Part shown: one piece after another, positions 1 to 64,000 of the stretch | Layout: every line of letters starts with the position of its first letter | Position numbering within the stretch: the stretch's first letter is position 1 | DNA from: an uncultured Collinsella sp. | GTDB lineage: Bacteria > Actinomycetota > Coriobacteriia > Coriobacteriales > Coriobacteriaceae | Length of the DNA: 64,000 nt | NCBI GenBank assembly: GCA_900540835.1 | Contig: UQHN01000004.1 | Coordinates: 165-64,164, forward strand | Reading direction: 5' to 3' | Notes under the pieces: generated by a model | What the model was told of the DNA's origin: nothing | What the model saw: only the letters and a program-made list of their open reading frames with translations | Database searches by the model: none | Made by a program: the position numbers and the translations under genes

Positions 1-50
1 GACTCCTGCCACATGCATGACAGGGGTTAAACACAAAAAAGGAGTCAACT

Positions 51-314
51 ATGGTTTCTGAGAAGGCTACCCTCGTTAATCCTCAGGGTCTGCACATGCG
101 TCCGGCTGGTCTGTTCGCCTCCACCATGGGCAAGTACGCCTGTGACGTGACGGTCGTCACCCCCGAGAAGGAGGTCAACGGCAAGTCCCCGATGGCCCTC
201 ATGGCTGCTGGTATCCCCTGCGGCACCGAGGTCGAGGTCAAGTGCGACGGCGCCGACGAGGCCGAGGCTCTGGCTGCTGCCATCGAGCTCATCAAGAGCG
301 GTCTTGGCGAGTAG
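51..314 (+). CDS. ptsH: Phosphocarrier protein HPr
   Basis: 87 aa with active-site motif GLHMRPAG (His15 region) and the Ser46 region (KSPMALM). RBS aaggag sits 5-10 nt upstream. Confidence 0.9.
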   Translation: MVSEKATLVNPQGLHMRPAGLFASTMGKYACDVTVVTPEKEVNGKSPMALMAAGIPCGTEVEVKCDGADEAEALAAAIELIKSGLGE

Positions 315-441
315 AACTCAAACGGGTCGCATGTTGAACAACTAAGTTCATATTTGGGGGCGCAGTGACCTGTCTTAAGGTAGCTGCGCTCTTTTGTCAT
401 GGATATGGCAAAACGCTTTATCACATGACACGGAGAGAGGA

Positions 442-2151
442 ATGGGAATGTATCAGGGAGTCAACGCTTCCGAGGGCATCGGTATCGGCACCGTCATGGT
501 CGCCGTCGATCCCGACTTGACGTTTGAGCCGCACGAGGTTGCTGATTCGGCAGCAGAGAAGGAGCGCTATCAGTCCGCTCTTTCGGTCTTCTGCGAGAAG
601 ACCCAGGCTCAGGCCGACCACATGAAGGAGACGGTGGGCGAGGCCGAGGCCGAGATCATGAGCGGACACATTGTCCTTGCTCAGGACCCGGGCATGACCG
701 ACGCCATCAACGCCGCCATTGACGGCGGCACCTGTGCCGAGCAGGCGCTCATGGACACCTCGACCATGTTCGAGAACATGTTCCTGTCCATGGACGACGA
801 GATGTTCCGTCTGCGCGCGGCCGACATCGCCGACATCCGCACCGGTATTCTGGCCGAGCTGCTGGGCAAGGAGGTCGTCGACCTCTCCGTCCTGCCCGAG
901 AATACCGTCGTTGTCGTGCACGACCTCACGCCGTCCATGACCGCCACGATCGATAAGGCCCACGTTGCCGGTATCGTCACCGAGACCGGTGGCCGCACGT
1001 CGCACTCCGCGATCATTGCGCGCGCCCTCGAGATCCCGGCTGTCCTTTCGGTTTCCAACAGCTGCACCGCGTTGCGCAACGGTATGACCGTTGTCGTCGA
1101 CGGTGGCAAGGGTATCGTCGAGGCCGATCCCGACGAGGAGACGCTCGCTGCCTACACCGCCAAGGCCGAGGCCTTCGCTGCCGAGAAGGCAGCCCTCGAG
1201 GCCTTCCGTGGCAAGCCGTCCGTGACTGCCGATGGCATCAAGAAGATCATCGCCTGCAACATCGGTAACCCCGATGACGTGCCCAACGCGCTCGATCACG
1301 ACGCCGAGGCTATCGGTCTGTTCCGCTCCGAGTTCCTGTTCATGGACTCTGCTGAGCTTCCTTCCGAGGAGGAGCAGTTCAACGCCTATCGTAAGGTCGC
1401 CAGCGCGCTCAAGGGTGCTCCGGTCATCATCCGCACGCTCGATGTGGGCGGCGACAAGGAGATTCCGTATCTGCACATGGTCAAGGAAGAGAACCCCTTC
1501 ATGGGCTTCCGCGCCGTGCGTTACTGCCTGGCCAATCCCGACCAGTACAAGGTTCAGCTCCGCGCCCTGCTGCGCGCCAGCGCCTTTGGTGACGTCAAGA
1601 TCATGATCCCGCTCGTCACCTGCGTCGAGGAGGTCGTGGCCGTCAAGGAGCTCGTCGAGCAGTGCAAGGCCGAGCTGACCGAAGAGGGTCGCAAGTTCAA
1701 CGAGAACATCGAGGTCGGCATTATGGTCGAGACGCCTGCCGCCTCGCTGCTCGCTGACCGTCTGGCCGAGGTCGCCGACTTCTTCTCTATCGGCACCAAC
1801 GACCTCATCGGCTACACCATGTGCGCCGACCGTGGCAACGACACCATCTCCAACCTGTACCAGGTGTACTATCCCGCCGTGCTCCGCTCGCTCAAGAACA
1901 TCATCGAGAGCGGCGTGAAGGCCGGTATCATGGTCGGCATGTGCGGCGAGGCCGCTGCCGATCCGCTGCTTGAGCCGCTGCTGATCAGCTGGGGCCTGGA
2001 GGAGTTCTCGATGAGCGCTCCGTCCATCCTGCGCGCCCGCAAGACCATCAGCCAGTGGACCAAGGCCGAGTGTGACGAGCTCGCCGAGAAGGCACTCGCC
2101 TGCAACACTGCCGCCGAGGTCAAGGCGCTGCTCGAGTCTGCTGCTCGCTAA
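442..2151 (+). CDS. ptsI: PTS enzyme I (phosphoenolpyruvate-protein phosphotransferase)
   Basis: PEP-utilizing enzyme motifs GGRTSHSAIIARALEIPAV, the IRTLDVGGDK swivel region and a C-terminal TIM-barrel region. The ORF opens at 394; start at ATG 442/448 is preferred because RBS ggagagagg lies at 432-440. Confidence 0.9.
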   Translation: MGMYQGVNASEGIGIGTVMVAVDPDLTFEPHEVADSAAEKERYQSALSVFCEKTQAQADHMKETVGEAEAEIMSGHIVLAQDPGMTDAINAAIDGGTCAEQALMDTSTMFENMFLSMDDEMFRLRAADIADIRTGILAELLGKEVVDLSVLPENTVVVVHDLTPSMTATIDKAHVAGIVTETGGRTSHSAIIARALEIPAVLSVSNSCTALRNGMTVVVDGGKGIVEADPDEETLAAYTAKAEAFAAEKAALEAFRGKPSVTADGIKKIIACNIGNPDDVPNALDHDAEAIGLFRSEFLFMDSAELPSEEEQFNAYRKVASALKGAPVIIRTLDVGGDKEIPYLHMVKEENPFMGFRAVRYCLANPDQYKVQLRALLRASAFGDVKIMIPLVTCVEEVVAVKELVEQCKAELTEEGRKFNENIEVGIMVETPAASLLADRLAEVADFFSIGTNDLIGYTMCADRGNDTISNLYQVYYPAVLRSLKNIIESGVKAGIMVGMCGEAAADPLLEPLLISWGLEEFSMSAPSILRARKTISQWTKAECDELAEKALACNTAAEVKALLESAAR

Positions 2152-2225
2152 TTTGGTATCAGAGGTAACCGCGTGGTTGGAATGGGCCAATCACGCGGCC
2201 CTCACATATACAGGGGGTACTGTAA

Positions 2226-3158
2226 ATGTTCTACACGCTAACCGCTAACCCGGCTGTCGACATGACGGTTTCGAGCTCTCCGCTCGAGCCCGACGAGAAC
2301 GTCCGCACCGGCTCGGCCAGCTACACGGCTAACGGCAAGGGCCTCGACGTGTCCTTCGCCTTTAAGAAGATGGGCGTCGACACCGTCGCGCTCGGTTTCT
2401 TCGCCGGCTTCACGGGCAAGTTCATCGTCGAGGAGGTCATGAACCTGGGTTGCCTCTGCCGCCCGGTCTGGACCGACGGTATCACGCGCATCAACACCTA
2501 CGTCAACGATGGCCAGCACGAGTACGGCATCCTGAACCCCGGTGCTCCGATCACGCCGCAGCATCAGGAGGAGCTCTACAACATCCTGGACACCGCGGGC
2601 GACCTTGAGTGCCTGATCGTCTCCGGCTCCGTGCCTCCCAAAGCTACGCCCGACTTCCTGGCTCAGGTCATGGAGCACGCTCAGGCCCGTGGCGCCGACG
2701 TCGTCCTGGACCTGTCCTCCGACAAGCTCAAGGAGCTCGCTCACAAGAAGCCGCTGCTCATTAAGCCGAACCATCACGAGATGAAGGCTATCTTCGGCGT
2801 GCCGGTCGACACCGACGACGAGGTCCGCGTTGCCATGAAGCTGGCTCACGAGGCCGGCGTCCAGAACGTGCTGCTCACCCGTGGTAGCCGCGGTGACGCT
2901 TACTTCTCCAACGGCGAGGACATCTGGTATGCCAAGCGTGAGTTCAACATCAAGCTTGTCTCTTCCGTCTGCGCCGGCGACTGCACCCTCGCTGCGTTCC
3001 TGCACAAGTGGTACAGGGATCGCGACAACGTCGAGGAGGCCATGAAGCTCGCTATGGCCACCGGCGCCAACGTTGCTGAGTCCGTCGGCATCGGCGACTT
3101 TGGTCACGTCGACGAGTACAGCAAGCGCGTTGCCGTTCGCAAGCTCGATCGCAAGTAA
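2226..3158 (+). CDS. fruK: 1-phosphofructokinase / PfkB-family sugar kinase
   Basis: 310 aa with the N-terminal MFYTLTANPAVD, GG-K-N motifs and the PfkB C-terminal signature (GAGDCTLAAFL). It lies directly downstream of ptsI. Confidence 0.8.
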   Translation: MFYTLTANPAVDMTVSSSPLEPDENVRTGSASYTANGKGLDVSFAFKKMGVDTVALGFFAGFTGKFIVEEVMNLGCLCRPVWTDGITRINTYVNDGQHEYGILNPGAPITPQHQEELYNILDTAGDLECLIVSGSVPPKATPDFLAQVMEHAQARGADVVLDLSSDKLKELAHKKPLLIKPNHHEMKAIFGVPVDTDDEVRVAMKLAHEAGVQNVLLTRGSRGDAYFSNGEDIWYAKREFNIKLVSSVCAGDCTLAAFLHKWYRDRDNVEEAMKLAMATGANVAESVGIGDFGHVDEYSKRVAVRKLDRK

Positions 3159-3185
3159 GCGAAACACTACAAACTCGTGCGCATA

Positions 3186-3220
3186 CGGCGTCCCGGTTTC
3201 GACCGGGGCGCCGTTTTTTG
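3186..3220 (+). terminator. Rho-independent terminator after fruK
   Basis: GC-rich hairpin cggcgtcccggt-ttcg-accggggcgccg followed by TTTTTTG. Confidence 0.6.
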
Positions 3221-3341
3221 TCCCACTCGAACCTCGGAGCCGCGCTTCACGCGTTCCACACCGTTCACCGAGTTGTTGTAGCCTTTTGCCGAAGCGTGGA
3301 ATATACTTTCATTAACACGTTGCTTCGTGAAAGGAACATTC

Positions 3342-4274
3342 ATGATTTACACGCTTACTGCAAATCCCGCTATTGACTACAACATCTCCTGCGATGGCTT
3401 GTCCGCCAACACCGTTACCCGCACCCGTAACGCTGTCTACACCCCCAACGGCAAGGGTCTCAACGTTTCGTTTACGCTCGACCACTACGGCGTCGACACC
3501 ACGATCCTGGGCTTCTTCGCCGGCTTCTCGGGTGAGTATATCGTTAAGGGCGCCGAGGCCCTGGGCGTGCCCGTCAAGCCCGTGTGGACTGACGGCATCA
3601 CGCGTGTCAACGTGTTCCTCAATGCCGGTCCCGACACCGAGTACAACATGGTCAACGCCGGTGCCGCCATCAACGAGGCCAACGAGCAGGAGATGTTTGA
3701 GCTGATCGATTCGCTCGAGGACATGACCTGCCTGGTCATTAGCGGCTCGCTGCCCCCCAACACCTCTGAGGGCTTCCTGGCCGAGGTGCTTCGCCGCGTT
3801 AAGGCAAAGGGCGCCGAGTTCGTGCTCGATATTTCGAGCCATCAGTTGGCCGACCTCATTGCCATGGAGCCGCTGCTGATCAAGCCCAATGACGACGAGC
3901 TGCTCGACATCTTTGGCATTAAGGTGAGCGGCGGCGACGATGAGTCCGTCAAGGCTGCCATGGCCGAGCTGCATGCCAAGGGCGCCAAGAACGTGCTGTT
4001 GACCCTGGGTGGCGCCGGCGCGTACTTCTCCAACGGCGAGCACATCTGGTTTGCCAACCGTACCTTTGAGGTCAAGCTGCTGTCGACCGTTTGCGCCGGT
4101 GACTCTTCGCTGGCCGCCTTCCTGTCCGTGTGGCACGACGCTCCCGAGCGCGTCGAGGACGCCCTGCGCCTCTCGATGGCCACCGGCGCCAACGTGGTCG
4201 AGTGCCCGGGTCTGGGCGATTTTGCCAAGGTCGATGAGTATCAGAAGGGTATTGCAATTCGTCAGGTTTGCTAG
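3342..4274 (+). CDS. Second PfkB-family kinase (1-phosphofructokinase / tagatose-6-P kinase paralog)
   Basis: Begins MIYTLTANPAIDYN, parallel to the upstream paralog, and ends with the PfkB GAGDSSLAAFL motif. RBS aaagga sits before ATG 3342; the ORF track starts at 3327. Confidence 0.8.
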   Translation: MIYTLTANPAIDYNISCDGLSANTVTRTRNAVYTPNGKGLNVSFTLDHYGVDTTILGFFAGFSGEYIVKGAEALGVPVKPVWTDGITRVNVFLNAGPDTEYNMVNAGAAINEANEQEMFELIDSLEDMTCLVISGSLPPNTSEGFLAEVLRRVKAKGAEFVLDISSHQLADLIAMEPLLIKPNDDELLDIFGIKVSGGDDESVKAAMAELHAKGAKNVLLTLGGAGAYFSNGEHIWFANRTFEVKLLSTVCAGDSSLAAFLSVWHDAPERVEDALRLSMATGANVVECPGLGDFAKVDEYQKGIAIRQVC

Positions 4275-4308
4275 TTCCGGCACCTTGCCTGAATAGTTCA
4301 ATTATTTC

Positions 4309-4345
4309 GCATCCGTCTTAGACCAGGACGGATGCGTTTTTGTTT
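4309..4345 (+). terminator. Rho-independent terminator
   Basis: Hairpin gcatccgtc-ttagaccag-gacggatgc followed by gtttttgttt. Confidence 0.65.
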
Positions 4346-4438
4346 ATCGGACTTGCGTGTGCAGTGGAGGCTGTTTCTTGCTAGACTTCTTGCAGACGCA
4401 ATCGATAGCCAATTTGATAGTCGCAGGAGGCCATAGGC

Positions 4439-5845
4439 ATGTGCAATGTTTCGCTCAACGGTACGCAGCCGACCGATGCCTCTATCCGTGTCCTGCGTGC
4501 GCTTGAGGCAGCAGGTCTTGAGGCTTGGTACGTGGGCGGTTGGGTACGTGATGCCCTGATGGGACGCCCCAGCCACGATGTTGACATGTGCTGCAGCGGC
4601 CTGTGGCAGGAGTCCAAAGAGGCGCTCGAAGCGGCTGATATTGCCGTGGTTGAGTCGGGCATAAAATTTGGCGGCATCACGGCTATTTGCGATGATGAGC
4701 GCATTGAGGTCACCACCTACCGCCTAGACGGCTTTTACACCGACGGCCGCCATCCCCAGAGTGTGGAGCGTGCGGCGTCGCTTGAGGACGATCTGGCGCG
4801 TCGTGACTTTACCGTTAACGCTATGGCCTGGCATCCCGAGCGTGGTCTTGTCGACCGCTACGATGGTCAGGGCGACCTAGACCGCAAGCTCATCCGCGCC
4901 GTTGGAGATCCCAAGCGTCGTTTTAACGAGGACGCGCTTCGCATGCTGCGCGCGGTGCGTTTTGCCTGCCGTCTGGATTTTATGATCGAGCCTAAGACTA
5001 AACAGGCGCTTGCCGAGTGCGCGCCGCTGCTCGATGCTGTGGCGCGCGAGCGCGTGGGCATTGAGCTCGAGGGTATCCTTTCGACCGGCCATGGGGGAGA
5101 CGCGATGCTGCGCTACCCCGAGCTTGTTTGCGCCGCCGTGCCCGAGCTCGCGTCCGCTCGCGGGTTTGATCAACGCAGCGTCTATCATGCGTTTAACGTC
5201 TACGAGCATATCGCCCGCGTGCTGACGGTGGCAGGGGAGCTGGCGCTGTGCGACGGCGTCGCGCCCTCGTCGAGCCTTATGTGGGCGGCGTTTTTGCACG
5301 ACGTTTCCAAACCCGAGTGCTTTACGGTCGATCACGACGGCAGCGGCCACTTCTACGGTCATCCCGAGCTCGGCGCCAAGAAGGCGCGTGTCATCATGGA
5401 TCGCCTGGCGCTCTCGCACGATTTGGTGCGCGATGTGTGCCTGCTGATCAAATACCATGACAAGCCGCTGCGCCCCGAGCGCTCCTGCCTGCTCAATATG
5501 ATGCGCGCGCTTTCGGGCGAGGGTGTCGATACGCCGCGTCTGATGGACGAGCTCATGGACCTTAAGCGTGCCGACACGCTCGGCAAGGCGCCCTCGTGCT
5601 TCTATTACGTCGAGACGATCGAGGAGATGCGTACGCTCGCCCACGATCTGCTGCAGGCGGGGGAGCCCTATACACTCAAGATGCTTGCCATCAATGGTGG
5701 CGACCTGATCCGCGCCGGCGTCAAGCCGGGGCCGGAGCTGGGACAGCTTCTCAACGCCGCCCTCGACGCCGTGATCGAGGACAACATCCCCAACGATCGC
5801 GAAACCCTTTTGGTTCATCTCAACTTGAACTATCTAACCAGTTGA
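4439..5845 (+). CDS. cca: CCA-adding tRNA nucleotidyltransferase with HD domain
   Basis: PolyA-polymerase head motif GGWVRDALMGRPSHDVDM and RDFTVNAMA, plus a C-terminal HD domain (HDVSKP... KYHDKP). Confidence 0.85.
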   Translation: MCNVSLNGTQPTDASIRVLRALEAAGLEAWYVGGWVRDALMGRPSHDVDMCCSGLWQESKEALEAADIAVVESGIKFGGITAICDDERIEVTTYRLDGFYTDGRHPQSVERAASLEDDLARRDFTVNAMAWHPERGLVDRYDGQGDLDRKLIRAVGDPKRRFNEDALRMLRAVRFACRLDFMIEPKTKQALAECAPLLDAVARERVGIELEGILSTGHGGDAMLRYPELVCAAVPELASARGFDQRSVYHAFNVYEHIARVLTVAGELALCDGVAPSSSLMWAAFLHDVSKPECFTVDHDGSGHFYGHPELGAKKARVIMDRLALSHDLVRDVCLLIKYHDKPLRPERSCLLNMMRALSGEGVDTPRLMDELMDLKRADTLGKAPSCFYYVETIEEMRTLAHDLLQAGEPYTLKMLAINGGDLIRAGVKPGPELGQLLNAALDAVIEDNIPNDRETLLVHLNLNYLTS

Positions 5846-5898
5846 CCTGCGCGTTCCATAACCTGCCGACATTTTTTTCGGCAATTTGGAATTTCTTC

Positions 5899-5927
5899 TT
5901 GCGCTGATGTTTTTTGTCCCGTAATAT
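5899..5927 (+). promoter_or_regulatory. Candidate sigma70-like promoter for tRNA-Glu
   Basis: TTGCGC, 17 nt spacer, TAATAT, about 35 nt upstream of the tRNA 5' end. Confidence 0.35.
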
Positions 5928-5961
5928 ATTTCCTCGCAGCACGGCAGTGCAGATGTCATGT

Positions 5962-6038
5962 GGCCCGTTCGTCTAGCGGTTTAGGACGCCGCCCTCTCAA
6001 GGCGGAGATCACCAGTTCGAATCTGGTACGGGCTACCA
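5962..6038 (+). tRNA. tRNA-Glu: tRNA-Glu (anticodon CUC)
   Basis: Cloverleaf closely parallels E. coli tRNA-Glu (TTCGTCTAG...GGTTCGAATCC). The anticodon loop is CTCTCAA, and the 3' end is A-CCA encoded. Confidence 0.9.
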
Positions 6039-6046
6039 CGCATCTG

Positions 6047-6083
6047 ATACCCGGACTTCCTATGGAAGCCCGGGTTTTTATTT
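6047..6083 (+). terminator. Terminator after tRNA-Glu
   Basis: Hairpin cccggacttcc-tat-ggaagcccggg followed by ttttta. Confidence 0.55.
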
Positions 6084-6187
6084 TCAAACAACCGTCTGCA
6101 ATTCCCGTTTGAAAAAGAGCTTTGCGTTCTGCCTATGGCCCTTACGGGTACAATATCCAAGATATTTTGACTGTTAGAAGGAGTCTC

Positions 6188-7492
6188 ATGACGGAGTCCT
6201 CTCAGCATACATCTAAGCCCCAGGTCGAGGTTGAGGCCTCGGGCGGCGATGACAACAAGGGTGCACGCCGCGGTGCCATTTTTATCGGCGTCGTGCTGGT
6301 TGGCTATATCGTTTATCTGATTGTGACCGGCCAGATGGGACAGTTCTGGGCTGCCATGTCGAGCGTTCAGGCGCCGTGGCTCGTTGCTGCATGCTTTTGC
6401 ATGTTCCTGTACCTGTTCTTTGGCATTGTGGCCTATGCGATCGCCGTCTGGCTCGATCCCAATTCGCCCGTCGGTATCCGCGACCTGATTTCGGTCGAGG
6501 CGAGTGGCATCTTCTTTGGTAATCTGACACCCATGATGATGGGCTCTACGCCTGCCCAGATCTACCGCCTGACCAAAGCGGGCCAAAATGTCGGCGAGGC
6601 CGGCGCCACGCAGTTCACGCGTTTTATCGTGTATCAGTTTGGCCTTGTTGCCTGGGGCGCTATCCTATTGCTTGCTCGCATGCCGTTTTTTGCCGAGCGC
6701 TATGGCGACATGACGCTGCTGTGCGTCTTTAGTTTTGGCGGCCACTGCTGCATCTTGCTTGGTATCTTCGCCGTCGCGCTCATGCCTAAGACCGTCACGC
6801 GCGTCGCCCATTGCATCATCAATTGGCTCGAGCGCATGGGCGTCTCGGCCACCAAGATTGAGGGCTGGCGTACGTTTGTCGACGGCGAAATCTACTCTTT
6901 CTCCGAGAAGTTCAAGCTTTCAGCCGGCCACTTTTCGTCCATGCTGCTCACGGTGGTCATCACCATGTTGCAGCTCGCGTTTTTCTACCTCGTGCCGTAT
7001 TTCCTGATGCTTGCCTTTGGCCACCACGAAGTCGACTTTTTCTCGGTCATGGCCGCGAGCGCCTTTGTTCAGCTCCTGAGCTCTGCTGTTCCCCTGCCCG
7101 GTGGCACCGGCGGTGCCGAGGGTGGCTTCGCGCTGTTCCTGGGTCATTTCTTTGGGTCGGCCTCGACCGCCGGTTATCTGCTGTGGCGCCTCATTACGTT
7201 TATCGCGCCGACCATTTTGGCTGCGCCCCTGCTGGGCCTTAAGAGCGCCCACAACGAGAGTATCCATGCGCGCTGGGATCGCGTGATGCGCAAGCTCGGC
7301 CGCGCGCCTCAGACGCCCTCTAAGCCTGCAAAGCCCCATCCTGTGAATGCGGTTACCGTGGATCCCAATCAGCATGCTCAGAAGGCTTCTGGGGCCGCCA
7401 AACCGTCGCATAAGGCCTATGTGCGCCAGACAGGTGACGGCATCCGTGTGTCCCCGGCTGCTTTGAACAAAAAGAAGCTCCCTAAGGCGTAA
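6188..7492 (+). CDS. Integral membrane protein, flippase-like / lysylphosphatidylglycerol-synthase TM-region family (UPF0104-like)
   Basis: Multiple hydrophobic helices and the conserved PLPGGTGGAEGGFALFLG motif. RBS aaggag sits before ATG 6188; the ORF track opens at 6122. The C-terminus is a basic tail. Confidence 0.6.
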   Translation: MTESSQHTSKPQVEVEASGGDDNKGARRGAIFIGVVLVGYIVYLIVTGQMGQFWAAMSSVQAPWLVAACFCMFLYLFFGIVAYAIAVWLDPNSPVGIRDLISVEASGIFFGNLTPMMMGSTPAQIYRLTKAGQNVGEAGATQFTRFIVYQFGLVAWGAILLLARMPFFAERYGDMTLLCVFSFGGHCCILLGIFAVALMPKTVTRVAHCIINWLERMGVSATKIEGWRTFVDGEIYSFSEKFKLSAGHFSSMLLTVVITMLQLAFFYLVPYFLMLAFGHHEVDFFSVMAASAFVQLLSSAVPLPGGTGGAEGGFALFLGHFFGSASTAGYLLWRLITFIAPTILAAPLLGLKSAHNESIHARWDRVMRKLGRAPQTPSKPAKPHPVNAVTVDPNQHAQKASGAAKPSHKAYVRQTGDGIRVSPAALNKKKLPKA

Positions 7493-7610
7493 CAGTTGGT
7501 CGTGCGTTCTTCATGTTGCCGGGCTTTTTTGCGCCGGATGGGAGATAATCCTCTTACGTAGATTAACTCTCATCTGTTGATGAATGCTCACATTCCGAAG
7601 GGACACGTCC

Positions 7611-8222
7611 ATGGACACCAGCAAACCGCGCCTCGACCGCCGCATCGTTCGCAGCCGCAATGCCATCCTTTCTGCGTTTGAGCGCCTGCTGATGGATAAA
7701 CCGCTTGCCGATATTACCGTGAGTGCCATCGCGCGTGAGGCAAATGTCGATCGTAAGACCTTCTACGTGCACTTTGGCACGGTCGACGGCCTGCTCGATG
7801 CCATCGCCGCCGATGTGGTCAAGATGATCGTCGACTCGGTCGAAAAGACGCTTTCCACTATGGGCAGTGACCCCAACGAGCGCGCCCTTGGAGCGGCGGC
7901 TACCTTCTTTAAGACCATCAACGAGGCACTTTGCAATAACCTCGTGCTCAATCGCCAGCTGATTGAAAACATCCCGCTCGACGATTTTATGACGCGTTTG
8001 CGCGTGCCGCTCGAGCATGAGATTGCCGAGCGCGACTTGCTGCCCCACGGCCTCAAGGACGAGATGTTCGATTACTATCTGGCGTTTTTGCTGTCGGGAA
8101 TTATCGGAATCTATCGCACATGGGCGCTGTCTGACGGCTCGGTTCCTATCGAGCGCGTCTCGGAGGTCGCCAACGACCTGACTCTCAATGGCCTGTCGAG
8201 TCTGGAATCTCGCTTGGATTAG
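7611..8222 (+). CDS. TetR/AcrR-family transcriptional regulator
   Basis: N-terminal HTH region ILSAFERLLMDKPLADITVSAIAREANVDRKTFYVHF. It lies adjacent to the membrane protein. Confidence 0.85.
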   Translation: MDTSKPRLDRRIVRSRNAILSAFERLLMDKPLADITVSAIAREANVDRKTFYVHFGTVDGLLDAIAADVVKMIVDSVEKTLSTMGSDPNERALGAAATFFKTINEALCNNLVLNRQLIENIPLDDFMTRLRVPLEHEIAERDLLPHGLKDEMFDYYLAFLLSGIIGIYRTWALSDGSVPIERVSEVANDLTLNGLSSLESRLD

Positions 8223-8479
8223 GCGCAGGCTCGAGTTCGTGAGGCGCTTGTCGGGGTGCAGCCCGATCGATCAGGCGACGAGCATCCCGCCGAAGCAGTC
8301 GATGACCGGGCTCAGGTAGACCTTCTCGCCGCCCGGGAGCCTGAACTCGGTGATGTCGGTGAGCCACAGCAGGTTGGGCTCGTCGGCGTGGAAATTCCTG
8401 TTTACGAGGTTCTCCGGCGCCTTGTAGACCTCGCCGGCGTAGGAGCTGTAGCCTGAGGATCCTTAAAAGAAAGTCCAGT

Positions 8480-9796
8480 TTATCCTTTCCACCCCAATTG
8501 GGAATCCTCCGATGCGCCTTCGCACGCTCGCATGACCTCGATACCGTGCGAGCGTGCGAACTCGACGAGCTCTGCGTTGCGGGCGTTTATGGTGCCGAAG
8601 GCGGCGGGACACACGATAAGGCGCGCGCAGTGGACGAGGAGCTCTTTGGCGCGGGCTATGGTTCTATCCCCGATCGGCTCGAAGGCGCGCTCGGCCACGC
8701 ATTCCGCCGCCAGGTCGCGCGCGAGCTCGCAGTCGATGTCCCCTTCGTGCAGAACGCCCGTGTAGAACGCCTTGCCCTGCCGGATGAGCTGGCGAAACAC
8801 AGCCGACCCCGTACCTGCGCCGGCGATGACGAACGTGTGCGCATCGCCGTGCGGGCGTCCAATTTCCACGCTGCCGAAGCGCTCGTTGAAGGTGCCATGT
8901 TGAAGGCCGTAGAGCTCGCCAATCGTCTCGCGCGTGAATATGTCCTCGGGTGCGCCGGCGCGGAAGACCCGGCCGTCCTTCACGCAAATCACCTTGTCGG
9001 CGCTTTTCTGCGCGAGCTCGAGTTCGTGGATGGACATGATGACAGCCACATTCCGCGATTTCGCAAGGTGGCGAAGTATTCGCAGCAGGTCGATCTGGTA
9101 GCGGATATCGAGATATGACGTGGGCTCGTCGAGCACGAGCACACGCGGATCCTGCGCGATGGCGCGTGCGAGCATGACGCGCTGGCGTTGCCCGTCGCTT
9201 ATCTGCATGAAGTCGCGCTCGGCGAGCTCTTCCACATGTGCGGTTTTCATGGCCTCGTCGACCCGACTATGGTCGTCGGGCGAGAGTGTGCCCATTCGCC
9301 CGGTGTAGGGGTGCCTTCCCGCCTCTACGACATCGCGGCAGGTGAGGAGCTCGGTCCGGGGGCGATCTGTCAGCATAACGGCAAGGTTCCTTGCAAACTC
9401 CGCCGTCTTCCATCGGGAAATCTCCCGCCCGTCGAGCTCGACCGCGCCGGCAAGCGGTGCCAGATGGCGTGTGATGGTTTTCAAGATGGTCGACTTGCCC
9501 GAGCCGTTCGGCCCGATGAGCGCCACGACGTCGCCCGCGCGAACCTCCAGATCGACGCCTTCGACTACGACCTTCTTGTCGTAGCCCGCCGACAGGTCGC
9601 TTATGTGGAAAAGCGGCGCTCCGTCAGCCTGCGTTTCGACCGTAGTTTCGAGGTTCGGCTCCGCTCGGAGGAGGCGTTCCGCGCGCAGTTCCGCACGAGC
9701 CGAAAGTGCCTTCTGGCGCTTTCGTGCGAGCTCAGGACTGTCTAAGCATGGAATGTCCCCTTCGAGCGTTTTGGGCCGCGGCACGAATTCCCCCAT
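8480..9796 (-). CDS. ABC transporter ATP-binding protein (FecE/BtuD-like) with an extra ~125 aa C-terminal Rossmann-like domain
   Basis: Walker A GPNGSGKST, the LSGG-like region, and Walker B LVLDEPTSYLD. The C-terminal extension is FVIAGAGTGSAVF...CPAAFGT. Its start is adjacent to the permease stop, consistent with translational coupling. Confidence 0.85.
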   Translation of the reverse strand: MGEFVPRPKTLEGDIPCLDSPELARKRQKALSARAELRAERLLRAEPNLETTVETQADGAPLFHISDLSAGYDKKVVVEGVDLEVRAGDVVALIGPNGSGKSTILKTITRHLAPLAGAVELDGREISRWKTAEFARNLAVMLTDRPRTELLTCRDVVEAGRHPYTGRMGTLSPDDHSRVDEAMKTAHVEELAERDFMQISDGQRQRVMLARAIAQDPRVLVLDEPTSYLDIRYQIDLLRILRHLAKSRNVAVIMSIHELELAQKSADKVICVKDGRVFRAGAPEDIFTRETIGELYGLQHGTFNERFGSVEIGRPHGDAHTFVIAGAGTGSAVFRQLIRQGKAFYTGVLHEGDIDCELARDLAAECVAERAFEPIGDRTIARAKELLVHCARLIVCPAAFGTINARNAELVEFARSHGIEVMRACEGASEDSQLGWKG

Positions 9797-10837
9797 CTAC
9801 CTCACCCGCTTCTTCAACATGAGCGCGATAACCACCGGAGCGCCGAAGATGGCGGTGACGGCGCTGATGGAAAGCTCGACGGGAGAGAACAGCGTGCGCG
9901 CGATCAAATCGCAGCCCGCGCAGAAGATGGCGCCTCCCAAGAAGCACGCAGGAATCACGCGGATGGGCTTCGACGACTTTAGCGCCGACTTCACGAGATG
10001 CGGAACCGCGATGCCTACGAACGACACCGGACCAGCGAACGCGGTCACGCAGGCGGAGAGCATGCTCGCTAGAAGGACGAGCACCACGCGGAAGCGTTCG
10101 ACGTTCACGCCGACGCTTTTCGCGTAGGCTTCTCCCAGCTGGAAGGCGGAAAGGGGCTTCGATATCGCGAATACGCATGCGCTCACGGTGATCACCACGA
10201 CCGCGATGACCGCGATGTCGTCCCAGCTCGAACCCGAGAAGCTACCCAAAGACCAGTTGTGCAGGTTCACGATGGACTGGTCGTCGGCGAAGGCGATGAG
10301 GAAGTTCGTCGCCGCCGAGCAGATGTATCCCACCATGACGCCCGCAACGATGAGCATGGCCATGGAACTTATGCGCCGTGCGATGAGGAGCACGAAGCCG
10401 ATGGTGATAAGCGAGCCCAGAAACGCTGCGGCCACCATGGCCGGCGAAGACATGGCCATGTTCGCGCCTAGAAGTACGATCATCGTAAGCGCGACGACGA
10501 ACTTTGCGCCCGAGGAGACGCCCAAGATGAACGGGTCGGCGATGGGGTTGTTGAAAAACGTCTGCAGCAGGAACCCGGAAAGCGAAAGTGCCCCGCCGAG
10601 AAGCACGGCTGAAAGCACGCGCGGCAGGCGAATCTCCCAGATGACCTGGCTTTCCATGGAATTGGCCGCGCCGCCCGAAAGGATGCCGGGGATGTGGTCT
10701 GCGGGCACGAGCACGCTCCCGATGCACAGGTTGGCCCCGACGAGCACGATGAGGGCAACAGCGAGCAGCGCCGTCACGACGCGACACCGCGCGGCGCGCC
10801 CCGATTCGTCGTATGCCATGGAAAGCCGGCTTCTCAT
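9797..10837 (-). CDS. FecCD-family ABC permease (BtuC-like, iron-siderophore/cobalamin type)
   Basis: About 9 TM helices and the FecCD signature RLPRVLSAVLLGGALSLSGFLLQTFFNNPIADPFILGVSSGA. Confidence 0.9.
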   Translation of the reverse strand: MRSRLSMAYDESGRAARCRVVTALLAVALIVLVGANLCIGSVLVPADHIPGILSGGAANSMESQVIWEIRLPRVLSAVLLGGALSLSGFLLQTFFNNPIADPFILGVSSGAKFVVALTMIVLLGANMAMSSPAMVAAAFLGSLITIGFVLLIARRISSMAMLIVAGVMVGYICSAATNFLIAFADDQSIVNLHNWSLGSFSGSSWDDIAVIAVVVITVSACVFAISKPLSAFQLGEAYAKSVGVNVERFRVVLVLLASMLSACVTAFAGPVSFVGIAVPHLVKSALKSSKPIRVIPACFLGGAIFCAGCDLIARTLFSPVELSISAVTAIFGAPVVIALMLKKRVR

Positions 10838-10841
10838 GGCG

Positions 10842-12413
10842 CTAACCGAGCTTCCTCAGATAATGGAAGTCGCTCGCGTCATCGCCGGTGAACGCCCCGT
10901 GCAGCTCGTCGATAATGTCGGCGGTAGAAGTCATCTGCTGGTACATGTCGGCGCTTGTGACCCAGACGTTGCCGTTCTTCACGGCTTTGAACTGCGACAA
11001 TAGCGCGTTTTTGCCTACGAAGTCGTTCAAGGTGGCAACCGATTCGTCGATGGTGCCGTTGTAGACGATGATGTCGGCATCCTTCGCTGTCGCGTAGAAG
11101 CGCTCCATTTCGAGCGTTACTGACGAACCTGACGTCGACGCCGTCTGCGCGTCATCGAGTGCGTAGCTGCCGCCTGCAAGCTCGATCATCTGCGCCACGT
11201 AGTCGCCCGCCCGCCGCGTGACGGCGGCCCCGTTCGAGTTAATGTAGAAATACGCCACGGTTTTACCTGACGACGCGAGCCCCGACGTTTGCTCGACGCG
11301 GGCCTTCTGCTCGTTGAACAGGTGCGTGGCCTCGTCTTCCTTGTCGAACAGGACGCCGAAAAGCTTAATCCACTCGACGCGCCCGAGTGCTTTGGGCTCG
11401 CTCGACGACTGTTCGGTGAGCACGACGAGCCCGAGCTTCTGCAGCTTTTCCTTCACATCGGGCGTGTGGTTGATCATGGTGTTCTCGATGGCGAGCGTGC
11501 AGCCCGAGGCCGATATTCGCTCGTAGTCGGGCGCGCTGTACTTGCCGCCGTAGGCGATCGCCCCACTTCCGAGCGCGCTTTTGAAGCCCGCGACCGAGCA
11601 ATCGTCGGCTTTCGTGCCCGACATTAAGATATTGTCGTTCGCATCGAGCGCGTCGACCAGGCACATCGTCGCCGACGACACGAGGTACACCTTGTCGGCG
11701 GGGCGCCTTATGACCGCGATGTCGGAGCTTAACCCATCAGGTACCTTCGCATCTTGCGGCACCACGAGGAAGCGCTCCCCGTTCGAAACGCAGATAAGCC
11801 GCAGGCCGCCTTCGAACTCGTCGACAGTGAAGTGCTCGGCGTATTCAAGCTGAAGCGCTCCCGTCGGCTCCCAGCCGCAGCCCAAATCGGCGTTGTGGAA
11901 GTCGGCCGCGGCGCTTGAAGCCGTTCCCGCAGGGGAGCCGCCGCTTGCATCGTCGCCCGATTTCTCCTTCATGGTGGATGAGTCGAAGTGGAGCGTGTAG
12001 TCGATGGTGTGCGGCGTCGACATGGCGACGGTCTCGGCCGACACGGCGATGTCCTCGTCGAGCGTGACGGGTATCTCGAACGTGGAGTTGCCGCCGTCGT
12101 TTACGGGCGCGTAGTCCACGCCGTCGACGGTCATCTTGTCGTAGTTCGAACTCGACCAGGTGATGGTCGCGGTGTAGGTGTCGCCATCCTTCACAATTGT
12201 GGTGGGTGAGGCGATGCTTGCGCGCCCTGACCCGCCGGAAAGCGAGACGCTCACCGTGTATTCCTGAGAGCCCGCCGTGCCACCGGTCGCGTTCGGGCTC
12301 GCACTGCACCCCGCGAAGGGAAGCGCGAGCAGGGCGACGAGAACGCAGGCGATCGCGCGCGCCGCGATGCTGTGGAGCTTCCTGTTTTCCCCCTTGGGAA
12401 GAATCGACCGCAT
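10842..12413 (-). CDS. Periplasmic-binding-protein lipoprotein (BtuF/FecB-like class III SBP) with an extra N-terminal beta-rich domain
   Basis: Signal peptide plus lipobox LALPFAGCSAS. The C-terminal ~300 aa are PBP-like (LICVSNGERFLVVPQ..., tryptophan/aromatic-rich). The N-terminal ~150 aa domain is paralogous to the adjacent small lipoprotein. Confidence 0.8.
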   Translation of the reverse strand: MRSILPKGENRKLHSIAARAIACVLVALLALPFAGCSASPNATGGTAGSQEYTVSVSLSGGSGRASIASPTTIVKDGDTYTATITWSSSNYDKMTVDGVDYAPVNDGGNSTFEIPVTLDEDIAVSAETVAMSTPHTIDYTLHFDSSTMKEKSGDDASGGSPAGTASSAAADFHNADLGCGWEPTGALQLEYAEHFTVDEFEGGLRLICVSNGERFLVVPQDAKVPDGLSSDIAVIRRPADKVYLVSSATMCLVDALDANDNILMSGTKADDCSVAGFKSALGSGAIAYGGKYSAPDYERISASGCTLAIENTMINHTPDVKEKLQKLGLVVLTEQSSSEPKALGRVEWIKLFGVLFDKEDEATHLFNEQKARVEQTSGLASSGKTVAYFYINSNGAAVTRRAGDYVAQMIELAGGSYALDDAQTASTSGSSVTLEMERFYATAKDADIIVYNGTIDESVATLNDFVGKNALLSQFKAVKNGNVWVTSADMYQQMTSTADIIDELHGAFTGDDASDFHYLRKLG

Positions 12414-12417
12414 GGCG

Positions 12418-12951
12418 TTACTTCAGTGCGTCGGCGCGCAGATCGACGCCGGCGGATTCGAACACAAGTGTGCGGTCGTACCACTGCTCTTTTCTAATAC
12501 TCCACGCGGCACAGGCGGTGTCCTCGTCGAGCGCATCAACGGGCACGTCGTAGGTGTACTTGCCTTCCGCGTTTTCCACATAGGGGATGAAGTCGGCCTC
12601 GCTCGCGGCGGCAGCCTCGTCGCCCGTGCCCATGAAGAGCTTGCCGTAGCCCGTGCCGGAAAGCGTCATCACGCAGTGCATGGAGCCGTTTTCCACGATG
12701 AGCTGGGCGTCCACGATCCTGAACATGTTCGAGCTGGAATCTACGGTGATTGGATAGGTGCCGTCGGCCACCTTGTCGGCGGTGATGGGGGCAGCGCTTG
12801 CGCCCGCGGGCGCATCGGCCGCCTGTTCGGTCTTTTCCTGGGAATCGGCATCGCTTGCCTTTGCGCTGTCGATTGAATTTCCGGCGCAGCCGGCGAGCGA
12901 GAACGCGCAAAGCGCCGCCGACAGGGCGAAGACGAGGGTTTTCTTCAACAT
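12418..12951 (-). CDS. Small secreted lipoprotein of unknown function (paralog of the SBP N-domain)
   Basis: MLKKTLVFALSAALCAFSLAGCAG (lipobox), with an RBS before ATG 12951; the ORF track opens at 13026. Beta-rich, with motif DVPVDALDEDTACAAWS. Confidence 0.6.
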   Translation of the reverse strand: MLKKTLVFALSAALCAFSLAGCAGNSIDSAKASDADSQEKTEQAADAPAGASAAPITADKVADGTYPITVDSSSNMFRIVDAQLIVENGSMHCVMTLSGTGYGKLFMGTGDEAAAASEADFIPYVENAEGKYTYDVPVDALDEDTACAAWSIRKEQWYDRTLVFESAGVDLRADALK

Positions 12952-13097
12952 GGAGGGGGTTCCTTTCAATCGCTTCGACCGCCCGTGCCGTGCGGTGGGC
13001 GGTCGGGATGCGAATGCAACGGGCATGCGTCGTCAGTCGGGGAAAGGCGCATGCCCGTTGCACGGGGACGCGACCGGCGCCCCCGTGCGCGGCGAGT

Positions 13098-14027
13098 TTA
13101 CAGCTTGGCGATGGCGTCGTCCACGTGCGAGACGTAGATGTCGTCGACCGCGACGTTCTGTCCCAGACCCTGGAGCAGGCACGTCACTTCGAAGCCGGCG
13201 GCCACGAACTTCGCAGCCCAGCTGTCGGGGTCGGTCTCGTCTGCCATGTCGTTGTTCGCGTGGTCGCCCGCGACCACCATGAACGGCGCGAGCACGGCCT
13301 TCTTGTAGCCTGCGGCGCTCGCGGCGGCGATAACATCCTCGCAGGTCGGTTCAGCCTCGACGGTGCCGACGAAGAACTGCGTCAAACCCTCGTTCTTGAA
13401 CACTTCCTGCATCTTGGCATAGTCGGCGTTGGAATCGGCTTCGGTGCCGTGGCCCATGAGGCACAGCGCCGTCTCGCCGTCGTCGAAGGACGCCATGTTC
13501 TCCTTAATGGCTGCGGCCACCTTTTTGTAGTCGTCGTCGGAGGTGAGCAGCGGGTCGCCGAGCGAGATCTTGTCGAACTTGTCGGCGTACTTGTCGAGCT
13601 CGTCTTTCACGTCGGCGTATTCCAGGCCAGCCATGAGATGCGTCGGCTGCACGACGATTTCCTTCACGCCGTCTTCCACGCAGCGGTCAAGCGCCTCGGT
13701 CATGTTGTCGATCGTGATGCCGTCGCGCTTCTTCAGCTTGTCGATGATGATCTGCGCGGTGAAGGCGCGGCGGATGTCGTAGTCCTGCCAGTACTTCTCG
13801 CGGATAGCGTCTTCGATGGCGCCGATGGTGATGTGGCGCGAGTCGTTGTAGCTCGTGCCGAAGCTCGTGACGAGGATGACCGGCTTCGCGGCCTTCTCCT
13901 TTTCACTAGATTTCTCGGAACTCGCGGAGGTGTTGGAGCAGCCCGCGAGCGCGACTCCGGCGAGCGCGACGGCTCCGGTTGCTGCGGCGCCCATGAAGCC
14001 GCGGCGTGACATCTGGTCGGACATGGT
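13098..14027 (-). CDS. cbiK: CbiK-like sirohydrochlorin cobaltochelatase homolog carrying a Tat signal and lipobox (exported)
   Basis: MSDQMSRRGFMGAAATGAVALAGVALAGCS gives a twin-arginine motif plus LAGC lipobox. The mature part has CbiK class-II chelatase features (ILVTSFGTSY, LMGHGTE, VVAGDHANND). Start was remapped to ATG 14027; the ORF track opens at 14111. Confidence 0.8.
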   Translation of the reverse strand, partial: TMSDQMSRRGFMGAAATGAVALAGVALAGCSNTSASSEKSSEKEKAAKPVILVTSFGTSYNDSRHITIGAIEDAIREKYWQDYDIRRAFTAQIIIDKLKKRDGITIDNMTEALDRCVEDGVKEIVVQPTHLMAGLEYADVKDELDKYADKFDKISLGDPLLTSDDDYKKVAAAIKENMASFDDGETALCLMGHGTEADSNADYAKMQEVFKNEGLTQFFVGTVEAEPTCEDVIAAASAAGYKKAVLAPFMVVAGDHANNDMADETDPDSWAAKFVAAGFEVTCLLQGLGQNVAVDDIYVSHVDDAIAKL

Positions 14028-14039
14028 TTTTCCTTTCCT

Positions 14040-14260
14040 CGGTTTGCCGGTCCCCCGGCGACAGTTGCTTGTCGGCACAAGCGAAAGAAAAGCGCACCCC
14101 TCGGGGTTCACAAGGAGCTAACGCCACGGCGATGCCGTGAGGAAAAGGCGAAGCAGTCTGGCTTGGGGCGCGAGGCGGTTCGCCCGCGCGTCCTATACAG
14201 TAATGTCCCTTGCCCAGGATTCCCACCTGGTTCCCTCCGCAAGCCAGCGCGGGCTGTGCA
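14040..14260 (-). promoter_or_regulatory. Cobalamin (AdoCbl) riboswitch in the 5' leader of the cbiK-lipoprotein-btuFCD operon
   Basis: The minus-strand transcript contains GGGAAccaGGTGggAATCCtgg (coords ~14213-14238) and then ...ACTGTat.... Near the RBS it has a B12-box-like GCAACTGTCGCCGGGGGACCGGC. The leader is ~230 nt ahead of a B12-transport operon. Confidence 0.6.
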
Positions 14261-14482
14261 GGCGCCGCGCCGGTCATTTCCTTTTATCCGATTGTCATAT
14301 GCTCGTTGCCGAAACTTTTACTATGATAGTGGGCACTTGTGAACGTGTCAAAGCCAGCGCGGGCGGCATTGCGCCTCCTGCCTGCGTATTTGCGCCGATT
14401 GCTGCCGCAGGCGCCGTGTTTTGCCCGCTGCGCGAATGGCGGCGTAAACGGTTGCGATGAGAAACGGGAAGGGAAGGCTCGG

Positions 14483-15274
14483 ATGATTCATATCGTTGGC
14501 GCAGGCTCTGGCGCCGCCGACCTTATCACGCTGCGCGGGGCGCGCCTTCTGCACGCGGCCGACGTGGTCGTTTGGGCGGGGAGCCTTGTGAACCCCGAGC
14601 TGCTCGCTGAGTGCAAGGAATCCTGCATCGTCTACGACAGCGCGCACATGACCTTGGAGGAAGTGCTCGACGTGATGTGCGCGGCAGATGCGCGGGGCGA
14701 GGAAGTGGTGCGCCTGCACACGGGCGACCCGTGCCTGTACGGCGCCATCCAGGAGCAGATGGACGCGCTCGACGCGCGCGGCGTGGACTACGAGGTGGTG
14801 CCCGGCGTGTCGAGCTTTTGCGGTGCCGCGGCGGCGCTTCGCCAGGAATACACGCTGCCGGGAATCAGCCAGTCGGTCGTGATCACGCGGCTTTCCGGGC
14901 GCACCCCCATGCCTGCGGGCGAGGGCATGCGCACCATGGCGGAAAGCGGCTCGACTATGGTCATCTTCCTGAGCTCGGGTATGCTCGCCGAGCTTTCCGC
15001 CGAGCTTTTGGCCGCGGGCCGCAGCTCCGACGAGCCGGCGGCGCTCGTGTATAAGGCGACCTGGCCTGAGGAGCGCGTGGTGCGATGCACAGTGGGCACG
15101 CTCGCCGATGCGGGCGCGCGAGAGGGCATCGACCGCACGGCGCTCGTGGTGGTGGGCCGCGTGCTCGGAGCTCGCGGCGGGCTTGCGCACGACGGCGCGC
15201 AAGCGGAGTCGTACGAGCGCAGCAAGCTTTACGACCCTTCGTTTGCCACGGGGTATCGGAAGGCGAGCAGCTAG
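14483..15274 (+). CDS. cbiF: Cobalt-precorrin-4 C11-methyltransferase
   Basis: Tetrapyrrole methylase with IHIVGAGSGAADLITLRGARLL and GDPCLYG motifs; start MIHIVGAG. Confidence 0.9.
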   Translation: MIHIVGAGSGAADLITLRGARLLHAADVVVWAGSLVNPELLAECKESCIVYDSAHMTLEEVLDVMCAADARGEEVVRLHTGDPCLYGAIQEQMDALDARGVDYEVVPGVSSFCGAAAALRQEYTLPGISQSVVITRLSGRTPMPAGEGMRTMAESGSTMVIFLSSGMLAELSAELLAAGRSSDEPAALVYKATWPEERVVRCTVGTLADAGAREGIDRTALVVVGRVLGARGGLAHDGAQAESYERSKLYDPSFATGYRKASS

Positions 15275-15275
15275 C

Positions 15276-16460
15276 GTGGCCTTCGAGCACTACATATATA
15301 CCGGGACGACCCGCCTGCGCTGCGGCTACACCACGGGGAGCTGCGCCGCTCTCGCGGCGAAGGCGGCCTGCGAGATGCTCTTGTCACGAAAGACCGTGGG
15401 CCGCGTGTCGATCGTCACCCCCGGCGGGCTGCCCGTCGAGACGGACGTGGTCGACGTATGCATCGGCGAGGGGTGCGCCCAGTGCGCCGTGCGAAAGGAC
15501 GCAGGCGACGATGCCGATGTGACCGACGGCGTGCTCGTGTACGCGCTCGTGGAACATGCGGGGCCGGGCACGGGCGCTGCGGGCAGCAAGGGCGTGCCCG
15601 CGCGCGAATCGGAAGTTTCCGTCGATGGCGGCGTGGGCGTGGGGCGCGTGACGTTGCCCGGGCTTGAGCAGCCGGTGGGGGCGGCCGCCATCAACGCGAC
15701 GCCGCGCGCGATGATCACTTCGGCGGTGCGCGAGGTGTGCGCCGCGCACGGCTTTTCTGGAAATATTGCTGTGACGATTTCGGTACCCGAGGGTGTTGCC
15801 CTTGCCGAAAAGACCTTCAACCCGCACCTGGGGATAGAGGACGGCATCTCCATCCTGGGTACGACGGGCATCGTCGAGCCGCGCAGCCTCGCTGCCTTGC
15901 GCGACAGCATCGAGCTCGAGATCCGGCAGCATGCGGCTATGGGGCGGCGCGGAGTCGTGCTCACGCCCGGCAACTACGGCGGGCAGTTCATCTCGGGGCA
16001 TTTCCACCTAAACGGTGCGCCGGTGGTCTTCATCTCCAACTTTGTGGGCGATGCGATTGATTGCTGCGTTCGCGAGGGATTTACCAATGTCCTTCTTGTG
16101 GGACACATCGGCAAGCTAGTGAAGGTCGCGGGCGGCATCATGGACACCCATTCGCGTACCGCCGACTGCCGCGCGGAGATTCTGGCCGCCCACGCGGCCT
16201 TGGCCGGCGCGGGCGCGAAGACCGTGCACGAGATCATGTCGTCGGTCACGACCACGACGGCGCTTGAGGTAATCGAGGCCGCCGGCGTGGGGGACGCTGT
16301 GCGCGCCTCGCTCGCTGCGGCAATCGAGGACAGGTTGCGCCGCCGCGCGGCGGGCGCATGCGACATCGCCGCGGTCGTGTTCGACGCCGGGCGCCGCGAG
16401 CTTTTCCGCACGTCGGGCGCCGATGCTGTTATCGGGGAATTGGGGGCGACGTATGAGTAA
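15276..16460 (+). CDS. cbiD: Cobalt-precorrin-5B C1-methyltransferase
   Basis: Conserved LRCGYTTGSCAALAAKAA N-terminal motif. GTG start lies immediately after the cbiF stop; the ORF track opens further upstream at 15108. Confidence 0.85.
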   Translation: MAFEHYIYTGTTRLRCGYTTGSCAALAAKAACEMLLSRKTVGRVSIVTPGGLPVETDVVDVCIGEGCAQCAVRKDAGDDADVTDGVLVYALVEHAGPGTGAAGSKGVPARESEVSVDGGVGVGRVTLPGLEQPVGAAAINATPRAMITSAVREVCAAHGFSGNIAVTISVPEGVALAEKTFNPHLGIEDGISILGTTGIVEPRSLAALRDSIELEIRQHAAMGRRGVVLTPGNYGGQFISGHFHLNGAPVVFISNFVGDAIDCCVREGFTNVLLVGHIGKLVKVAGGIMDTHSRTADCRAEILAAHAALAGAGAKTVHEIMSSVTTTTALEVIEAAGVGDAVRASLAAAIEDRLRRRAAGACDIAAVVFDAGRRELFRTSGADAVIGELGATYE

Positions 16461-17142
16461 AGGCGTGCTGTACGGGGTGGGCACGGGGCCTGGCGACCCC
16501 GAGCTGCTCACGATCAAGGCCGTCCGCACAATCGAATCGTGTCCGGTCATCGCCGCACCGCAAACGGCGGACGGGGTCATGGTCGCGCTTGACATTGTGC
16601 GCGGCGCCGTCGACCTTACAGGCAAGACGGTGATCCCCGTGCGATTCTCGATGACGCGCGACGCCGAGCGCCGCGCGGCCGAGCATGCCTCGCTTGTTCG
16701 CGAGCTTGTCGCGCACCTGGATGCGGCCCGCGACGTCGCGCTGCTGAACCTGGGGGACCCAAGCATCTACGCCACCTTCCAGCGCATAGCGCCCGACGTG
16801 CGCGCCCGCGGGTTCGAGGCGCGCGCCATTCCCGGCGTGCCGAGCTTCTGCGCGGTCGCCGCGGCGCTCGAGCGCGACCTCACGCCCGAGATGTCGTCGC
16901 CTCTGCACATCGTGCCCGGCGGCTACGATGACGTTCGCCGCGCAATCGGCTGGCCGGGGACGAAGGTGGTCATGAAGGCGCGCCGCTCGCTTGCGGACAC
17001 GAAGCGCATCCTTCGCGAGGAGGGCGCCTTCGACGGTGCCGAGCTCGTAGAGGACTGTGGGCTTCCGGGCGAGCGCGTGTACCGCTCGCTCGACGATGTG
17101 CCCGATCGGGGCAGCTACTTCTCGACGATGGTGGTGCGCTAG
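16453..17142 (+). CDS. cbiL: Cobalt-factor II / precorrin-2 C20-methyltransferase
   Basis: MSKGVLYGVGTGPGDPELLT tetrapyrrole-methylase N-terminus; overlaps the cbiD stop. Confidence 0.85.
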   Translation: MSKGVLYGVGTGPGDPELLTIKAVRTIESCPVIAAPQTADGVMVALDIVRGAVDLTGKTVIPVRFSMTRDAERRAAEHASLVRELVAHLDAARDVALLNLGDPSIYATFQRIAPDVRARGFEARAIPGVPSFCAVAAALERDLTPEMSSPLHIVPGGYDDVRRAIGWPGTKVVMKARRSLADTKRILREEGAFDGAELVEDCGLPGERVYRSLDDVPDRGSYFSTMVVR

Positions 17143-18276
17143 ATGAGGGTTTCCTGCATAGCGTTCACTGAGAGGGGGTATGCGTTGGCGGAGCGCACCG
17201 CACGCGCGCTTTCCGATTGCGCGCAGACAGGTGAAGATGACTCTGGCTGGAACGTTTCCGTTTCGCGCGGGTTCGGCGAGGGGAAGGCCGACCTGCGCGC
17301 ATGGACGGCGCTCGCGTGGGAAGCGTCGGACGCGCTTCTGTTCGTGGGCGCGGCGGGCATCGCCGTGCGGGCGATCGCGCCGCATGTCGCCTCGAAGGCA
17401 AACGATTCCGCGGTTGTGGTGATCGACGAGGCGGGGCGCTTTGCCGTCTCGCTTTTGTCGGGGCATTTGGGCGGTGCGAACGAGCTTGCGCAAACTGTGG
17501 CACGCGCGGCAGGGGCCATCCCCGTCATCACCACGGCGACCGACGTCCGCGGCGTGTGGGCGGTGGATACGTGGGCGCGCTGTGCTGGGCTCGCCGTTTC
17601 GAATCCCGAGGCTATCAAGCGAGTGTCGGCGCGGCTGCTTTCGGGCGGGCGCGTGGCGCTCTATTCCGACATGCCGATTTCGGGACAGCCGCCTGAGGGG
17701 GTTGACATTGCGTCCGACCGCGCTCGGGCCGATATCGTCGTGTCGCCGTTCGCTGGCGCGAATGCAGGTGCGTCCGTTCGCGCGGCGGAGACAACGGGCG
17801 AGGTCGTGCCCGCCGGTGTGACGGGGAAGCCGGCGGGCGTGCGGGCGCAGGCGCCTGCGCCCGAGCCGCTTCACCTTGTCTTACCCTGCATCGTTGCGGG
17901 CATAGGGTGCCGTCGCGGTGCGTGCACCGAAGCGATCGGGGAGGCGTTTCTTCTCGCGTGCGGGCAGGCGGGCATCTCGCCTTCGGCCGTGCGCGAGGCG
18001 GCGACGATCGACGTTAAGGCGCGCGAGGAGGGTCTGCTCGCCTTCTGCCACGCGCGCAGTATCCCGCTCGCGACGTATTCCGCAGAGGAGTTGTCGCAGG
18101 TCGAAGGCAGCGTTTCGCCATCTGATTTCGTGCGCGCGACGGTGGGGGTCGACAACGTGTGCGAGCGCGCGGCGCTCGCGGGCGGGGGCAAACTTTTCTT
18201 CCCGAAGCTCGCTCACGGCGGCGTGACCGTCGCGTTTTCCAAGGTAACTATCGAACTTTCGTTTAAGGAGCGGTGA
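17143..18276 (+). CDS. cbiG: Cobalt-precorrin-5A hydrolase
   Basis: CbiG N-, middle and C-terminal (CobE-like) regions: LVLPCIVAGIGCRRG...IDVKAREEGLLAFCHARSIPLATYSAEEL. Confidence 0.85.
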   Translation: MRVSCIAFTERGYALAERTARALSDCAQTGEDDSGWNVSVSRGFGEGKADLRAWTALAWEASDALLFVGAAGIAVRAIAPHVASKANDSAVVVIDEAGRFAVSLLSGHLGGANELAQTVARAAGAIPVITTATDVRGVWAVDTWARCAGLAVSNPEAIKRVSARLLSGGRVALYSDMPISGQPPEGVDIASDRARADIVVSPFAGANAGASVRAAETTGEVVPAGVTGKPAGVRAQAPAPEPLHLVLPCIVAGIGCRRGACTEAIGEAFLLACGQAGISPSAVREAATIDVKAREEGLLAFCHARSIPLATYSAEELSQVEGSVSPSDFVRATVGVDNVCERAALAGGGKLFFPKLAHGGVTVAFSKVTIELSFKER

Positions 18277-19019
18277 TGGGAAAGCTCTTCGTGGTGGGGA
18301 TTGGCCCGGGCGGCCCCGACGGCATGACGATTGCGGCTCGGCGCGCGCTCGAGGCGGCCGACATCGTTGTGGGGTACACGAAATACGTGGAGCTCGCGCT
18401 CGCCGCCGTGCCCGACGCGGCGCATCTCGCGACGCCGATGATGCACGAGGTCGAACGGTGCCGCCTGGCGCTTTCGCGCGCGCAGAGCGGAGAAGCCGTG
18501 GCGCTCGTGTGCAGCGGTGACGCGGGCGTGTACGGCATGGCGAGCCCCGTGCTGGAGCTTGCGGAGGACTACCCCGATGTAGACGTGGAAGTTATCGCCG
18601 GGGCCACCGCGGCTCAGAGCGGGTCGGCGGTGCTCGGCGCCCCGCTTGCCCACGATTTCGCGGTCGTGTCGCTCTCTGACCTGCTCACGCCGTGGGAGGT
18701 CATCGAGCGCAGGCTCGCCGCCGTGGCGAGCGCCGACTTCTGCATCTGTTTGTACAACCCGCGCAGCAGAAAGCGCGCCGACAGGCTCTCGCGCGCGGCG
18801 AAGATTATGCTCGAATGGAAGGCCCCCGACACGCTCTGCGGCTGGGTGCGCAATATCGGGCGCGAGGGGCAGCAGTCGGGTATGTGCAGGCTCTCCGAGC
18901 TGGGGGAGTTCGATGCAGACATGTTCACCACCGTGTTCGTCGGCAACGCGGACACGAAGCGCGTAGGCGGCCGTATGGTCACGCCGCGCGGGTATCGGGA
19001 GATTCCATGCGAAAGGTAA
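18273..19019 (+). CDS. cbiH: Cobalt-precorrin-3B C17-methyltransferase
   Basis: LFVVGIGPGGPDGMTIAARRALEAADIVVGY methylase motif. Confidence 0.9.
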   Translation: MMGKLFVVGIGPGGPDGMTIAARRALEAADIVVGYTKYVELALAAVPDAAHLATPMMHEVERCRLALSRAQSGEAVALVCSGDAGVYGMASPVLELAEDYPDVDVEVIAGATAAQSGSAVLGAPLAHDFAVVSLSDLLTPWEVIERRLAAVASADFCICLYNPRSRKRADRLSRAAKIMLEWKAPDTLCGWVRNIGREGQQSGMCRLSELGEFDADMFTTVFVGNADTKRVGGRMVTPRGYREIPCER

Positions 19020-20479
19020 CGATCATCGGGGCGGGGCCCGGAAACCCCGACTTGCTCTCGCGCGCGGCGCTCGACGCGATCGACATCGCCGACGTGGTCA
19101 TCGGCGCTCATCGCGCACTTGTCGGCATCGACGTGCCGCCCGACGTGGTGAGATGCGAGCTCGTTAAGACGGCGGACATCGTCGCCGCGCTCACCGATGC
19201 GGCGTCGTGGCAGCGCGCCGTGGTCGTGATGACGGGCGATGTGGGGCTGTTCAGCGGCGCGCGCCGCCTGGTGGAGGCGCTCTCCGGCGACGCGCAGGTG
19301 GACGTGCGCGTCATTCCCGGCATAAGCTCAGCGTCGTATCTCGCCGCGCGCCTCGCGCGTCCATGGCAGGATTGGCGCTTCGTGAGCGCTCACGGCGTGG
19401 CGTGCGACATCGTGGCCGAGGCCGAGCGCGCAGGTGAGCTCTTCCTCGCCACGTCGGGCGGGGAAGACCCCTCGCGGCTTTCGGGCGAGCTTGTGCAGGC
19501 GGGCTTCGAGGACGCGCGCGTGACGGTGGCCGAGCGCCTGTCGTACCCCGACGAGCGCATCACCTGCGCGACCGCAAGTGAAATCGCAGGTCAGACGTTC
19601 GACGACTTGAACGTGATGCTTATCGAGTTCGCAGGCTGCGCCGGGTCGCCTGCGAACTCTAGTGCAGCCTCCGAGGCGCCGGCTGGCGCATCTGCGCCCG
19701 CGGCGGCTTCTTTCGTGGCGGACTCTGCGGGCGCATTCCACGCCGCGAGCCCCCGCTGGCCGTACGCTTCCTCGGGCATTCCCGACGAGCTCTTCATCCG
19801 CGGCGACGTTCCCATGACCAAGCAGGAGGTGCGCGCCGTCGCGCTCGCGAAGCTGCGCCTTACCGCGACCGACACCGTGTGGGATGTCGGCGCCGGCACG
19901 GGGAGCGTGTCGATCGAGGCGGCGCTCGTCGCGCGAGCGGGGTCGGTATGGGCGGTCGAGCGCAACGCGGCCGGCGTGCGGCTCATCCGAGAGAACGCGG
20001 ATGCATTCGGGTGCGGCAACGTGCATGCGGTCCCCGGTGTCGCCCCCGAAGCGCTCGCGAAACTGCCCGACCCCGACGCCGTGTTCGTCGGCGGGAGCGC
20101 GGGCGAGCTTCCCTCCATCGTGGAGGCGGCGCTCGAGAAGAACTCGCAGGTTCGCCTGTGCGTGCCATGCGTCACCGTTGAGACGCTCACCGAGGCGTGC
20201 GCGCTCCTCTCGGGTTCGCGCTTTAAGGAGTTCGAGGCGTGCCAGGTGTCGGCCGCCCGTGCCGAGGCTGTAGGCTCGCACCATCTTATGAAGGCGCAAA
20301 ACCCCGTGTTCCTCGTCAGCGCGCGTGGTGCGGGCGCGGATGCCGAGGAGCTTGCCGAAGTCGGCGCGCTTGCTGAGTCGCCTGTCGGGGAGGACCTCTC
20401 TGTCGAGGGGAACCCATCCGTTGAGGTGGTCTCGCTTGCTAACTGCAGCGCCGCAGGTGGGGAAGGCGGCGCCCGGTGA
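19007..20479 (+). CDS. cbiET: Cobalt-precorrin-6B/7 methyltransferase fusion CbiE::CbiT (CobL-like)
   Basis: N-terminal VTIIGAGPGNPDLL (CbiE) is joined by an Ala/Ser-rich linker to CbiT (VWDVGAGTGSVSIEAAL), with a low-complexity C-tail. ATG 19007 overlaps the cbiH stop. Confidence 0.85.
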   Translation: MRKVTIIGAGPGNPDLLSRAALDAIDIADVVIGAHRALVGIDVPPDVVRCELVKTADIVAALTDAASWQRAVVVMTGDVGLFSGARRLVEALSGDAQVDVRVIPGISSASYLAARLARPWQDWRFVSAHGVACDIVAEAERAGELFLATSGGEDPSRLSGELVQAGFEDARVTVAERLSYPDERITCATASEIAGQTFDDLNVMLIEFAGCAGSPANSSAASEAPAGASAPAAASFVADSAGAFHAASPRWPYASSGIPDELFIRGDVPMTKQEVRAVALAKLRLTATDTVWDVGAGTGSVSIEAALVARAGSVWAVERNAAGVRLIRENADAFGCGNVHAVPGVAPEALAKLPDPDAVFVGGSAGELPSIVEAALEKNSQVRLCVPCVTVETLTEACALLSGSRFKEFEACQVSAARAEAVGSHHLMKAQNPVFLVSARGAGADAEELAEVGALAESPVGEDLSVEGNPSVEVVSLANCSAAGGEGGAR

Positions 20480-21858
20480 GCACGTCCATCCCGCGCTTCA
20501 TGGTCGCTGCGCCCTCGAGCGGGAGCGGCAAGACGGTCGTAACGTGCGCGCTCCTGCGCGCGCTCGCGCACCGCGGCATTGCATGTGCGGCCTTCAAATG
20601 CGGCCCCGACTACATTGACCCGCTCTTTCATCGCCGCGTCGTGGGTGCGCGCTCGGGCAATTTAGACGGCTTCTTCACCGACGCCCCGACGCTGCGCGCC
20701 CTGCTCGCACGCGGCGCCGCGGGCGCGGATGTCGCGGTGCTCGAGGGGGTTATGGGCTTCTACGACGGCATGGCGCCCGGCGTGGCCGACGCGAGCAGCT
20801 ACCAGGTTGCGCGCGACACGGAAACGCCGGTCGTTTTAGTGGTGAACGGGCGCGGGGCGTCTTTATCGCTCGCCGCTGTAATCCACGGCATCGCCGAGTT
20901 CCTGCCTTGTGCGAACGTGCGCGGCGTCGTGCTGAACAAGACGAGCGCCGCTGCCTGCGCCTACGCGGCGCCTGCGATCGAGAAGCACACGGGCGTCGCG
21001 GTTTTGGGGAATATCCCCGCCGACGAGGCGTTCTCGCTCGAAAGCCGGCATCTGGGGCTTGTGACCGCCGACGAGGTCGAGCAGCTCTCCGCGCGCATCG
21101 ACAAGATGGCCGAGCTGGTGGAAAAGAGCATCGACGTCGACCGCTTGCTCGAAATAGCGGCGACGGCACCCGATATCCGCGAGGAACCTTACCGGTTGGA
21201 GCCGATCGCGGGAGCGCGGCCCATCGTCGCCGTCGCGCGTGACGAGGCGTTCTCGTTCTACTACGAGGAGAATCTGCGCGCGCTCGAGGACCTGGGTTGC
21301 GAGCTGGCCTTTTTCAGCCCCCTGTGTGATGGCGAGTTGCCCCGGGGGACAAGCGCCCTCTATCTGGGGGGCGGCTACCCGGAGCTCCATGCGCGGCAGC
21401 TCTCCGAGAACGTGTCGATGCGCGGGGCGGTGCGGCGCGCTGTGGAATCCGGCATGCCGACGGTCGCCGAATGCGGTGGGTTTCTGTACCTGCAGCGCGA
21501 AATCGCCGATAGCGAGGGGTGGCGCTGGCCTGTTGCGGGCGCCCTTGAGGGCGCAAGCGAGAACGGGGGAAGGCTGTCCCATTTCGGGTACGTGGAGCTC
21601 ACTTCCCAACGCGACGGGCTCTACGGGCCGCGCGGCACACGCATCCGCGCGCACGAGTTCCACTACTGGCAGTCCACCTGCCCGGGCGGCGACTTTTGGG
21701 CGCAGAAGCCCCGGCGCGACAAGGGCTGGCCGTGCATGACGACCACCCCGTCCCTGGTGGCGGGCTTCCCGCATGTGTACTATCCTGCGAACCCCGACGT
21801 TGCGCGCGCGTTCGCGTCTGCCGCAGCGTCGTTCACAGAGAGGAGGCGGCATGGCTGA
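20476..21858 (+). CDS. cbiA: Cobyrinate a,c-diamide synthase
   Basis: P-loop VAAPSSGSGKTVVTCALLRAL, a DPLFH motif and a C-terminal glutamine amidotransferase region. GTG 20476 overlaps the upstream stop. Confidence 0.9.
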   Translation: MSTSIPRFMVAAPSSGSGKTVVTCALLRALAHRGIACAAFKCGPDYIDPLFHRRVVGARSGNLDGFFTDAPTLRALLARGAAGADVAVLEGVMGFYDGMAPGVADASSYQVARDTETPVVLVVNGRGASLSLAAVIHGIAEFLPCANVRGVVLNKTSAAACAYAAPAIEKHTGVAVLGNIPADEAFSLESRHLGLVTADEVEQLSARIDKMAELVEKSIDVDRLLEIAATAPDIREEPYRLEPIAGARPIVAVARDEAFSFYYEENLRALEDLGCELAFFSPLCDGELPRGTSALYLGGGYPELHARQLSENVSMRGAVRRAVESGMPTVAECGGFLYLQREIADSEGWRWPVAGALEGASENGGRLSHFGYVELTSQRDGLYGPRGTRIRAHEFHYWQSTCPGGDFWAQKPRRDKGWPCMTTTPSLVAGFPHVYYPANPDVARAFASAAASFTERRRHG

Positions 21859-22993
21859 AGCAACCGAAACCGCGCTTGCCTGCATCCGCGAGGAAGTCGA
21901 GCGCGCGTTCTCGTCGGCGCCGGGCGCCGTGCTCGAAGCCGCGCTTTCCCGGATCGCGCCCGCAGACGAATGCGCCCGTACCGCCGCGTACGCCGCGTGG
22001 GACTCCATCGCGCACCCCTTGGGGGGATTGGGCGACTTTGAAGACGCCGTCGCGTGTATCGCCGCAGCTCAGGGGAGCGCCGAGGTGGCCGAGTTTCCCC
22101 GTGCGCTCGCGGTATTCTTCTCCGACAACGGGGTCGTTGCCGAAGGCGTGTCGCAAAGCGGGCAAGATGTGACGCGAGCCGTCGCGCGCAACATGTGCGA
22201 GGGGGCCGCGAGCGCCTGCCGCATGGCGGCGTTCGCGAGTGCCGAGGTCGTGCCCGTCGACGTGGGTATGGCCCGGGGCATAGAAGACGCGCGCATGGTG
22301 CGCGCGAACGTGCGGCGGGGGAGCGGCAACATCGCTCTCGGCTCCGCTATGTCTCGCGATGGGGCCGTGCGCGCGATCGAGGTCGGAATCGCCGTCGCGT
22401 GCGGGCTTGCCCGCGCCGGCGTGCGCCTTCTCGCCGCGGGCGAGATGGGCATCGGCAACACGACCACCTCGGCGGCGGTGGCCGCAGTGCTCATCCGGGC
22501 GGACGCGCGGAGCCTTGTCGGGCGCGGCGCGGGGCTCTCGGACGCCTCGCTCGCGCGCAAGCGCGACGTGGTCGAGCGCGCTATCGACGCGAACTCGCCC
22601 GATCCCGCCGACCCGATCGACGTGCTCTCGAAGGTGGGCGGCTTCGACATCGCTGCGATGTGCGGCTTCTACCTGGGGGCCGCGGTCTCGAAGGCGCCGG
22701 CGCTCCTCGACGGGGTCATATCCTGCACGGCGGCCCTGTGCGCGGCGCGCCTGTGCCCCAACGCCTTGGGCTACCTCGTGGGCACCCACGCATCAAGCGA
22801 ACCCGCAAGCCGGGAGCTCCTTCGTGAGCTCGGCATAAAGGCGCCCCTCGACGCAGGCATGCACTTGGGCGAGGGCGCGGGCGCCATGGCGTATCTCCCC
22901 CTTCTGGATTCGGCGCTGCGCGTGTACCGGGATGGGAAGACGTTCACGGCGACTGGCATGGCTGCTTACGAGCATTTCGAGGCCGGGAAATGA
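21851..22993 (+). CDS. cobT: Nicotinate-nucleotide--dimethylbenzimidazole phosphoribosyltransferase
   Basis: CobT signature GEMGIGNTTTSAAV; RBS aggagg before ATG 21851. Confidence 0.9.
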   Translation: MAEATETALACIREEVERAFSSAPGAVLEAALSRIAPADECARTAAYAAWDSIAHPLGGLGDFEDAVACIAAAQGSAEVAEFPRALAVFFSDNGVVAEGVSQSGQDVTRAVARNMCEGAASACRMAAFASAEVVPVDVGMARGIEDARMVRANVRRGSGNIALGSAMSRDGAVRAIEVGIAVACGLARAGVRLLAAGEMGIGNTTTSAAVAAVLIRADARSLVGRGAGLSDASLARKRDVVERAIDANSPDPADPIDVLSKVGGFDIAAMCGFYLGAAVSKAPALLDGVISCTAALCAARLCPNALGYLVGTHASSEPASRELLRELGIKAPLDAGMHLGEGAGAMAYLPLLDSALRVYRDGKTFTATGMAAYEHFEAGK

Positions 22994-23538
22994 CGGTGAC
23001 GCTCGTCATCGGCGCCGCCGCGAGCGGCAAGAGCGCCTACGCCGAGTCCCTGTGCCTCGGGCACGACGGCCCTCGCGTGTACCTGGCAACGATGGAGCCC
23101 TTCGGGGAAGAGGGCGCCCGCCGCATCGCGCGCCATCGGGCGCTGCGCGAGGGCAAGGGGTTTTCCACCCTCGAGCGAACGCGTGACGTGGGCGCCGCAG
23201 TGCCCGGGCTTCCGCGCGGCTGCACGCTTCTTTTGGAGGACGTGGGCAACCTGGTTGCGAACGAGCTTTTCGCGGAAGGCGGCTTGTCCCCACGTGACCC
23301 CGACGCTGCGGCGCGCGAGGTGCTCGGAGGCATTGAACGGCTCGCTCAGGCCGCTGCGTATACGGTGGTGGTCACCGTCGACGTGTTCGCCGATGAGATG
23401 CGCTACGATGAGGGGACCGAGGCATGGAGGCGCGCGCTCGCGCGCGTGAACGCGGGCGTGGCGGCGCTGGCCGACCGCGCAGTCGAAGTGGTATGCGGGA
23501 TTCCCGTGTGGATGAAAGGTGAAGGACCTACAAGGTGA
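22990..23538 (+). CDS. cobU: Adenosylcobinamide kinase / adenosylcobinamide-phosphate guanylyltransferase
   Basis: P-loop VIGAAASGKSAYAE; 182 aa, the typical CobU size. Confidence 0.85.
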   Translation: MTVTLVIGAAASGKSAYAESLCLGHDGPRVYLATMEPFGEEGARRIARHRALREGKGFSTLERTRDVGAAVPGLPRGCTLLLEDVGNLVANELFAEGGLSPRDPDAAAREVLGGIERLAQAAAYTVVVTVDVFADEMRYDEGTEAWRRALARVNAGVAALADRAVEVVCGIPVWMKGEGPTR

Positions 23539-24302
23539 AGATAGCAGAGGCAATCGGCGCGGCGTTCGGAACGTTCTCGCGCATCCCCGTCCCGAAATCG
23601 GCCTGGACCGATTTCGGGTCAACCCATGCGCTTGCCGCGTTTCCCCTGGTGGGCCTTGCGGAAGGGTTCCTCATGACGGCGTGGGGACACGTTGCGAACC
23701 TGCTCGGCGTGCCCGCGACCATCGTCGCGGCCGTGCTCGTGGCGCTGCCTGTAGCGGTGACGGGAGGCATCCACCTAGACGGGCTCTGCGACACCTCCGA
23801 TGCGCTTGCAAGTTGGGCCCCGCGCGAGCGAAAGCTCGAGATCATGCACGACCCGCGGGCGGGCGCCTTCGGGGTCATCGGTGTTGTTGTGTACCTTATT
23901 CTGCAGTTTTCCCTGTTCACCGCGCTGCCGCTTACGGCGGGGGCGTTCCTCGCGCTTCTGTGCTCGCTCGTGTTCTCCCGCGCGCTTTCGGGACTCGCCG
24001 TTGAATGCTGGCCTGCCGCGCGGGCGGACGGCATGGCCGCGGGGCTCTCGCCTGCGAAGAAGCGCGCGGCGATCGTCGTGCCGCTTTGCGCTTTCGCTGC
24101 GGCTTCGGCTGCAGGGATGGTCGCGTGCGCTCAGGCTGTCGGCGCCCTTATGGCGGTGGCGGGGCTTTTGGCGCTCGCGTGGTACCGCCATGTTGCCCTG
24201 TCCCGCTTCGGCGGGGTGACGGGGGATTTGGCCGGATGGTTTCTGCAATGGGCCGAGCTCGCGATGCTTGCCATGCTGGTGGCGGGGGGCATGCTCCTAT
24301 GA
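23535..24302 (+). CDS. cobS: Adenosylcobinamide-GDP ribazoletransferase (cobalamin synthase)
   Basis: Polytopic membrane protein; the N-terminus FGTFSRIPVP and DGLCDTSDAL motif are typical of CobS. Confidence 0.85.
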   Translation: MKIAEAIGAAFGTFSRIPVPKSAWTDFGSTHALAAFPLVGLAEGFLMTAWGHVANLLGVPATIVAAVLVALPVAVTGGIHLDGLCDTSDALASWAPRERKLEIMHDPRAGAFGVIGVVVYLILQFSLFTALPLTAGAFLALLCSLVFSRALSGLAVECWPAARADGMAAGLSPAKKRAAIVVPLCAFAAASAAGMVACAQAVGALMAVAGLLALAWYRHVALSRFGGVTGDLAGWFLQWAELAMLAMLVAGGMLL

Positions 24303-25300
24303 TGCTCGTGGTAGGTGGCGCGCATTCGGGGAAGAGGACCTTCGTGCGTGAAAAGCTCGGGTTCGCGGCGGACGATTTCGTCGACGCGGCGCAGCTTGCG
24401 GAGGGCGGCGTGCCCGCGGCTTTTGCCGGCCGCGTCGCATACCGTGCTGAGGAACTCGTACGCGCGCTCGACGCTGACCGGGCGCTCGAGCGGCTGATCG
24501 GCTTCGACGCAGTGATTCTGCCCTTGGTCGGCTCGGGGGTCGTCCCCATGCGTGCGGAAGACGCCCAATGGCGCGAGCGCGCGGGGCGCCTGGGATGCGC
24601 GCTCGCTGCGCGCGCCGACGTCGTCGTGCGCATGACGTGCGGGATTCCCCAGGTCATCAAAGGAAACCTTGCCGATGCGCCTCGAGGGACGCAGGGCGCG
24701 GGTGCGCCTTTGGAAGTCGTCTTCGTGCGCCATGGTGCCACGGCGGGCACGGAAGACCATCGCTACAGCGGGGCGGGCACCGACGAGCCCCTGTCGATTG
24801 CGGGCGAGCGCGCTTTGCGCGACCTCGCGTGCGATCGTGACGTGTTCCGTGTTATCACGAGCGGCATGGTCCGCACCGACCAGACGGCGCGCATCCTCTT
24901 CCCGAATGCGGAGCTTATGGCGTGCCCCGGTCTGCGCGAGATGGATTTCGGCGACTTCGAGGGGCGAAGCGCCGCCGAGCTTAAAGAGGATGCGCGCTAT
25001 CGCGCCTGGGTAGACTCCTGGTGCGAGACGCGCTGCCCGCATGGCGAGGACAAGAGCGATTTCACCCGCCGCGTCGTCGCGGCGTTTCGGGAGGCGTGCA
25101 AATCGGAGCGCGCCCAGGGGAGCGGGCGCGCCGTCTTCGTCGTTCACGCGGGTACCGTGAAAGCGCTGCTCTCCGAGCTAGCTGTCCCGAAAATGGGATA
25201 CTTCGACGTGCATACCGAGCCGGGCGGCGCATGGGCCGCCACTTGGGATGGGCGCTGCCTTCGCGACGTTCGCCCCGCTTCGGGGGGCGATGCCCGGTGA
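24299..25300 (+). CDS. cobC: Fusion of a truncated CobU-like P-loop domain with alpha-ribazole-5'-phosphate phosphatase (CobC, histidine phosphatase family)
   Basis: The N-terminal ~130 aa (VVGGAHSGKRTFV ... RMTCGIPQVIKGN) align to the full CobU encoded upstream. The C-terminal half has the RHG motif (VVFVRHGATAGT) of the phosphoglycerate-mutase-like family. Confidence 0.75.
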   Translation: MMLVVGGAHSGKRTFVREKLGFAADDFVDAAQLAEGGVPAAFAGRVAYRAEELVRALDADRALERLIGFDAVILPLVGSGVVPMRAEDAQWRERAGRLGCALAARADVVVRMTCGIPQVIKGNLADAPRGTQGAGAPLEVVFVRHGATAGTEDHRYSGAGTDEPLSIAGERALRDLACDRDVFRVITSGMVRTDQTARILFPNAELMACPGLREMDFGDFEGRSAAELKEDARYRAWVDSWCETRCPHGEDKSDFTRRVVAAFREACKSERAQGSGRAVFVVHAGTVKALLSELAVPKMGYFDVHTEPGGAWAATWDGRCLRDVRPASGGDAR

Positions 25301-26274
25301 TGACGATTCTTGCCATCGCCGCCGGGTTCGCGGCCGACCTTGCCTTCGGCGACCCGCGCTGGCTTCCCCATCCCGTCGTCGCCATGGGGCGCGCGATCAC
25401 GTGGGCCGAAGGCCGCCTGCGGGGCGCATTCCCGCAAACGTCCGCGGGTACGCGCGCCGCAGGGCTTGTGCTCGCCGTGGCGCTTCCGCTTGCGTGTGGG
25501 CTTTTGACCTGGGGAATCCTGCATCTTTGCGGCATGGTTCACTCCGGCTTGCGCTTCGTGGCCGAGGCATGGGCGAGCTATCAGATTCTCGCGGCATGCG
25601 AGCTGCGCCGCCAGAGCCTGGCCGTTGCCCGCGCGTTCTCGAAGGGCGGACTTGTCGCGGCGCGCGAAGCCGTCGGGCTCATCGTGGGACGTGACACGTC
25701 TGTTCTCGACGAGCAGGGTGTCGCGCGCGCCGCCGTGGAAACGGTGGCGGAGAACGCGAGCGACGGTGTCATCGCGCCGCTTTTCTACCTTATGATTGGG
25801 GGTGCGCCCTTGGGCATGGCGTACAAGGCGGTGAACACGCTCGACAGCATGGTGGGCTACAAAAACGAGCGCTACATCGACTTCGGCTGCGCCTCGGCGC
25901 GCCTCGACGATGCGGTGAACTGGATTCCCTCGCGGTTATCGGCCCTGTTCATGATCGCCGTGTGCCCGATCGTCGGGCTCGACGCGCGCGGGGCGGCGCG
26001 CATCTGGCGCCGCGACAGGCGTCGCCATGCGAGCCCGAACGCGGCGCAGACCGAGTCGGCGTGCGCGGGTGCGCTCGGACTGCGCCTGGCAGGACCCGCG
26101 GTGTATTTCGGTAAGCTCGTTGAGAAACCGACGATAGGCGACGCGTCCCGCGAAATCGAGTGGGGCGACATCGCCCGGGCGACAAGGCTCATGCTCGCCG
26201 CGTCCGTATGCGCGCTCGTCGTCTTCGGCGCCGCGCGTGCGGCGGTCGTACTCGCCGTGGGGGCGATGGCATGA
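25300..26274 (+). CDS. cbiB: Adenosylcobinamide-phosphate synthase
   Basis: Membrane protein beginning MTILAIAAGFAADLAFGDPRWLPHPV, the canonical CbiB/CobD N-terminus. Confidence 0.85.
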   Translation: MTILAIAAGFAADLAFGDPRWLPHPVVAMGRAITWAEGRLRGAFPQTSAGTRAAGLVLAVALPLACGLLTWGILHLCGMVHSGLRFVAEAWASYQILAACELRRQSLAVARAFSKGGLVAAREAVGLIVGRDTSVLDEQGVARAAVETVAENASDGVIAPLFYLMIGGAPLGMAYKAVNTLDSMVGYKNERYIDFGCASARLDDAVNWIPSRLSALFMIAVCPIVGLDARGAARIWRRDRRRHASPNAAQTESACAGALGLRLAGPAVYFGKLVEKPTIGDASREIEWGDIARATRLMLAASVCALVVFGAARAAVVLAVGAMA

Positions 26275-27494
26275 GGAAAGACCACGCCGCGCCCCGGGCT
26301 GCCGGGGGAATCCTGCGCGCCCGCACGCATGGGGGCAGCGCGCAATCGCTCGGCATCGCTTGCGAAGGGGGTGCCTCCGACCTCATTGACTTCTCGGTGA
26401 ACGTGAATCCGGCAGGCCCCTCGCCGCGCGCCGTCGCCGCAGCTTGCAAGGCGCTTTCTCGAATCGACGCCTACCCCGATAGGGAAAGCCTCGCCCTCGT
26501 TCGCGCGCTAGCGCGCGACCAGGGCATTCCCGAAGATACTATCGTCTGCGGCGCGGGCGCGTCCGACATCATCTGGCGGCTCGCAGCGGCGGTGCGCCCG
26601 AAACGCATCGTCGTGTGCGCGCCGACGTTCTCTGAATATGCTGAGGCGGCATCGTACTACGGCGCATGCGTGCAGGAGTTCCCGCTCTCTGAAGCGGACG
26701 ACTTCGACGTGCCCGCCTCCTTCGCCCGCGCGATCGAGGGGCCGGGAGACGTGGCGTACCTCTGCAATCCGAACAACCCGACGGGGCGCCTCGTCGACCC
26801 CAGCGTGATCGAGGCCGCGGCTTGCCGCTGCGAGCAGGTGGGCGCGCTGCTTGTCGTGGACGAGTGCTTCCTCGGATTTGCGCCCGACGCCCGCGAAAGG
26901 AGCGTGGCCGCACGCGCCGCGTGTTCGCGCCATGTGGCCGTGCTCTCCGCGTTCACCAAGCTCTACGGAATGGCGGGGTTGCGGTTGGGATATCTGATCA
27001 GCGGAAACGCCCAACTCATCGAGGGGATTCGCCGGGCGGGGCAGGCGTGGCCCGTCTCCTCGGTCGCCGAGGCCGCGGGCATCGCCGCCCTGGAAGACGT
27101 TGAATACGTCTCGCGCACGCGCGACGTATTGGCGGGCGAGCGAGCGTGGCTTTCCCACGAGCTCTCCTCGCTCGGGCTTTCCGTCGTGCCGTCGGATACG
27201 AACTTCCTTTTAGTCCGCACGCCGGCGAAAGACATCCCCGAGCGCCTGTATAATCAGGGTGTTTTGGTCCGCACGTGCGACTCGTTTTCGGTACTGTCCC
27301 GTTTCTGGTGCCGCGTCGCGGTGCGCACGCACAGGGAGAACGCCCGGCTTGCGATGGCGTTCAGCCGCGCGCTTCGGGCGGAAGGTGCATCGGGCGAAGG
27401 CGAACCCGACGAACGGGGCGGCGCTTCTTGCGGCGGCGCTATGGCGGGCGCGGATGGCCGAGGCTCGGCGAAGGAGGTCGATACCCGTGGGTAG
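26271..27494 (+). CDS. cobD: L-threonine-O-3-phosphate decarboxylase (class I/II aminotransferase fold)
   Basis: PLP aminotransferase-like, with IDFSVNVNPAGPSP and SAFTKLYGMAGLRLGY (lysine-PLP region); carries an acidic low-complexity C-tail. Confidence 0.8.
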   Translation: MRKDHAAPRAAGGILRARTHGGSAQSLGIACEGGASDLIDFSVNVNPAGPSPRAVAAACKALSRIDAYPDRESLALVRALARDQGIPEDTIVCGAGASDIIWRLAAAVRPKRIVVCAPTFSEYAEAASYYGACVQEFPLSEADDFDVPASFARAIEGPGDVAYLCNPNNPTGRLVDPSVIEAAACRCEQVGALLVVDECFLGFAPDARERSVAARAACSRHVAVLSAFTKLYGMAGLRLGYLISGNAQLIEGIRRAGQAWPVSSVAEAAGIAALEDVEYVSRTRDVLAGERAWLSHELSSLGLSVVPSDTNFLLVRTPAKDIPERLYNQGVLVRTCDSFSVLSRFWCRVAVRTHRENARLAMAFSRALRAEGASGEGEPDERGGASCGGAMAGADGRGSAKEVDTRG

Positions 27495-28986
27495 GGCCAA
27501 GCCCATCATGATCCAGGGCACCATGTCGAACGCGGGGAAGAGCCTGCTTGCGGCTGGGCTGTGCCGCGTACTTTCGCAGGACGGCTTGCGCGTGACTCCC
27601 TTCAAGAGCCAGAACATGGCACTCAACAGTGGTGTCACGGCCGACGGGCTCGAGATGGGGCGCGCCCAGATCATGCAGGCCGAGGCGTGCGGCATCGCGC
27701 CCGACGTGCGCATGAACCCCATCCTGCTCAAGCCCGAAAGCGGCCACCGAAGCCAGCTCATCGTGGCCGGCAAGGCGCAGGGAGCCTTCGCTGCGAGGGA
27801 CTACTTCGCGCGAAAGAAGGCGCTCATGCCGCAGATTCTGGAGGCGTTCGATTCGCTCGCGGAGGAAAACGACGTCATCGTCATCGAGGGCGCCGGCAGC
27901 CCCGCCGAAATCAACCTTGCCGAAAACGACATCGTCAACATGGGGCTCGCGCGCGCCGTGTCCTCCCCCGTGCTGCTTGCGGGCGACATCGACCCGGGCG
28001 GGGTATTTGCCCAGCTCTACGGCACGGTCGCGCTCCTTGCGCCCGAGGACCGCGCGCTTTTGCGGGGGCTTATGGTGAACAAGTTCCGCGGCGATGTGGA
28101 AATCCTGCGCCCGGGTTTGGCCCCGCTCGAGAAGATGTGCGGGGTTCCCGTCGTGGGGGTCGTGCCGTATCTTACGCTCGACCTGGACGACGAGGACTCG
28201 CTCGCGCCGCGCCTATCTGCCCGCGAGGCGCGCGGCGTCATCGACGTCGCCGTCGTGCGTCTTCCGCATCTGTCGAACTTCACCGACTTCGACCCGCTTT
28301 CGCGCGTGCCCGGCGTGGGCGTGCGCTACGTTTCCTCGACGACCGATCTGGGCCGACCCGACCTGGTGGTGCTTCCCGGCTCGAAGACCACGCTCGACGA
28401 CGCGCGCTGGCTTGCGGCTAGCGGCATCGGGGCCTGTGTACGCGCGCTTTCGGGCGCGGGCACGCCGGTGCTCGGCATATGCGGTGGCTACCAGCTTTTG
28501 GGAGACGAGCTTTCCGACCCGCACGGCAGGGAAGGCGCTGGCACCGCGCGCGGGCTCGGGCTCATCCCTGCAAGTACGGTGTTCAAGGAGGAAAAGCGCC
28601 TCGCCCAGTCGGCACTGCGCATCACGGGCGCCCAAGGCGCGTTCTCGGTGTGGAACGGCATGACGGCGCGCGGGTACGAGATTCACGACGGCGAAACGAC
28701 CGTCTCCTGCGCCCCTGTGGGCACGATTGGCGGCAAACCAGAAGGCGCGGCCTGCGGAAACGTGTTCGGAACCTATCTCCACGGCCTGTTCGACGAACCG
28801 GGGGTTGCGCTCGCCCTCGCGCGCTCGCTCGCGCGCATGCGCGGCCTGCCCGAGAGCGTCGTGGGTGCTGCGGGCGCGGCGTCCGCGGCCGATCACCGTG
28901 CGCGCGAGTTTGACCGCCTGGCCGACGTCGTGCGCGGGGCGCTCGACATGGAGTATGTCTACCGCATTATCGAGGAGGGCGTATGA
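27487..28986 (+). CDS. cobQ: Cobyric acid synthase
   Basis: IMIQGTMSNAGKSLLAAGLCRVL P-loop plus a C-terminal GATase domain. The start is GTG 27487 or ATG 27508. Confidence 0.85.
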   Translation: MGRAKPIMIQGTMSNAGKSLLAAGLCRVLSQDGLRVTPFKSQNMALNSGVTADGLEMGRAQIMQAEACGIAPDVRMNPILLKPESGHRSQLIVAGKAQGAFAARDYFARKKALMPQILEAFDSLAEENDVIVIEGAGSPAEINLAENDIVNMGLARAVSSPVLLAGDIDPGGVFAQLYGTVALLAPEDRALLRGLMVNKFRGDVEILRPGLAPLEKMCGVPVVGVVPYLTLDLDDEDSLAPRLSAREARGVIDVAVVRLPHLSNFTDFDPLSRVPGVGVRYVSSTTDLGRPDLVVLPGSKTTLDDARWLAASGIGACVRALSGAGTPVLGICGGYQLLGDELSDPHGREGAGTARGLGLIPASTVFKEEKRLAQSALRITGAQGAFSVWNGMTARGYEIHDGETTVSCAPVGTIGGKPEGAACGNVFGTYLHGLFDEPGVALALARSLARMRGLPESVVGAAGAASAADHRAREFDRLADVVRGALDMEYVYRIIEEGV

Positions 28987-29498
28987 TCCACGTGTATCAT
29001 GGCGACGGCAAAGGCAAGACCACGGCGGCGATGGGCCTCGCCCTTCGCATGCTCGCTGCAGGCCGCCGCGTCGTCGTCGTGCAGTTCCTGAAAGACGGCG
29101 AAAGCGGGGAGGTGCGCCTGCTCGCTGAGCATTTCGGCGTGCCCGTGTTCGCGGGGAAGGCGTCGGACAAGTTTACCTGGTCGATGACGTCGGAAGAACT
29201 TGCCGCGACGTGCGAGCTGCACGATGGGAACCTCGCTTCCGCGCTCGCCGAGCTCGAGGGCGCGCAAGAGGGACTGCTCGTGCTCGACGAGGCGCTCGAC
29301 GCGCTTTCGAAGGGGCTTGTCGACGAGGCGCTCGTGGACCGCGCGCTCGATATGTCCGCGCGCGGCGTCGAAGTAGCGCTCACCGGGCGCGCGCCTTCCC
29401 GCAAGATCGTGGAGAAGGCCGACTACATAACCGAGATGCGGTGCGAGAAACACCCCTACTCTCAGGGGATATGTGCAAGGGAAGGAGTGGAGTACTAG
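28983..29498 (+). CDS. cobO: Cob(I)yrinic acid a,c-diamide adenosyltransferase
   Basis: MIHVYHGDGKGKTTAAMGLALR P-loop, typical of the CobA/CobO/BtuR family. Confidence 0.85.
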   Translation: MIHVYHGDGKGKTTAAMGLALRMLAAGRRVVVVQFLKDGESGEVRLLAEHFGVPVFAGKASDKFTWSMTSEELAATCELHDGNLASALAELEGAQEGLLVLDEALDALSKGLVDEALVDRALDMSARGVEVALTGRAPSRKIVEKADYITEMRCEKHPYSQGICAREGVEY

Positions 29499-30140
29499 AT
29501 GGATTCCAAGGAGATGGCGCCCGGCGACATCGAGCGGCGCAGCTTCGAGATCATCACCGAAGAGCTCGGCGGCCGCACGTTCCTGCCGCTCGAAGAGCCC
29601 GTCGTGAAGCGCGTCATCCACACCACTGCCGACTTCTCGTACGCCGATTCTCTCGTGTTCACCCATGACGCCGCGCACTGTGCGCTCGACGCACTGCGCG
29701 CAGGGGCCACGGTGCTCACCGACACGAACATGGCGCTCGCAGGCATAAGCAAGCCCGCGCTCGCGAAGCTCGGCTGCAAGGCCGTGTGCTTCATGGCCGA
29801 CCCTGATGTCGCCGCGGCTGCGCGCGCCGCGGGCACGACTCGCGCCGTTGCGAGCATGGACAAAGCTTGCGGCATCGAGGGTCCGCTCATCGTGGCCGTC
29901 GGCAACGCTCCCACAGCACTTCTGCGCCTCGCCGAGCTCATGGACGTGGGGAAGATCGCGCCCGCGCTCGTCGTTGGGGTGCCGGTCGGGTTTGTGAACG
30001 TGGTCGAGGCGAAAGAGGAGCTACTCGCGCGACGCGTGCCGGCCATCGTCGCGAGGGGTCGCAAGGGCGGCTCGACCGTGGCGGCTGCCATTATGAACGC
30101 GCTGCTCTACCAGATCACGCGCCCAGGCGGCCCGAAGTGA
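29499..30140 (+). CDS. cbiC: Cobalt-precorrin-8 methylmutase
   Basis: VIHTTADFSYADSL motif of CbiC/CobH; RBS ggaaggag. Confidence 0.85.
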   Translation: MDSKEMAPGDIERRSFEIITEELGGRTFLPLEEPVVKRVIHTTADFSYADSLVFTHDAAHCALDALRAGATVLTDTNMALAGISKPALAKLGCKAVCFMADPDVAAAARAAGTTRAVASMDKACGIEGPLIVAVGNAPTALLRLAELMDVGKIAPALVVGVPVGFVNVVEAKEELLARRVPAIVARGRKGGSTVAAAIMNALLYQITRPGGPK

Positions 30141-30910
30141 CGGCGCCCGCATCCGCGCCGGCGCTGCGCATCTTCGCCGGCACCACCGAGGGCCGCCTTC
30201 TGTGCGAATGGGTGAGCGGGGCGGGCATCCCCGCCCGTGCCTACGCGGCAACCGAGTACGGAGGCGAGCTTTTGGGCGAGCTTCCGGGCATCGAGGTGCA
30301 TGCGGGCAGGCTCGACGAGGCCGACATGGAGTGCGAGCTTTCTGGCGCGCGCATCGTCGTCGACGCCACGCACCCCTTCGCTACGCTCGCAAGCGGCAAC
30401 ATCCGGGCCGCTTCGCTCGCCGTGGGTGCACAATGCCTGCGCCTTGCGCGCCCGGTCGAGGCGCTGCCCAAAGGCGTCGTCTCGGTCGCGTCGATCGCCT
30501 GCGCGGCGCGCTTTCTCTCCGAGAACCCGGGTCGCGCGCTTCTCACGACGGGGAGCAAGGAGCTTGCTCCCTACACGCGCGTCGCCGATTTCGCGGAGCG
30601 CTTCTTCGTGCGTGTGCTCCCGCTGCCCGGTGCTATAACGAAGTGCATCGACGCGGGGTTTTCGCCATCGCACGTCATCGGCATGCAGGGGCCCTTCACC
30701 CGCGAGCTCAACGAGGCGATGCTTCGGCAGGTGGGCGCCCAGTGGCTTGTGACCAAGGACTCGGGAACCGTAGGCGGCACGGCCGAGAAGATCGCCTCCG
30801 CGCGCGGCGTGGGAGCGCGCTGCATCGTGGTCGCCCGTCCCGCCGAGGGAGGCGGGGCCCTTTCGCTTCGGGAAGTGGAAGACGCGCTCTTACGGGAGTT
30901 CGCGCGCTAG
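30137..30910 (+). CDS. cbiJ: Cobalt-precorrin-6A reductase
   Basis: CbiJ/CobK-like (LRIFAGTTEGR ... IVVDATHPFA). GTG start overlaps the cbiC stop. Confidence 0.8.
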   Translation: MTAPASAPALRIFAGTTEGRLLCEWVSGAGIPARAYAATEYGGELLGELPGIEVHAGRLDEADMECELSGARIVVDATHPFATLASGNIRAASLAVGAQCLRLARPVEALPKGVVSVASIACAARFLSENPGRALLTTGSKELAPYTRVADFAERFFVRVLPLPGAITKCIDAGFSPSHVIGMQGPFTRELNEAMLRQVGAQWLVTKDSGTVGGTAEKIASARGVGARCIVVARPAEGGGALSLREVEDALLREFAR

Positions 30911-31039
30911 GCGCTCGCCGCGCCTGCGCGCCCTCTCGCCCGCGAGGAGGAGCGCCCCGAGCAAGCTCGACCCGTACAAGCCCGTCATCCATCAATAGCT
31001 CGAGGACGACGCCCAGAACTGGCGCAAACACCCTTCAAT

Positions 31040-31156
31040 AAGTTGCGGTGAAATAGTGTCTGTTTTAGCTGCTAGATAGCATATTCAGTCCCTGATTCAC
31101 CGCAACTTGTTGGTGGTGGCTTACTGGTAGCTGGTGGTGGCTTACTGGTAGCGTAG
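31040..31156. repeat. Inverted repeat plus a 21-nt tandem duplication in the convergent intergenic region
   Basis: Perfect 12-bp inverted repeat AGTTGCGGTGAA ... TTCACCGCAACT around a ~45 nt AT-rich spacer, followed by TGGTGGTGGCTTACTGGTAGC x2; the second copy overlaps the stop of the permease gene. Confidence 0.7.
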
Positions 31157-32356
31157 GCACTCCACCGGGTTGAGCTTTGCCGCGCGGCGAGCGGGGTAGA
31201 AGCCAAAGATTACGCCGATGCCGACGGAGACGCCGAAGGCCAGCAGCACCGTGGCGATTGAAAAGCTCGGTGTGATTTGCCCGCTGGCACCGAGCTCGCT
31301 GAGAACCCCTGATCCTGCAGCAAACATCGCAAGGCCCCAGGCCAGCAGATAGCCAATCAGGACACCCAGTAGGCCACCGGTGACGCACAGCGCCGAGGAC
31401 TCGGCCAAAAACTGCGCGGTGATATCGCGACGACTGGCGCCCAAGGCACGGCGAATACCGATCTCGCGGATGCGCTCAGTCACGTTGGTAAGCATCATAT
31501 TCATAATGCCGATTCCGCCGACAAGCAGTGAGATACTGGCGACAGCGCCCATGATGAGCGAGAAGGCGCCCATAAACGAGTTGAGCGCATCGATGGCGCT
31601 TTTCATGGAGGTCGCCGATACGCTGTCGTACTCATCATCCTCCGAGATGCCCTTCATCGCGCGCACCTTAGACTCGATGGTCTTGCAGAGCTCGTCCATG
31701 TCCGTGCCCTCGGCAGCAAGTGCCGTCACGCTGGGGAATGAAGGATTCTCGTCGCCAAACAGGCCGGAGATGGTTTCGCGTGGCATATACAACGTGAGCG
31801 AGCCCATGGAGTCGCTGCCGCCATCAATCACGCCTACAATCTGCACCTCGCCGTTGGACACCTTGATGGTTTTCCCCAGTGCGTCCTGTTCGTTGCCGTA
31901 AAGCTGATCGGCGCCGCCACGGCTGATGAGCGCCACGCGCGAGCCTGATTGAGACTCGGCCTGTGAATAGACACGTCCCGCAACGAGCTTGCTGGCACCC
32001 ACGGCGTCGAGCATGTCGCTGTCGACACCCTGTGCCATGACGGTATAGCTTTTATCGCCGGTCTTATACTCGGTATACGCGCTGTCGACAATGCCGATCT
32101 GCTCTATCTGCGGCACCAGTTTTTGAAGCTTCTGGACGTCAGAATCAGTGAGTTCTTGGGACGAATAGATCTGCACCATGCGGGCTGCATTGAGCCCCAG
32201 GCTGTTGACCAGGCTGTTTTGGATGCCGCCGATGAGCGAAGTCATGGCGATGACCGATGCGATGCCAATGACGATGCCCAGGATGGTGAGCAGGCTGCGC
32301 CCCTTGTTGGCCTCGAGCGAGTGAAGTGCTTCCTGGATGAGATCGCGGGCGCTCAT
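31142..32356 (-). CDS. MacB/FtsX-family ABC efflux permease
   Basis: N-terminal TM helix (LLTILGIVIGIASVIAM), a large extracytoplasmic domain and a C-terminal FtsX-like 3-TM bundle. Confidence 0.8.
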   Translation of the reverse strand: MSARDLIQEALHSLEANKGRSLLTILGIVIGIASVIAMTSLIGGIQNSLVNSLGLNAARMVQIYSSQELTDSDVQKLQKLVPQIEQIGIVDSAYTEYKTGDKSYTVMAQGVDSDMLDAVGASKLVAGRVYSQAESQSGSRVALISRGGADQLYGNEQDALGKTIKVSNGEVQIVGVIDGGSDSMGSLTLYMPRETISGLFGDENPSFPSVTALAAEGTDMDELCKTIESKVRAMKGISEDDEYDSVSATSMKSAIDALNSFMGAFSLIMGAVASISLLVGGIGIMNMMLTNVTERIREIGIRRALGASRRDITAQFLAESSALCVTGGLLGVLIGYLLAWGLAMFAAGSGVLSELGASGQITPSFSIATVLLAFGVSVGIGVIFGFYPARRAAKLNPVECLRYQ

Positions 32357-33126
32357 GCCACCACTCCTTTCGGCGGGTTGGCGGAGGCGGAAATCATGGG
32401 CAGGCTATCTACGGCGCTGCGCAGGGTCCGCGGTGTATGTGGAATATACGCGCCGTCGTGTATACGACCGTCGCGGATGGTCACGGCACGGTCGGCCTCG
32501 GCGGCGATGCCGGGGTCGTGCGTGATGAGTATGATGGTCTTGCCGCGCTCCTGGAGCTTATGGAAGGTTTCCATGACGAGCGCTCCAGTGGCGGAGTCCA
32601 GGTTTCCCGTCGGCTCGTCAGCCAAAATGATAGGCGGATCGTTGACGAGGGCACGTGCGATGGCGACACGCTGCATCTGGCCGCCCGAGAGCTCGGATAT
32701 GCGGTGGTCCCAGTGGTCGACGGGCAGCGTGACGGCCTGCAGCGCGTGCACGGCGCGCATTTCGCGCTGGCTACAGGGTACGTTGGTGTAGGCCAGCGGC
32801 AGCATGACGTTTTCGATAACCGACAGGCGCGGCAGCAGGTTGAAGCTCTGAAAGACAAAGCCGATGCTCAGGGCGCGGACTTCGGTGAGCTCGTCATCAT
32901 CGAGCTCGGCCACGTTGAGCCCTTGCAGGTAGTAGTCGCCCGCCGTCGGCTTATCCAGGCAACCTAGGATGTTCATGAGCGTTGATTTGCCCGAGCCCGA
33001 GGGGCCGGTAATGGCGACGAACTCGCCGGGATCTACCGCCAGGCTCACGTTGTGCAAGATGTGGGCGCAACCCGCTTCGCTCTCAAAGATGCGGTGCACG
33101 TTGCGGATGTCGATGACGGGACGCAT
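32353..33126 (-). CDS. MacB-type ABC transporter ATP-binding protein
   Basis: Walker A GPSGSGKSTLMNILG, signature LSGGQMQRVAIARAL, Walker B ILADEPTGNLD. Confidence 0.9.
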   Translation of the reverse strand: MRPVIDIRNVHRIFESEAGCAHILHNVSLAVDPGEFVAITGPSGSGKSTLMNILGCLDKPTAGDYYLQGLNVAELDDDELTEVRALSIGFVFQSFNLLPRLSVIENVMLPLAYTNVPCSQREMRAVHALQAVTLPVDHWDHRISELSGGQMQRVAIARALVNDPPIILADEPTGNLDSATGALVMETFHKLQERGKTIILITHDPGIAAEADRAVTIRDGRIHDGAYIPHTPRTLRSAVDSLPMISASANPPKGVVA

Positions 33127-34553
33127 TACATACCCTCGTCGGCAGACATGCTGCCCGAATCCGCGCTGTAGCCGCCGTCAGCCGTTGCGCCCGCTCCGGT
33201 GTCCATGACGAGGGTGTCGCCATCGCGCAGCTTGGTAACCGGCACGTTAGGGTTGATCTCGTTGCCCTGTTCATCGTGCTTGACCTGTGTCTTGCCGACC
33301 ACGGCTTCGTCATCGTTTTGTGTCACGACGGTCACCTTCACGCGACGGGTTTGCTTGCCCTCGTCATCGGTTGCCACGTTGACGTAATAGTGTTCGCCGT
33401 CTTCGGTCATGAGCGCCATCGTCGGCACCATCACCACGTCGTCGAGCTGCTCGGTCACCACCGATACCTCGGCAGTCATGCCAGGCTTAAGGCGAGCGTC
33501 GGGCGCTTCGATGAGGATGTCGACGTTAAAGGTTGCGCTCCCGCCGCCACCGTTGGCGGTGTCGGAGTTTGCCACCGAGGCGATAGCCGTGACGGTGCCT
33601 TGGCTCACAATATCGGGAAACGCGGGATAGGTCACGTTGGCGCTCTGGCCCACGGCGATCTTGGCGATATCCTTTTCGCCCACCTGAACCGTTACCTTCA
33701 TCTTGGAGAGGTCGGCGATTTGCATGCACTGCTTGCCGCCGCTCGTGTCGCCTTCGCCCATGATCGTGCCTCCGGTCACCGTGGCACCGACTTTGGCGTT
33801 GAGCTCGACGATGTTGCCCGAGCTGGGGGCCTTTACGGTGCGCTCGGCCGCCTTTGCAGTTGCCTGCTCCAGCGTTGCCTGGGCCGAGGCGAGGTTGCGC
33901 TGGGCGGTCGAGACGGCATTTGCGTTGGTGCTTGCGTCCGATGGGCCGGTCGATCCGTCACCGTCCGTTGCCGGTGCGGCCTGTGCGGCCGCGAGCGTCG
34001 CCTCTGCATTGTTCAGGTCTTCCTGGGCGGCCGCGACCGCGCGCTGCGCCTCGGAAACAGCGTTATCGAGCGCGTCGTTCTTAATAGTCATGAGCACGTC
34101 GCCCTCGTTGACGCTCTGTCCGGCCTGCACGTTGATCTGCGCCACCGTACCATCGACGGAAGGGGAGACGACCGAGGCTGAAATAGGCTTGAGCTGTCCC
34201 TTGGCTTCGACTGTGGTGGTAAACGTGCCTTCGGTGACCATGTCGGTCACCGGTCCGTTGGTGCCTGCGGGTTGCGCGTTGATGACCAGCGTTGCGATGA
34301 TGGCAATGAGCGCGATGGCAACAACGACACCGACGGCGATACCGCGTCGGATGAGCTTTTTGCGCCGACGCTCGGCACGCTTTGCCTTGAGCTTTGCATA
34401 GGCTTCTTCATCGGAAATCTCGGCGGTATCGTTCGTGCGTCCGCTCTGCTTTTCGGCATGTACGTTTGTAATCAAAGGAATCGTTTCGGTGGCACCTTCG
34501 GGCGTGTACTCGGCATCATCCGGGCCTGGGGTGATGGTGGGGACATTCGGCAT
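33126..34553 (-). CDS. HlyD/MacA-family periplasmic adaptor (membrane fusion protein)
   Basis: Basic cytoplasmic N-terminus, one TM helix, a lipoyl-like hairpin region, coiled-coil Ala-rich repeats and a beta-barrel C-domain. Confidence 0.75.
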   Translation of the reverse strand: MPNVPTITPGPDDAEYTPEGATETIPLITNVHAEKQSGRTNDTAEISDEEAYAKLKAKRAERRRKKLIRRGIAVGVVVAIALIAIIATLVINAQPAGTNGPVTDMVTEGTFTTTVEAKGQLKPISASVVSPSVDGTVAQINVQAGQSVNEGDVLMTIKNDALDNAVSEAQRAVAAAQEDLNNAEATLAAAQAAPATDGDGSTGPSDASTNANAVSTAQRNLASAQATLEQATAKAAERTVKAPSSGNIVELNAKVGATVTGGTIMGEGDTSGGKQCMQIADLSKMKVTVQVGEKDIAKIAVGQSANVTYPAFPDIVSQGTVTAIASVANSDTANGGGGSATFNVDILIEAPDARLKPGMTAEVSVVTEQLDDVVMVPTMALMTEDGEHYYVNVATDDEGKQTRRVKVTVVTQNDDEAVVGKTQVKHDEQGNEINPNVPVTKLRDGDTLVMDTGAGATADGGYSADSGSMSADEGM

Positions 34554-34577
34554 AGCGTCTCCTTTATAGAAAGTTCC

Positions 34578-34618
34578 TCAATAAGTATATGCGCCCGTCG
34601 CGTAAGGCGGGCGCATAT
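34578..34618 (-). terminator. Hairpin downstream of the L,D-transpeptidase gene
   Basis: Perfect stem ATATGCGCCCG-tcgcgtaa-CGGGCGCATAT with a short U-tract on the minus transcript. Confidence 0.45.
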
Positions 34619-34685
34619 GGCGGATTCTTTCGGAACTGTTAGATTGGTCGCAGCGGCTCCACGTTGTGGGAATGCGCGCGTTGCA

Positions 34686-36410
34686 CTACGAGTGGACAAC
34701 CACGCACAGGCCGACTTTGATGCAGTCGTGAAGTGCCTTTGCATCGGCCAGGCGCAGGTTGATGCAACCGTGGCTGCCGCACCACTTGTACGACTCGGCA
34801 TTATCGAAGCTCTTGTCGTTTTGCCAGGTGGCGTCGTGGAATCCGACCATATTGCCCTCGAACGGCATCCAATAGCTGACCGGGCTCTCGTATTTGGGCT
34901 TGCCGGTCTCGGGGTCCTTGGCACCGATAAGCTTGCTGGCGCCATTGTTGCTGTTGATCTGCCATACGCCCTCGGGGGTGGCGTCCTCTCCCGGCTTGCC
35001 AGAAATAAAGTTGGCCTCCCAAACGATATTACCGTTCTCGTCATAGTAGCGCGCGTGCTGCTCGGACAGATCGACGTCGATATACGCCTTCCAGTCGGGC
35101 TCTCCCTTTGCGGTAAAGGTGTCGGCCTTCTGGGAGTACTTGATCTCGATTTCGCCGGTCTGCTTGTTGTTAATGGCGTCCTCGACCTGCTTGGCGAGCG
35201 AGCTGCTGTCGATGGACCAACCAAAGTCACCGCCTTCGACGGCACACTGCTTGCCATCGGCGCGCGTCCACCAGCGAGTGGAGCCCACGGTATTAAAGCC
35301 GTTGGCGAGCTCGGCTGCCCAACTGCTGATCTGCGACGTATCGAGCGTGGGGTTGGCCGGATCGGCAAAGCTGATCCACTGCAATACGGAGCTGCCATCA
35401 ACCTTGCCGGCATCCTCGCCGTTGAGCTTGAGGGTCACGTTGACGCCCAAGAAGTTGTTGGCGGCATCGCATGCGGCCTGAATCTGATCATCGGTCAGCG
35501 TTCCATTGAGCGGCTCATAGGCATCGTTGCCGAGCTTGGAAAGATCTACGGTCTCGGCCAGCGAGGCAAGCTCGAGCTCGGCATACTTAATGACATGCTC
35601 GCGGTTGAGTTTTTCGTTGGAGCGCGCCTTCTCGACGGTAAACTTGCCGGCCTGCTCGTCATAGGAGCTATTGGCCTCGAACGCGCCCGAACGCCCCTCG
35701 TTAAACTCGTCGATGGCGGCGCCCAGATCCTTCTCAAACTGCTTTTGGTCAAAGGTGTCGGAGAGCATGGACAGGTCGACGTCTTGATCAAGATCGACTT
35801 CGTTGGAGCTAGCGGTTGTTTTGGTCTTGCCGCTTAAGGATTCTACAAGGCGAACCGGCCATACAATGGCTTCGTTGCGGCTGATAATCTCTTTTGCGGC
35901 AGCTTCGCCGTCGACAATGGGCTCATCGGACTCGGGCTGATAGGTCCAGCTAAAATCATCGCCTGTCACGGTGAGCTTATAGTGCTTCCAAGCCGAGTTG
36001 ACCTTGGTGGCGGCAGACGAAGCGTTGGAGAACGAGACATCGACGCCGGCGATAGTGGTGTTGGGGTAGGCTACCTGCGAAAACGCTACAACGCCTACGA
36101 TATAGACAATGACGATAAGACCCAGAACGACAAAGAGCGTCGTCTTTTTGCCCGACTTATTGTTCTCGGCGGGTTTGCGTGCGGGGCCGCGATCGCCTCG
36201 AGCGTGCGTGGGGGGCTGCTTGGGCGCATTGCCATTTGCCTGGCGCTGCTGATGCTGCTTGTTCGGACGTTGGGAAACGTTTGCCGCACCTCGCTGCTGA
36301 CCGCGTCTCGGCGCGATAGGACGCGGCGACTGAACGCCGCCGGTGTGCCTGCTCGGCTGCTGCGGATCGGGAATCAGTTGAGTTCGATCGTTTTGCGACA
36401 TCGTATGCAT
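34686..36410 (-). CDS. L,D-transpeptidase (YkuD/ErfK family) with a basic Gln/Pro-rich cytoplasmic tail and TM anchor
   Basis: C-terminal catalytic motif HDATWQ...GSHGCINL, a PG-binding-like middle region and an N-terminal low-complexity basic region followed by TM helix LFVVLGLIVIVYIVGVVAF. Confidence 0.8.
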   Translation of the reverse strand: MHTMSQNDRTQLIPDPQQPSRHTGGVQSPRPIAPRRGQQRGAANVSQRPNKQHQQRQANGNAPKQPPTHARGDRGPARKPAENNKSGKKTTLFVVLGLIVIVYIVGVVAFSQVAYPNTTIAGVDVSFSNASSAATKVNSAWKHYKLTVTGDDFSWTYQPESDEPIVDGEAAAKEIISRNEAIVWPVRLVESLSGKTKTTASSNEVDLDQDVDLSMLSDTFDQKQFEKDLGAAIDEFNEGRSGAFEANSSYDEQAGKFTVEKARSNEKLNREHVIKYAELELASLAETVDLSKLGNDAYEPLNGTLTDDQIQAACDAANNFLGVNVTLKLNGEDAGKVDGSSVLQWISFADPANPTLDTSQISSWAAELANGFNTVGSTRWWTRADGKQCAVEGGDFGWSIDSSSLAKQVEDAINNKQTGEIEIKYSQKADTFTAKGEPDWKAYIDVDLSEQHARYYDENGNIVWEANFISGKPGEDATPEGVWQINSNNGASKLIGAKDPETGKPKYESPVSYWMPFEGNMVGFHDATWQNDKSFDNAESYKWCGSHGCINLRLADAKALHDCIKVGLCVVVHS

Positions 36411-36502
36411 ATCCTTCGGATTTCGCCTTGCGGCTCATCGTGTTTTTACTGGGCTTGCATTATAGCGATTACCCAGTTGTTTGTGGTATGGAAACGGTGG
36501 CA

Positions 36503-36532
36503 TTCAAAAGAGGTGGGACATTTGTCCCACCT
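36503..36532 (-). terminator. Rho-independent terminator after sdaA
   Basis: Perfect 10-bp stem AGGTGGGACA/TGTCCCACCT followed by a U-tract on the minus strand. Confidence 0.6.
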
Positions 36533-36550
36533 TCGAGTCTTTCTTTGTCG

Positions 36551-38158
36551 CTATCCGCACTCACCGCATTTTGCACAGGCCGAAAGTGCGGCCGGAGCCT
36601 GCGCGATGCCACCCTTTGCCGTCTCGCGCAGCGTGGCCGGCAACGCGTGGCCCACGGAGAGCATGACGTGCGCCATCTGGTCAAACGGCACCAGGCTCTT
36701 GATACCGGCAAGTGCAAGCTGCGCCGAGCTAAATGCCGCGGCCACGCCGATGGCATTGCGGTTTTGGCACGGCACCTCCACGAGGCCGCCCACCGGGTCG
36801 CAGACCAGGCCCAGCAGGTTGCTCAGGGCGATGGAGCTGGCGTCGAGTGCCTGCTCAGGCGTGCCTCCGAGCATCTGCACCAGCGCGGCGGCGGCCATGG
36901 CGGCCGCGCTTCCCACCTCGGCTTGGCATCCGCCCTCGGCGCCGGCGACGCAGGCGCTCGTGGTGAGGTTGAGGCCGATGGCGGCGGCGCAGTAGAGGGC
37001 GTCCATGACTTGCTCATCGTCCAGTTGCAGATGGTCGGCGAGCGCCAGCACGCAGCCGGGCACGACGCCTGCGGAGCCGGCCGTGGGGGCGGCGACGATC
37101 ACTCCCATTGTGGCGGAGCGCTCAAGGACGGCCATGGCGCGGGCCACGGCATCGGTCTGGACGGCGCCCATCAGGCTTACGCTCAAGTCGTTGCGGCCGG
37201 TGGCATCAACGAGCTTGGCCTCGCCGCCGATAAGCCCGCCGAGCGAGCGCTGAGGATTGGCGATGGGGGCCGTGGTCTCCTCGCGCATGACGTCGAGCAC
37301 GCGGCGCATGGCGGCGACGGCGTGGGCCTCGCCGGTCAGGCGCGCCTCGCGAACGGCCATGACGGCGCCGATGTTGAGGCCGAGTTCGGCGCAGGCGTCG
37401 AGCAACTGTGCACCATCGTCAAAGATTTCCTTGGCCGAAACGCCGGGGGAGAGCGACGAGGCCGAGCCCGGGAGCTCGATAAAGGTGGCGTAGTTTACAT
37501 TGTCGAGCTTGCGCAGCATGGGGATGACGGTGTCGTCGGGGGCGCCATCGGTTTCAAAGACGGAGTATGCCTGGCCGCCCACCTCGGTGCGGTAGGTGCG
37601 GCAGAAAGCGATGTTTACATGTGCGTAGGCGAGCAGGTTCGTGAGCGCGGCGAGCACACCGGGGACGTCCTGGTGGGCCACGAAGAGCGTGGAATACATG
37701 CCCGAGATATCGACGCCGACGCCGTTGATGCGGCTGATGCGCATCTTGCCGCCGCCGAGGCTCTCGCCGCGGACCTGCGCCGTGGCGCCCGTATCGTCGG
37801 CCATGTCGATGTCGACGGTGTTGGGATGGATGGAGGCGTCGTCGCCCTTAATTTCAAAGTGGTAGTCGAGGCCCTGCTCGCGTGCGAGGTCGAAGGCCTG
37901 CTTGATGTTCTCGTCATCGGTGTCGAGGCCCAGAATGCCCGCGACGAGAGCGCGGTCGGTGCCGTGGCCGCGGTAGGTGTGGGCGAAGGAGTTCCACAGG
38001 CCAAAGGTGACTTTGGTGATGCGGCCTTCCAGCAGGCTGGCGGCAACTTGTGCGCAGCGCAGGGCGCCGGCGGTGTGCGATGAGCTGGGGCCGACCATGA
38101 TGGGGCCCAAGATCTCGAATGCCGAGGTCGTAGCTAGTGTTTGTGGCTTGCCTGCCAT
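36551..38158 (-). CDS. sdaA: L-serine dehydratase, iron-sulfur dependent, single-chain (beta-alpha fused)
   Basis: The beta region begins FEILGPIMVGPSSSHTAG; the alpha region has a cysteine-ligand C-terminus. Start was mapped to internal ATG 38158; the ORF track opens at 38242. Confidence 0.85.
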   Translation of the reverse strand: MAGKPQTLATTSAFEILGPIMVGPSSSHTAGALRCAQVAASLLEGRITKVTFGLWNSFAHTYRGHGTDRALVAGILGLDTDDENIKQAFDLAREQGLDYHFEIKGDDASIHPNTVDIDMADDTGATAQVRGESLGGGKMRISRINGVGVDISGMYSTLFVAHQDVPGVLAALTNLLAYAHVNIAFCRTYRTEVGGQAYSVFETDGAPDDTVIPMLRKLDNVNYATFIELPGSASSLSPGVSAKEIFDDGAQLLDACAELGLNIGAVMAVREARLTGEAHAVAAMRRVLDVMREETTAPIANPQRSLGGLIGGEAKLVDATGRNDLSVSLMGAVQTDAVARAMAVLERSATMGVIVAAPTAGSAGVVPGCVLALADHLQLDDEQVMDALYCAAAIGLNLTTSACVAGAEGGCQAEVGSAAAMAAAALVQMLGGTPEQALDASSIALSNLLGLVCDPVGGLVEVPCQNRNAIGVAAAFSSAQLALAGIKSLVPFDQMAHVMLSVGHALPATLRETAKGGIAQAPAALSACAKCGECG

Positions 38159-38181
38159 ATGCGCTCCTGTTCTATCCCGTC

Positions 38182-38303
38182 GTCCCGAGGGGCGGGGCAT
38201 AAGGTCGCCTGCTCGGACAGTCCTGACTCGCACGGAGAGCACATTAAGTGCTCTCCGGCTCGTGCGGAACTCGCGATCGACCTTATGCCCCGCCCCTCGG
38301 GAC
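38182..38303. repeat. Structured intergenic element, family 1 copy 1: 26-bp perfect outer stem enclosing a conserved ~55-nt core
   Basis: GTCCCGAGGGGCGGGGCATAAGGTCG ... CGACCTTATGCCCCGCCCCTCGGGAC flank the core CTCGCACGGAGAGCACATTAAGTGCTCTCCGGCTCGTGCGGAACT. A second copy lies at 44657-44790. Confidence 0.8.
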
Positions 38304-38469
38304 TAAGGATACATGGTAGAGGCGCTCGTGCTGCAAAATTCATGAGCTGGTGACCTATTCTGCGTCCCAGGTCGGCTCATCTTCACCACCGGTTAATAAA
38401 AAAGAGGTACCGGTTGGTCCGGTACCTCTTTTGGTGCGTTTCGATTTGGCTGTAGCTTTTGCCGCTAGC

Positions 38470-39750
<1,281 letters not shown>

Positions 39751-39858
39751 GATTGTCCTTTCAAAAACGTGTCCCGGCGACCGTTACCATTCCGCCGGGC
39801 TCTCTATGCAAGGGCACATCATAGCGCGTAAATCAAACATTCACACCCTTTCCGCACC

Positions 39859-39991
39859 TACTCATTGGGGACAGACTTAATTACTCATTGGGGACAGACT
39901 TAAATGACCAGTCTTAAACCAAGAATGTCCCCAATGACTACAACGACTGGTCATTTAAGTCTGTCCCCAATGAGTAGTCCCCAATGAGTGG
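39859..39991. repeat. Palindromic repeat array in the divergent metK-gltX intergenic region
   Basis: 22-nt direct tandem TACTCATTGGGGACAGACTTAA x2. A 31-bp perfect inverted repeat ACTCATTGGGGACAGACTTAAATGACCAGTC / GACTGGTCATTTAAGTCTGTCCCCAATGAGT surrounds a 31-nt loop. In total there are 5 copies of the half-site TCATTGGGGACA or its complement. Confidence 0.85.
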
Positions 39992-40074
39992 GTCGGTGCC
40001 CTTTGTGCGGAGGTGGGCATTGTTGCTTTATACTGGTGCGGTTAGACATCCATCCTGCAATCGAGGAGATTTCC

Positions 40075-41550
40075 ATGGCATCAGACGTTCGCGTCCGCTT
40101 TGCACCCTCACCGACGGGCAAGCTGCACATCGGCGGCGCCCGCACCGCTATCTATAACTGGGCTTTCGCCCGTGCTAACGGCGGCACGTTCATCCTGCGC
40201 ATTGACGACACCGATCCCACCCGCTCTACCGACGAGAACACGCAGATCATCCTGCGCGCCATGCGTTGGCTGGGCCTGGACTGGGACGAGGGTCCCGAGG
40301 TGGGCGGAGACTTTGGCCCCTATGCCCAGACCGAGCGCCTGGACCTGTACAAGCAGGCCGCCCAGAAACTTTGGGACGAGGGCAAGGCCTATCCCTGCTT
40401 CTGCACCAAGGAGCAGCTCGACGCCGACCGCAAGGCCGCGCAGGAGCGCAAGGACCCCTTCCAGGGCTATCAGCGTCGTTGCCGCGATCTTGATCCCGAG
40501 GAGGCCCGCCGCCGCATCGAGGCCGGCGAGTCCTACGTCCTGCGCATCAAGGTGCCCGAGGACCGCGGCGACGTCGTCATCCACGATGCCGTCCACGGCG
40601 AGGTGACCTTCGACGCCAAGGAGCTCGACGACTTTGTCATCTTCCGCTCCGATGGCACGCCCACGTACAACTTCGCGACCGTCGTCGACGACGCCATGAT
40701 GAAGATCACCCATGTCATCCGCGGCGACGACCACCTGTCCAACACCCCGCGCCAGGTCATGGTCTACGAGGCCCTCGGCGCGCCCGTGCCCACGTTCGCC
40801 CACATCTCCATGATCCTGGGCGCCGACGGTAAGAAGCTCTCCAAGCGCCACGGCGCAACTTCGGTGGAGGAGTACCGCGACGCCGGTTACCTTTCCGACG
40901 CCTTCGTCAACTACCTGGCGCTGCTCGGCTGGTCGCTCGACGGCGAGACCACGATCATCCCGCGCGATGTCCTAGCCAGCAAGTTCTCGCTCGACCGCAT
41001 CTCCAAGAACCCGGCGACCTTCGATCCCAAGAAGCTCGATTGGGTCAATGCCGAGTACATCAACGGCATGTCCGACGCGCAGTTTGCCGATGAGATCATG
41101 GTCCCCAAGCTGCACGAGGCGGGTCTCATCGAGGGCAACGTCGAGTACGGCGAGGACTGGATTGATGCGCTTGCCGCCATCGTCAAGCCGCGCACCAAGA
41201 TGCCGACCGACGCCGTGACCGTCGCCGCTCCCATCTTCGCTACGGCCGAGACGCTCGAGTATGACGTGAAATCCGTTAACAAGGGCCTGGCTAAGGAAGG
41301 CATGGGCGCCATTCTGGATGCCGCCAAGGCTGCGCTCGAGGGCGTGGACAAGTGGACTGCCGAGGCCATCGACGCCGCGCTTGAGCCGCTGCCCGAGCAG
41401 ATGGACCTCAAGAAGCGCGTGGTGTTCCAGGCCGTGCGCGTCGCCGTCTGCGGCAACATGGTGAGCCCTCCGCTGGGCGAGACCATGGCGCTCGTCGGCC
41501 GCGACGACTGCCTGGCGCGCATCGACCGCGCCCGCACGATGGCGCTGTAG
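40075..41550 (+). CDS. gltX: Glutamate--tRNA ligase
   Basis: HIGH motif RFAPSPTGKLHIGGARTA and KMSKS-region LSKRHGATSV. The start is internal ATG 40075; the ORF track opens at 39988. Confidence 0.9.
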   Translation: MASDVRVRFAPSPTGKLHIGGARTAIYNWAFARANGGTFILRIDDTDPTRSTDENTQIILRAMRWLGLDWDEGPEVGGDFGPYAQTERLDLYKQAAQKLWDEGKAYPCFCTKEQLDADRKAAQERKDPFQGYQRRCRDLDPEEARRRIEAGESYVLRIKVPEDRGDVVIHDAVHGEVTFDAKELDDFVIFRSDGTPTYNFATVVDDAMMKITHVIRGDDHLSNTPRQVMVYEALGAPVPTFAHISMILGADGKKLSKRHGATSVEEYRDAGYLSDAFVNYLALLGWSLDGETTIIPRDVLASKFSLDRISKNPATFDPKKLDWVNAEYINGMSDAQFADEIMVPKLHEAGLIEGNVEYGEDWIDALAAIVKPRTKMPTDAVTVAAPIFATAETLEYDVKSVNKGLAKEGMGAILDAAKAALEGVDKWTAEAIDAALEPLPEQMDLKKRVVFQAVRVAVCGNMVSPPLGETMALVGRDDCLARIDRARTMAL

Positions 41551-41573
41551 CAGCTGCGTAAACGCATGTATCC

Positions 41574-41607
41574 GAGCCCCGTTCACCCGAGCGGGGCTCT
41601 TGTTTCT
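41574..41607 (+). terminator. Rho-independent terminator after gltX
   Basis: Stem GAGCCCCG-ttcacccga-CGGGGCTC followed by TTGTTTCT. Confidence 0.6.
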
Positions 41608-41638
41608 AAAGACGTATGGGATGGGAGGTACAGAGACC

Positions 41639-44092
41639 ATGGCCGAGCAACTGTCGCTGTTTGGTTTGCCGGAACCGGAGGAAGCTCCGGTGAAGCCCAA
41701 GCCTGCCGCTGCCTCGGCTCAGTCTAAGCCTTCGCCCGAGCCCCCTGCCGCCTACGCAAGCGTGGTCCTCGACATCCCCACCCGTGCGCTGTCGGAACCG
41801 TTTGCTTACGGCATCCCCGAGTCCCTTGCCAACGAGGTCCAGATCGGATCCACGGTCCTGGTCCACTTTGGTAACCGTGCCGCCGCGGGCTATGTCGTCG
41901 ACATTGCGCCTGATCTGGGCGATCTGCCGGGCAACAACTCCCTCGACCCGGTGCGCATCAAGCCCATCGAGGCCATCCTCAGCAAACCGCTCTTTACCGC
42001 CGAAGCCGCCCGCATCGCACGTTGGATGAGCCGCGAGTATGTCGTGACGCTTTCCGAGTGTCTGCGCCTGTTCTTGCCTCCGGGTGGCAGCCCGCGTGTG
42101 GTCAAGGGCGACGACGGTGTGTGGACGGTTGAACGTCCAGCCGTCAAACCCATCCAAAACCGCTGGGTGATGCTTACGCCCGAAGGCTTTGACTACACGC
42201 CACCCAAGACCGCGGTCCGCCAGCGCCAACTCATCGAGGCGCTCCAGTGTGGTCCTGTCACGACGCGCGACCTCAACCTTCTCTATAACAGTATGTCGGC
42301 GACCATCAAGGCGCTCGAAAAACGCGGCATCGTGGTGGTGGAGGAGCGCCGTGCCTGGCGCGGTTGCAGCGAGCAGACTACGCTGTCCTCGGCAAGCGGC
42401 AAGGCGCCGGTCTCCCTTACCAACGGCCAGCAACAGGCACTCGCGCAGATTGAGCGCGCCCGCCTTGACGCTCATGGCGACGTGGTGCTGGTTGACGGCG
42501 TCACCGGCTCCGGCAAAACCGAGGTTTACCTCTCCGCTATCGAGCGCGTGCTCGCGGCAGGCCGCTCTGCCTGCGTGCTCGTGCCCGAGATCTCGCTGAC
42601 GGCCCAGACCGTCGGCCGCTTCCGCTCGCGCTTTGGCGAGACGGTCGCGGTCTTCCACTCGCGCCTTTCGGCCGGCGAGCGCCTGGACCAGTGGGACATG
42701 GTTGCCAGTGGTACTGCCCGCGTTGTCGTCGGCGCGCGTTCGGCGCTCTTTTGCCCGCTCAGCGACCTGGGTCTCATCATCATCGACGAGGAACACGAGA
42801 CCAGTTACAAGCAGGGCTCCAGCCCGCGCTACCATGCGCGCGAGGTTGCGGCCGAGATGGCGCGCCGCTATCGCTGCCCACTTGTGCTGGGCTCGGCCAC
42901 GCCTTCTGCCGAGGCCCTCGACCGCTGCCGCCGCGGTACATACAACGGTGCTACCTGGACGCGTGTCGAGATGCCCGAGCGCCCGGGACTCGCCGTGCTG
43001 CCTACGGTCCGCATTGCCGACCTGCGCCGTGAGTTTTCACACGGCAGCCGCTCCATGTTCTCAAAACCCTTGATGGAGGGCTTGGAGCGTGTGGTCGAGC
43101 GTCGCGAGAAGGCCGTGCTGCTGCATAACCGCCGTGGCTTTGCGCCGTTCCTGATGTGTCGCGAGTGCGGCTGCGTTCCCACCTGCAACCACTGCTCCAC
43201 AGCGCTTACGTATCACGAGCGCACGCACACGCTGCAATGTCACACATGCGGATCCTCCTGGCGCGTGCAGCCGTATCCCGCGCCCACGAGTCGTTGCCCC
43301 AAGTGCGGCAGCCGCTACCTGGCAAAAATGGGGCTGGGCACGCAGCAGATCGAGGACGCACTGCACCAGATGCTGCCCGAGGACGTCGCCATCATCCGCA
43401 TGGATGCCGATTCCACGCGCGGCAAGGATTCGCACAAAAAGCTGCTCGAGCAGTTCGATGCGGCCGATTGCGCCGTGTTGCTGGGCACCCAAATGATCGC
43501 AAAGGGTCTCGATTTTCCCGAGGTCACGCTCGTGGGCGTGGTCAATGCCGACTTCGCCCTTAAGCTGCCCGATTTTCGCGCAGGGGAGCGCGCCTACGAT
43601 TTACTGGAGCAGGTCGCCGGCCGTGCCGGTCGTGGTGATCGTCCCGGCGAGGTGATCGTCCAGACCTACCTGCCCGAGGATCCGGTCATTCGTGCCGTCG
43701 CTGAGCACGACCGTTCGATCTTTACCGACTACGATTTGGACCAGCGCCGCGACGCGCTGTACCCGCCGTTTGTTCGCCTGGTCAACATCTTGGTGTGGTC
43801 GGCAAACCGAGACGACGCGCAGGACTACATTGGGCGCATCGCAAAGCTTCTTAAGCGCCGCTGGCATGCCGCCGCGCCCGATTTTTTGCGGGCGGGGAGT
43901 GCCGTGCCGCAGGTGCTAGGCCCGGCTTCGTGTGTAATCGAGAGAGCCAAGGACCGTTACCGCTTCCATCTGCTTGTGAAGTCGCCCGTGGGGTACCATG
44001 TCTCTGATGATATCGACGCCTGCCTCAAAGAGGTGGGCTCTGTGCGCGGCGTGAGCGTGAGCGTTGACGTCGACGCCTATGATTTGATGTAA
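41639..44092 (+). CDS. priA: Primosomal protein N' (PriA replication-restart helicase)
   Basis: DEAD/DEAH helicase motifs (VDGVTGSGKTEVY, IIDEEHE) and a Cys-rich zinc-binding insert CRECGCVPTCNHCSTALTYH...CHTCGSSW...CPKCGS. Start is 41600 or 41639. Confidence 0.9.
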   Translation: MAEQLSLFGLPEPEEAPVKPKPAAASAQSKPSPEPPAAYASVVLDIPTRALSEPFAYGIPESLANEVQIGSTVLVHFGNRAAAGYVVDIAPDLGDLPGNNSLDPVRIKPIEAILSKPLFTAEAARIARWMSREYVVTLSECLRLFLPPGGSPRVVKGDDGVWTVERPAVKPIQNRWVMLTPEGFDYTPPKTAVRQRQLIEALQCGPVTTRDLNLLYNSMSATIKALEKRGIVVVEERRAWRGCSEQTTLSSASGKAPVSLTNGQQQALAQIERARLDAHGDVVLVDGVTGSGKTEVYLSAIERVLAAGRSACVLVPEISLTAQTVGRFRSRFGETVAVFHSRLSAGERLDQWDMVASGTARVVVGARSALFCPLSDLGLIIIDEEHETSYKQGSSPRYHAREVAAEMARRYRCPLVLGSATPSAEALDRCRRGTYNGATWTRVEMPERPGLAVLPTVRIADLRREFSHGSRSMFSKPLMEGLERVVERREKAVLLHNRRGFAPFLMCRECGCVPTCNHCSTALTYHERTHTLQCHTCGSSWRVQPYPAPTSRCPKCGSRYLAKMGLGTQQIEDALHQMLPEDVAIIRMDADSTRGKDSHKKLLEQFDAADCAVLLGTQMIAKGLDFPEVTLVGVVNADFALKLPDFRAGERAYDLLEQVAGRAGRGDRPGEVIVQTYLPEDPVIRAVAEHDRSIFTDYDLDQRRDALYPPFVRLVNILVWSANRDDAQDYIGRIAKLLKRRWHAAAPDFLRAGSAVPQVLGPASCVIERAKDRYRFHLLVKSPVGYHVSDDIDACLKEVGSVRGVSVSVDVDAYDLM

Positions 44093-44104
44093 CAAACCGA
44101 AAGG

Positions 44105-44647
44105 ATGGCCATGGAAGCCAACGGAATCGTACTGTCGCCCGACCCTCGTCTGCGCCAGGAGTGCGCCGTCATCGAGGAGATCACCCCGGCGATCGAGGCG
44201 CTTGTCGAGAAGATGAAGAAAATGATGTTCGATAACGGCGGTTGCGGCCTGGCTGCTCCGCAGATCGGCGAGCTCATTCAGCTCGTTACCATCGACTGCG
44301 ACTACAGCGACAAGAACGACTACGACCCGTACGTGCTCATCAATCCCGTGATTGTCGAGCAAAGCGACCATCTCGTTCCGTATAGCGAGGGCTGTCTATC
44401 CATTCCTGGCATTAGCTGTGAGATCGAGCGTCCCGACCATGTCGTCGTCGAGGCGTATGACCTGGACGCCAACCTGATTCGCTATGAGGCCTCGGGCGAT
44501 CTGTTCTGCGTGTGCCTGCAGCACGAGATCGATCACCTGCATGGCAACACCATGTTTGAGCGACTCAAGCCCATGCAGAGGATTAAGGCCGTCAAGGAGT
44601 ACCAGGACGCCCTGGCCCGCGGCGCTCGACCGGGCGAGACGGAGTAG
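44105..44647 (+). CDS. def: Peptide deformylase
   Basis: Motifs GLAAPQIG, EGCLSIPG and QHEIDHL. Confidence 0.95.
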   Translation: MAMEANGIVLSPDPRLRQECAVIEEITPAIEALVEKMKKMMFDNGGCGLAAPQIGELIQLVTIDCDYSDKNDYDPYVLINPVIVEQSDHLVPYSEGCLSIPGISCEIERPDHVVVEAYDLDANLIRYEASGDLFCVCLQHEIDHLHGNTMFERLKPMQRIKAVKEYQDALARGARPGETE

Positions 44648-44656
44648 GTCCCACCG

Positions 44657-44790
44657 TCCCCTTCCGCCGCAGGGCTTAGGTTTTGCTCCATGCTCAAACA
44701 GTCCTGCTCGCACGAAGAGCACATTAAGTGCTCTTCGGCTCGTGCGGAACTGCGCGTGGAGCAAAACCTAAGCCCTGCGGCGGAAGGGGA
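44657..44790. repeat. Structured intergenic element, family 1 copy 2: 34-bp perfect outer stem enclosing the same conserved core
   Basis: TCCCCTTCCGCCGCAGGGCTTAGGTTTTGCTCCA ... TGGAGCAAAACCTAAGCCCTGCGGCGGAAGGGGA flank CTCGCACGAAGAGCACATTAAGTGCTCTTCGGCTCGTGCGGAACT. The inner hairpin shows a compensatory G-C to A-T change relative to copy 1. Confidence 0.8.
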
Positions 44791-45008
44791 CTGCGTTTTC
44801 GTGCTCCTTTTCGCCCGGGTGCCGTCGGGCCAGGGAAGGGCGTCTTCGCTGATAATTGCTTTGTTGGAAGAGTCGCTTTTATTGCGGCTCTTTCTTTGGT
44901 TTTGGGTATATTTGTTCTTGTTGAAATGTTATTGCGGATGGGCTGGTGATTTGGCTTTCCGCTGCTCTTTGTAGCCGTCTCGGCTTTGGTTGAGGGGAGA
45001 TGTCCTTT

Positions 45009-45929
45009 ATGCGTATTGTGTTTATGGGTACGCCTGATTTTGCTGTGCCTTCGTTGACTTCGCTTGTTGAGGCTGGGAACGAGATTGCGCTTGTTGTTAC
45101 TCGTCCTGATGCTGTTCGTGGGCGTGGTAAGAAGCTGGAGCCGTCTCCTGTTAAGGCTAAGGCGCTGGAGCTGGGGTTGCCGGTCATTGAGGCGAATCGT
45201 ATGACGCCTGAGGTTGTTGAGGTGCTCCAGGCTGCCCAGGCTGATATTTTCTGTGTGGCTGCCTATGGCTGCATTTTGCCCGATGAGGTGCTGCATATGG
45301 CACCGCTCGGTATTGTGAATGTTCATGCGTCCTTGCTGCCTCGTTGGCGTGGGGCTGCTCCTATTCAGCGTGCCATTCTTGCTGGTGATGAGATTGCTGG
45401 CGTTTCTATTATGCGCATTGGGCATGGCGTGGATACCGGCGCCTATTGTGCGCAGGCCTCGACCTCGGTTGCCGGTAAGCATGCTGAGGCGCTGACCATG
45501 GAGCTTGGTGAGCTTGGCGGTAAGCTGCTGGCCGATACGCTACCGTCGCTTGCCGATGGTACGGCGGTGTGGATCGAGCAGGATGAGTCGCTTGTCACCC
45601 ATGCTGCGAAGATTTCCAAGCAGGAGATGCGTCTTGATCCGCAGATGGCGGCGCTCGATTGCGTGCGTCATGTGCTCGCCTCGTCCGACACCGCTCCCGC
45701 TCGTTGCGTGATTGCCGGCAAGACCGTGCGCGTGCTCGATGCTGCGCCGGCTGATGTGTCGCTTGGTGAGGGTCAGGTTCTCATTAGGGCCAAGCGTGTT
45801 TACCTTGGTCTTTCCGATAGCTCAGTTGAACTGCTCGAGGTTAAGCCTGATGGCAAGCGTGCTATGACTGCTTCTGCTTGGGCTGCTGGCCTGCAGGGTG
45901 CCGATCTTATCTGGGGTGTTTTATCATGA
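45009..45929 (+). CDS. fmt: Methionyl-tRNA formyltransferase
   Basis: MRIVFMGTPDFAVPSL and HASLLPRWRGAAPIQRAI motifs; RBS gaggggag before ATG 45009. Confidence 0.9.
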   Translation: MRIVFMGTPDFAVPSLTSLVEAGNEIALVVTRPDAVRGRGKKLEPSPVKAKALELGLPVIEANRMTPEVVEVLQAAQADIFCVAAYGCILPDEVLHMAPLGIVNVHASLLPRWRGAAPIQRAILAGDEIAGVSIMRIGHGVDTGAYCAQASTSVAGKHAEALTMELGELGGKLLADTLPSLADGTAVWIEQDESLVTHAAKISKQEMRLDPQMAALDCVRHVLASSDTAPARCVIAGKTVRVLDAAPADVSLGEGQVLIRAKRVYLGLSDSSVELLEVKPDGKRAMTASAWAAGLQGADLIWGVLS

Positions 45930-47326
45930 GCAAGCTGTCTCCCGCGCGCAAGCTTGCGCTCGATGTGCTGATGGAGGCCGATCGCCGCGGCATGTATGCG
46001 CGCGACGTGCTGTCCTCTCGCGCATCGGCCAAGGCTATTGACCAGCGCGATTCCGCTTTTGCCGCCCGCTTGGCGCTGGGTGTAGCCGCCACGCAGGGTA
46101 TTTTGGACGAGCTGCTCGATCAGTTTCTCGATAAGCCCAAAAAGGTTGCGCCGCGCGTTCGCATGGCGCTTCGTATTTCTGCCTTCGAGATGCTCTACCT
46201 GCATACGCCTGGCCGCGTTGCCGTAAGTCAGGGAGTTGAGCTGGTTCGCTGCGGTGCTAAGTCCGCCGCTGGCTTGGCCAATGCTGTACTCCATAAGGTT
46301 TCAGACAATGTTGAGGACTTTGCTACTGCGTCCGATGTGGATGAGTCTGAGCGACGCTTGGTTCGTCTGTCGCGTCTGATGGGTCTTCCTCGCTGGCTGT
46401 GCGCTCGCATTATGGCGTCGTTTGACACGCCAGAGGGTGCGCTTAACTTTGCCGGCAATCTGGCCCCCGCGCCGCTGGCCCTGCATGAGAACGCCTTTGC
46501 AACCAAACCTGATCCGTACCTATCGCAGCTTGTGGCGCCTGTGTTCCCGGGCTGTCATGCCCCGGTTGATGCCCAGGTTACCGTTTCGTCGGGCGTATTT
46601 GAGCGCGCTGCTGCCGTGGCCTCGGATCTTAACGCCCAGCTCATCGCCACAGCTGCCACGCGCCCTGGAAGCTGCCTTGAGATTGGTGCCGGTCGTGGCA
46701 CCAAGACCTATGTGATGATGTGCCAGGCCAAGCGTGCGGGCTATGAGCGTCAGCATACGGCGCTCGATTTGCATGATCGCAAGTGCGATCTGAATCTCGC
46801 TCGCCTGCATAAGGCCGGTATTCAGGGCGTTCGTACGGTTTCGGGTGATGCCTGCGGGCTTGATGAAGTACTGACGTCGTTTGATGCCATGCTTGGCAAG
46901 CCGGTTAAGTTCGACACGGTCTTTATCGATGCGCCGTGCTCTGGCACCGGCACCATGCGTCGTCATCCCGAGATCCCTTGGCGCCTGACCGAAAAAGATG
47001 TGACGGTTGAGCTGCCCAAACTGCAGCTTACGATGCTCAAGGAGGCTGCTGCCCGCGTGGCTGCCGGCGGCGAGCTTATCTATGCCACCTGCTCGGTCTT
47101 TGATGAAGAGAACACGCAAGTCGTGGATGCGTTTTTGGCTTCTCCCGAGGGCGCCGGCTTTACCGTGGCGCCGCTCTCCGAAGCCCAGATTCTGCAACTC
47201 CCCGAGTTCGATCAGGCCAAGAAGCTCGTATCCGTACGTCAGAACGATCGAGGCCTCTTCCAAAGCGTGCCGGTAAACGCCGACTCCTACGACGGCCACT
47301 TCTGCGCCAGGCTGGTCCGCCAGTAA
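45926..47326 (+). CDS. rsmB: 16S rRNA (cytosine967-C5)-methyltransferase (RsmB/Sun family)
   Basis: N-terminal NusB-like domain plus SAM MTase motifs (IDAPCSGTGTMRRHPEI, LIYATCSV); overlaps the fmt stop. Confidence 0.85.
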   Translation: MSKLSPARKLALDVLMEADRRGMYARDVLSSRASAKAIDQRDSAFAARLALGVAATQGILDELLDQFLDKPKKVAPRVRMALRISAFEMLYLHTPGRVAVSQGVELVRCGAKSAAGLANAVLHKVSDNVEDFATASDVDESERRLVRLSRLMGLPRWLCARIMASFDTPEGALNFAGNLAPAPLALHENAFATKPDPYLSQLVAPVFPGCHAPVDAQVTVSSGVFERAAAVASDLNAQLIATAATRPGSCLEIGAGRGTKTYVMMCQAKRAGYERQHTALDLHDRKCDLNLARLHKAGIQGVRTVSGDACGLDEVLTSFDAMLGKPVKFDTVFIDAPCSGTGTMRRHPEIPWRLTEKDVTVELPKLQLTMLKEAAARVAAGGELIYATCSVFDEENTQVVDAFLASPEGAGFTVAPLSEAQILQLPEFDQAKKLVSVRQNDRGLFQSVPVNADSYDGHFCARLVRQ

Positions 47327-47331
47327 ATCGA

Positions 47332-47373
47332 AGTCCCGTCCCAAATCAGCTAATTTGGGACGGGACTATTTTA
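47332..47373 (+). terminator. Rho-independent terminator after rsmB
   Basis: Perfect 14-bp stem GTCCCGTCCCAAAT-cagct-AATTTGGGACGGGAC followed by ATTTT. Confidence 0.65.
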
Positions 47374-47416
47374 GCTACTTTGTGCCTCTTCGATCCGTTC
47401 GCCATGAAATGCGGTT

Positions 47417-47544
47417 ATTTACTACGTTAAACCGGCTGTCCTCATCCATGCCGAATTTTGTGAAATCAAAACCGCAGGTAGACGGCTTGCCGTTTTTGCA
47501 AATACGCTGCTATGCTCGACCAATACGGGTCAAACGTAGTAAAT
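47417..47544. repeat. Intergenic repeat element, family 2 copy A (~128 nt, terminal inverted repeat plus conserved core)
   Basis: Terminal inverted repeat ATTTACTACGTT / AACGTAGTAAAT. The core AAAACCGCAGGTAGACGGCTTGCC sits ~40 nt in. GC is lower than the surroundings. Confidence 0.7.
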
Positions 47545-47603
47545 GGGCCGCTTTCGTGGCGCAACTCCAGAGTAGTCAATTTGGGAGCGGGGCTACTTGC
47601 CTG

Positions 47604-47840
47604 TTAGTGGTTGTGTGGGCAGTTGGCGCAGCAGCCGCTGGTGGCGCTGGTGCTGGAGCCGCCGCTTCGCTGGTCGGTGTTGTAGAAGCCGCTGCCCTCA
47701 AATTTAATACCGCTGGCCGAGAACGTCTTGGCGGCCGGAGCGCCGCAGCTGGGGCACACGACCTCGGGAGTCTCGGACATAGGATGCTCAACCTCAAACA
47801 CGTTGCCGCAGCTCGAGCACTTGTAATCGTAGCGCGCCAT
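47604..47840 (-). CDS. FmdB-family zinc-ribbon protein
   Basis: MARYDYKCSSCGNVFEVEH ... VVCPSCGA with paired CxxC, plus a Cys/His-rich tail. Confidence 0.75.
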   Translation of the reverse strand: MARYDYKCSSCGNVFEVEHPMSETPEVVCPSCGAPAAKTFSASGIKFEGSGFYNTDQRSGGSSTSATSGCCANCPHNH

Positions 47841-47928
47841 AATACTTCCTTTTCAGCACAAAGCGGGCAGATTACTCTGCCCGCAAAAATTCAAACGTCT
47901 GTAACTGTACCCTATATCGGGCGTTTTA

Positions 47929-50900
47929 TCACGCTTCGCCCCAGAATCTATGCGTGTTGCGCAGGAGCTGTGCGGTTTTGCCCTCGGCGGCCGCAACGTC
48001 GGCCTCGTCAGCCTGCCAGGTCCAGTTGCCCGTGGCCACGCCCGGTACGTTCATGCGCGCGTCGTCGCCCAGCCCCAGGACATCCTGCAGCGGCATCATC
48101 ACCAGGGGAGCGTCGCTTGCCAGCGCATCGCTCATCAGCTTGGCCGCCACCTCAACACCGCTCGGTTCGTCGCCGCCCGCAAAGGAACGCGTACACCAAC
48201 CCGCGAGCGTCGACGTGTCGTGCGTCGAGGTATACAGGATCTTTCCTGGCGTAGGGTGCACGCCGCAACGGACGTCGTAGTCGCCAAACTCCAGCACGTC
48301 CATGCCGGGGAAGCCGCAGGTCGAGGCCATGGCGCGAACGCCGGGCGTCAAATAGCCCAGGTCCTCGGCAATAAAGTTGAGCGGACCCAGCTCGTCATAG
48401 GCGGTCTGAAACAGGTCCTTGCCCGGTCCCGCCAGCCAGCGACCTTCGGCGCAAGCCTTGCCAGCGGGGATACTGAAGTAGCTGTGGAAGCCCAAGAAGT
48501 GATCCAGACGCACGCGGTCGTAAAGTGAGAACGCACGACGTAGGCGATCCATCCACCAGCTATAGCCGTTCTGCTTCATGTGGTCCCAGCGGAACGTCGG
48601 GTTGCCCCACACCTGGCCCTCGGGCGCAAAGTTATCGGGCGGCGCACCGGAGATCTCGATTGCCTTGCCGGTATCGGATAGCCAGAAAATCTCGGGTTCG
48701 CTCCACGCATCTGCCGAATCGTCGGACACGTACATAGGGATATCGCCGATGACCTCGATGCCCTTCTTGTGCGCGTAGTTCATGAGCTCGCACCAGGCTA
48801 GGTCAAAGCGGTACTGCATGTACGCCTGAAGCTCGGCCTCGTCGTGGAAGCGCTTGTCGTCAATCAGGTGCTCGTTGTAGCGCGCAACATCTGCCGGCCA
48901 ATCGTGGCGCGACTCGCCCTCAAAGTATTTCTTGACGGCCATGTAGACGCAGTACTTCTCGAGCCAATCGGCATTGCGATGTTTAAACGCGGTGTACAGC
49001 GGATCGGCATCCTCGCCGCCACGGGCCTTCCAAGTTTCAAAGTCGGCCGCCAGCTCCTCGTGGCTTTCGGGCAGCAGGTCGATATTACCTGCAAAGGCCG
49101 AAGGACCGGCGTAAGGGGAGCGGAAGAAGTCCGTCGGGTTGACAGGCAGGACCTGCCAGTAGCGCATGCCCATAGCGGCCAGATGGTCGATAAAGCGACG
49201 CGTGGGTGCGCCGATCGTACCGGGCTTGCCGTCATCGGTCGGTACCGAGGTGATATGGCACACAACGCCCGCGCCGTGATCGAGCGGCTCCTGCAGGCGC
49301 TGCTCGGCATGGTGATAGATGATCGACGAGCCCAGCGGATACAAATCGAGCGTGACCGTGCCGTTGTGGATCTCGCACTCGTGACCGCTGATCACGTCAC
49401 TCGCGCATTCGTCGAGCGCCGGAATCGTCACGCGGTGCGAATTGCGCAGACTACGGTTAATGATAACCGTCGCGGACTCGCCATCCCTGCCCGTGCGGTT
49501 GTATGCCAGCACCTCGTCGTTGAGCGCGAAGGCCTTGATCTCGCCGTCGATCATAAACGGCAGTGCGCGGCGTACGGCGGAGGCGTTTTTGACAATAGCC
49601 AGCGTGTCGAAGTCGTGCAGTTGGTCCTTGGTCGGCATGGTGCGGCGGTTGCCCGGATCGGTAAGGCCCTCCAGGCCGTATTCGTCGCCGTAGTAGATCG
49701 AAGGCACGCCGGGGAAGGTCATCTGCATGAGCGTTGCAAGCCAAAAACGGCTCTTGGCCAGGCCCATCGCGTTCTCGTCCAGACGCCACTTGCTGCGCTC
49801 GCACTCGGGCAGCTGCGACTCGTCGGGGCCGCCGCCGAGCACCGAGATGATACGCGGGCGGTCGTGGCTCGAAAGCAGGTTGAGCGCGCAAGACAGGGCC
49901 TCACGCGGATAGTTCTCGCGTAGGGTCTCGATATCCTCGGCAGCTTGGTAGGCGTTTTTGTAGCCCATCAAAAAGCCGATGACCATGTCGCGGAAGGGGT
50001 AATCCATGGCAGAGTCCAGCTCGGAGCCCTGCAGGTAGCGGCGCAGATGGCCGTAGCTAATCTTGTTGGAGGCGTCCTCCCAGACTTCGCCGAGCAACAG
50101 TGCGTCAGGCTTTTCGGCAAGCACGGCCTTCTTGATCTCGGCCAGGAAGTCGTCGGAAAGCTCGTCAGCGACGTCCAGGCGCCAACCATGGGCACCGGCG
50201 CGCAGCCATTTGCGGATCACGCCGTCCTTACCTAGGAGCTTCTCGCGTACTAGCTCGGACTTCTCGTTGATGGCCGGCATGTTGCCCACACCCCACCAGC
50301 AGTCGTACGAGCCGTCCTCGTGGAAGGTAAACGCATCGCGCCACGGCGAGTCCTCGCTCTGCCACGCGCCCACGCCGGGGTAGTTGCCGTAGCGGTTGAA
50401 ATAGATCGAGTCGTCGCCCGTGTGGTTGAAGACGCCGTCCAGAATAACGGAGATGCCCAGCTTCTCGGCTGCCTGGCACAGCTCGGTAAAGTCCTGCTCG
50501 GTGCCCAGGATCGGGTCGATCTTGGTGTAGTCGGCCGTGTCGTAACGGTGGTTGCTCGCGGCTTCAAAGATGGGGTTGAGGTAGATGGCCGTAAAGCCCA
50601 ACTCGGCGATGCGGGGCAGGTCTTCCTGGATGCCCTTGAGCGAGCCGCCGTAGAAGTCCCAGGTCTTGATGGAGCCGTCCTCGGCGCGCTCGTATACGGG
50701 CGGCTCGTTCCAGTCCTCGACCATCCGGCGCTGAATACCCTTGCGCGGTTTTTCGAGTTCGGCCATTGTACGCTCGCGCCAATGCTCGTCACGGGCATAG
50801 CGATCGGGGAAGATCTGGTACACCATGCCGCGCTCGTACCAGGTGGGGCGGTTCTCGCGGTGCTTGTAGACGGTAATCTGGAAGGACGGAACCTCGGAGT

Positions 50901-51225
50901 AGTCGTAGGTCACACCCTCGCCACCGGTGCGACCCTGCGGTGCACCCAAGCGGACCTCGGGCTGGCCCTCGATATTGCAGATAAAGCTGTACCAGATAAG
51001 ACAGGGCTCGGTGCACTCAAGCTCTGCAGTAAATATGCCGTCGCCCTCGTGCGTCATGGGATACAGAGACTCACCGATTTCATCGACCCAGGTGCGCAGC
51101 GTAAGCGTTGCCTGGTTGGGATCGGCATCCTCCAAAATCACCGAGAGTGCAACGGAAGTTCCAGTGGTCACAGCGCCAAACGGAGTGCGAAACTGCGGCA
51201 GGCGGCTGTTGTGAATCAATCTCAT
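47929..51225 (-). CDS. malQ: Bifunctional GH13 alpha-amylase-family enzyme (neopullulanase/amylopullulanase-like) fused to GH77 4-alpha-glucanotransferase (MalQ)
   Basis: The N-terminal ~600 aa carry GH13 regions (GFTAIYLNPIF, DGVFNHTG, GWRLDVADE, EVWE, SHD). The C-terminal ~480 aa carry GH77 hallmarks (YWQVLPVNPTD, SPYAGPSAFAGN, GDIPMYVSDDSADAW, VWGNP, RLDHFLGF). Confidence 0.8.
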   Translation of the reverse strand: MRLIHNSRLPQFRTPFGAVTTGTSVALSVILEDADPNQATLTLRTWVDEIGESLYPMTHEGDGIFTAELECTEPCLIWYSFICNIEGQPEVRLGAPQGRTGGEGVTYDYSEVPSFQITVYKHRENRPTWYERGMVYQIFPDRYARDEHWRERTMAELEKPRKGIQRRMVEDWNEPPVYERAEDGSIKTWDFYGGSLKGIQEDLPRIAELGFTAIYLNPIFEAASNHRYDTADYTKIDPILGTEQDFTELCQAAEKLGISVILDGVFNHTGDDSIYFNRYGNYPGVGAWQSEDSPWRDAFTFHEDGSYDCWWGVGNMPAINEKSELVREKLLGKDGVIRKWLRAGAHGWRLDVADELSDDFLAEIKKAVLAEKPDALLLGEVWEDASNKISYGHLRRYLQGSELDSAMDYPFRDMVIGFLMGYKNAYQAAEDIETLRENYPREALSCALNLLSSHDRPRIISVLGGGPDESQLPECERSKWRLDENAMGLAKSRFWLATLMQMTFPGVPSIYYGDEYGLEGLTDPGNRRTMPTKDQLHDFDTLAIVKNASAVRRALPFMIDGEIKAFALNDEVLAYNRTGRDGESATVIINRSLRNSHRVTIPALDECASDVISGHECEIHNGTVTLDLYPLGSSIIYHHAEQRLQEPLDHGAGVVCHITSVPTDDGKPGTIGAPTRRFIDHLAAMGMRYWQVLPVNPTDFFRSPYAGPSAFAGNIDLLPESHEELAADFETWKARGGEDADPLYTAFKHRNADWLEKYCVYMAVKKYFEGESRHDWPADVARYNEHLIDDKRFHDEAELQAYMQYRFDLAWCELMNYAHKKGIEVIGDIPMYVSDDSADAWSEPEIFWLSDTGKAIEISGAPPDNFAPEGQVWGNPTFRWDHMKQNGYSWWMDRLRRAFSLYDRVRLDHFLGFHSYFSIPAGKACAEGRWLAGPGKDLFQTAYDELGPLNFIAEDLGYLTPGVRAMASTCGFPGMDVLEFGDYDVRCGVHPTPGKILYTSTHDTSTLAGWCTRSFAGGDEPSGVEVAAKLMSDALASDAPLVMMPLQDVLGLGDDARMNVPGVATGNWTWQADEADVAAAEGKTAQLLRNTHRFWGEA

Positions 51226-51430
51226 AGTACGGTCCAGTTCTATACAGTCATGGCCAACGGGCCATGGGCTAAACGCACAGTACTTAAGTATATCGTTGCA
51301 CTTTAGTTGTATAAACTACAGCCGCTCATTATCGGCGAACGGTTGTCCTAGAAAATCGTTTTACCATCCACATTATCGCGATACTCGAAAACGCCTATGT
51401 AGATAGTATTTGTAGCCAAACAAAACAGCT

Positions 51431-51564
51431 CCGGTTTACTACGACGAATTGAATGATCTCAACCACAGTCATTTTAGTGATATTAAAACTGCAGGTAGAA
51501 GCGTTGCCAATTTCGATGATTACTCGCCGTGGTCGGCCGGAGCCATTTTGTCGTAGTAAACCGG
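51431..51564. repeat. Intergenic repeat element, family 2 copy B
   Basis: Terminal inverted repeat CCGGTTTACTACGAC / GTCGTAGTAAACCGG. The core AAAACTGCAGGTAGAAGCGTTGCC sits at the same offset as in copy A, and total length is the same. Confidence 0.7.
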
Positions 51565-51594
51565 CCCTCTTTTTAATGCGGGGTTCAACCAAGA

Positions 51595-51627
51595 AGAGGG
51601 CGCCTGCTTGGGGCGCCCTCTTTTGCG
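51595..51627 (-). terminator. Hairpin downstream of glgA (possible bidirectional terminator)
   Basis: AGAGGGCGCC-tgcttg-GGGCGCCCTCT with T-runs on both flanks. Confidence 0.4.
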
Positions 51628-51654
51628 TTGAGGATTAAGTTTTAATCGTCAGGA

Positions 51655-53943
51655 TTAGCGGCGCTTGCGGGTGGCAGTTGCCTTGCGGACGGAGGTCTTC
51701 TTGGTCGGAGCCTTTTCCTCGGCCGGAGTGGCGGGGGAGACCGGAGTCTCCTTGGCAGGCTCGGGCTTAGCCTCTGCCTTCGGTGCGGCCTTGACCCCAG
51801 CGGCCTTCGGCGTCGGCTTGGCCTTTACCTCGGCCTTGGGCTCCTCTTTGGCAGCAGCGGGCTTAGCCTCTGCCTTGGGAGTTGCGGCCTTTGCCGTGGA
51901 CTTCTTGGCCGTCGTCGTTGCGCGCTTGCGCGTGGTGGTCTTGGCGGTCGGCTTGGCCTCGACAGCTGCCTCGGCCTTGGGCTCGGCGGCTGTCTCCTCG
52001 ACCTTGACGGCGGGCTTTGCGGCAGCCTTCAGAGCGGCCTTTGTCACAGTAGCCTTGGCGACCGTCGACTTCGTTGCCGTGGTCTTCTTGGCAGCTGTTG
52101 CCTTCTTGGCGGTCGTGGTCGTCTTCTTGGCAGCGGTCTTTGCCGGAGCCTTGGCGGACGGCTTGACCTCTGCGACCTCGGCCTTTACCTCGGCGGCGGC
52201 CTCGACCTCCGCGGCCTTCTTGGCAGCGGCGGTCGTGCGCTTGCGCGTCGTCGTTGCCTTGGCAGCGGTCATGGTCGTCGTAGTCTTCTTGGCCGTCGTC
52301 TTACGAGTCGCGGTCTTCTTTGCCGCAGGCTTCGTAGTGGGCTTCACCTCAGGCTCGGCCTTTGCGGGCTCAGCCTCAACCGGCTTCTCTTCGGCCTTGG
52401 GCTCCTCAGCGGCCACCGGCTCAGCAACAGCCTCAGGCTCGTCGACAACAGCCGCCGGCCGCTCAATCTCCGGATGCATAAAGAAGTACAGGTCCAGATA
52501 CTTGTCAGCCGAGCGCGTCCAGCTATAGTCCTGGCTCATGGCTTGCGTGACCAGCTGGTTCCAGGCATCGCGGTTGTCCCAGAACAGGCGTGCCGCACGG
52601 AACACGGCGTCGCCCATCTCGTCGCCGTTAAAGTTACTAAACGAGAAGCCCGTGCCCTCGCCGGTAAACTCGTTATACGGAATCACAGTGTCCTTCAGAC
52701 CACCGGTCTCGCGCACGATGGGCAGGGTACCGTAGCGCATGGCGATGATCTGCGACAGGCCGCAGGGCTCAAACTTCGAAGGCATCAGGAACATGTCGGC
52801 TGCGGCATACATGCGCTGCGACAGCGCCGGATCGAACTCGATGCGCGCGGCCATGGTGCCGGGGTATTTGTCCTGGAAGTAGCGCAGTCCGTCCTCGTAG
52901 TCGCGGTCGCCGGTGCCCAGAACGGCCACCTGAACGCCGCCGGCTAGGATGCGATCGAGCGCGTACATGACCAGGTCCATACCCTTTTGGCGCGTCAGGC
53001 GCGTGACCATCACCATAAGCGGACGGTCGTCGCGAACCTCGAGTCCCAGCTCTTCCTGCAGCTTGGCCTTGCACACGGCCTTGCCAGAACGGTCCTCCAC
53101 GGTGTAGTTGGCGGCAATGCGCTTGTCGGTCGCCGGGTCAAAGCCTGCCACATCAATGCCATTAAGGATGCCCTGCAGCGCGTACGAACGCTCGCGCAGC
53201 ACGCCATCCAGGCCCTCGCCAAACTCGGGCGTCTGGATCTCGTTGGCATAGGTGGGGCTCACCGTGGTGATGGCATCGGCATAGCGCAGGGCACCCAGCA
53301 TGTAGTTGATGCTGCAGGCGTCGCAACGCAGCTGCGAGGCGGCCGCCGGAATGTGCGCCACGCCCAGGATGTCCTCCATCACGGTGTCGCTAAACTGGCC
53401 TTGGAACGCCACGTTGTGGATCGAGAATACGGTCTTGACGCGGTCGTACAGTGGCAGGCCCTGGTAGAACTCGCGCAAGAACACGGGCGCCAGTGCCGTT
53501 TGCCAGTCGTTGCAGTGCAGTATGTCGCACTCAAAGCCGGCCGGCAGGTGCTGCAGACTCTCGGTGATGGCCTTGGAGAAGAACGCAAAGCGCTCGCCGT
53601 CGTCAAAGAAGCCGTACGGATAGTCGCGCGCAAAGTAGCGCTCGTTGTCGATGAACATATAGGTGACGCCGTCGTGCTCGAGCTTCTCGAGTCCGCAGTA
53701 CTCGTTGCGCCAGCCCAGGCTCACGTAAAAGTCGGAGAAGTGCTCCATCTGTGCCTTGTACTCGTCCTTGATGGTGGCGTACTTGGGCACCATCACGATA
53801 ACCTCGGCGCCGGCGCGCACGAGCGCCGCAGGCAGCGAGCCCGCCACGTCGCCCAGGCCGCCGGTCTTCACAAACGGCGCGCACTCGGCCGAGGCAAACA
53901 CGATCTGCATCTTTTTGCTGGAATCTGCCATATTGTCTCCCAT
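51655..53943 (-). CDS. glgA: Glycogen synthase (GT5) with a ~280 aa Lys/Ala/Thr-rich C-terminal tail
   Basis: N-terminal MQIVFASAECAPFVKTGGLGDV. Likely start is ATG 53931, which has an RBS gggaga. Catalytic domain is ~480 aa, then a PEAVAEP...AKKTATRKTTAKK...KAAPKAEAKPE low-complexity basic tail. Confidence 0.85.
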   Translation of the reverse strand: MGDNMADSSKKMQIVFASAECAPFVKTGGLGDVAGSLPAALVRAGAEVIVMVPKYATIKDEYKAQMEHFSDFYVSLGWRNEYCGLEKLEHDGVTYMFIDNERYFARDYPYGFFDDGERFAFFSKAITESLQHLPAGFECDILHCNDWQTALAPVFLREFYQGLPLYDRVKTVFSIHNVAFQGQFSDTVMEDILGVAHIPAAASQLRCDACSINYMLGALRYADAITTVSPTYANEIQTPEFGEGLDGVLRERSYALQGILNGIDVAGFDPATDKRIAANYTVEDRSGKAVCKAKLQEELGLEVRDDRPLMVMVTRLTRQKGMDLVMYALDRILAGGVQVAVLGTGDRDYEDGLRYFQDKYPGTMAARIEFDPALSQRMYAAADMFLMPSKFEPCGLSQIIAMRYGTLPIVRETGGLKDTVIPYNEFTGEGTGFSFSNFNGDEMGDAVFRAARLFWDNRDAWNQLVTQAMSQDYSWTRSADKYLDLYFFMHPEIERPAAVVDEPEAVAEPVAAEEPKAEEKPVEAEPAKAEPEVKPTTKPAAKKTATRKTTAKKTTTTMTAAKATTTRKRTTAAAKKAAEVEAAAEVKAEVAEVKPSAKAPAKTAAKKTTTTAKKATAAKKTTATKSTVAKATVTKAALKAAAKPAVKVEETAAEPKAEAAVEAKPTAKTTTRKRATTTAKKSTAKAATPKAEAKPAAAKEEPKAEVKAKPTPKAAGVKAAPKAEAKPEPAKETPVSPATPAEEKAPTKKTSVRKATATRKRR

Positions 53944-54021
53944 GTTGCAATTCGAGAATAGCCGCCTGGCGCTAACCGGGCGGCTATTCTACATGTTACG
54001 AGCGATGTTGCGGTGCCAACG

Positions 54022-55149
54022 TTAACGTACGATGGTGGTGTCGGAAGTTAACGGAGCCTTGCCCAGCACCAGGATGTTCTCGGGCGTGCCGCGAAGCTCG
54101 GTGTTGGTGGGAACCACGTTGTTCTTGTCCAGGATGGCGTTCTCGACGCGGGCGCCGCTCTTGATGATGCAGCTCTGGTTGATGATCGAGTTGGTGACCG
54201 AAGCGCCTTCCTCGACCACAACGCCGCGCGACAGGATCGAGTTGCGCACGGTGCCCTTGATGATGCAGCCGGCCGAGATGATCGAGTTGCACGCGTGGCT
54301 GCCGGTCGCATAGCGCGAAGGCGGCACGTCGTGAGCCTTGGTCAGGATCGGACGCTCGGGGTCAAAGAGCTGGTCGGCCACGGTCTGGTCGAGCAGGTCC
54401 ATGCTGCGGCGATACAGCGACTTCTCGCTAAACACGCCCACGACCTCGCCCTTGTACTCGTAGCTGCACACGTCGATGTTGCCAAAGTCGCCCTGGAGTG
54501 CCTCGAGCAGGTCCAGATAGTCGGCGGCCTGGTAGTGGTCGATGATCTCGAGCAGCGTCTCGCGGTTGACGATGCAGCAGTCCATGGAGGCGTTGTCGCC
54601 GTACACGACGCCGGCGCTCACGCCCGTCAGGCGGCCGTTCTCGTTAATCTCGAGCTTGGTCTCGTCATCGACGTTGCGCGTGGCCTTGCAGTACACCACG
54701 GTCATCTGGGCGCCAGAGTTCTCGTGCGCCTCGATGATGGTGTTGAGGTCCATGTTAAAGATGATGTTGGTGCCCATCATCACAACATAGGGCTTGTCCG
54801 AGCGCTGGAACAGCGTCTTGTTGGAGATGATGTCGCGCAGCAAGAAGCGCATACCGCCCTTGGTGGTGCCATACGCGTTGCCGGGGACCATGAACAGGCC
54901 GCCCTTCTTGCGGTCCAGGCCCCAGTCCTTGCCCGAGCCCACGTGATCGATCAGCGAGCGGTAGTTGCCCGGCATGACGACGCCGACGGTCTTAATGCCG
55001 GCATTCATCATGTTGGACAGCGGGAAGTCGATCAGGCGGTAGCGGCCCAAAAACGGAACGGACGCGATGGGGCGGTCCTTGAGCAGCACGCTGCCGTAGG
55101 TCGAAGAGTAGTTAGCGGTGATATAACCGATGGCCTTGCGATTGATCAT
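54022..55149 (-). CDS. glgD: Glucose-1-phosphate adenylyltransferase regulatory subunit GlgD
   Basis: NTP-transferase fold plus left-handed beta-helix, lacking the GlgC catalytic GG-G-RL motif. Start at ATG 55149 (RBS aaggggga); the ORF track opens at 55188. Confidence 0.8.
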   Translation of the reverse strand: MINRKAIGYITANYSSTYGSVLLKDRPIASVPFLGRYRLIDFPLSNMMNAGIKTVGVVMPGNYRSLIDHVGSGKDWGLDRKKGGLFMVPGNAYGTTKGGMRFLLRDIISNKTLFQRSDKPYVVMMGTNIIFNMDLNTIIEAHENSGAQMTVVYCKATRNVDDETKLEINENGRLTGVSAGVVYGDNASMDCCIVNRETLLEIIDHYQAADYLDLLEALQGDFGNIDVCSYEYKGEVVGVFSEKSLYRRSMDLLDQTVADQLFDPERPILTKAHDVPPSRYATGSHACNSIISAGCIIKGTVRNSILSRGVVVEEGASVTNSIINQSCIIKSGARVENAILDKNNVVPTNTELRGTPENILVLGKAPLTSDTTIVR

Positions 55150-55153
55150 CGGA

Positions 55154-56302
55154 TCATTCCCCCTTCCCGATAACGACGTCATTTCCAACGACGGCCGTAT
55201 CCTTGGTGGTATCGACAGAGCCGAGCTTCACGCCCTCTTCGACCGTGGAGTTCTCGCCCAAAATAGCGCGGCAGATGTGCGCGCCGCTCTTAACGTGCGC
55301 ACCCGGCAGCAGCACGGAGTCCTCGACCACGGCACGCTCCTCGATGATGACATCAGTCGAAAGAATCGAGTGGCGAGCGGTGCCGTAGATCTTGCAGCCG
55401 TTGGAGACCAGGCAGTCGTCCAGGCGGCCGTCCGGGCCAATATAGTGCGGCGGTCGCGTGGTGATGTTGGACATGATGGGGAAGTGCTTGTCGAACAGAT
55501 CGAACTCGGGGTTGTTGCCCAGCAGGTCCATCGAGGTCTCGTGGAAGCTGGCGATGGTGCCGACGTCCTTCCAAAAGCCGTGGAACTCGTAGCTGTACAG
55601 ACGCTTGTTCTCGCCGAGCAGCTTGGGGATGATGTCCTTGCCAAAGTCGTGGCTCGAACGCTGGTCCAGAGCGTCCTCCTCGAGCGCCTCGATCAGCACG
55701 TCGGCCGAGAAGATGTAGATGCCCATGGACGCGAGGTTCGAATCGGGCTTCTCGGGCTTCTCGGTAAACTTGGTAATGCGGCCATCCTCGGGGTCGGTGG
55801 TCAGGATGCCAAAGCGGCTGGCCTCCTCCCACGGCACGGGCATAACGCTCACCGTGAGGTCGGCGTTGTTCTCAATGTGCGTCTTGAGCATCTTGCGGTA
55901 GTCCATGCGATACAGGTGATCGCCCGAAAGAATCAGGACGTACTTGGGGTCGTTGGCCTTGATGTAGTCGAGGTTCTGCGTAATGGCGTCGGCCGTGCCC
56001 GCATACCAGGCGCCACCGGTCTGCGTCTCGTACGGCGGCAGGATCGACACGCCGCCGTCGCGGCTGTCCAGATCCCACGCCTCGCCGGAGCCCACGTAGG
56101 CATGCAGCAGGTAGGGACGGTACTGCGTCAGAACGCCCACCGTGTCGATGCCCGAGTTGGAGCAGTTGGACAGCGAAAAGTCGATAATGCGGAACTTGCC
56201 ACCAAAGCTAACCGCCGGCTTGGCGATCTTTTGGGTGAGTGCCCCCAATCGGCTGCCCTGTCCTCCTGCGAGGAGCATCGCGATGCATTCTTTCTTACTC
56301 AT
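55154..56302 (-). CDS. glgC: Glucose-1-phosphate adenylyltransferase
   Basis: [23 protein letters not shown] and the C-terminal LbH domain; RBS aaggag. Confidence 0.95.
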
Positions 56303-56408
56303 CGATTTCTCCTTCTGTCATCGATGTTCCTAAACCCATTTGCGACGGGCGCGGCGCTCTGTCACGCCCGTCGAGTAATGCCGTGCGGCAAAGGGAGCTC
56401 GCGCGCCT

Positions 56409-58835
56409 TTACGCGTGCCAGATCTCGTCGCGGTACTCGCGAATGGTGCGGTCGCTCGAGAACCAGCCGGAGGAGGCGGTGTTGAGCAAGGCCTTGCGGT
56501 TCCAGGTTTCCTGGTCGCCGTAGCTGCCGGTGAGCTTTTCCCATGCATCCACGTAGCTGCGGAAGTCGGCCATGACTAGGTCGGGGTCGTTGTTGTTCAT
56601 GAGCTCGTTGTAGATGCTCTCGAAGTTGCCCGAAAGACCCGCGAACGTGTTGTCCTTGAGCTCGTCCATCACGCGGCCCAGACGCTCGCGGTCGCCGTTG
56701 AGGGTATCCCACGCAAAGTAGCTGTTGGATGCCCAGAGCTGCTCGACCTCGGGGGCGGTCAGGCCAAAGATGGCCTCGTTCTCGCGACCGGCCAGGTCGG
56801 CGATCTCGATGTTGGCGCCGTCGAGGGTGCCCAGCGTAATGGCGCCGTTCATCATGAGCTTCATGTTAGACGTGCCCGAGGCCTCCTTGCCGGCCGTGGA
56901 GATCTGCTCCGAGATCTCGGCGGCGGGGTAGATGAGCTGGGCGTTGCTCACGCGGAAGTTGGGGATAAAGCAGACCTTCATGACCTCATTGACGCGGGCA
57001 TCGTTGTTGATGACGTCGGCAACGGAGTTAATGAGGCGGATGGTCTCCTTGGCAAAGGTGTAGCTCGAGGCAGCCTTGCCACTAAAGATGAAGGTCGTCG
57101 GCGTCACGTGGAAGTTGGGATCGGCGATGCGACGGTTGTAGATGTCCATCACCTTCATGATATTCATGAGCTGGCGCTTATAGGCGTGGAAGCGCTTTAC
57201 CTGGACATCGAAGACGGTGTTGGGGTCGATGACCAGACCGGTCTCGGCCTTGACGTAGGCGGCCAGACGCTCCTTGTTGGCGCGCTTGGAGGCACCAACG
57301 GCCTTCAGGAACTCGGTGTCGTTCTGGAACTCTTTGAGCTTCTCCAGCTCAAAGGCGTCCTTGAGCCAGCCATCGCCAATGGCCTCGGTCACGAGCTTGG
57401 CATAGGTGGGGTTGGCCTCGGCAAAGAAGCGACGGTGCGAGATGCCGTTGGTCTTGTTGTTGAACTTCTCGGGCGTGAGGGCATAGAAGTCTTTGAGCAC
57501 GATGTTCTTGATGATGTCGGAATGGATCTTGGCCACGCCGTTGACGCTGTGGCTGCAGATCACAGACAGGTTGGCCATGCGAATCTCGCCGTCCCACAGG
57601 ATGGCGGTCTGGCGCAGACGCTCCTGCCAGCCCTCCTTCGTGGTGTCGAACGACTCGTGCCAACGACGGCTGATCTCGTCGATGATCTGGTACACGCGGG
57701 GGAGGAGCTTGGAGAACGTGCCGATGGGCCACTTCTCCAGAGCCTCGGGCAGGATGGTGTGGTTGGTGTAGCTCACGACCTGCGTCACGATGTTCCAGGC
57801 GTCGTCCCACTCGAGCTTCTTCTCGTCGATGAGGATGCGCATGAGCTCGGGGCCGCACATGGCGGGGTGCGTGTCGTTGGTGTGGATGGCCACAAACTGC
57901 GGCAGCAGCTCCCAGTTCTCGCCGTGCTCCTTCTCAAAGGTGTCGAGCAGGCTGTAGATGCCGGCCGAGACAAACAGGTACTCCTGCTTCAGGCGCAGCA
58001 GACGGCCGTGCTCGCCGGCGTCGTTGGGGTAGAGGATGGCGCTGATGGCCTCGGCCTCGGCGCGCTCGGCGTCGGCCAGGGCGTAGTCGCCGCGGTTGAA
58101 GGCCTCCAGATCGAAGTGCTCCTCGACCGGCTCGGCAGCCCAGACGCGCAGCTTGTTGACTGTCTCGCCGGCATAGCCCACCACGGGGATGTCATAGGGG
58201 ACGGCCAGGATGTCCTGCGTGTCCACCGTGCGGTAGAACGTGCGGCCGTTCTCCTCAAAGCCCTCGACGCGGCCACCAAACTTGATGGTCACGGCCTTAT
58301 CCTGACGACGGACCTCCCAGGGATAGCCGTGGGTGAGCCACTCGTCGGTGGCCTCGACCTGGCTGCCGTTGACGATCTCCTGCTTAAACAGACCGTAGCG
58401 GTAACGCATGCCGTTGCCGTAGCCGGCAATGCCCTCGGCTGCCATCGAATCCAGGAAGCACGCGGCCAGACGGCCCAGGCCACCGTTGCCCAGAGCCGGA
58501 TCGGGCTCCTGGTTCTCGATGACGGACAGGTCAAAGCCCATGTCGTCGAGCGCCTCGGCGACCATGTCGCGCACGCCAAAGTTGAGCAGGTAGTTGTCGA
58601 GCAGGCGGCCGATCAAAAACTCGATCGAGAAGTAGTACACGCGCTTTTTGCCCTCGGCGGTGACGCGGGCGTCACTCTTGGTGGCAACGGTGCGCGCCTT
58701 CTCGGCCACGAGCTTGGCCAGGGCGTTAAAGCGGTCGAGGTCGCTGGCGGCCTCGACGCTCTTGCCGCTGATGCTCATGACGGCATCGCGATAGAGCTCG
58801 GTAAACTCCTGCTTGTTGTCAAAGATCTTATTCAT
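56409..58835 (-). CDS. glgP: Glycogen / alpha-glucan phosphorylase
   Basis: 808 aa with PLP-lysine motif EASGTSNMKLMMNGA. Confidence 0.95.
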   Translation of the reverse strand: MNKIFDNKQEFTELYRDAVMSISGKSVEAASDLDRFNALAKLVAEKARTVATKSDARVTAEGKKRVYYFSIEFLIGRLLDNYLLNFGVRDMVAEALDDMGFDLSVIENQEPDPALGNGGLGRLAACFLDSMAAEGIAGYGNGMRYRYGLFKQEIVNGSQVEATDEWLTHGYPWEVRRQDKAVTIKFGGRVEGFEENGRTFYRTVDTQDILAVPYDIPVVGYAGETVNKLRVWAAEPVEEHFDLEAFNRGDYALADAERAEAEAISAILYPNDAGEHGRLLRLKQEYLFVSAGIYSLLDTFEKEHGENWELLPQFVAIHTNDTHPAMCGPELMRILIDEKKLEWDDAWNIVTQVVSYTNHTILPEALEKWPIGTFSKLLPRVYQIIDEISRRWHESFDTTKEGWQERLRQTAILWDGEIRMANLSVICSHSVNGVAKIHSDIIKNIVLKDFYALTPEKFNNKTNGISHRRFFAEANPTYAKLVTEAIGDGWLKDAFELEKLKEFQNDTEFLKAVGASKRANKERLAAYVKAETGLVIDPNTVFDVQVKRFHAYKRQLMNIMKVMDIYNRRIADPNFHVTPTTFIFSGKAASSYTFAKETIRLINSVADVINNDARVNEVMKVCFIPNFRVSNAQLIYPAAEISEQISTAGKEASGTSNMKLMMNGAITLGTLDGANIEIADLAGRENEAIFGLTAPEVEQLWASNSYFAWDTLNGDRERLGRVMDELKDNTFAGLSGNFESIYNELMNNNDPDLVMADFRSYVDAWEKLTGSYGDQETWNRKALLNTASSGWFSSDRTIREYRDEIWHA

Positions 58836-58929
58836 ACGTTCCTTTCCCCCGGGGATGTTTCTCCCGGAACGGTAATGACTTGTATCCTACGCCTCGTCGG
58901 GGCGGGTAATTACAGTGGTAACGCCTTTG

Positions 58930-61236
58930 TTACGCTTTCTTAGCAGGAGCCTTAACGGCAGCTGCCTTAGCCTTGGGAGCGGCCTTTTTGGTGGCTGCCT
59001 TTTTGGCCGTGGTGGACTTGGCCGAAGCCTTGGCAGTGGGCTTGGTAGCCTTCGCCTTGGCCGGCGCCTTCTTAGCGGCCGCGGCCTTGGGCTTCACCGA
59101 GGACGTGCGCTTGCGCGTAGTCTTCTTGGGAGCCTCGACCACGGGCGGCTTGTAGCTGCTGGGACCGCGACGCTTAAGCACCACGCCTGCCAGGCCGGGA
59201 ACCTTAATCTCAATGGAATCCATCTGCCCGTTCCAGGGATAGGGCTCGCTCGAGCAGGTGTAGGGCTCCTCGCCGGCATAGCCACTGCCGCCAAACTCGG
59301 GACGGTCGGAGTCGAAGATGACCTCCCAGTCACCCTCGCGCGGCACGCCCACGCGGAAGCTCTCATAGCTCGCCGGATCAAAGTTGATCAGGATCACCAG
59401 ATCGTCGTCGATGTCCTCGCCCTGGCGCACAAAGCTCACGATGGACTGCTTGGAGTTATCCGCATCGATCCAGGTAAAGCCGTCGTCGGTGTAGCCACGC
59501 TCGTACAGGGCGGGCTCGGCGGTGTACAGGTGGTTGAGCGCCTTGATAAACGCCTGATGATGACGGTGGGTCTCGTACTCCTCGGTCAGGAACCACTGGA
59601 TGGACTCGTAGTAGCGCCACTCAATAAACTGGCCGATCTCGTTGCCCATAAAGTTGAGCTTGGCACCGGGGTGCGTCATCTGGTAGAAGGCCAGCGTGCG
59701 CAGGCCGGCAAACTGGCGCCACCAGTCGCCCGGCATACGGCCGATCAGCGAGCATTTACCGTGGACGACCTCGTCGTGGCTCAGCGGACAGATAAAGTTC
59801 TCGGTAAAGGCGTACATGATGGAGAACGTGAGCAGGCCGTGGTTGCCGGGGCGCCACGGAAAATCGGTCTGCATGTAGTGCAGGGTGTCGTTCATCCAGC
59901 CCATGTCCCACTTGTAGTGGAACCCCAGGCCGCCGTCCTGCGGCGGGTAGGTCACGAGCGGCCACGCGGTGGACTCCTCGGCCATCATCATCACGTCGGG
60001 GTAGTGTGCCTCCACGGCGCAGTTGACCTGACGGATAAACGCGCTGGCGTCCAGGTCCTCCTCGGTACCGTACTTGTTGAACTTCTTTTGGCCCGGATCG
60101 TCGATGCCAAAGTTGAGGTACAGCATGCTGGACACGCCGTCCATGCGGATGCCGTCCACATGGAAGTTCTCGAGCCAGTACAGCACGTTAGAGACCAAGA
60201 AGGAGCGGACCTCGCCACGGGCGAAGTCAAACTTATGCGTGCCCCAGTTGGGGTGAATCTCGTGTTCAAACAGCATGTGGCCGTTAAAGGTGGCAAGGCC
60301 GTGGGAGTCGGCACAAAAACCGCCGGGCACCCAGTCCATGATCACGCCGATGCCCGCCTCGTGGCACGCATCGATAAAGTGCATGAGCTGCTGCGGGTTG
60401 CCGTAGCGCGACGTGGCGGCATAGTAGCCGGTCGTCTGGTAGCCCCAGGAGCCATCGAAGGGATGCTCCATAAGCGGCATAACCTCAATGTGCGTATAGC
60501 CCATGTCGCGCACGTAGTCCACGAGCTCCACCGACAGGTCGTCGTAGGTATAGAACTCGCCGCGCTGCGCGGGGAAGGGATCCATGGGGCCGGGGTAGTT
60601 GCCGTACTCGTCGGGCTCGCCCTGCGGCGCGTCGCCGTGGCGCTTCCACGATCCAATATGCACCTCGTAGATGTTAAGGGGCTGCGACATGTGGTTATGG
60701 CTGGCGCGGCGCTGGAGCCATGCGGCGTCGTTCCACTTATAGCCGTCGAGGGTCCACAGCACGCTCGCCGTACCCGGAGGGCACTCGGCCTTAAAGGCAT
60801 ACGGATCGGCCTTATAGAGCTTTTCGCCCTCGTTGGTCTCGATGAGATACTTATAGAGCTGACCTTGTTCTGCGCCAGGAATAAAGCCTTCCCAGATAGC
60901 GCTCGTATGCACGGGCACCAGCGGGTTGGCTTCTTCATTCCAGTCGTTAAATTCGCCAATGACATGCACGCTCTTTACATCGGGCGCCCAAACGCAAAAG
61001 CGCCAGCCGCGCGTACGGTTCTGCGTGTCGGGGTGCGCGCCCATCTTTTCCCAGCTGCGCTCCCACGTGCCGATGCCAAATAGATAGACATCGTCCTTGG
61101 TGAGCTCCGGTGCGTGCGGGGCGGCTTTACGGGTTGCGGGCTTTTTAGCCGTTGGCTTTAGCTTTGTATCGCTCACGTTTGATCCCATCATGACGCGGCA
61201 GCGTGTTGCCTTGGTGACTAGATGCGAAAGGTCCAA
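58930..61236 (-). CDS. glgB: 1,4-alpha-glucan branching enzyme with a ~90 aa Lys/Ala-rich C-terminal tail
   Basis: GH13 branching-enzyme core (CBM48 N-domain, GIGVIMDWVPGGF, DGIRMDGV), then the tail PKKTTRKRTSSVKPKAAAAKKAPAKAKATKPTAKASAKSTTAKKAATKKAAPKAKAAAVKAPAKKA. Start is 61236 or the internal ATG at 61191. Confidence 0.9.
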   Translation of the reverse strand: MDLSHLVTKATRCRVMMGSNVSDTKLKPTAKKPATRKAAPHAPELTKDDVYLFGIGTWERSWEKMGAHPDTQNRTRGWRFCVWAPDVKSVHVIGEFNDWNEEANPLVPVHTSAIWEGFIPGAEQGQLYKYLIETNEGEKLYKADPYAFKAECPPGTASVLWTLDGYKWNDAAWLQRRASHNHMSQPLNIYEVHIGSWKRHGDAPQGEPDEYGNYPGPMDPFPAQRGEFYTYDDLSVELVDYVRDMGYTHIEVMPLMEHPFDGSWGYQTTGYYAATSRYGNPQQLMHFIDACHEAGIGVIMDWVPGGFCADSHGLATFNGHMLFEHEIHPNWGTHKFDFARGEVRSFLVSNVLYWLENFHVDGIRMDGVSSMLYLNFGIDDPGQKKFNKYGTEEDLDASAFIRQVNCAVEAHYPDVMMMAEESTAWPLVTYPPQDGGLGFHYKWDMGWMNDTLHYMQTDFPWRPGNHGLLTFSIMYAFTENFICPLSHDEVVHGKCSLIGRMPGDWWRQFAGLRTLAFYQMTHPGAKLNFMGNEIGQFIEWRYYESIQWFLTEEYETHRHHQAFIKALNHLYTAEPALYERGYTDDGFTWIDADNSKQSIVSFVRQGEDIDDDLVILINFDPASYESFRVGVPREGDWEVIFDSDRPEFGGSGYAGEEPYTCSSEPYPWNGQMDSIEIKVPGLAGVVLKRRGPSSYKPPVVEAPKKTTRKRTSSVKPKAAAAKKAPAKAKATKPTAKASAKSTTAKKAATKKAAPKAKAAAVKAPAKKA

Positions 61237-61522
61237 GGCTGCACGAATCGAAGGGACGGCGATAGTTCTATGATTCGTTCCACCTCGCGTGCTCGGTGGA
61301 ACTTTCGGCAGAAACTACGATAACACCTGTACGTTACTTTTATGAAGGAAAGTGGTTTTAGGGCGGCGTTTAATCGGTAAGCGCCATGTTTAGACCACTG
61401 GCAGAATTGCCGTGGTAAAACTCTTGACAGTTTTACCAATTAGGGTTTCAAGATTGTTAGTCTGACGTTTGGTAAAACGTTTTTAGCAGGATGTTTACCA
61501 TTTGACATCGAAAGGTTCGTTT

Positions 61523-62212
61523 ATGTCCCAGACCGCCGCCCCCAACGTTGCTTTTATTTTCGATTGCGACGGCACACTGGTTAATAGCACCCCCGTTTGG
61601 GCCTATGCCCAGCCCGAGTTATTGCACCGCCACGGAGTAGACGTGACGGTCGACGATTTTGCCCAGTTTGAGCATTTGTCGCTCGAGGACGAGTGCCAGG
61701 CCTACCACGACACCTGGGGCATTGGCGCAAATGGCGAGGAGCTCTATCGCGAGCTGAGCGACATTCTGATTGATGGGTACTCCAAGGTGCCGCCGCGCGA
61801 GGGGCTCCTGGCATTTTTGAAGCAGGCGAAGGCGGCGGGCATTGCCATGTGCGTTGCCACGTCTACGCCAGCCGAGCTGGTTAAGTCTGCGCTTGCGGGC
61901 GCCGGGCTCGATGCCTACATGGAGTTTGTTACCACGACGGGTGAGGCAGGACGCTCCAAACAGTTCCCCGACGTATACGAGCTGGCGCTGCGCCGTCTGG
62001 AGGAGCGCCACGGGCACAAGTTTGAGCGCGCGTGGGTGTTTGAGGACGCGGTTTTTGGCCTTAAGAGTTCTGGGGTCGCCGGCTTTAAGCGCGTGGGCAT
62101 TTATGACCCGCTCGGCCGTATGGAGCGCGACGAGGTTCGCGAAAACTGCGACATCTTTATCGATAGCTATGAGGACCTGGATCTGGCCCGCGTGCTTTCG
62201 TTTGAGGGATAG
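61523..62212 (+). CDS. HAD-superfamily hydrolase (subfamily IA; phosphatase / beta-phosphoglucomutase-like)
   Basis: DxDGT motif FIFDCDGTLVNS, motifs II-IV present, and RBS gaaagg. Confidence 0.7.
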   Translation: MSQTAAPNVAFIFDCDGTLVNSTPVWAYAQPELLHRHGVDVTVDDFAQFEHLSLEDECQAYHDTWGIGANGEELYRELSDILIDGYSKVPPREGLLAFLKQAKAAGIAMCVATSTPAELVKSALAGAGLDAYMEFVTTTGEAGRSKQFPDVYELALRRLEERHGHKFERAWVFEDAVFGLKSSGVAGFKRVGIYDPLGRMERDEVRENCDIFIDSYEDLDLARVLSFEG

Positions 62213-62221
62213 GCGAGGGTT

Positions 62222-62863
62222 GTGGCTTGTAAGGTATTAGTGGTCTGCGGCTCGCCCGTGGTTGCAAGCGCGAATCTGTTGCGTAGGCTAGCAGGGGAGT
62301 GCGACCACGTTGTCGCCGTGGATCGCGGGCTCGACGCGCTGCTGGGCGCCGGCCTGGGCTGCGACGTGTATGTGGGGGATGCCGATACGGTGAGCGACGC
62401 AGGCCGTGCGTTGGTCGATGCCGCCGAAGCCTTTGAGGTAGAGCGCCACGACCCCTACAAGGACTATACCGATCTGGCGCTGGCGCTCGATTCCGTCCGC
62501 CGTCGCTGGCCAGGTGCCGAAGTGGTAGCAACCTGCGCCACCGGCGGCCGTCCGGACATGGCCCTATCCGTGCTGGGCTTGCTTGCAGGCTATGATGACG
62601 CCCCAGTCTGGATTGCTGAGGACAAGGTAGTCGCCCGCATTCTTCACGCAGGTGAGTCGTGGACCATCGAGGGCGCCGAAGGCAAGACGTTCTCCATCAT
62701 CGCCATAGCCCTTGGGACGGTGGTAAGCGAGTACGGCCTAGAATGGGAGCTAGACCACAGCCCCCTAGCCCTCTTGGCCGACACCGGCATCAGCAACGTC
62801 GTCAGGTCAACAGCCGCGATCAGAGTCCACGCCGGCACCGCCATCGCTTACCTATATCAATAG
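62222..62863 (+). CDS. Thiamine pyrophosphokinase
   Basis: TPK motifs AVDRG, GDADT, KDYTDLALAL and TGGRPD; GTG start. Confidence 0.6.
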   Translation: MACKVLVVCGSPVVASANLLRRLAGECDHVVAVDRGLDALLGAGLGCDVYVGDADTVSDAGRALVDAAEAFEVERHDPYKDYTDLALALDSVRRRWPGAEVVATCATGGRPDMALSVLGLLAGYDDAPVWIAEDKVVARILHAGESWTIEGAEGKTFSIIAIALGTVVSEYGLEWELDHSPLALLADTGISNVVRSTAAIRVHAGTAIAYLYQ

Positions 62864-62900
62864 GCTCAATCGGCATTTAAAGTCTCACTCAAAAAAGTCC

Positions 62901-62929
62901 TTGCACGTCGAGTCAACTTCCCCTATAGT
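62901..62929 (+). promoter_or_regulatory. Candidate promoter for tRNA-Ala
   Basis: TTGCAC, 17-nt spacer, TATAGT, ending 14 nt before the tRNA 5' end. Confidence 0.5.
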
Positions 62930-62942
62930 ATCTCCTTGTCAC

Positions 62943-63018
62943 GGGGGCGTAGCTCAGCTGGGAGAGCGCTTGACTGGCAGTCAAGAGGTCAGGGGTTCGA
63001 TCCCCCTCGTCTCCACCA
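62943..63018 (+). tRNA. tRNA-Ala: tRNA-Ala (anticodon GGC)
   Basis: GGGGGCGTAGCTCAGCTGGGAGAGCG...GGTTCGATCCCC, anticodon loop CTGGCAG, the G3:U70 Ala identity pair, and CCA encoded. Confidence 0.9.
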
Positions 63019-63028
63019 TCGTGAATGC

Positions 63029-63058
63029 AAAGGCCTTCGGAATTCCGAAGGCTTTTTT
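63029..63058 (+). terminator. Rho-independent terminator after tRNA-Ala
   Basis: AAGGCCTTCGGAATTCCGAAGGCTT followed by TTTTT. Confidence 0.75.
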
Positions 63059-63797
63059 AATGCCAAAACACCTCGCACCACAAACCCCCGCACACTCCAA
63101 CAAAAAGTTGCACAATTTATTTCCCATGTCTGTACATAGTTTGTTAGAAAAACGTGATTATCAGTGCAGCTCGCCGTTCCATTTGTGCTTCAGGAACGCC
63201 CCTAATCACCGTTAGCATCCCAATAACCTGCATCAACGTGAACAACTTAGGCAAACAAGCCCCTCAAGCACGGATTCGTCGCATATGTTGTCCAACGCAA
63301 CCCAAATCAGTTTCACTATCAGCTTGTGCTAGGATACTTAACGTTACATGAGTTCAACTACGCTCACGGCTTCAGCAAGCCACAAAGCGCAGGGTCGATC
63401 AGCATCCGGCCGTAACGGCGGTGCCAGAAACACCACGAGCTCCAATATCGAGTGCCATGTGCATTTTTTCACTTGCTTTTGCGACTATTTATAAGTTCGC
63501 ATTAGGCAGTGCTTTAAGTTGTTGCGGCAAACCATGGCAGTCCTTCAGCTGTTTGCGTGCGGTCCAGTTTTGTGCCCGCTTGACTGGTTCGCACGCAGCC
63601 AGCTGGGGACGCGGTCATTTTGCGATACACGTCCGCGTCTCTAGCAACTGCATATGTACATACCGTTCACGGTGGGGCAGAGCCACGTGCTTGTCTGACT
63701 GGGCTCAGGGTTTGAATATGGAGCGCCTTCGCGCACAAGCGCCCTGGCGAAGCCATACCCAAACCCCGTGAGCCACACGTAAGACAGCAAGGGGGTG

Positions 63798-64000
63798 GTG
63801 CTCGTGTGGTATGTGATCCAGGTCATTAACGGTCGCGAAGATGTAATGCGCGAGCGCATCGAGCGCATGGTGCCGGCGAGCTCCATGCAAGAGCTCTTTT
63901 ATCCCCAATACCAAACCGAGATCAAGGTGCACGGCGAATGGGTCAGCACGACCAAGCCTCTGTTCCCCGGTTATCTTATCTGCGACACGGCAGATCCCCG
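63798..64000 (+). CDS. NusG-family transcription antiterminator paralog (LoaP/UpxY-like), 5' partial; continues beyond the window
   Basis: GTG start after RBS aggggg. The N-terminus VWYVIQVINGREDVMRERIERMVP ... KPLFPGYL matches the NGN-domain start of NusG paralogs. It is preceded by a ~740 nt lower-GC non-coding leader and is not in the ATG-based ORF track. Confidence 0.55.
   Translation, partial: MLVWYVIQVINGREDVMRERIERMVPASSMQELFYPQYQTEIKVHGEWVSTTKPLFPGYLICDTADP

Follow-up and report, generated by a model that had tools for sequence, protein, structure and literature searches.

Two look-alike elements near glycogen genes

The window analysed here, a stretch of 64,000 nucleotides from an uncultured Collinsella sp., carries two look-alike intergenic elements, A and B, in the vicinity of glycogen genes. 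Copy A sits between convergent genes, just past an rsmB terminator of a repeated Collinsella type (AGTCCCGTCCCAAAT...ATTTGGGACGGGACT plus ATTTTAGCT; 47332–47376, + strand), and the same terminator module recurs beside other copies of the family described below. Copy B is located within the 430-nt spacer upstream of a GH13-GH77 gene and downstream of a GC-rich hairpin past the glgA stop (AAGAGGGCGCC...GGCGCCCTCTT; 51583–51613, − strand). This hairpin, probably the glgA terminator, is kept in strains with and without copy B. A promoter-like site for the GH13-GH77 gene (TTTATA-17-TATACT; 51287–51315, − strand) is found inside a stretch conserved in all strains, with copy B ~100 nt further upstream. 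Copy B therefore lies between the putative glgA terminator and the promoter-proximal region that all strains share.

A and B are each a near whole-length imperfect palindrome, and they are the only two family members in the window. As the initial annotation had recognized, they share one architecture: they align without gaps over 126 nt (77/126 identical, 61%), end in exact 9-nt inverted repeats that are the same in both, and carry a core at equal offset. The sequence TTTACTACG has exactly four matches in the window, at 47418 (+), 47535 (−), 51435 (+) and 51552 (−), which are both ends of A and of B with a spacing of 117 nt in each copy, and the core AAAACYGCAGGTAGAMGSSTTGCC has no matches other than those at 47468 and 51485 (shuffle expectation 0.00). 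Beside the ends, the inner pair is compensatory as originally described (TT/AA in A, AC/GT in B), and three more compensatory A/B pairs lie outside the 9-mer. The lower GC content that had been reported is also borne out, with values down to 0.39–0.49 at both sites. Some distances needed correction. The arms are 108 nt apart rather than ~104 nt, and the figure of ~40 nt for the core holds if counted from the arm end (41 nt), the offset from the arm start being 50 nt. Both copies fold far better than shuffled sequences; z scores range from −3.4 to −3.5 (+ strand) and from −2.9 to −4.1 (− strand).

The limits first assigned to the copies (47417–47544 and 51431–51564) proved too short. Folding, alignment and a full-length nhmmer match place copy A, a subfamily 1 member, at 47400–47561 on the + strand, with ends CGCCATGAAA...TTTCGTGGCG and a long closing stem (CGCCATGAAATGCGGTTATTTACTACGTT / AACGTAGTAAATGGGCCGCTTTCGTGGCG) that surrounds the segment initially annotated. 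Alignment of ten paralogs reveals a non-palindromic left extension, TTTGTGCCTCTTCGATCCGTT (47378–47399, + strand), that subfamily 1 paralogs keep at unrelated loci and that makes the element polar. The apex of copy A (47468–47497, + strand) is delimited by core matches, a terminator-like flag, the family alignment and IS110 junctions. It consists of an invariant AAAACCGCAGGTAGA (47468–47482), a small hairpin (GCAGG-TAGACGG-CTTGC) and a T run, the latter two being flagged as terminator-like. Copy B belongs to subfamily 2 and has a degenerate outer stem; on the basis of folding and strain alignment it occupies 51421–51564 (+ strand), its sequence ends being CAAAACAGCTCCGGTTTACTACGAC ... GTCGTAGTAAACCGGCCCTCTTTTT and the limits of the palindrome CAAAACAGCTCCGG...CCGGCCCTCTTTTT. 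The apex of copy B, AAAACTGCAGGTAGAAGCGTTGCCAATTTC (51485–51514, + strand), carries a single C-to-T change within the invariant 15-mer.

Comparison of strains revealed that both sites are polymorphic. Alignment of 11 syntenic alleles defines a 213-nt block (51367–51579) that is either present or absent and corresponds to copy B with flanks of ~54 nt and ~15 nt. This block is present in the window and in three of ten syntenic strains (L002, L005 and L010), while the seven others (L001, L003, L004 and L006–L009) lack copy B and about 90 nt of its flank and keep the same genes. Among ten syntenic loci, L001 and L005 carry copy A, and L003, L004, L006, L008, L009 and L010 lack it; in L002 and L007 a subfamily 3 copy occupies its spacer instead.

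A family of intergenic palindromes in Collinsella

A and B are members of a previously undescribed Collinsella family of intergenic repeats that form hairpins of ~160 nt; short non-palindromic extensions bring the length to as much as ~215 nt. A search for further copies, which the initial annotation had proposed together with a covariation check, was productive: nhmmer identified 160 full-length copies in 1.1 Mb of sampled DNA, and a pattern search with the core found at least 120 genome loci, nearly all titled Collinsella among the matches listed. Clustering by flanks assigns the 160 copies to ~17 orthologous sites, which implies roughly 10–30 copies per genome. The density is roughly one copy per 100–200 kb, and BLAST detects five to six places in a 0.9-Mb C. 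aerofaciens record. There are at least five subfamilies, whose arms differ yet stay complementary, and one intergenic region can host different subfamilies.

The copies are intergenic and mostly lie just past gene 3′ ends, in either orientation. Convergent spacers are enriched among the flanking gene arrangements (34 convergent, 22 + 16 tandem and 8 divergent). The neighbours are unrelated housekeeping genes, including rho/argS, selB, pilins, mur genes, MarR and aldose epimerase, and the tie to the glycogen locus drawn in the initial annotation is coincidental. Closely related strains differ by the gain or loss of copies. One locus carries arrays of two to three elements, in which 19 neighbouring pairs have spacers of 83–91 nt and are arranged ++, −− or +−. 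Apparent inverted-flank matches in an inverton test are explained by opposite-orientation neighbours in one array. The family is non-coding: open reading frames starting within the element have inconsistent lengths (6–80 amino acids within site groups). Rfam gave no relevant match, whether at the gathering score or with the threshold relaxed to E ≤ 10. Orthologous copies are conserved at least as well as their flanks, with a mean pairwise identity of 0.88–0.97 in the outer arms.

Covariation and strand symmetry

Arm complementarity extends over ~30 bp and more, and folds of individual copies give a nearly continuous hairpin. Across 48 arm pairs, 81% of cells are paired, compared to 29–42% when the partners are slid. 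Changes on both sides occur in 32 of the 48 pairs (305 cells), a number reached by none of 500 shuffles. The covariation on which a structural role had been proposed is therefore real and strong across the family. However, it does not discriminate RNA from DNA, because long DNA palindromes also keep their arms complementary and because wobble-type mismatches are symmetric between strands: among isolated mismatches counted as unique events, 33 are of G:T type and 30 of A:C type. Averaged over the family, the − strand folds slightly better than the + strand.

The 15-nt apex AAAACCGCAGGTAGA is essentially invariant across the family, and all 28 copies found through their arms alone carry it or a one-base variant. 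The element is polar, since the apex is asymmetric and the left extension is conserved. The predicted apex hairpin has a mean ΔG of −6.9 kcal/mol on the + strand and −3.7 kcal/mol on the − strand, which is weak for a terminator.

The apex is an IS110 insertion site

An IS110-family element of 1560 bp, whose open reading frame matches PF02371 (Transposase_20), inserts specifically into the invariant apex. In at least 107 distinct copies the insertion point is precisely AAAACCG^CAGGTAGA. The left junction (AAAACCG^ACGCTCC...) is seen in L052 and L018 and the right junction (...CAGTG^CAGGTAGA) in L012. At least 120 metagenome contigs carry the junction; among those listed, at least 107 distinct left halves derive from five subfamilies, and 13 complete insertions measure 1559–1561 bp and lack a duplication. 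The equivalent positions in the window are 47474/47475 in copy A and 51491/51492 in copy B.

REP-type palindromes are known as insertion targets of IS110-family elements (PMC11208160, PMC1525189, PMC12288879), and ISPpu10 is reported to require its target hairpin as a structural gate (bioRxiv 10.64898/2026.03.19.712850). The Collinsella IS110 element would find the apex by its bridge/seek RNA, possibly aided by hairpin extrusion, and the repeats would therefore serve as safe-harbour landing pads for it.

Alternative explanations

The initial annotation had offered three options: a small regulatory RNA, a riboswitch-like leader and a degenerate MITE. The leader fails. A cis-regulator of glycogen or maltodextrin genes would accord with the location of copy B in the spacer upstream of the GH13-GH77 gene, but copy B is found upstream of both the promoter-like site and the block conserved in all strains, and is missing in seven of ten syntenic strains. 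The genes on either side of copy A converge, elsewhere the family adjoins unrelated genes in both orientations, and Rfam offers no match. We therefore reject this reading as extremely improbable. We also consider it rather improbable that the family comprises structured RNA genes, either sRNAs or cis-acting RNAs, of which only one strand would be transcribed, with a promoter perhaps located in the left arm or the extension and with the apical hairpin and T run as functional loop and terminator. A long stem maintained by covariation, the conserved and asymmetric apex and left extension, the good conservation of orthologous copies and the small hairpin followed by a T run on the + strand, terminator-like in copy A, would all suit such genes. 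However, wobble-type mismatches show no strand bias, the − strand folds slightly better on average, neither A nor B has a flagged sigma-70-like promoter within or next to it, and no Rfam family matches. Moreover, copies are dispensable between close strains and are randomly oriented relative to neighbouring genes.

Of the options first offered, the MITE comes nearest, in that the repeats are multi-copy, non-coding, bounded by inverted repeats and polymorphic in presence. A classical MITE, derived by internal deletion from a cut-and-paste insertion sequence, moved in trans by a transposase that recognizes its terminal inverted repeats and leaving a short target-site duplication, would also explain the small size and the long inverted ends. 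In subfamily 4, moreover, the ends TGAGTAGAC...GTCTACTCA have TA on both sides in one site group. Nevertheless, this origin seems rather improbable too: no consistent duplication is seen at the ends, no transposase gene adjoins any of the ~17 sites, and the only insertion sequence found uses the element as a target and not as its own ends. Several arm subfamilies around one invariant centre also invert the layout of MITEs, whose ends stay constant while the interior varies freely. The invariant centre could instead be primarily a site-specific recombination site, an attB-type core for tyrosine integrases of temperate phages, to which the arms are secondary. A 23-nt apex motif without arms indeed occurs ~30 nt downstream of a tyrosine integrase gene of ~370 codons in four phage contigs, where it adjoins GTCCCTAwwwGTCCC repeats, and in L264 and L266 it is found beside murG, where prophage meets host DNA on the integrase side. 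Some copies show an 11+7+11 dyad arrangement at the apex, as is typical of the core sites of tyrosine recombinases. However, no prophage junction with a family arm was found, the host side of the murG junctions is armless, and none of the 160 copies is split by a prophage, and we therefore regard this role as quite improbable.

Relationship to known repeats

A close likeness is to the ERIC/IRU elements of Enterobacteriaceae and Vibrio, which are imperfect palindromes of ~127 nt. Both are strictly intergenic, whole-length imperfect palindromes of 100–200 nt, present in tens of copies per genome in either orientation and polymorphic in presence at orthologous sites, with arms kept complementary by paired changes and no known transposase. 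The likeness is one of architecture, and we claim no membership; a sequence relationship is not expected because the host belongs to a different phylum (Actinomycetota, Coriobacteriia). Unlike ERIC, the Collinsella element is longer (~160–215 nt) and has several arm subfamilies around one invariant apex.

As with the REP/BIME targets of IS621 in E. coli and of ISPpu9 and ISPpu10 in P. putida, an intergenic palindrome is here the specific, duplication-free site of an IS110-family element, and the arrays of two to three elements at one locus resemble BIMEs in their fixed 83–91-nt spacers and mixed orientation. However, REPs are units of 20–40 nt with a flanking GTAG, number hundreds per genome and are linked to RAYT transposases, whereas the Collinsella unit is ~160 nt, is found at only five to six places in the 0.9-Mb record and ~10–30 times per genome, and receives the insertion in its hairpin apex. 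No Y1 transposase was seen among the scanned neighbour genes of family copies.

Correia elements (NEMIS) of Neisseria and other bacterial MITEs such as RUP and BOX share a size of 100–160 nt, long inverted ends, a central functional site, a location at gene ends and the potential for RNA hairpins and for transcript termination or processing. The TA duplication, fixed 26-bp ends and hundreds of copies of Correia elements were not found in the Collinsella family. Integron attC sites, which are targets of an IS1111/IS110 subgroup, are likewise imperfect palindromes (60–140 nt) defined more by structure than by sequence. However, they have a conserved stem base and a variable apex and form cassette arrays beside an IntI gene, while in Collinsella the apex is invariant, the arms vary and cassette arrays are lacking, the seeming pairs in L017 and L067 being tandem duplications.

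Implications

We conclude, with a probability of roughly 0.7, that A and B are Collinsella-specific, non-coding, near whole-length imperfect palindromes of the general kind represented by ERIC/IRU, REP/BIME and Correia or MITE elements. They do not specifically regulate the glycogen genes. Spread or homogenisation would act at the DNA level. Mobility itself is deduced only from presence/absence polymorphism and multi-copy status, because no autonomous element sharing the arms was seen; neither a target-site duplication nor a cognate transposase was found. Neither the site groups nor filled and empty alleles at site B define a target-site duplication or sharp, reproducible element ends, and the comparison at site B revealed no clear duplication. 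In 15 of 16 site groups, flanking direct repeats do not exceed those of shuffled controls; neighbouring family-1 repeats account for the one exception. No autonomous element with the same arms or ends was seen in ~2 Mb of DNA, where partial copies occur only through interruption by the IS110 element, which has unrelated ends of its own.

Besides these negative results, several observations count against this conclusion. The conservation of orthologous copies is more readily reconciled with purifying selection, gene conversion or a function for the host or as RNA than with a selfish insert in decay; polarity would be superfluous in a palindrome that serves DNA structure alone; the apex terminator is predicted to be weak; and copy number is far below that of REP or Correia elements. 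If the repeats are nonetheless palindromes of this kind, read-through would give a long RNA hairpin with a small terminator-like tip, which could make them weak bidirectional terminators, insulators or 3′-end stabilisers, like ERIC and Correia elements.

Alternatively, the repeats might be maintained hairpin landing pads whose invariant 15-nt apex is kept for channelling RNA-guided IS110 insertion, and possibly temperate-phage integration, into harmless intergenic positions, a tentative reading that we regard as unlikely. In an equivalent form, the IS110 element could need the extruded hairpin as a structural gate, by analogy with ISPpu10. If the repeats were landing pads, a host-level or element-level function would lie behind both the polarity of the element and the purifying selection on its arms, and any phage integration would use an identical att core.

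Copies A and B are members of one repeat family

The initial annotation described two related segments with inverted ends, a common core and compensatory pairs in the glycogen locus, and repeat searching, alignment and shuffles all confirm that observation. The extents it assigned were too short, however: palindrome A occupies 47400-47561 and palindrome B 51421-51564. Exact matches to the 9-mer TTTACTACG occur in the whole window only at 47418(+), 47535(-), 51435(+) and 51552(-), and therefore form, in inverted orientation, both ends of each of two 126-nt segments whose spacing is the same. The segments align without gaps at 77 of 126 positions, and the pairs adjoining the 9-mer are changed on both sides between A and B with complementarity kept. 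A 24-nt degenerate core has its sole matches in the window at 47468 and 51485 (shuffle expectation 0.00), in both cases 50 nt from the 5′ end. Both copies fold far above shuffled controls on both strands.

The surrounding genes are fmt, rsmB, a Zn-ribbon (FmdB-type) gene, a GH13-GH77 fusion, glgA and two glgC-like genes. Copy A lies between the convergent rsmB and Zn-ribbon genes, directly past the rsmB terminator hairpin, while copy B lies past the hairpin trailing glgA and ~100 nt upstream of a promoter-like site of the GH13-GH77 gene. The length of the glgA product (gene at 51655-53943 in the window) ranges over 741-774 aa across the window and the syntenic loci L001-L010, in strains whose neighbours are otherwise identical; the 3′ end of this gene is repetitive with strong AT skew and codes for a Lys/Ala/Pro-rich tail.

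When one genome per species was scanned with the core pattern, at least 120 loci were identified, nearly all in Collinsella. With a profile of 48 non-redundant copies, 160 full-length elements of this family (family 2) were retrieved from 1.1 Mb of sampled DNA, and clustering of their outer flanks defined ~17 orthologous sites. BLAST located five or six family-2 places in a 0.9-Mb C. aerofaciens record, which suggests a copy number on the order of 10-30 per genome. No match was found in phage collections, and the plasmid-collection matches are exclusively Collinsella records resembling chromosome pieces. The 0.9-Mb C. aerofaciens record, NZ_OY725717.1 (a PLSDB ‘plasmid’ of 899,693 bp), and the tiny 0.4-1.8-kb records NZ_OY725714/16/22, which end in family-2 fragments, resemble parts of a chromosome whose assembly is fragmented. 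Two contigs titled Alloprevotella sp. (L025) and Bacteroidaceae bacterium (L069) have family-2 flanks orthologous to Collinsella sites, and their titles probably reflect bin contamination.

Architecture of family 2

Each copy folds individually into a near-continuous hairpin, with arms that fall into at least five subfamilies (...CTACTACGTTT, ...TTTACTACGAT, ...TTACGGGGC, ...GTGAGTAGAC and a GGAAGTryGCGG type). Copy A belongs to subfamily 1, which carries a conserved, non-palindromic left extension of ~25-30 nt, and copy B to subfamily 2. Because RNAalifold recovered only 15 pairs from a mixed-subfamily MAFFT alignment, the structure for the covariation test was taken from per-sequence folds in place of its consensus. 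In the mixed-subfamily alignment, the 48 arm pairs are 81% paired, versus 29-42% with slid partners, and 32 of the 48 show changes on both sides.

In the hairpin tip, or apex, the 5′ half, AAAACCGCAGGTAGA, is invariant or one base off, including in 28 copies found through their arms alone, and the 3′ half takes forms between CTTGCCGATTTT and the fully symmetric CCTGCGGTTTT. The apex of copy A, a small hairpin with a T run, was flagged as terminator-like. On average the apex hairpin is weak (dG -6.9 and -3.7 kcal/mol on the + and - strands) and the T run is strong on the - strand only; the apex may act as a terminator or insulator. The symmetric apex stem AACCGCAGG/CCTGCGGTT, as at the centre of L087:6604-6769, resembles the helix 45 stem of E. 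coli 16S rRNA, likely by coincidence.

At one locus (L087:6355-7030, L101:3520-4200, L124:5574-6250 and L053:6420-6840), two or three family-2 elements from different subfamilies stand in an array, separated by 83-91 nt and with the third element in opposite orientation. Every array spacer contains a similar 40-nt hairpin, TGATCyCCCGkGGACrGAGGrAAACGGrTCATTTTTGCC.

A probable intergenic palindromic repeat rather than a riboswitch

The initial annotation offered a small RNA, a riboswitch-like leader or a degenerate MITE, and linked the elements to glycogen genes. Strain comparison bears directly on the leader option. Among ten syntenic loci that all encode an identical Zn-ribbon protein, site A holds a subfamily-1 copy in two, another subfamily in the same spacer in two and no copy in six. 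Site B is filled in three and empty in seven, the difference being a 213-nt block, while the 200 nt nearest the GH13-GH77 promoter are kept in all strains compared; copy B is thus not an obligatory leader. Other family-2 copies adjoin unrelated genes (rho/argS, glycerate kinase/pilin, DEAD helicase, M24 peptidase/Mur ligase, selB, GntR, MarR and aldose epimerase), and the link to the glycogen genes is rejected. They are enriched between convergent genes (convergent 34, tandem 38, divergent 8), and they show no preferred orientation with respect to the genes beside them. Rfam yielded no matching family even at E<=10. Dispensability of copy B, unrelated flanking genes, unbiased orientation and the lack of an Rfam match together rule against a riboswitch or leader, and the MITE-like option comes nearest to the data.

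A selected RNA would be expected to show a wobble bias, yet isolated in-helix mismatches comprise 33 G:T-type versus 30 A:C-type unique events, so that this bias is seen on neither strand; a crude count had favoured the - strand. A small protein gene was likewise rejected, as ORFs starting from the conserved (A/G)TGG range from 6 to 80 aa and none is conserved. Given no Rfam family or ORF, no strand bias, unbiased orientation and unrelated flanking genes, family 2 is best read as a palindromic repeat of intergenic regions, of the kind represented by REP, ERIC and MITE elements, and neither as a riboswitch nor as a glycogen-specific regulator. Simple junk is disfavoured by the polarity (asymmetry) of the element and by its orthologues, which are conserved at least as well as their flanks (outer-arm identity 0.88-0.97).

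As to mobility of such a repeat, neither the filled and empty versions of site B nor the flanks of site groups display a clear and consistent target-site duplication, and no cognate transposase was found in the sampled DNA. Long att-like direct repeats apparent around copy A are not general across sites, and apparent inversion at orthologous sites is accounted for by array geometry. Cassette-like pairs at L017:3539-4632 and L067:1992-3243 proved to be exact tandem duplications of at least 300 nt, spaced 794 and 952 nt and each with a family-2 copy; they may represent genuine segmental duplication or have arisen in assembly.

The apex is an insertion site for an IS110-family element

Three partial profile matches are family-2 elements broken off precisely at AAAACCG|. 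The left junction, AAAACCG| followed by ACGCTCCTATAAG..., is present in L052 (6043-6614) and L018, and the right junction, ...ATCAGTG|CAGGTAGA, in L012 (1-54). An ORF beside the junction matches Transposase_20 of the IS110/IS116/IS902 family. Scanning metagenomes for such junctions gave at least 119 usable examples with at least 107 distinct left halves, in which all subfamilies are represented, and at least 13 complete, duplication-free insertions of 1559-1561 bp. The element is 1560 bp long (complete copy at L132:1345-2904) and inserts at AAAACCG^CAGGTAGA in the apex of at least 107 distinct family-2 copies from gut metagenomes. It is absent from the window, where copies A and B are intact.

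The ORF encodes ~411 aa with a DEDD/Transposase_20 domain and a C-terminal HTH domain. IS110-family elements use a bridge or seek RNA to select 11-14-nt targets, often REP palindromes (PMC11208160, PMC11187229, PMC1525189, PMC12288879), and one additionally needs a target hairpin (bioRxiv 10.64898/2026.03.19.712850). The left end of the present element is a 305-nt non-coding segment, and k-mer matching showed that it shares short stretches, in direct or complementary form, with the target and with the element's own end junction. These matches with target and donor are suggestive; a search of the left end against Rfam for a bridge-RNA family found nothing.

The apex motif near phage integrase genes

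In four phage contigs (L251:4325-4380, L252:32-85, L262:4477-4530 and L263:12388-12412), the 23-nt apex motif, without arms, lies downstream of a ~370-aa tyrosine integrase gene at a distance of ~30 nt and adjoins GTCCCTAwwwGTCCC repeats. It also occurs at the integrase-side prophage/host junction beside murG-ftsW (L264:4147-4177 and L266:3824-3850). This arm-less motif is probably a phage att core. Family-2 elements would at most be candidate attB sites of these phages: a search for prophage junctions bearing a family-2 arm returned none, and no integration into a family-2 apex was observed.

Other modules in Collinsella spacers

A second, shorter hairpin repeat of ~68 nt, AGTTGCGGTGAAATA...TATTTCACCGCAACT, has conserved arms and a variable apex, and is probably the ‘family 1’ of the initial annotation. 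It lies at 31041-31107 in the window and around 10280-10690 in L002, L003 and L007-L009, with ~43 copies in the sampled DNA, often adjoining family-2 copies. A GGTAGA loop common to the two families is a coincidence, being present in only 4 of the ~43 family-1 copies. A terminator-type module, AAAAAAGCCCCGTCCC...GGGACGGGGCTTTTTT(AGCT), is repeated at many gene ends, including 47332-47376 in the window, L006:10290-10390 and the right flanks of several subfamily-1 copies. The spacers of Collinsella are mosaics built from modules of this kind.

Implications

Collinsella ranks with the most prevalent genera of the human gut, and the protein flanking copy A is by itself indexed in ~10,000 assembly blocks. 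Family 2 explains recurrent low-GC ‘structured’ intergenic segments in these genomes, and its recognition guards against their mis-annotation as riboswitches. It also accounts for contig breaks, since many contigs terminate inside the IS or at junction matches, and its copies are usable as markers for strain typing. Further interest attaches to the invariant tip, which is both a natural IS110 landing site and a match to a phage att-type motif. The motif shared with phage integrase modules suggests a testable integration hotspot, and the hairpin-borne 15-nt target of the IS110-family element offers studies of bridge- and seek-RNA recombinases and of structure-gated targeting a new natural example from a Gram-positive gut bacterium.

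Follow-up and report, generated by a model that had tools for sequence, protein, structure and literature searches.

The glycogen synthase (GlgA) of Collinsella carries, behind a complete catalytic unit, a C-terminal tail of 272 residues in which conserved polycationic blocks lie between acidic spacers of variable length. The branching enzyme of the same operon, GlgB, ends in a shorter basic tail. We propose, tentatively, that such spacer-plus-polycation anchors may tether both enzymes to nucleoid DNA or to another polyanion. Three of the features described below lie beyond the preliminary description of this DNA: the modular conservation of the tail, the GlgB tail, and the occurrence of the GlgA layout in other lineages of the enzyme.

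A complete glycogen synthase with an added tail

The window, the whole 64,000-nucleotide stretch of DNA analysed here, comes from Collinsella (Coriobacteriaceae), an actinobacterium, and has a GC content of about 0.6. Its minus strand encodes a glycogen operon (47929 to 61191) in the order glgB-glgP-glgC-glgD-glgA-(GH13-GH77 fusion). The gene and its catalytic part are as follows:

51655 to 53943, minus strand: glgA ORF, 762 amino acids (open reading frame and GlgA profile match)
52474 to 53943, minus strand: GlgA catalytic unit, residues 1-490, with GT5 and GT1 domains and KTGGL at residue 26

Databases place the GlgA start four codons later, at MADSS, for a protein of 758 residues. The Pfam families GT5 (PF08323; residues 13-251, E 1.1e-81) and GT1 (PF00534; residues 303-446, E 3.3e-12) both match, and the NCBIfam GlgA equivalog NF001898 scores 658.8 bits (cut-off 603), with residues 12-486 covering profile positions 1-472 of 477. 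In an alignment of 70 Collinsella sequences, columns of the catalytic unit are filled by their commonest residue to a mean share of 0.97-1.00. By its domains, equivalog, motif and gene context, the ORF is predicted to encode a full bacterial ADP-glucose glycogen synthase of family GT5. It resembles canonical GlgA (about 477 residues; Escherichia coli, Agrobacterium) in its complete catalytic unit, above the equivalog cut-off, and in its glg operon setting; it differs in being longer by 272 C-terminal residues.

These residues (491-762; 51658 to 52473, minus strand; stop codon at 51655-51657) form a real in-frame extension, as the preliminary description held, and neither a stop nor a frameshift lies within the tail. 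Every string quoted there (AKKT, KAAPKAEAKP, KKTTTTAKKATAAKK, PEAVAEP and EEPKAE) is found in the tail. The span given, up to 52500, does contain the tail, but the tail begins at 52473, and about nine of the last catalytic residues had been included.

Block layout of the tail

Seven residues account for most of the composition: A, 27.9%; K, 19.5%; T, 16.5%; E, 11.8%; P, 9.9%; V, 7.0%; and R, 3.7%. Sixty-three lysines and arginines stand against 33 acidic residues, for a net charge of +30; 35% of all residues are charged, about one-third of these being acidic, and only three of the 272 (one I, one L, one M) are hydrophobic. From catalytic end to stop codon, all on the minus strand, the blocks are:

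52345 to 52473, minus strand: acidic E/P/A/V spacer 1, residues 491-533, net -10; variable, with many indels between species
52216 to 52344, minus strand: conserved basic block 1, residues 534-576, net +14; KPAAKKTATRKTTAKK...ATTTRKRTTAAAKK, with two TRK(R) motifs
52165 to 52215, minus strand: acidic Ala/Glu/Val spacer 2, residues 577-593, net -4
52003 to 52164, minus strand: basic block 2, residues 594-647, net +15; longest lysine-repeat run, KTAAKKTTTTAKKATAAKKTTATK
51955 to 52002, minus strand: acidic spacer 3, residues 648-663, net -4
51874 to 51954, minus strand: conserved basic block 3, residues 664-690, net +9; KPTAKTTTRKRATTTAKK
51715 to 51873, minus strand: mixed K/E/P/A region, residues 691-743, net +1; most variable, with most gaps
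51658 to 51714, minus strand: C-terminal motif KAPTKKTSVRKATATRKRR, residues 744-762, net +9; near-invariant

The tail is modular: conserved polycationic K/T/A blocks with lysine repeats and T-R-K-(R) motifs are set between length-variable acidic E/P/A/V spacers. Within the basic blocks (residues 541-570, 661-690 and 751-762) the mean commonest-residue share is 0.91-0.97 and the alignment is nearly gapless; in the acidic and mixed spacers the share is 0.66-0.77, with 12-20% gaps. Strict lysine repeats of the form K1-2(A/T/N)3-5 occur six times, including a run of four, compared with 1.5 +/- 1.2 in shuffled tails (12 of 5000 shuffles reach six); the same count in the GlgA catalytic domain is zero. 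There are five [TV]RK motifs, where 0.46 are expected (2 of 20000 shuffles), and all nine arginines of the tail proper fall inside these five [TV]RK(R) motifs.

Searched alone, the tail matches no Pfam family at E values up to 10 and no PDB chain at E values up to 1, in both cases with HMMER bias filters that lower sensitivity; a tail-only database search, with the HMMER composition filters acting, gave five matches, none of them informative. An AlphaFold2 model from a shallow alignment of 25 Collinsella sequences has a mean pLDDT of 31 and shows no secondary structure after residue 489; the catalytic domain is also poor in this model, because of the shallow alignment. It is for its composition that the tail is called disordered.

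Conservation and selection in Collinsella

The preliminary description had left open whether orthologues share the tail. None of 80 species-level Collinsella loci (79 labelled Collinsella or Coriobacteriaceae; one, L080, labelled Oribacterium sp.) has a tail-less GlgA, so the tail is common to the genus, and a relative, P0127, has one too. The ORF is complete in 72 loci, with lengths of 694-799 residues throughout, and in the other eight it is cut by the contig end but extends beyond the catalytic end. A common C-terminus, SVRKATATRKR[RH], is reached in frame by 69 of the 72 complete ORFs, across 40 different CDS lengths. Between loci the tail varies from 217 to 313 residues, with a net charge of +20 to +38 throughout. 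Among the 120 further database variants listed (726-785 residues), none is truncated.

The tail evolves faster than the enzyme that carries it, with a dN of 0.100 compared with 0.0085 for the catalytic unit (about 12-fold) and a dN/dS of 0.26 compared with 0.037. A dN/dS of 0.26 nonetheless implies purifying selection on the tail. Nucleotide diversity in the tail at codon positions 1, 2 and 3 is 0.129, 0.068 and 0.239 (3>1>2), and the region has frequent indels and some short DNA repeats of 18-24 bp. Taken with the domain matches, these comparisons indicate a translated, selected and, on the argument from composition, intrinsically disordered extension of a normal glycogen synthase.

An Ala-rich ORF on the opposite strand (51665 to 52528) was considered as a true gene and rejected: the minus-strand frame is preferred because of the 3>1>2 order of diversity, and dN/dS agrees. 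That ORF had already been taken for an artefact, and it is indeed a by-product of composition.

A few entries depart from the common pattern. In L073, a 4-kb contig at 4x coverage, the sequence passes after eight tail codons into unrelated sequence that is not of K/A/T type; in L071 the frame shifts close to the end; and P0121 and P0122 are apparent chimeras of IF2_N with a GlgA tail.

Folding revealed a terminator-like structure some 35 nt beyond the glgA stop, unlisted by a consensus terminator scan:

51594 to 51622, minus strand: terminator-like hairpin, an 11-bp G+C-rich stem followed by CUUCUUG (-26.4 kcal/mol, z = -4.96)

A second tail on GlgB

The branching-enzyme gene lies 5 kb upstream of glgA, and its product has a basic C-terminus of its own:

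58930 to 61191, minus strand: glgB, branching enzyme, 753 amino acids, with CBM48, alpha-amylase and Alpha-amylase_C domains
58933 to 59157, minus strand: GlgB C-terminal K/A/T/P tail, 75 amino acids, net +23, with motif PKKTTRKRTSSVKPK

The GlgB tail has a single acidic residue and has the KKTTRKR motif in common with the GlgA tail; the GlgB N-terminus contains a similar stretch, KKPATRK. The tail is kept in all 47 Collinsella loci whose upstream region yielded a conserved anchor peptide of the GlgB C-terminus. No such tail is present on GlgP, GlgC, GlgD or the amylase-MalQ fusion of the window operon. GlgA and GlgB are the only two of the window's 39 confident genes with a K/A/T-type terminus (hypergeometric p of about 0.02, with these 39 genes as its sole base).

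Relatives and other GlgA lineages

The GlgA of P0127 (66-75% identity) has a tail ending in ...KPAATRKRSR. This tail and that of L080 diverge fast and are almost unalignable with the Collinsella tail; TRK-type motifs and net positive charge are kept. Relatives at 58-61% identity are without a tail. The nearest of them, P0129 (61% identity), has an identical operon order, and because it does without a GlgA tail, the tail is not essential to the pathway.

An Oscillospiraceae lineage of GlgA (118 variants of 610-638 residues, with lengths mostly 7 residues apart) ends in (EEPAPVV)n followed by KPAKKTSTKKTAKKSAKK, and P0132 and P0250 likewise have a catalytic domain, an acidic spacer and a basic end. 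This layout recurs in distant GlgA lineages, including one of another phylum. C-terminal extras of at least 30 residues are found in 13 of 145 representative GlgA clusters. About five lineages of those 145 clusters have K/A-rich low-complexity tails; the remaining extensions are folded-domain fusions. Fusion with a downstream H1-like gene was considered as an origin of the tail and rejected: the tail-less L083 has, downstream of glgA, a non-coding gap of 617 bp with no K/A-rich frame.

Resemblance to known lysine-rich tails

The preliminary description likened the tail to those of HupB/MDP1 and eukaryotic histone H1. It is indeed Lys/Ala-rich, basic and probably disordered, as they are; the comparison fails in detail, with Thr at 16.5%, Glu at 12%, and no PAKK or S/TPKK. 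Counts over the 272 residues are zero for PAKKA, PAKK and [ST]PKK and two for KPAA, and there are no tandem repeats of the H1, PhaF or AlgP type. Since no Pfam family matches, neither a linker-histone nor an HC2-type model applies to the tail. The likeness to HupB and H1 is thus best described as compositional only.

A closer counterpart is the lysine repeat K1-2(A/T/N)3-5 of the Streptomyces TopA C-terminal domain, HupS, HrdB, FtsK and Ku (Strzalka et al. 2017, PMC5714199), which in TopA binds DNA and stabilises the enzyme-DNA complex (PMC5714199). Alike are the Actinomycetota host, the grammar of one or two lysines and three to five Ala/Thr, the C-terminal position, the disorder and the associated acidic residues. 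Unlike the TopA group, GlgA and GlgB have no known DNA transaction; the GlgA repeats are interrupted by long acidic spacers; and the GlgA tail, about four times longer than the 71-residue TopA stretch, adds T-R-K-(R) motifs that are absent from the TopA definition. The GlgA basic blocks fit the actinobacterial lysine repeat better than the HupB/H1 pattern.

Storage granules offer the nearest functional precedents. PhaM of Ralstonia eutropha fastens PHB granules to the nucleoid through PAKKA motifs, and PhaF of Pseudomonas putida segregates PHA granules through an H1-like tail (PMC9049629). Like these proteins, GlgA couples a Lys/Ala-rich, presumably disordered C-terminus to a part located on a storage polymer or its synthase; that granules are thereby fixed to the nucleoid and shared out when the cell divides would for GlgA be a proposal only. 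PhaM and PhaF serve polyesters and are proteins in their own right, acting as adaptors or phasins, whereas the Collinsella tails are fused to the glycogen synthase and the branching enzyme. In Pseudomonas aeruginosa, the KPAA-repeat, H1-like tail of AlgP spaces polyP granules (PMC9239181); it too is a strongly cationic, disordered C-terminal domain (net +55, compared with +30 for the GlgA tail), and granule organisation needs it. AlgP differs from GlgA in its regular KPAA tandem repeats, its association with polyP, and its lack of acidic spacers and of an enzyme domain. Both GlgA (+30) and GlgB (+23, with CBM48) show the pairing that defines such tethers: a polymer or synthase module joined to a polycationic, putatively disordered module.

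A tether for the glycogen machinery?

These resemblances suggest a model, to which we would give slightly less than an even chance, in which spacer-plus-polycation anchors tie the synthase and the branching enzyme to the DNA of the nucleoid or to some other polyanion. The polycationic blocks would bind a cellular polyanion non-specifically, nucleoid DNA being the likeliest and RNA or polyphosphate the alternatives; this binding would tether GlgA, and the shorter GlgB tail would do the same for the branching enzyme. The growing glucan would be gripped both by GlgA (active-site cleft and surface sites) and by GlgB (CBM48), and nascent glycogen would therefore be nucleated and kept beside the nucleoid rather than swept to the poles. 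Tethering would hold the synthase and the branching enzyme close to each other and share the reserve evenly between daughter cells. The logic would be that of PhaM, PhaF and AlgP, with the tether built into the enzymes and no separate adaptor. In E. coli, GlgA-GFP and glycogen gather at the old pole through nucleoid exclusion, and the chromosome can be displaced and replicative lifespan shortened (PMC4836754). Such a polar pile-up is a problem that a tether might solve.

Several observations count against this model. The computed features do not separate DNA from RNA, polyP or self-association as partner, and the acidic residues of the tail could neutralise its basic blocks intramolecularly. 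Proven granule tethers have tandem PAKKA or KPAA repeats, which the GlgA tail is without. Most Streptomyces lysine-repeat proteins (379 of 554) lack a DNA-binding annotation (PMC5714199), and P0129 has no tail. More doubtful is a wider version, in which Collinsella positions its glycogen machinery through built-in GlgA/GlgB polycationic tethers to a nucleoid or polyanion scaffold and one or more Oscillospiraceae lineages have come to do so independently.

The functions proposed earlier make a reasonable list, of which anchoring to the envelope is the least likely, because hydrophobic and amphipathic segments are absent, as is a signal peptide. A reading of the RKR motifs as basophilic-kinase sites or nuclear localisation signals was dropped as unsupported.

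Other explanations

The tails might instead serve self-assembly or co-assembly: as blocky polyampholytes they would bind each other, the basic GlgB tail binding acidic GlgA blocks, and so concentrate the two enzymes in a condensate or at the granule surface with no need of nucleic acid. Charge is indeed segregated over long range (sequence charge decoration 9.3, compared with 13.1 +/- 1.3 for shuffled tails; z = -3.0), in a GlgA block series of -10, +14, -4, +15, -4, +9, +1 and +9, with a GlgB tail of +23 and one acidic residue as a potential partner; the Oscillospiraceae tails also consist of a long acidic repeat and then a basic block. Local, kappa-type patterning, however, is as in shuffles (z = 0.9; 318 of 2000 shuffles equal or exceed the observed value), and the net +30 works against homotypic coacervation unless a polyanion is present. 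Because the acidic blocks are the least conserved and free in length, a spacer role fits them better than that of a specific interaction surface. We regard such a scaffold as unlikely.

A somewhat smaller probability goes to an entropic bristle, or colloid stabiliser, in which the charged GlgA and GlgB tails would form a polyelectrolyte brush on neutral glycogen and so promote solubility, limit coalescence and set particle size, in phasin-like fashion and with no specific partner. The three hydrophobic residues in 272, the 35% of charged residues, the free tail length (217-313 residues) and the restriction of tails to GlgA and GlgB, which alone stay with the polymer, all suit a brush. It has no need, however, of conserved islands, an invariant RKATATRKRR end, a motif common to GlgA and GlgB, or a conserved net charge (+20 to +38 observed).

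More improbable again is a low-complexity expansion that the cell tolerates and that does little or nothing, produced by replication slippage at a GC-rich gene end and drifting as a neutral appendix. The roughly 12-fold higher dN, the frequent indels and 18-24 bp repeats, the absence of a tail from relatives at 58-61% identity, and the almost unalignable tails of P0127 and L080 are what drift would leave. Against it stand the purifying selection implied by dN/dS; the frame and C-terminal motif retained in 69 of 72 representatives; the lack of truncated alleles among the 120 database variants listed; and the parallel tail on GlgB, together with a similar layout in another phylum.

That the extension stems from faulty assembly or sequencing, or from fusion of a downstream gene, has next to no probability: a few entries are clearly artefactual (L073, L071, P0121 and P0122), but many independent projects have yielded isolates and MAGs of the same architecture, L083 has its 617-bp downstream gap, a terminator-like hairpin follows the glgA stop, and the assembly error raised earlier as a possible source of the extension is ruled out by the many independent loci, the 40 lengths and dN/dS.

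Implications

Bacterial glycogen is commonly seen as a passively distributed reserve, and we know of no positioning or partitioning factor for it; PHB, PHA, polyP, carboxysomes and magnetosomes each have such a factor. Collinsella, an abundant human gut genus, has repeatedly been tied to host metabolic phenotypes, which lends its carbohydrate storage biology some applied interest. A literature search returned no description of lysine-rich or disordered GlgA or GlgB tails, and the accessible part of a 2024 Chem Rev review of alpha-glucan enzymes mentions no such tail.

Were the tail merely a solubility appendix, it would be a minor annotation note. Conserved polycationic tails on both polymer-building enzymes of this genus provide a testable handle on the spatial organisation of glycogen synthesis, to which the look-alike architecture in Oscillospiraceae contributes, and they extend the lysine-repeat module of actinobacteria from DNA-handling proteins to metabolic enzymes. 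If the tether model is true, these enzymes would constitute the first bacterial system described for organising and partitioning glycogen granules, with the tether inside the enzymes rather than in a phasin-like adaptor.

A Glycogen Synthase with a Basic Tail

The glgA open reading frame belongs to a minus-strand glycogen gene cluster of six genes.

Features of the window
58930..61191, minus strand, glgB
56409..58835, minus strand, glgP
55154..56302, minus strand, glgC
54022..55188, minus strand, glgD
51655..53943, minus strand, glgA, 762 aa
51658..52473, minus strand, GlgA tail, residues 491–762, 272 codons
47929..51225, minus strand, GH13-GH77 (amylase-MalQ) fusion, 1098 aa
5962..6035 and 62943..63015, plus strand, two tRNA genes (Rfam RF00005, 62–65 bits)

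Over residues 12–486, the glgA product is a complete glycogen synthase of the ADP-glucose type, and this catalytic unit is a bona fide GlgA. It carries the Pfam domains GT5 (residues 13–251) and GT1 (303–446) and the KTGGL motif (residue 26), and reaches 658.8 bits with the NCBIfam equivalog NF001898 (cut-off 603). By composition the tail is A 27.9, K 19.5, T 16.5, E 11.8, P 9.9, V 7.0, and R 3.7%, with 63 K+R versus 33 D+E (net +30), only three hydrophobic residues, and no aromatics; every string quoted from it in the preliminary description is present. The stop is followed, ~35 nt on, by a G+C-rich hairpin of 11 bp (folding energy −26.4 kcal/mol, z = −5 versus shuffles) and then CUUCUUG, so glgA ends where the tail ends.

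The glgA-to-amylase-MalQ intergenic region (51226..51654, ~430 nt; GC 0.48–0.49 versus ~0.62) contains this terminator hairpin and a single promoter-like site (51315..51287, minus strand). The fusion directly downstream joins a GH13 alpha-amylase-type domain to a GH77 4-alpha-glucanotransferase (MalQ), and is conserved in the related Coriobacteriia loci L081 (3598..6900) and L083 (12115..15405). The glgC stop region and glgD start overlap by ~35 nt (55154..55188) if the putative glgD start is the TTG at 55188.

Conservation and Selection

Scanning one genome per species gave 80 related loci, 79 of them titled Collinsella or Coriobacteriaceae. All 72 complete orthologous glgA ORFs encode 694–799 aa, none has a stop near residue 490, and 69 end in SVRKATATRKR[RH]; orthologs thus share the tail, a question that the preliminary description had raised. 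Orthologous tails range from 217 to 313 aa with nearly constant composition (K 18–20%, A 23–32%, T 14–21%, net +20 to +38). The 70 aligned glgA sequences have 40 different CDS lengths; therefore, all indels preserve the frame. Another 120 GlgA variants of 726–785 aa, from NCBI, JGI, ENA, and Logan assemblies, were listed in a protein search.

By the Nei-Gojobori method (300 random pairs), dN/dS is 0.26 for the tail versus 0.037 for the catalytic part. Tail nucleotide diversity per codon position, 0.129/0.068/0.239, shows the coding-frame pattern 3>1>2. This pattern rules out the open antisense ORF (51665..52528), a by-product of composition that had already been called an artefact. The observation holds up firmly: the GlgA tail is real, does not stem from an artefact, and evolves under selection.

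The three complete ORFs that miss the conserved C-terminus are those of loci L073 and L071, the only Collinsella-titled exceptions, and L080, titled Oribacterium. L073 (3284..4128; contig of 4 kb, 4x coverage) loses collinearity with the window at 52450 and continues into unrelated sequence, and the L071 frame shifts ~25 codons ahead of the normal glgA stop. These two deviations may be errors or real variants.

Modular Architecture

Conservation, scored as the share of the commonest residue, is uneven along the tail.

Modules of the GlgA tail
Residues 534–576, basic block 1, KPAAKKTATRKTTAKK...ATTTRKRTTAAAKK, net +14, share ~0.9, almost no gaps
Residues 594–647, basic block 2, lysine-repeat run KTAAKKTTTTAKKATAAKKTTATK, net +15, intermediate conservation
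Residues 664–690, basic block 3, KPTAKTTTRKRATTTAKK, net +9, share ~0.9, almost no gaps
Residues 744–762, C-terminal motif, KAPTKKTSVRKATATRKRR, net +9, share 0.97, no gaps
Between basic blocks, E/P/A/V-rich acidic or mixed stretches, net −10, −4, −4, and +1, share 0.66–0.77

The E/P/A/V-rich stretches hold most of the tail indels. Strict K1-2(A/T/N)3-5 units number six, versus 1.5 ± 1.2 in shuffles (at least six in only 12 of 5000), and [TV]RK occurs five times, versus 0.46 (five reached in only 2 of 20000); all nine arginines of the tail proper lie inside [TV]RK(R) motifs. Sequence charge decoration reveals significant long-range charge segregation (z = −3.0 versus shuffles); local kappa-type patterning is not significant (z = 0.9). 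This hydrophilic extension is translated, under selection, and unable to fold; its polycationic modules are conserved, and its acidic spacers vary.

A Second Tailed Enzyme

When all window ORFs were screened for 40-residue stretches with at least 15% K and at least 85% K+A+T+P+E+V, only GlgA and GlgB passed. The GlgB tail is related to that of GlgA.

58933..59157, minus strand, GlgB tail, 75 aa, SYKPPVVEAPKKTTRKRTSSVKPKAAAAKKAPAKAKATKP...APAKKA

It contains A 32, K 29, P 11, and T 11% (net +23) and the motif PKKTTRKRTSSVKPK; a KKPATRK stretch also occurs at the GlgB N-terminus. All 47 Collinsella loci with the conserved GlgB C-terminal anchor peptide upstream have the tail; in most the motif reads PKKATRKR[TAS]SSVKPK (PKAAPKKR in about ten), and the K/A/T/P remainder varies. 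The ends of GlgP, GlgC, GlgD, and the amylase-MalQ fusion of the window are ordinary. A basic, non-hydrophobic C-terminus is encoded by only two of 39 confidently called window genes, glgA and glgB, and both lie in the six-gene cluster (hypergeometric p ~0.02 for these 39 genes only).

Phylogenetic Spread

The nearest relatives in a search across 1.84 billion cluster representatives were the following.

GlgA relatives (identity to the window GlgA)
L080, 82%, K/A/T/S tail with TTTRKK, ATKR, and STRK motifs
P0127 (801 aa; L081, 70% GC), 66–75%, 314-aa A/T/S/K-rich tail, net +20
P0129 (498 aa; L083), 61%, no tail, same operon order
P0130, 58%, no tail
P0133, 52%, no tail

P0127 is syntenic; its tail is hardly alignable, with RTKR motifs inside and the end KPAATRKRSR. 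L080 is syntenic, and both its GlgA and GlgB are tailed. This locus (CAVGWH010000060.1, titled Oribacterium sp.) has the glgB-glgP-glgC-glgD-glgA order of Collinsella type at 58% GC; its title is probably a binning error. Although the L083 GlgA is tail-less, its GlgB ends in PKPRTKKAATTKAATTKAATKKPATKKAATKK, and for this reason the GlgB tail looks like the older of the two tails. In both L083 (PKPRTKKAATTKAATTK...) and the Oscillospiraceae locus L085 (KLPKPRKKKEAKELEKP), GlgB has a shorter basic end.

At least 30 extra C-terminal residues follow the catalytic domain in 13 of 145 representatives with an aligned catalytic end. Six are folded-domain fusions (GH13, GalT-like, SCP2-like); the others have K/A-rich low-complexity tails, and come from Collinsella, its relatives, and three or four unrelated lineages (P0132, P0138, P0250, and P0241, the last short). 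The P0138 lineage (P0276–P0393), one member of which NCBI names Oscillospiraceae, is listed with 118 variants, each 610, 617, 624, 626, 631, or 638 aa long. These mostly 7-aa steps (626 aa occurs in two variants only) reflect gain or loss of the acidic heptad (EEPAPVV)n, which is followed by a conserved Lys-rich block, KPAKKTSTKKTAKKSAKK...KKETKKKGPAVKEKKEK. With this lineage, the layout of catalytic domain, acidic extended spacer, and basic end recurs in another phylum. The lengths form a clean natural series for a spacer.

In P0121 and P0122 (134 aa; on 4.4- and 2.6-kb ENA contigs), the final 68 residues of a Collinsella GlgA tail (88–89% identical) are joined to an IF2_N domain with low-GC character. 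Both are probably metagenome assembly chimeras, formed via shared K/A/E/P-coding repeats.

Possible Function

The preliminary description likened the tail to those of HupB and histone H1. The composition agrees, but PAKKA, PAKK, and S/TPKK are absent, KPAA occurs only twice, and Pfam and PDB searches with the tail gave no match; the likeness, also to AlgP-type repeats, is therefore compositional only, and the earlier interpretation is partly supported. The tail does carry actinobacterial lysine repeats, which makes it a putative DNA-binding element. Such K1-2(A/T/N)3-5 repeats mediate DNA binding by the Streptomyces TopA C-terminal domain, and DNA-binding proteins of actinobacteria are enriched in them (PMC5714199).

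These features lead us to propose, tentatively, that the basic modules bind a polyanion, most likely nucleoid DNA, and that the acidic E/P/A/V stretches serve as extended spacers. Modules and spacers together would tether both enzymes, and through them the nascent glycogen, close to the nucleoid. Electrostatic co-assembly, tail to tail or between GlgA and GlgB, is an unlikely alternative reading of the two charged tails. Somewhat less likely still, the tails might form a polyelectrolyte brush that stabilizes glycogen particles. That the tail is a near-neutral appendix appears improbable. An artefact can be dismissed.

In Escherichia coli, nucleoid exclusion places glycogen and GlgA-GFP at the old pole, and the chromosome can be displaced (PMC4836754). 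Through H1-like K/A/P tails, PhaM, PhaF, and AlgP anchor PHB, PHA, and polyP granules to the nucleoid and control how the granules are spaced and segregated (PMC9049629, PMC9239181). The searchable literature, including the accessible text of a 2024 review of alpha-glucan enzymes, yielded no account of tails of this kind on GlgA or GlgB. With the proposed tether, the GlgA and GlgB tails would join PhaM, PhaF, and AlgP in function; unlike those proteins, the tether would be fused to the enzymes themselves, and the polymer would be glycogen. Demonstration of this function would raise the interest of the tail.

Follow-up and report, generated by a model that had tools for sequence, protein, structure and literature searches.

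The glycogen operon of a Collinsella aerofaciens-group genome encodes two enzymes with lysine-rich, low-complexity C-terminal tails, the branching enzyme GlgB and the glycogen synthase GlgA. Across roughly 100 neighbouring genes, only these two enzymes, which build the polymer, were found to carry such tails. Selection seems to maintain them, and we consider it possible that the tails tether glycogen synthesis to a cellular polyanion.

The glycogen operon

The window (the whole 64-kb stretch of DNA analysed here) comes from the Collinsella aerofaciens group, and its operon has the order glgB-glgP-glgC-glgD-glgA-(GH13+GH77):

58930-61191, minus strand: glgB, 1,4-alpha-glucan branching enzyme (Pfam domains; identity to Collinsella aerofaciens-group GlgB)
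56409-58835, minus strand: glgP, glycogen phosphorylase, tail-less (Pfam Phosphorylase match to aa 97-807 of 808)
55154-56302, minus strand: glgC, ADP-glucose pyrophosphorylase subunit, tail-less (Pfam NTP_transferase and hexapeptide domains)
54022-55188, minus strand: glgD, ADP-glucose pyrophosphorylase subunit, tail-less (Pfam NTP_transferase and hexapeptide domains)
51655-53943, minus strand: glgA, ADP-glucose-type glycogen synthase, 762-aa open reading frame (Pfam; database call of 758 aa starting MADSS)
47929-51225, minus strand: fusion of a GH13 amylase-like domain and a GH77 4-alpha-glucanotransferase, 1098 aa, last gene of the operon, tail-less (Pfam)
47863-47884, minus strand: terminator-like hairpin directly after the operon, with a 9-bp stem and T-rich tail (consensus match only)

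The glgB stop codon occupies 58930-58932 on the minus strand. Translation probably begins at the ATG at 61191; the resulting protein of 753 aa agrees with database gene calls of 753-758 aa. A GTG five codons downstream is a possible alternative start, and the open frame reaches upstream to a TTG at 61236. GlgB is 95-99% identical to other GlgB proteins of the Collinsella aerofaciens group and has the architecture of the GH13 GlgB family: a CBM48 domain (CBM_48, PF02922, 6e-23), a GH13 catalytic barrel (Alpha-amylase, PF00128) and a C-terminal all-beta domain (Alpha-amylase_C, PF02806, 2e-18) ending at about aa 674, with a confident AlphaFold core. GlgA, which is 100% identical to the cluster representative P0121 over 758 aa, contains both domains of a GT5 synthase (Glyco_transf_5, PF08323, 1e-81, and Glycos_transf_1, PF00534) within aa 13-446, and the KTGGL motif is seen in its translation. 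The position of the GH13+GH77 fusion gene is kept in all Coriobacteriales loci.

A six-frame scan of the whole window located K-rich segments only in GlgB (at both termini) and GlgA. One further weak match, at 38400-38528, lies outside the genes called here. GlgP, GlgC and GlgD had been described as lacking tails in the initial annotation, and both Pfam and the six-frame scan bear this out, likewise for the GH13+GH77 fusion. GlgP keeps a steady length of 805-817 aa across all lineages, and the lengths of GlgC and GlgD are unchanging. No comparable segment was found in any other protein of the window or of about 150 kb of related loci (L081-L089), and PriA, CCA/poly(A) polymerase, GluRS, RsmB and the TetR regulator encoded in the same window carry no such tail. 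Lysine makes up 3.5% of the 17,246 residues of the other window proteins.

Composition and architecture of the tails

The segments of GlgB and GlgA considered below are as follows:

61099-61191, minus strand: GlgB N-terminal basic extension, aa 1-31 (net +5; AlphaFold pLDDT 33-43 for aa 1-18)
61117-61167, minus strand: Lys-rich N-terminal patch of GlgB, TKLKPTAKKPATRKAAP, inside the basic extension
58933-59163, minus strand: GlgB C-terminal polycationic tail, aa 677-753, PSSYKPPVVEAPKKTTRKRTSSVKPK...KAPAKKA (composition, AlphaFold, dN/dS)
51658-52473, minus strand: GlgA C-terminal tail, aa 491-762, a K/A/T/E/P low-complexity block polyampholyte (composition, block map)
52354-52473, minus strand: acidic proximal linker of the GlgA tail, aa 491-530, PEIERPAAVVDEPEAVAEPVAAEEPKAEEKPVEAEPAKAE, net -9 (block map)
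51658-51702, minus strand: basic C-terminus of GlgA, KKTSVRKATATRKRR, net +8 (invariant in the C. aerofaciens complex)

The Lys/Ala-rich tail and basic N-terminal patch initially annotated in GlgB are real, with the sequences quoted exactly. A tail had been placed at 58930-59215; it does lie there, but about 17 terminal residues of the beta domain fall inside that span as well, and so does the stop codon. The 77 residues that follow the beta domain comprise 22 K, 24 A, 9 P, 2 R and 1 E (29% K, 31% A, 12% P), with no hydrophobic or aromatic residues and none of D, F, G, H, I, L, M, N, Q, W or C. Against the 3.5% Lys background, the probability of at least 22 K in 77 aa is 1.6e-14. The tail has a net charge of about +24 to +25, as against about -49 for the core. 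It ends in a single exact PAKKA and also contains the words AKKAP and KKAAPK; no tandem DNA repeat was found in its coding sequence. AlphaFold predicts that aa 677-753 (pLDDT 31-41, no secondary structure) and the N-terminal aa 1-18 are intrinsically disordered. K/A/P-rich N-terminal extensions of varying form occur in GlgB of other Collinsella lineages and are absent from the Atopobiaceae outgroups.

The GlgA tail is longer (272 aa; 53 K, 10 R, 76 A, 45 T, 32 E and 27 P) and has a net charge of about +30 to +31, on a core of about -23, so that the whole protein stands at +8. The chance of at least 53 K in 272 aa is 4e-24 against the same background. An acidic linker comes first, followed by Lys/Thr/Ala blocks, and an acidic Pro/Glu/Ala linker also opens the GlgA tails of loci L083-L086 and of P0251, an independent case. 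The basic C-terminus has R/K-rich relatives in L083-L086, and tail-less relatives have a short basic end peptide too (NKKRNR, NKRRD). The DNA repeats in the glgA tail are short, weak and degenerate, of 18 and 24 nt only. The AlphaFold model of GlgA draws no secondary structure in the tail but is of too poor quality to be informative: a shallow alignment of near-identical sequences left the whole protein at a mean pLDDT of 31.

Both tails thus have a histone-H1-like, PAKKA-type composition, rich in Lys, Ala and Pro and of high net positive charge, to which GlgA adds its 45 T and 32 E; the disorder typical of H1-like tails is predicted by AlphaFold for that of GlgB. The two had been regarded as the same kind of tail, a description that does not hold, since the GlgB tail is a pure polycation and that of GlgA a block polyampholyte whose proximal linker is acidic. 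No Pfam family matched either tail at E <= 10, which weighs little given that low-complexity tails are rarely modelled.

Conservation and selection

All 80 of 80 close C. aerofaciens-complex genomes keep both tails, in 74 distinct GlgB and 62 distinct GlgA tail sequences; the absence from conspecific strains that would have refuted the initial annotation was not seen. The GlgA tails of these genomes are 243-316 aa long with net charges mostly of +22 to +38, and no truncating mutation was seen among the 80. Tails of 21-153 aa are present in 119 complete GlgB homologues. The tails are translated in the correct frame, as judged from a tail-coding GC3 of 0.77-0.78, the preference for AAG codons and the fact that all indels among strains are in frame. 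A sequencing or frame artefact, or read-through, was rejected on the same evidence of GC3, codon use and in-frame indels and by the recurrence of the tails in more than 100 independent assemblies; the initial annotation had thought an artefact unlikely, and every conspecific or congeneric genome examined has tails.

The dN/dS of GlgB is 0.27 in the tail and 0.024 in the core. Lys columns of the GlgB tail are 96.5% conserved while A, T, S and P swap freely, and charge density holds within 0.25-0.32 among strains; the target of selection is charge density, not sequence. The K:R ratio is 22:2 in the GlgB tail and 53:10 in the GlgA tail, compared with 0.54:1 in the other window proteins. This bias, set against the preference of the other window proteins for Arg, indicates that Lys itself is selected and not merely positive charge, as in H1-like DNA-binding tails.

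Distribution and relationship of the two tails

A K-rich GlgB tail is also found in both Atopobiaceae loci examined, and it is therefore older than the GlgA tail, which is confined to Collinsella (present in L083-L086; absent from L082, L089 and L090) and is missing in one lineage, L082. The tails also occur singly, on GlgB alone in L082, L089 and L090 and on GlgA alone in the Firmicutes-like operon L087, so that a joint targeting role cannot be obligatory. GlgA tails have arisen independently at least two times elsewhere, in the unrelated lineages P0251 and P0257. Among 145 GlgA cluster representatives with complete C-termini, low-complexity tails are present only in the Collinsella clusters and in P0251, P0257 and P0364; the remaining extensions are fused domains, mostly GH13.

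A blastn comparison of the glgA and glgB tail-coding DNA returned only exact words of up to 15 nt. Recent duplication of a single tail-coding segment, raised as a check in the initial annotation, is therefore ruled out. Tandem-repeat expansion was also rejected as an origin: glgB contains no repeat, and those of glgA are weak. The idea of a common tag shared by the two enzymes fares no better, as the tails have no DNA homology, differ in length, architecture and age, and are found separately. Local words common to both, such as TTRKRT and AAAKKA, are nevertheless more frequent than expected from composition (p about 0.001).

In GlgB, the charges of tail and core are negatively correlated (Spearman -0.62, n = 49, phylogeny not corrected for). 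The trend extends across outgroups: a core of -12 goes with a tail of +4, a core of -25 with one of +12, and cores of -34 to -51 with tails of +18 to +28. The net charge of the whole protein stays moderately negative (mean -16).

Proposed function of the tails

Based on composition and on analogy with PhaM, PhaF and AlgP, we tentatively propose, as a possibility that falls somewhat short of probable, that each tail, as an integral part of a glycogen-building enzyme, tethers that enzyme to a cellular polyanion by non-specific electrostatic attraction. The likeliest partner would be the nucleoid or nascent RNA, with polyphosphate (polyP) possible. The CBM48/GH13 and GT5 domains act on glucan, judging from family membership; the catalytic and CBM48 domains would thus grip the growing glucan while the tail gripped the polyanion. 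GlgA and GlgB, working on the same chain ends, would be gathered at one place, and their co-localisation on a polyanionic scaffold is plausible by analogy. The makers of ADP-glucose, GlgC and GlgD, and the degraders GlgP and GH13/GH77 would stay untethered. Glycogen particles would be begun and held at many dispersed sites, not merged into a polar mass, and would be split between daughter cells. In E. coli, a condensate of untethered glycogen forms at the old cell pole, shifts the nucleoid and leaves division asymmetric (PMC11042326), a cost that a tether would avoid. Several features count against a tether: neither a curated-family match nor tandem PAKKA repeats were found, the GlgA tail has acidic blocks and is Thr-rich, the two tails have evolved uncoupled, and charge compensation or tail-core interaction would account equally well for the anticorrelation of tail and core charge.

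A broader form of this proposal, which we regard as doubtful, is that Coriobacteriales position glycogen synthesis through H1-like tails on the branching enzyme, and in Collinsella also on the synthase, tying nascent particles to the nucleoid or forming a Lys-rich co-condensate of enzyme and polyanion. In this form, carbon status could act on tethering through acetylation of Lys or phosphorylation of Thr in the tails.

The same charges could instead drive enzyme-enzyme assembly without nucleic acid: within one molecule or between molecules, the cationic tails would bind the acidic cores and acidic GlgA linker blocks. Elongation would then be coupled to branching at the particle surface, in fuzzy GlgA-GlgB complexes or in coacervates. 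The strongly acidic cores (about -49 and -23) facing tails of +25 and +31 agree with this, as do the more basic tails on more acidic GlgB cores, a trend that extends across outgroups, the conserved acidic Pro/Glu/Ala linker that begins GlgA tails, and the excess of shared words between the two tails. Plant starch synthases and branching enzymes, moreover, form functional complexes. We nevertheless think such assembly unlikely: several lineages have a single tail, the charge correlation takes no account of phylogeny, AlphaFold shows no tail docked on the GlgB core, and charge pairing between proteins has no obvious need of so strict a preference for Lys over Arg. About as improbable, in our estimate, is a physico-chemical role that involves no partner, in which the tails keep net charge or pI in balance, make the enzymes more soluble, or serve as entropic bristles or spacers, perhaps stopping the enzymes from being trapped in, or shut out of, the dense glycogen phase. 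Freely varying sequence with composition and charge density kept, highly polymorphic tail length, the anticorrelation of tail and core charge and the moderately negative total charge of GlgB are all consistent with it, and charge compensation of the very acidic catalytic cores remains a live rival to the tether. Yet other very acidic enzymes of the operon and the window, GlgP and the GH13+GH77 fusion among them, are tail-less, the GlgA tail overshoots neutrality (total +8), and charge could be balanced by Arg or by changes in the core, whereas Lys is kept at 96.5%.

Polybasic stretches also bind anionic lipids and polyP, and the tails might tether the enzymes to another anionic surface, such as the anionic phospholipids of the cytoplasmic membrane or polyP granules, making synthesis peripheral or placing it beside polyP. 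The H1-like protein AlgP sits on polyP granules (PMC13052382), and the Lys-rich HBHA is linked to mycobacterial lipid inclusions (PMC6176652). The tails, however, lack the hydrophobic or aromatic residues and the amphipathic helix that would help them insert into a membrane, and sequence cannot tell polyP from nucleic acid; we give this reading little credence. Equally small is the likelihood that the tails are functionless, the product of neutral or nearly neutral low-complexity expansion (by replication slippage in GC-rich DNA) tolerated at the termini. Their fast length change and many in-frame indels would suit such an origin, as would the degenerate 18- and 24-nt repeats in the glgA tail and the case of L082, which has no GlgA tail yet has not obviously lost the operon. 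Against this, the GlgB tail dN/dS of 0.27 is not about 1, its Lys columns are nearly invariant, and its coding sequence has no tandem repeat. Truncating mutations number zero in 80 genomes, Coriobacteriaceae and Atopobiaceae alike retain the GlgB tail, GlgA has acquired similar tails independently in other lineages, and Lys is enriched despite the Arg preference of other window proteins.

Two other roles were considered and rejected. Secretion or surface display, as of an HBHA-like adhesin, is unlikely from a reading of the N-termini only: that of GlgA leads directly into the catalytic domain and that of GlgB is hydrophilic. Direct glucan binding by the tails is also unlikely, as they have no aromatic residues and glycogen is uncharged.

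Comparison with known systems

If the broader proposal for Coriobacteriales is correct, glycogen would join PHB/PHA and polyP as a third bacterial storage polymer positioned in this way, and for the first time the tether would belong to the enzymes that make the polymer. The placement, sizing and inheritance of bacterial glycogen are barely studied, and a conserved, selected tail on exactly the two polymer builders offers a concrete handle; in Collinsella, a human gut genus, it hints at control of where glycogen is made. H1-like tails, known on DNA enzymes and on granule adaptors, would have their range extended to enzymes of core metabolism. For enzyme engineering, native GlgA and GlgB bear removable charged tails that may affect solubility, substrate access and product structure. 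Disordered or Lys-rich tails are unmentioned in the accessible part of a 2024 review of alpha-glucan enzymes (PMC11046441), and glycogen is unmentioned in a 2025 review of bacterial organelle positioning (PMC13052382). A literature search on Lys-rich or disordered GlgA or GlgB tails, or on Collinsella glycogen enzymes, found nothing relevant.

In other storage systems, the lysines of the C-terminal PAKKA motifs of PhaM fix PHB granules to the nucleoid, and PhaF and AlgP space PHA and polyP granules through histone-like C-terminal domains (PMC9049629, PMC13052382). PhaM of Cupriavidus necator and PhaF of Pseudomonas putida resemble GlgB in joining a disordered Lys/Ala/Pro C-terminus with PAKKA to a part that holds a carbon polymer, and PhaM works with the polymerising enzyme PhaC at granule initiation. 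They differ in that the polymer is PHB or PHA and the tail belongs to a separate adaptor or phasin, whereas in Collinsella the polymer is glycogen and the tail is fused to biosynthetic enzymes. The Collinsella tails also have no sequence homology to PhaM or PhaF, degenerate repeats and, in GlgA, acidic blocks. AlgP of Pseudomonas aeruginosa has a long Lys/Ala/Pro C-terminal domain, needed for even spacing of storage granules, in which the repeat number differs between clones (PMC13052382), resembling the length polymorphism of the Collinsella tails; unlike GlgA and GlgB, it is a dedicated non-enzymatic protein with regular repeats and no enzyme domain, and its granule is itself a polyanion.

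Within the same phylum, TopA, Ku and HupB/HupS have disordered Lys/Ala/Pro C-terminal tails, with PAKKA repeats in Ku. In actinobacterial TopA and Ku, the Lys repeats are able to bind DNA (PMC5714199, PMC3553676), and tails of the TopA/Ku/HupB type do so non-specifically, raising affinity or processivity (PMC5714199, PMC3553676, PMC11229371). These are already DNA-working proteins, whereas GlgA and GlgB have no known nucleic-acid substrate. In plants, the N-terminal extension of the GT5 synthase SS4 and the partners PTST2 and MFP1 set where and how many starch granules start (PMC10801857), and the likeness lies in a synthase placed by non-catalytic extensions or partners. That system is eukaryotic and plastidial, is unrelated in sequence, and depends on a thylakoid anchor together with coiled-coil proteins, where Collinsella has disordered polycationic tails. 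Apart from their tails, GlgB and GlgA are close to canonical bacterial GlgB (GH13_9) and GlgA (GT5), with the catalytic architecture fully conserved, and the operon glgB-P-C-D-A is of the GlgD-containing type.

Composition and structure of the GlgB and GlgA tails

Six co-oriented minus-strand genes lie in the rightmost 16 kb of the window and are followed by a terminator-like hairpin:

58930-61191, minus strand, glgB, branching enzyme
56409-58835, minus strand, glgP
55154-56302, minus strand, glgC
54022-55188, minus strand, glgD
51655-53943, minus strand, glgA, glycogen synthase
47929-51225, minus strand, GH13 + GH77 fusion (1098 aa), last glg operon gene
47863-47884, terminator-like hairpin after the operon

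The fusion joins a GH13 amylase/pullulanase-like domain to a GH77 4-alpha-glucanotransferase (MalQ-like), and both it and its operon position are kept in all Coriobacteriales loci seen. The catalytic parts of GlgB and GlgA are those of an ordinary GH13 branching enzyme and GT5 synthase. GlgB is 95-99% identical to its counterparts in Collinsella aerofaciens and many surrounding species-level genomes; the source of the window is therefore a Collinsella of the human gut (Coriobacteriaceae, Actinomycetota).

The 77 residues of GlgB past the last Alpha-amylase_C strand, PSSYKPPVVEAPKKTTRKRTSSVKPKAAAAKKAPAKAKATKPTAKASAKSTTAKKAATKKAAPKAKAAAVKAPAKKA, comprise 22 Lys, 2 Arg, 24 Ala, 9 Pro and 1 Glu and contain no D, F, G, H, I, L, M, N, Q, W or C. 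They form a plain polycation with a net charge of about +24; the folded core, by contrast, has about -49. GlgB is basic at its N-terminus as well, in a shorter stretch, TKLKPTAKKPATRKAAP. The GlgA tail has 272 residues (53 K, 10 R, 76 A, 45 T, 32 E, 27 P; net about +30) and opens with an acidic Pro/Glu/Ala linker (aa 491-530, net -9), past which Lys/Thr/Ala blocks (+4 to +13) alternate with short acidic spacers up to a conserved C-terminal end, KKTSVRKATATRKRR. Against the background of the other window proteins (Lys 3.5%, Arg 6.5%; 17,246 residues), finding at least 22 Lys in 77 residues has a probability of 1.6e-14, and finding at least 53 in 272 one of 4e-24. The initial annotation, which had reported Lys/Ala-rich tails on both enzymes, is confirmed in this, and the sequences it quoted match the translation exactly.

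In an AlphaFold2 model of GlgB built on a 50-sequence alignment, the core is folded confidently (pTM 0.76), while residues 1-18 and 677-753 lack secondary structure (pLDDT 31-43), and the tail is accordingly predicted to be disordered. Neither tail matches a Pfam family. In composition both resemble the H1-like or PAKKA class, and a single exact PAKKA ends GlgB. Because the repeats are irregular, no family matches and binding is putative, the tails are not counted as members of that class, though by analogy they may work like it.

Specificity and translation of the tails

Scanned in six frames, the full 64 kb shows such segments only at both GlgB ends and in the GlgA tail, with one extra weak match outside any called gene. 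Applied to nine other loci, some from relatives and some from unrelated bacteria, the scan picked out GlgB and GlgA alone. Within the sequences scanned, the tails are confined to the two polymer-building enzymes; the window proteins that act on nucleic acids (PriA, CCA/poly(A) polymerase, GluRS, RsmB and a TetR regulator) carry none. The tails are read as genuine coding sequence: their GC3 (0.77-0.78) equals that of the genome, the AAG preference for Lys is likewise kept, and every length difference among 80 close genomes is in frame. Alanine codons GCT and GCA are much commoner in both tails (58933-59163 and 51658-52473, minus strand) than in the cores, with Lys encoded by AAG throughout; GCT accounts for 9/24 Ala codons in the GlgB tail vs 1/39 in its core, and for 20/76 vs 1/50 in GlgA.

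Relation between the two tails

Recent duplication of one tail-coding segment, a possibility raised in the initial annotation, is ruled out, as blastn comparison of the two tail-coding DNAs returned nothing but exact words of at most 15 nt. The reading of the tails as a single shared tag is likewise unsupported, given this lack of longer DNA similarity and the different architectures. Tandem repeats are absent from glgB and, in glgA, limited to weak ones of 18 and 24 nt. The two tails nonetheless have 11 five-residue words in common, vs 2.9 expected from shuffled versions (p about 0.001), and a T-T-R-K-R-T-like context surrounds almost every Arg in both. They are alike in grammar and not of common origin.

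Evolution of the tails

The GlgB tail is kept in all 80 genomes of the C. aerofaciens complex, so its presence in conspecific strains is borne out (75-90 aa, 74 distinct sequences, net +20 to +29). In the same genomes the GlgA tail spans about 243-316 aa in 62 distinct sequences, with a net charge mostly of +22 to +38. For GlgB, dN/dS is 0.27 in the tail vs 0.024 in the core, and indels affect 45/102 tail columns vs 0/645 core columns. Lys columns of this tail are 96.5% conserved while Ala, Pro, Thr and Ser interchange freely, and its charge density stays within 0.25-0.32 per residue. The tails are polycations in which Lys is selected for and purifying selection acts on charge.

All 119 complete GlgB homologues compared (about 67-98% identity) carry basic K/A/T/S/P tails, 21-153 aa long, whose sequences cannot be aligned between lineages. 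GlgA is likewise extended (629-852 aa) in four divergent Collinsella lineages, in which GlgP, GlgC, GlgD and the fusion protein are of constant length. The lineage of locus L082 combines a tailed GlgB with a GlgA of 488 aa. Its GlgB (10001-12259) equals that of the window over the 70 N-terminal residues compared and diverges in the C-terminal domain and tail; its tail-less GlgA (17148-18614) is 64% identical to the window's. Either the operon is a recombinant or the metagenome assembly is chimeric.

Among outgroups with an identical operon order, the closest are an Atopobiaceae MAG (L089) and a Fannyhessea vaginae-type contig (L090). They have Lys-rich GlgB tails of 37 aa and about 70 aa, respectively, and tail-less GlgAs of 498-502 aa. 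The GlgB tail therefore predates the Coriobacteriaceae/Atopobiaceae split, and the GlgA tail was added later, in Collinsella. A short motif straight after the beta domain, (L/P)PKP(R/K)(K/R/T)K, recurs in distant GlgBs (L087, L089 and many Collinsella homologues), for example as LPKPRKKK, LPKPRTKK or VPPKPKKK. Sequence comparison suggests that the long GlgB tails grew from an old basic C-terminal peptide.

Among 145 GlgA cluster representatives with complete C-termini, low-complexity tails occur only in the Collinsella clusters and in P0251, P0257 and P0364. P0251 and P0257, which come from unrelated, Firmicutes-like contexts and share about 47% identity with the Collinsella core, repeat the design in tails of about 150 aa, one with EEPAP acidic repeats followed by KK-rich blocks and the other with KAPAKK repeats. 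The tailed Firmicutes-like GlgA genes lie at:

L087, 7652-9526
L088, 208-2079

The GlgB neighbouring the tailed GlgA of L087 has no long tail, just a short basic end, LPKPRKKKEAKELEKP. The feature has thus recurred on GlgA independently, in the P0251 and P0257 lineages.

Proposed function

The interpretation given in the initial annotation is supported in part. A functional, charge-based role of the tails is likely, co-localisation of the two enzymes is putative, and by analogy the tails may bind polyanions. As working models, PhaM, PhaF and AlgP come closest. Through its C-terminal PAKKA lysines, PhaM holds both the synthase PhaC and PHB granules on the nucleoid, and the histone-like C-terminal domains of PhaF and AlgP space and segregate PHA and polyP granules (PMC9049629, PMC13052382). 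Lysine repeats of TopA and Ku, from the same phylum, bind DNA (PMC5714199, PMC3553676). Glycogen in E. coli, where such a tether is absent, condenses at the old pole, leading to asymmetric division (PMC11042326). Because of these precedents, we tentatively favour a tether that would tie GlgB and GlgA, and hence nascent particles, to the nucleoid or RNA.

One main rival is electrostatic assembly among the enzymes themselves, in favour of which the cores are very acidic, GlgA has an acidic linker, and GlgB tail and core net charge are anticorrelated (Spearman -0.62, n=49 distinct GlgBs, phylogeny not corrected for). The other is a charge-balancing or solubility role that needs no partner. Less likely are binding to membrane or polyP and neutral low-complexity drift. 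An MprF-like gene (lysyl-phosphatidylglycerol synthase transmembrane region) lies at 6122-7492 on the plus strand; its product, if active, would reduce membrane negative charge, with slight bearing on membrane binding.

The tail-core charge comparison covered GlgB homologues P0001-P0120 and loci L081-L089, and the outgroups show the same anticorrelation. In full-text literature searches, glycogen enzymes with such tails did not turn up, and the accessible part of a 2024 review on alpha-glucan enzymes leaves them unmentioned. Though their function is read by analogy, the tails offer a clean and conserved way into the organisation of glycogen in bacteria, one not reported before.

Other features of the window

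Two tRNA genes are present:

5962-6038, plus strand, tRNA-Glu(CTC)
62943-63018, plus strand, tRNA-Ala(GGC)

The mechanical ORF at 62901-63215 is simply a translation of the tRNA-Ala region. A cobalamin biosynthesis cluster occupies 14339-28986 (plus strand) and encodes tetrapyrrole methylases, CbiD, CbiG, CobB/CobQ amidotransferases, a CobT-like DBI_PRT protein, CobU/CobC, CobD/CbiB and an aminotransferase; CbiK is encoded at 13098-14111 on the minus strand. The GC content of the cluster (0.67-0.69) is higher than that of most other parts of the window (0.57-0.62), which suggests horizontal acquisition.
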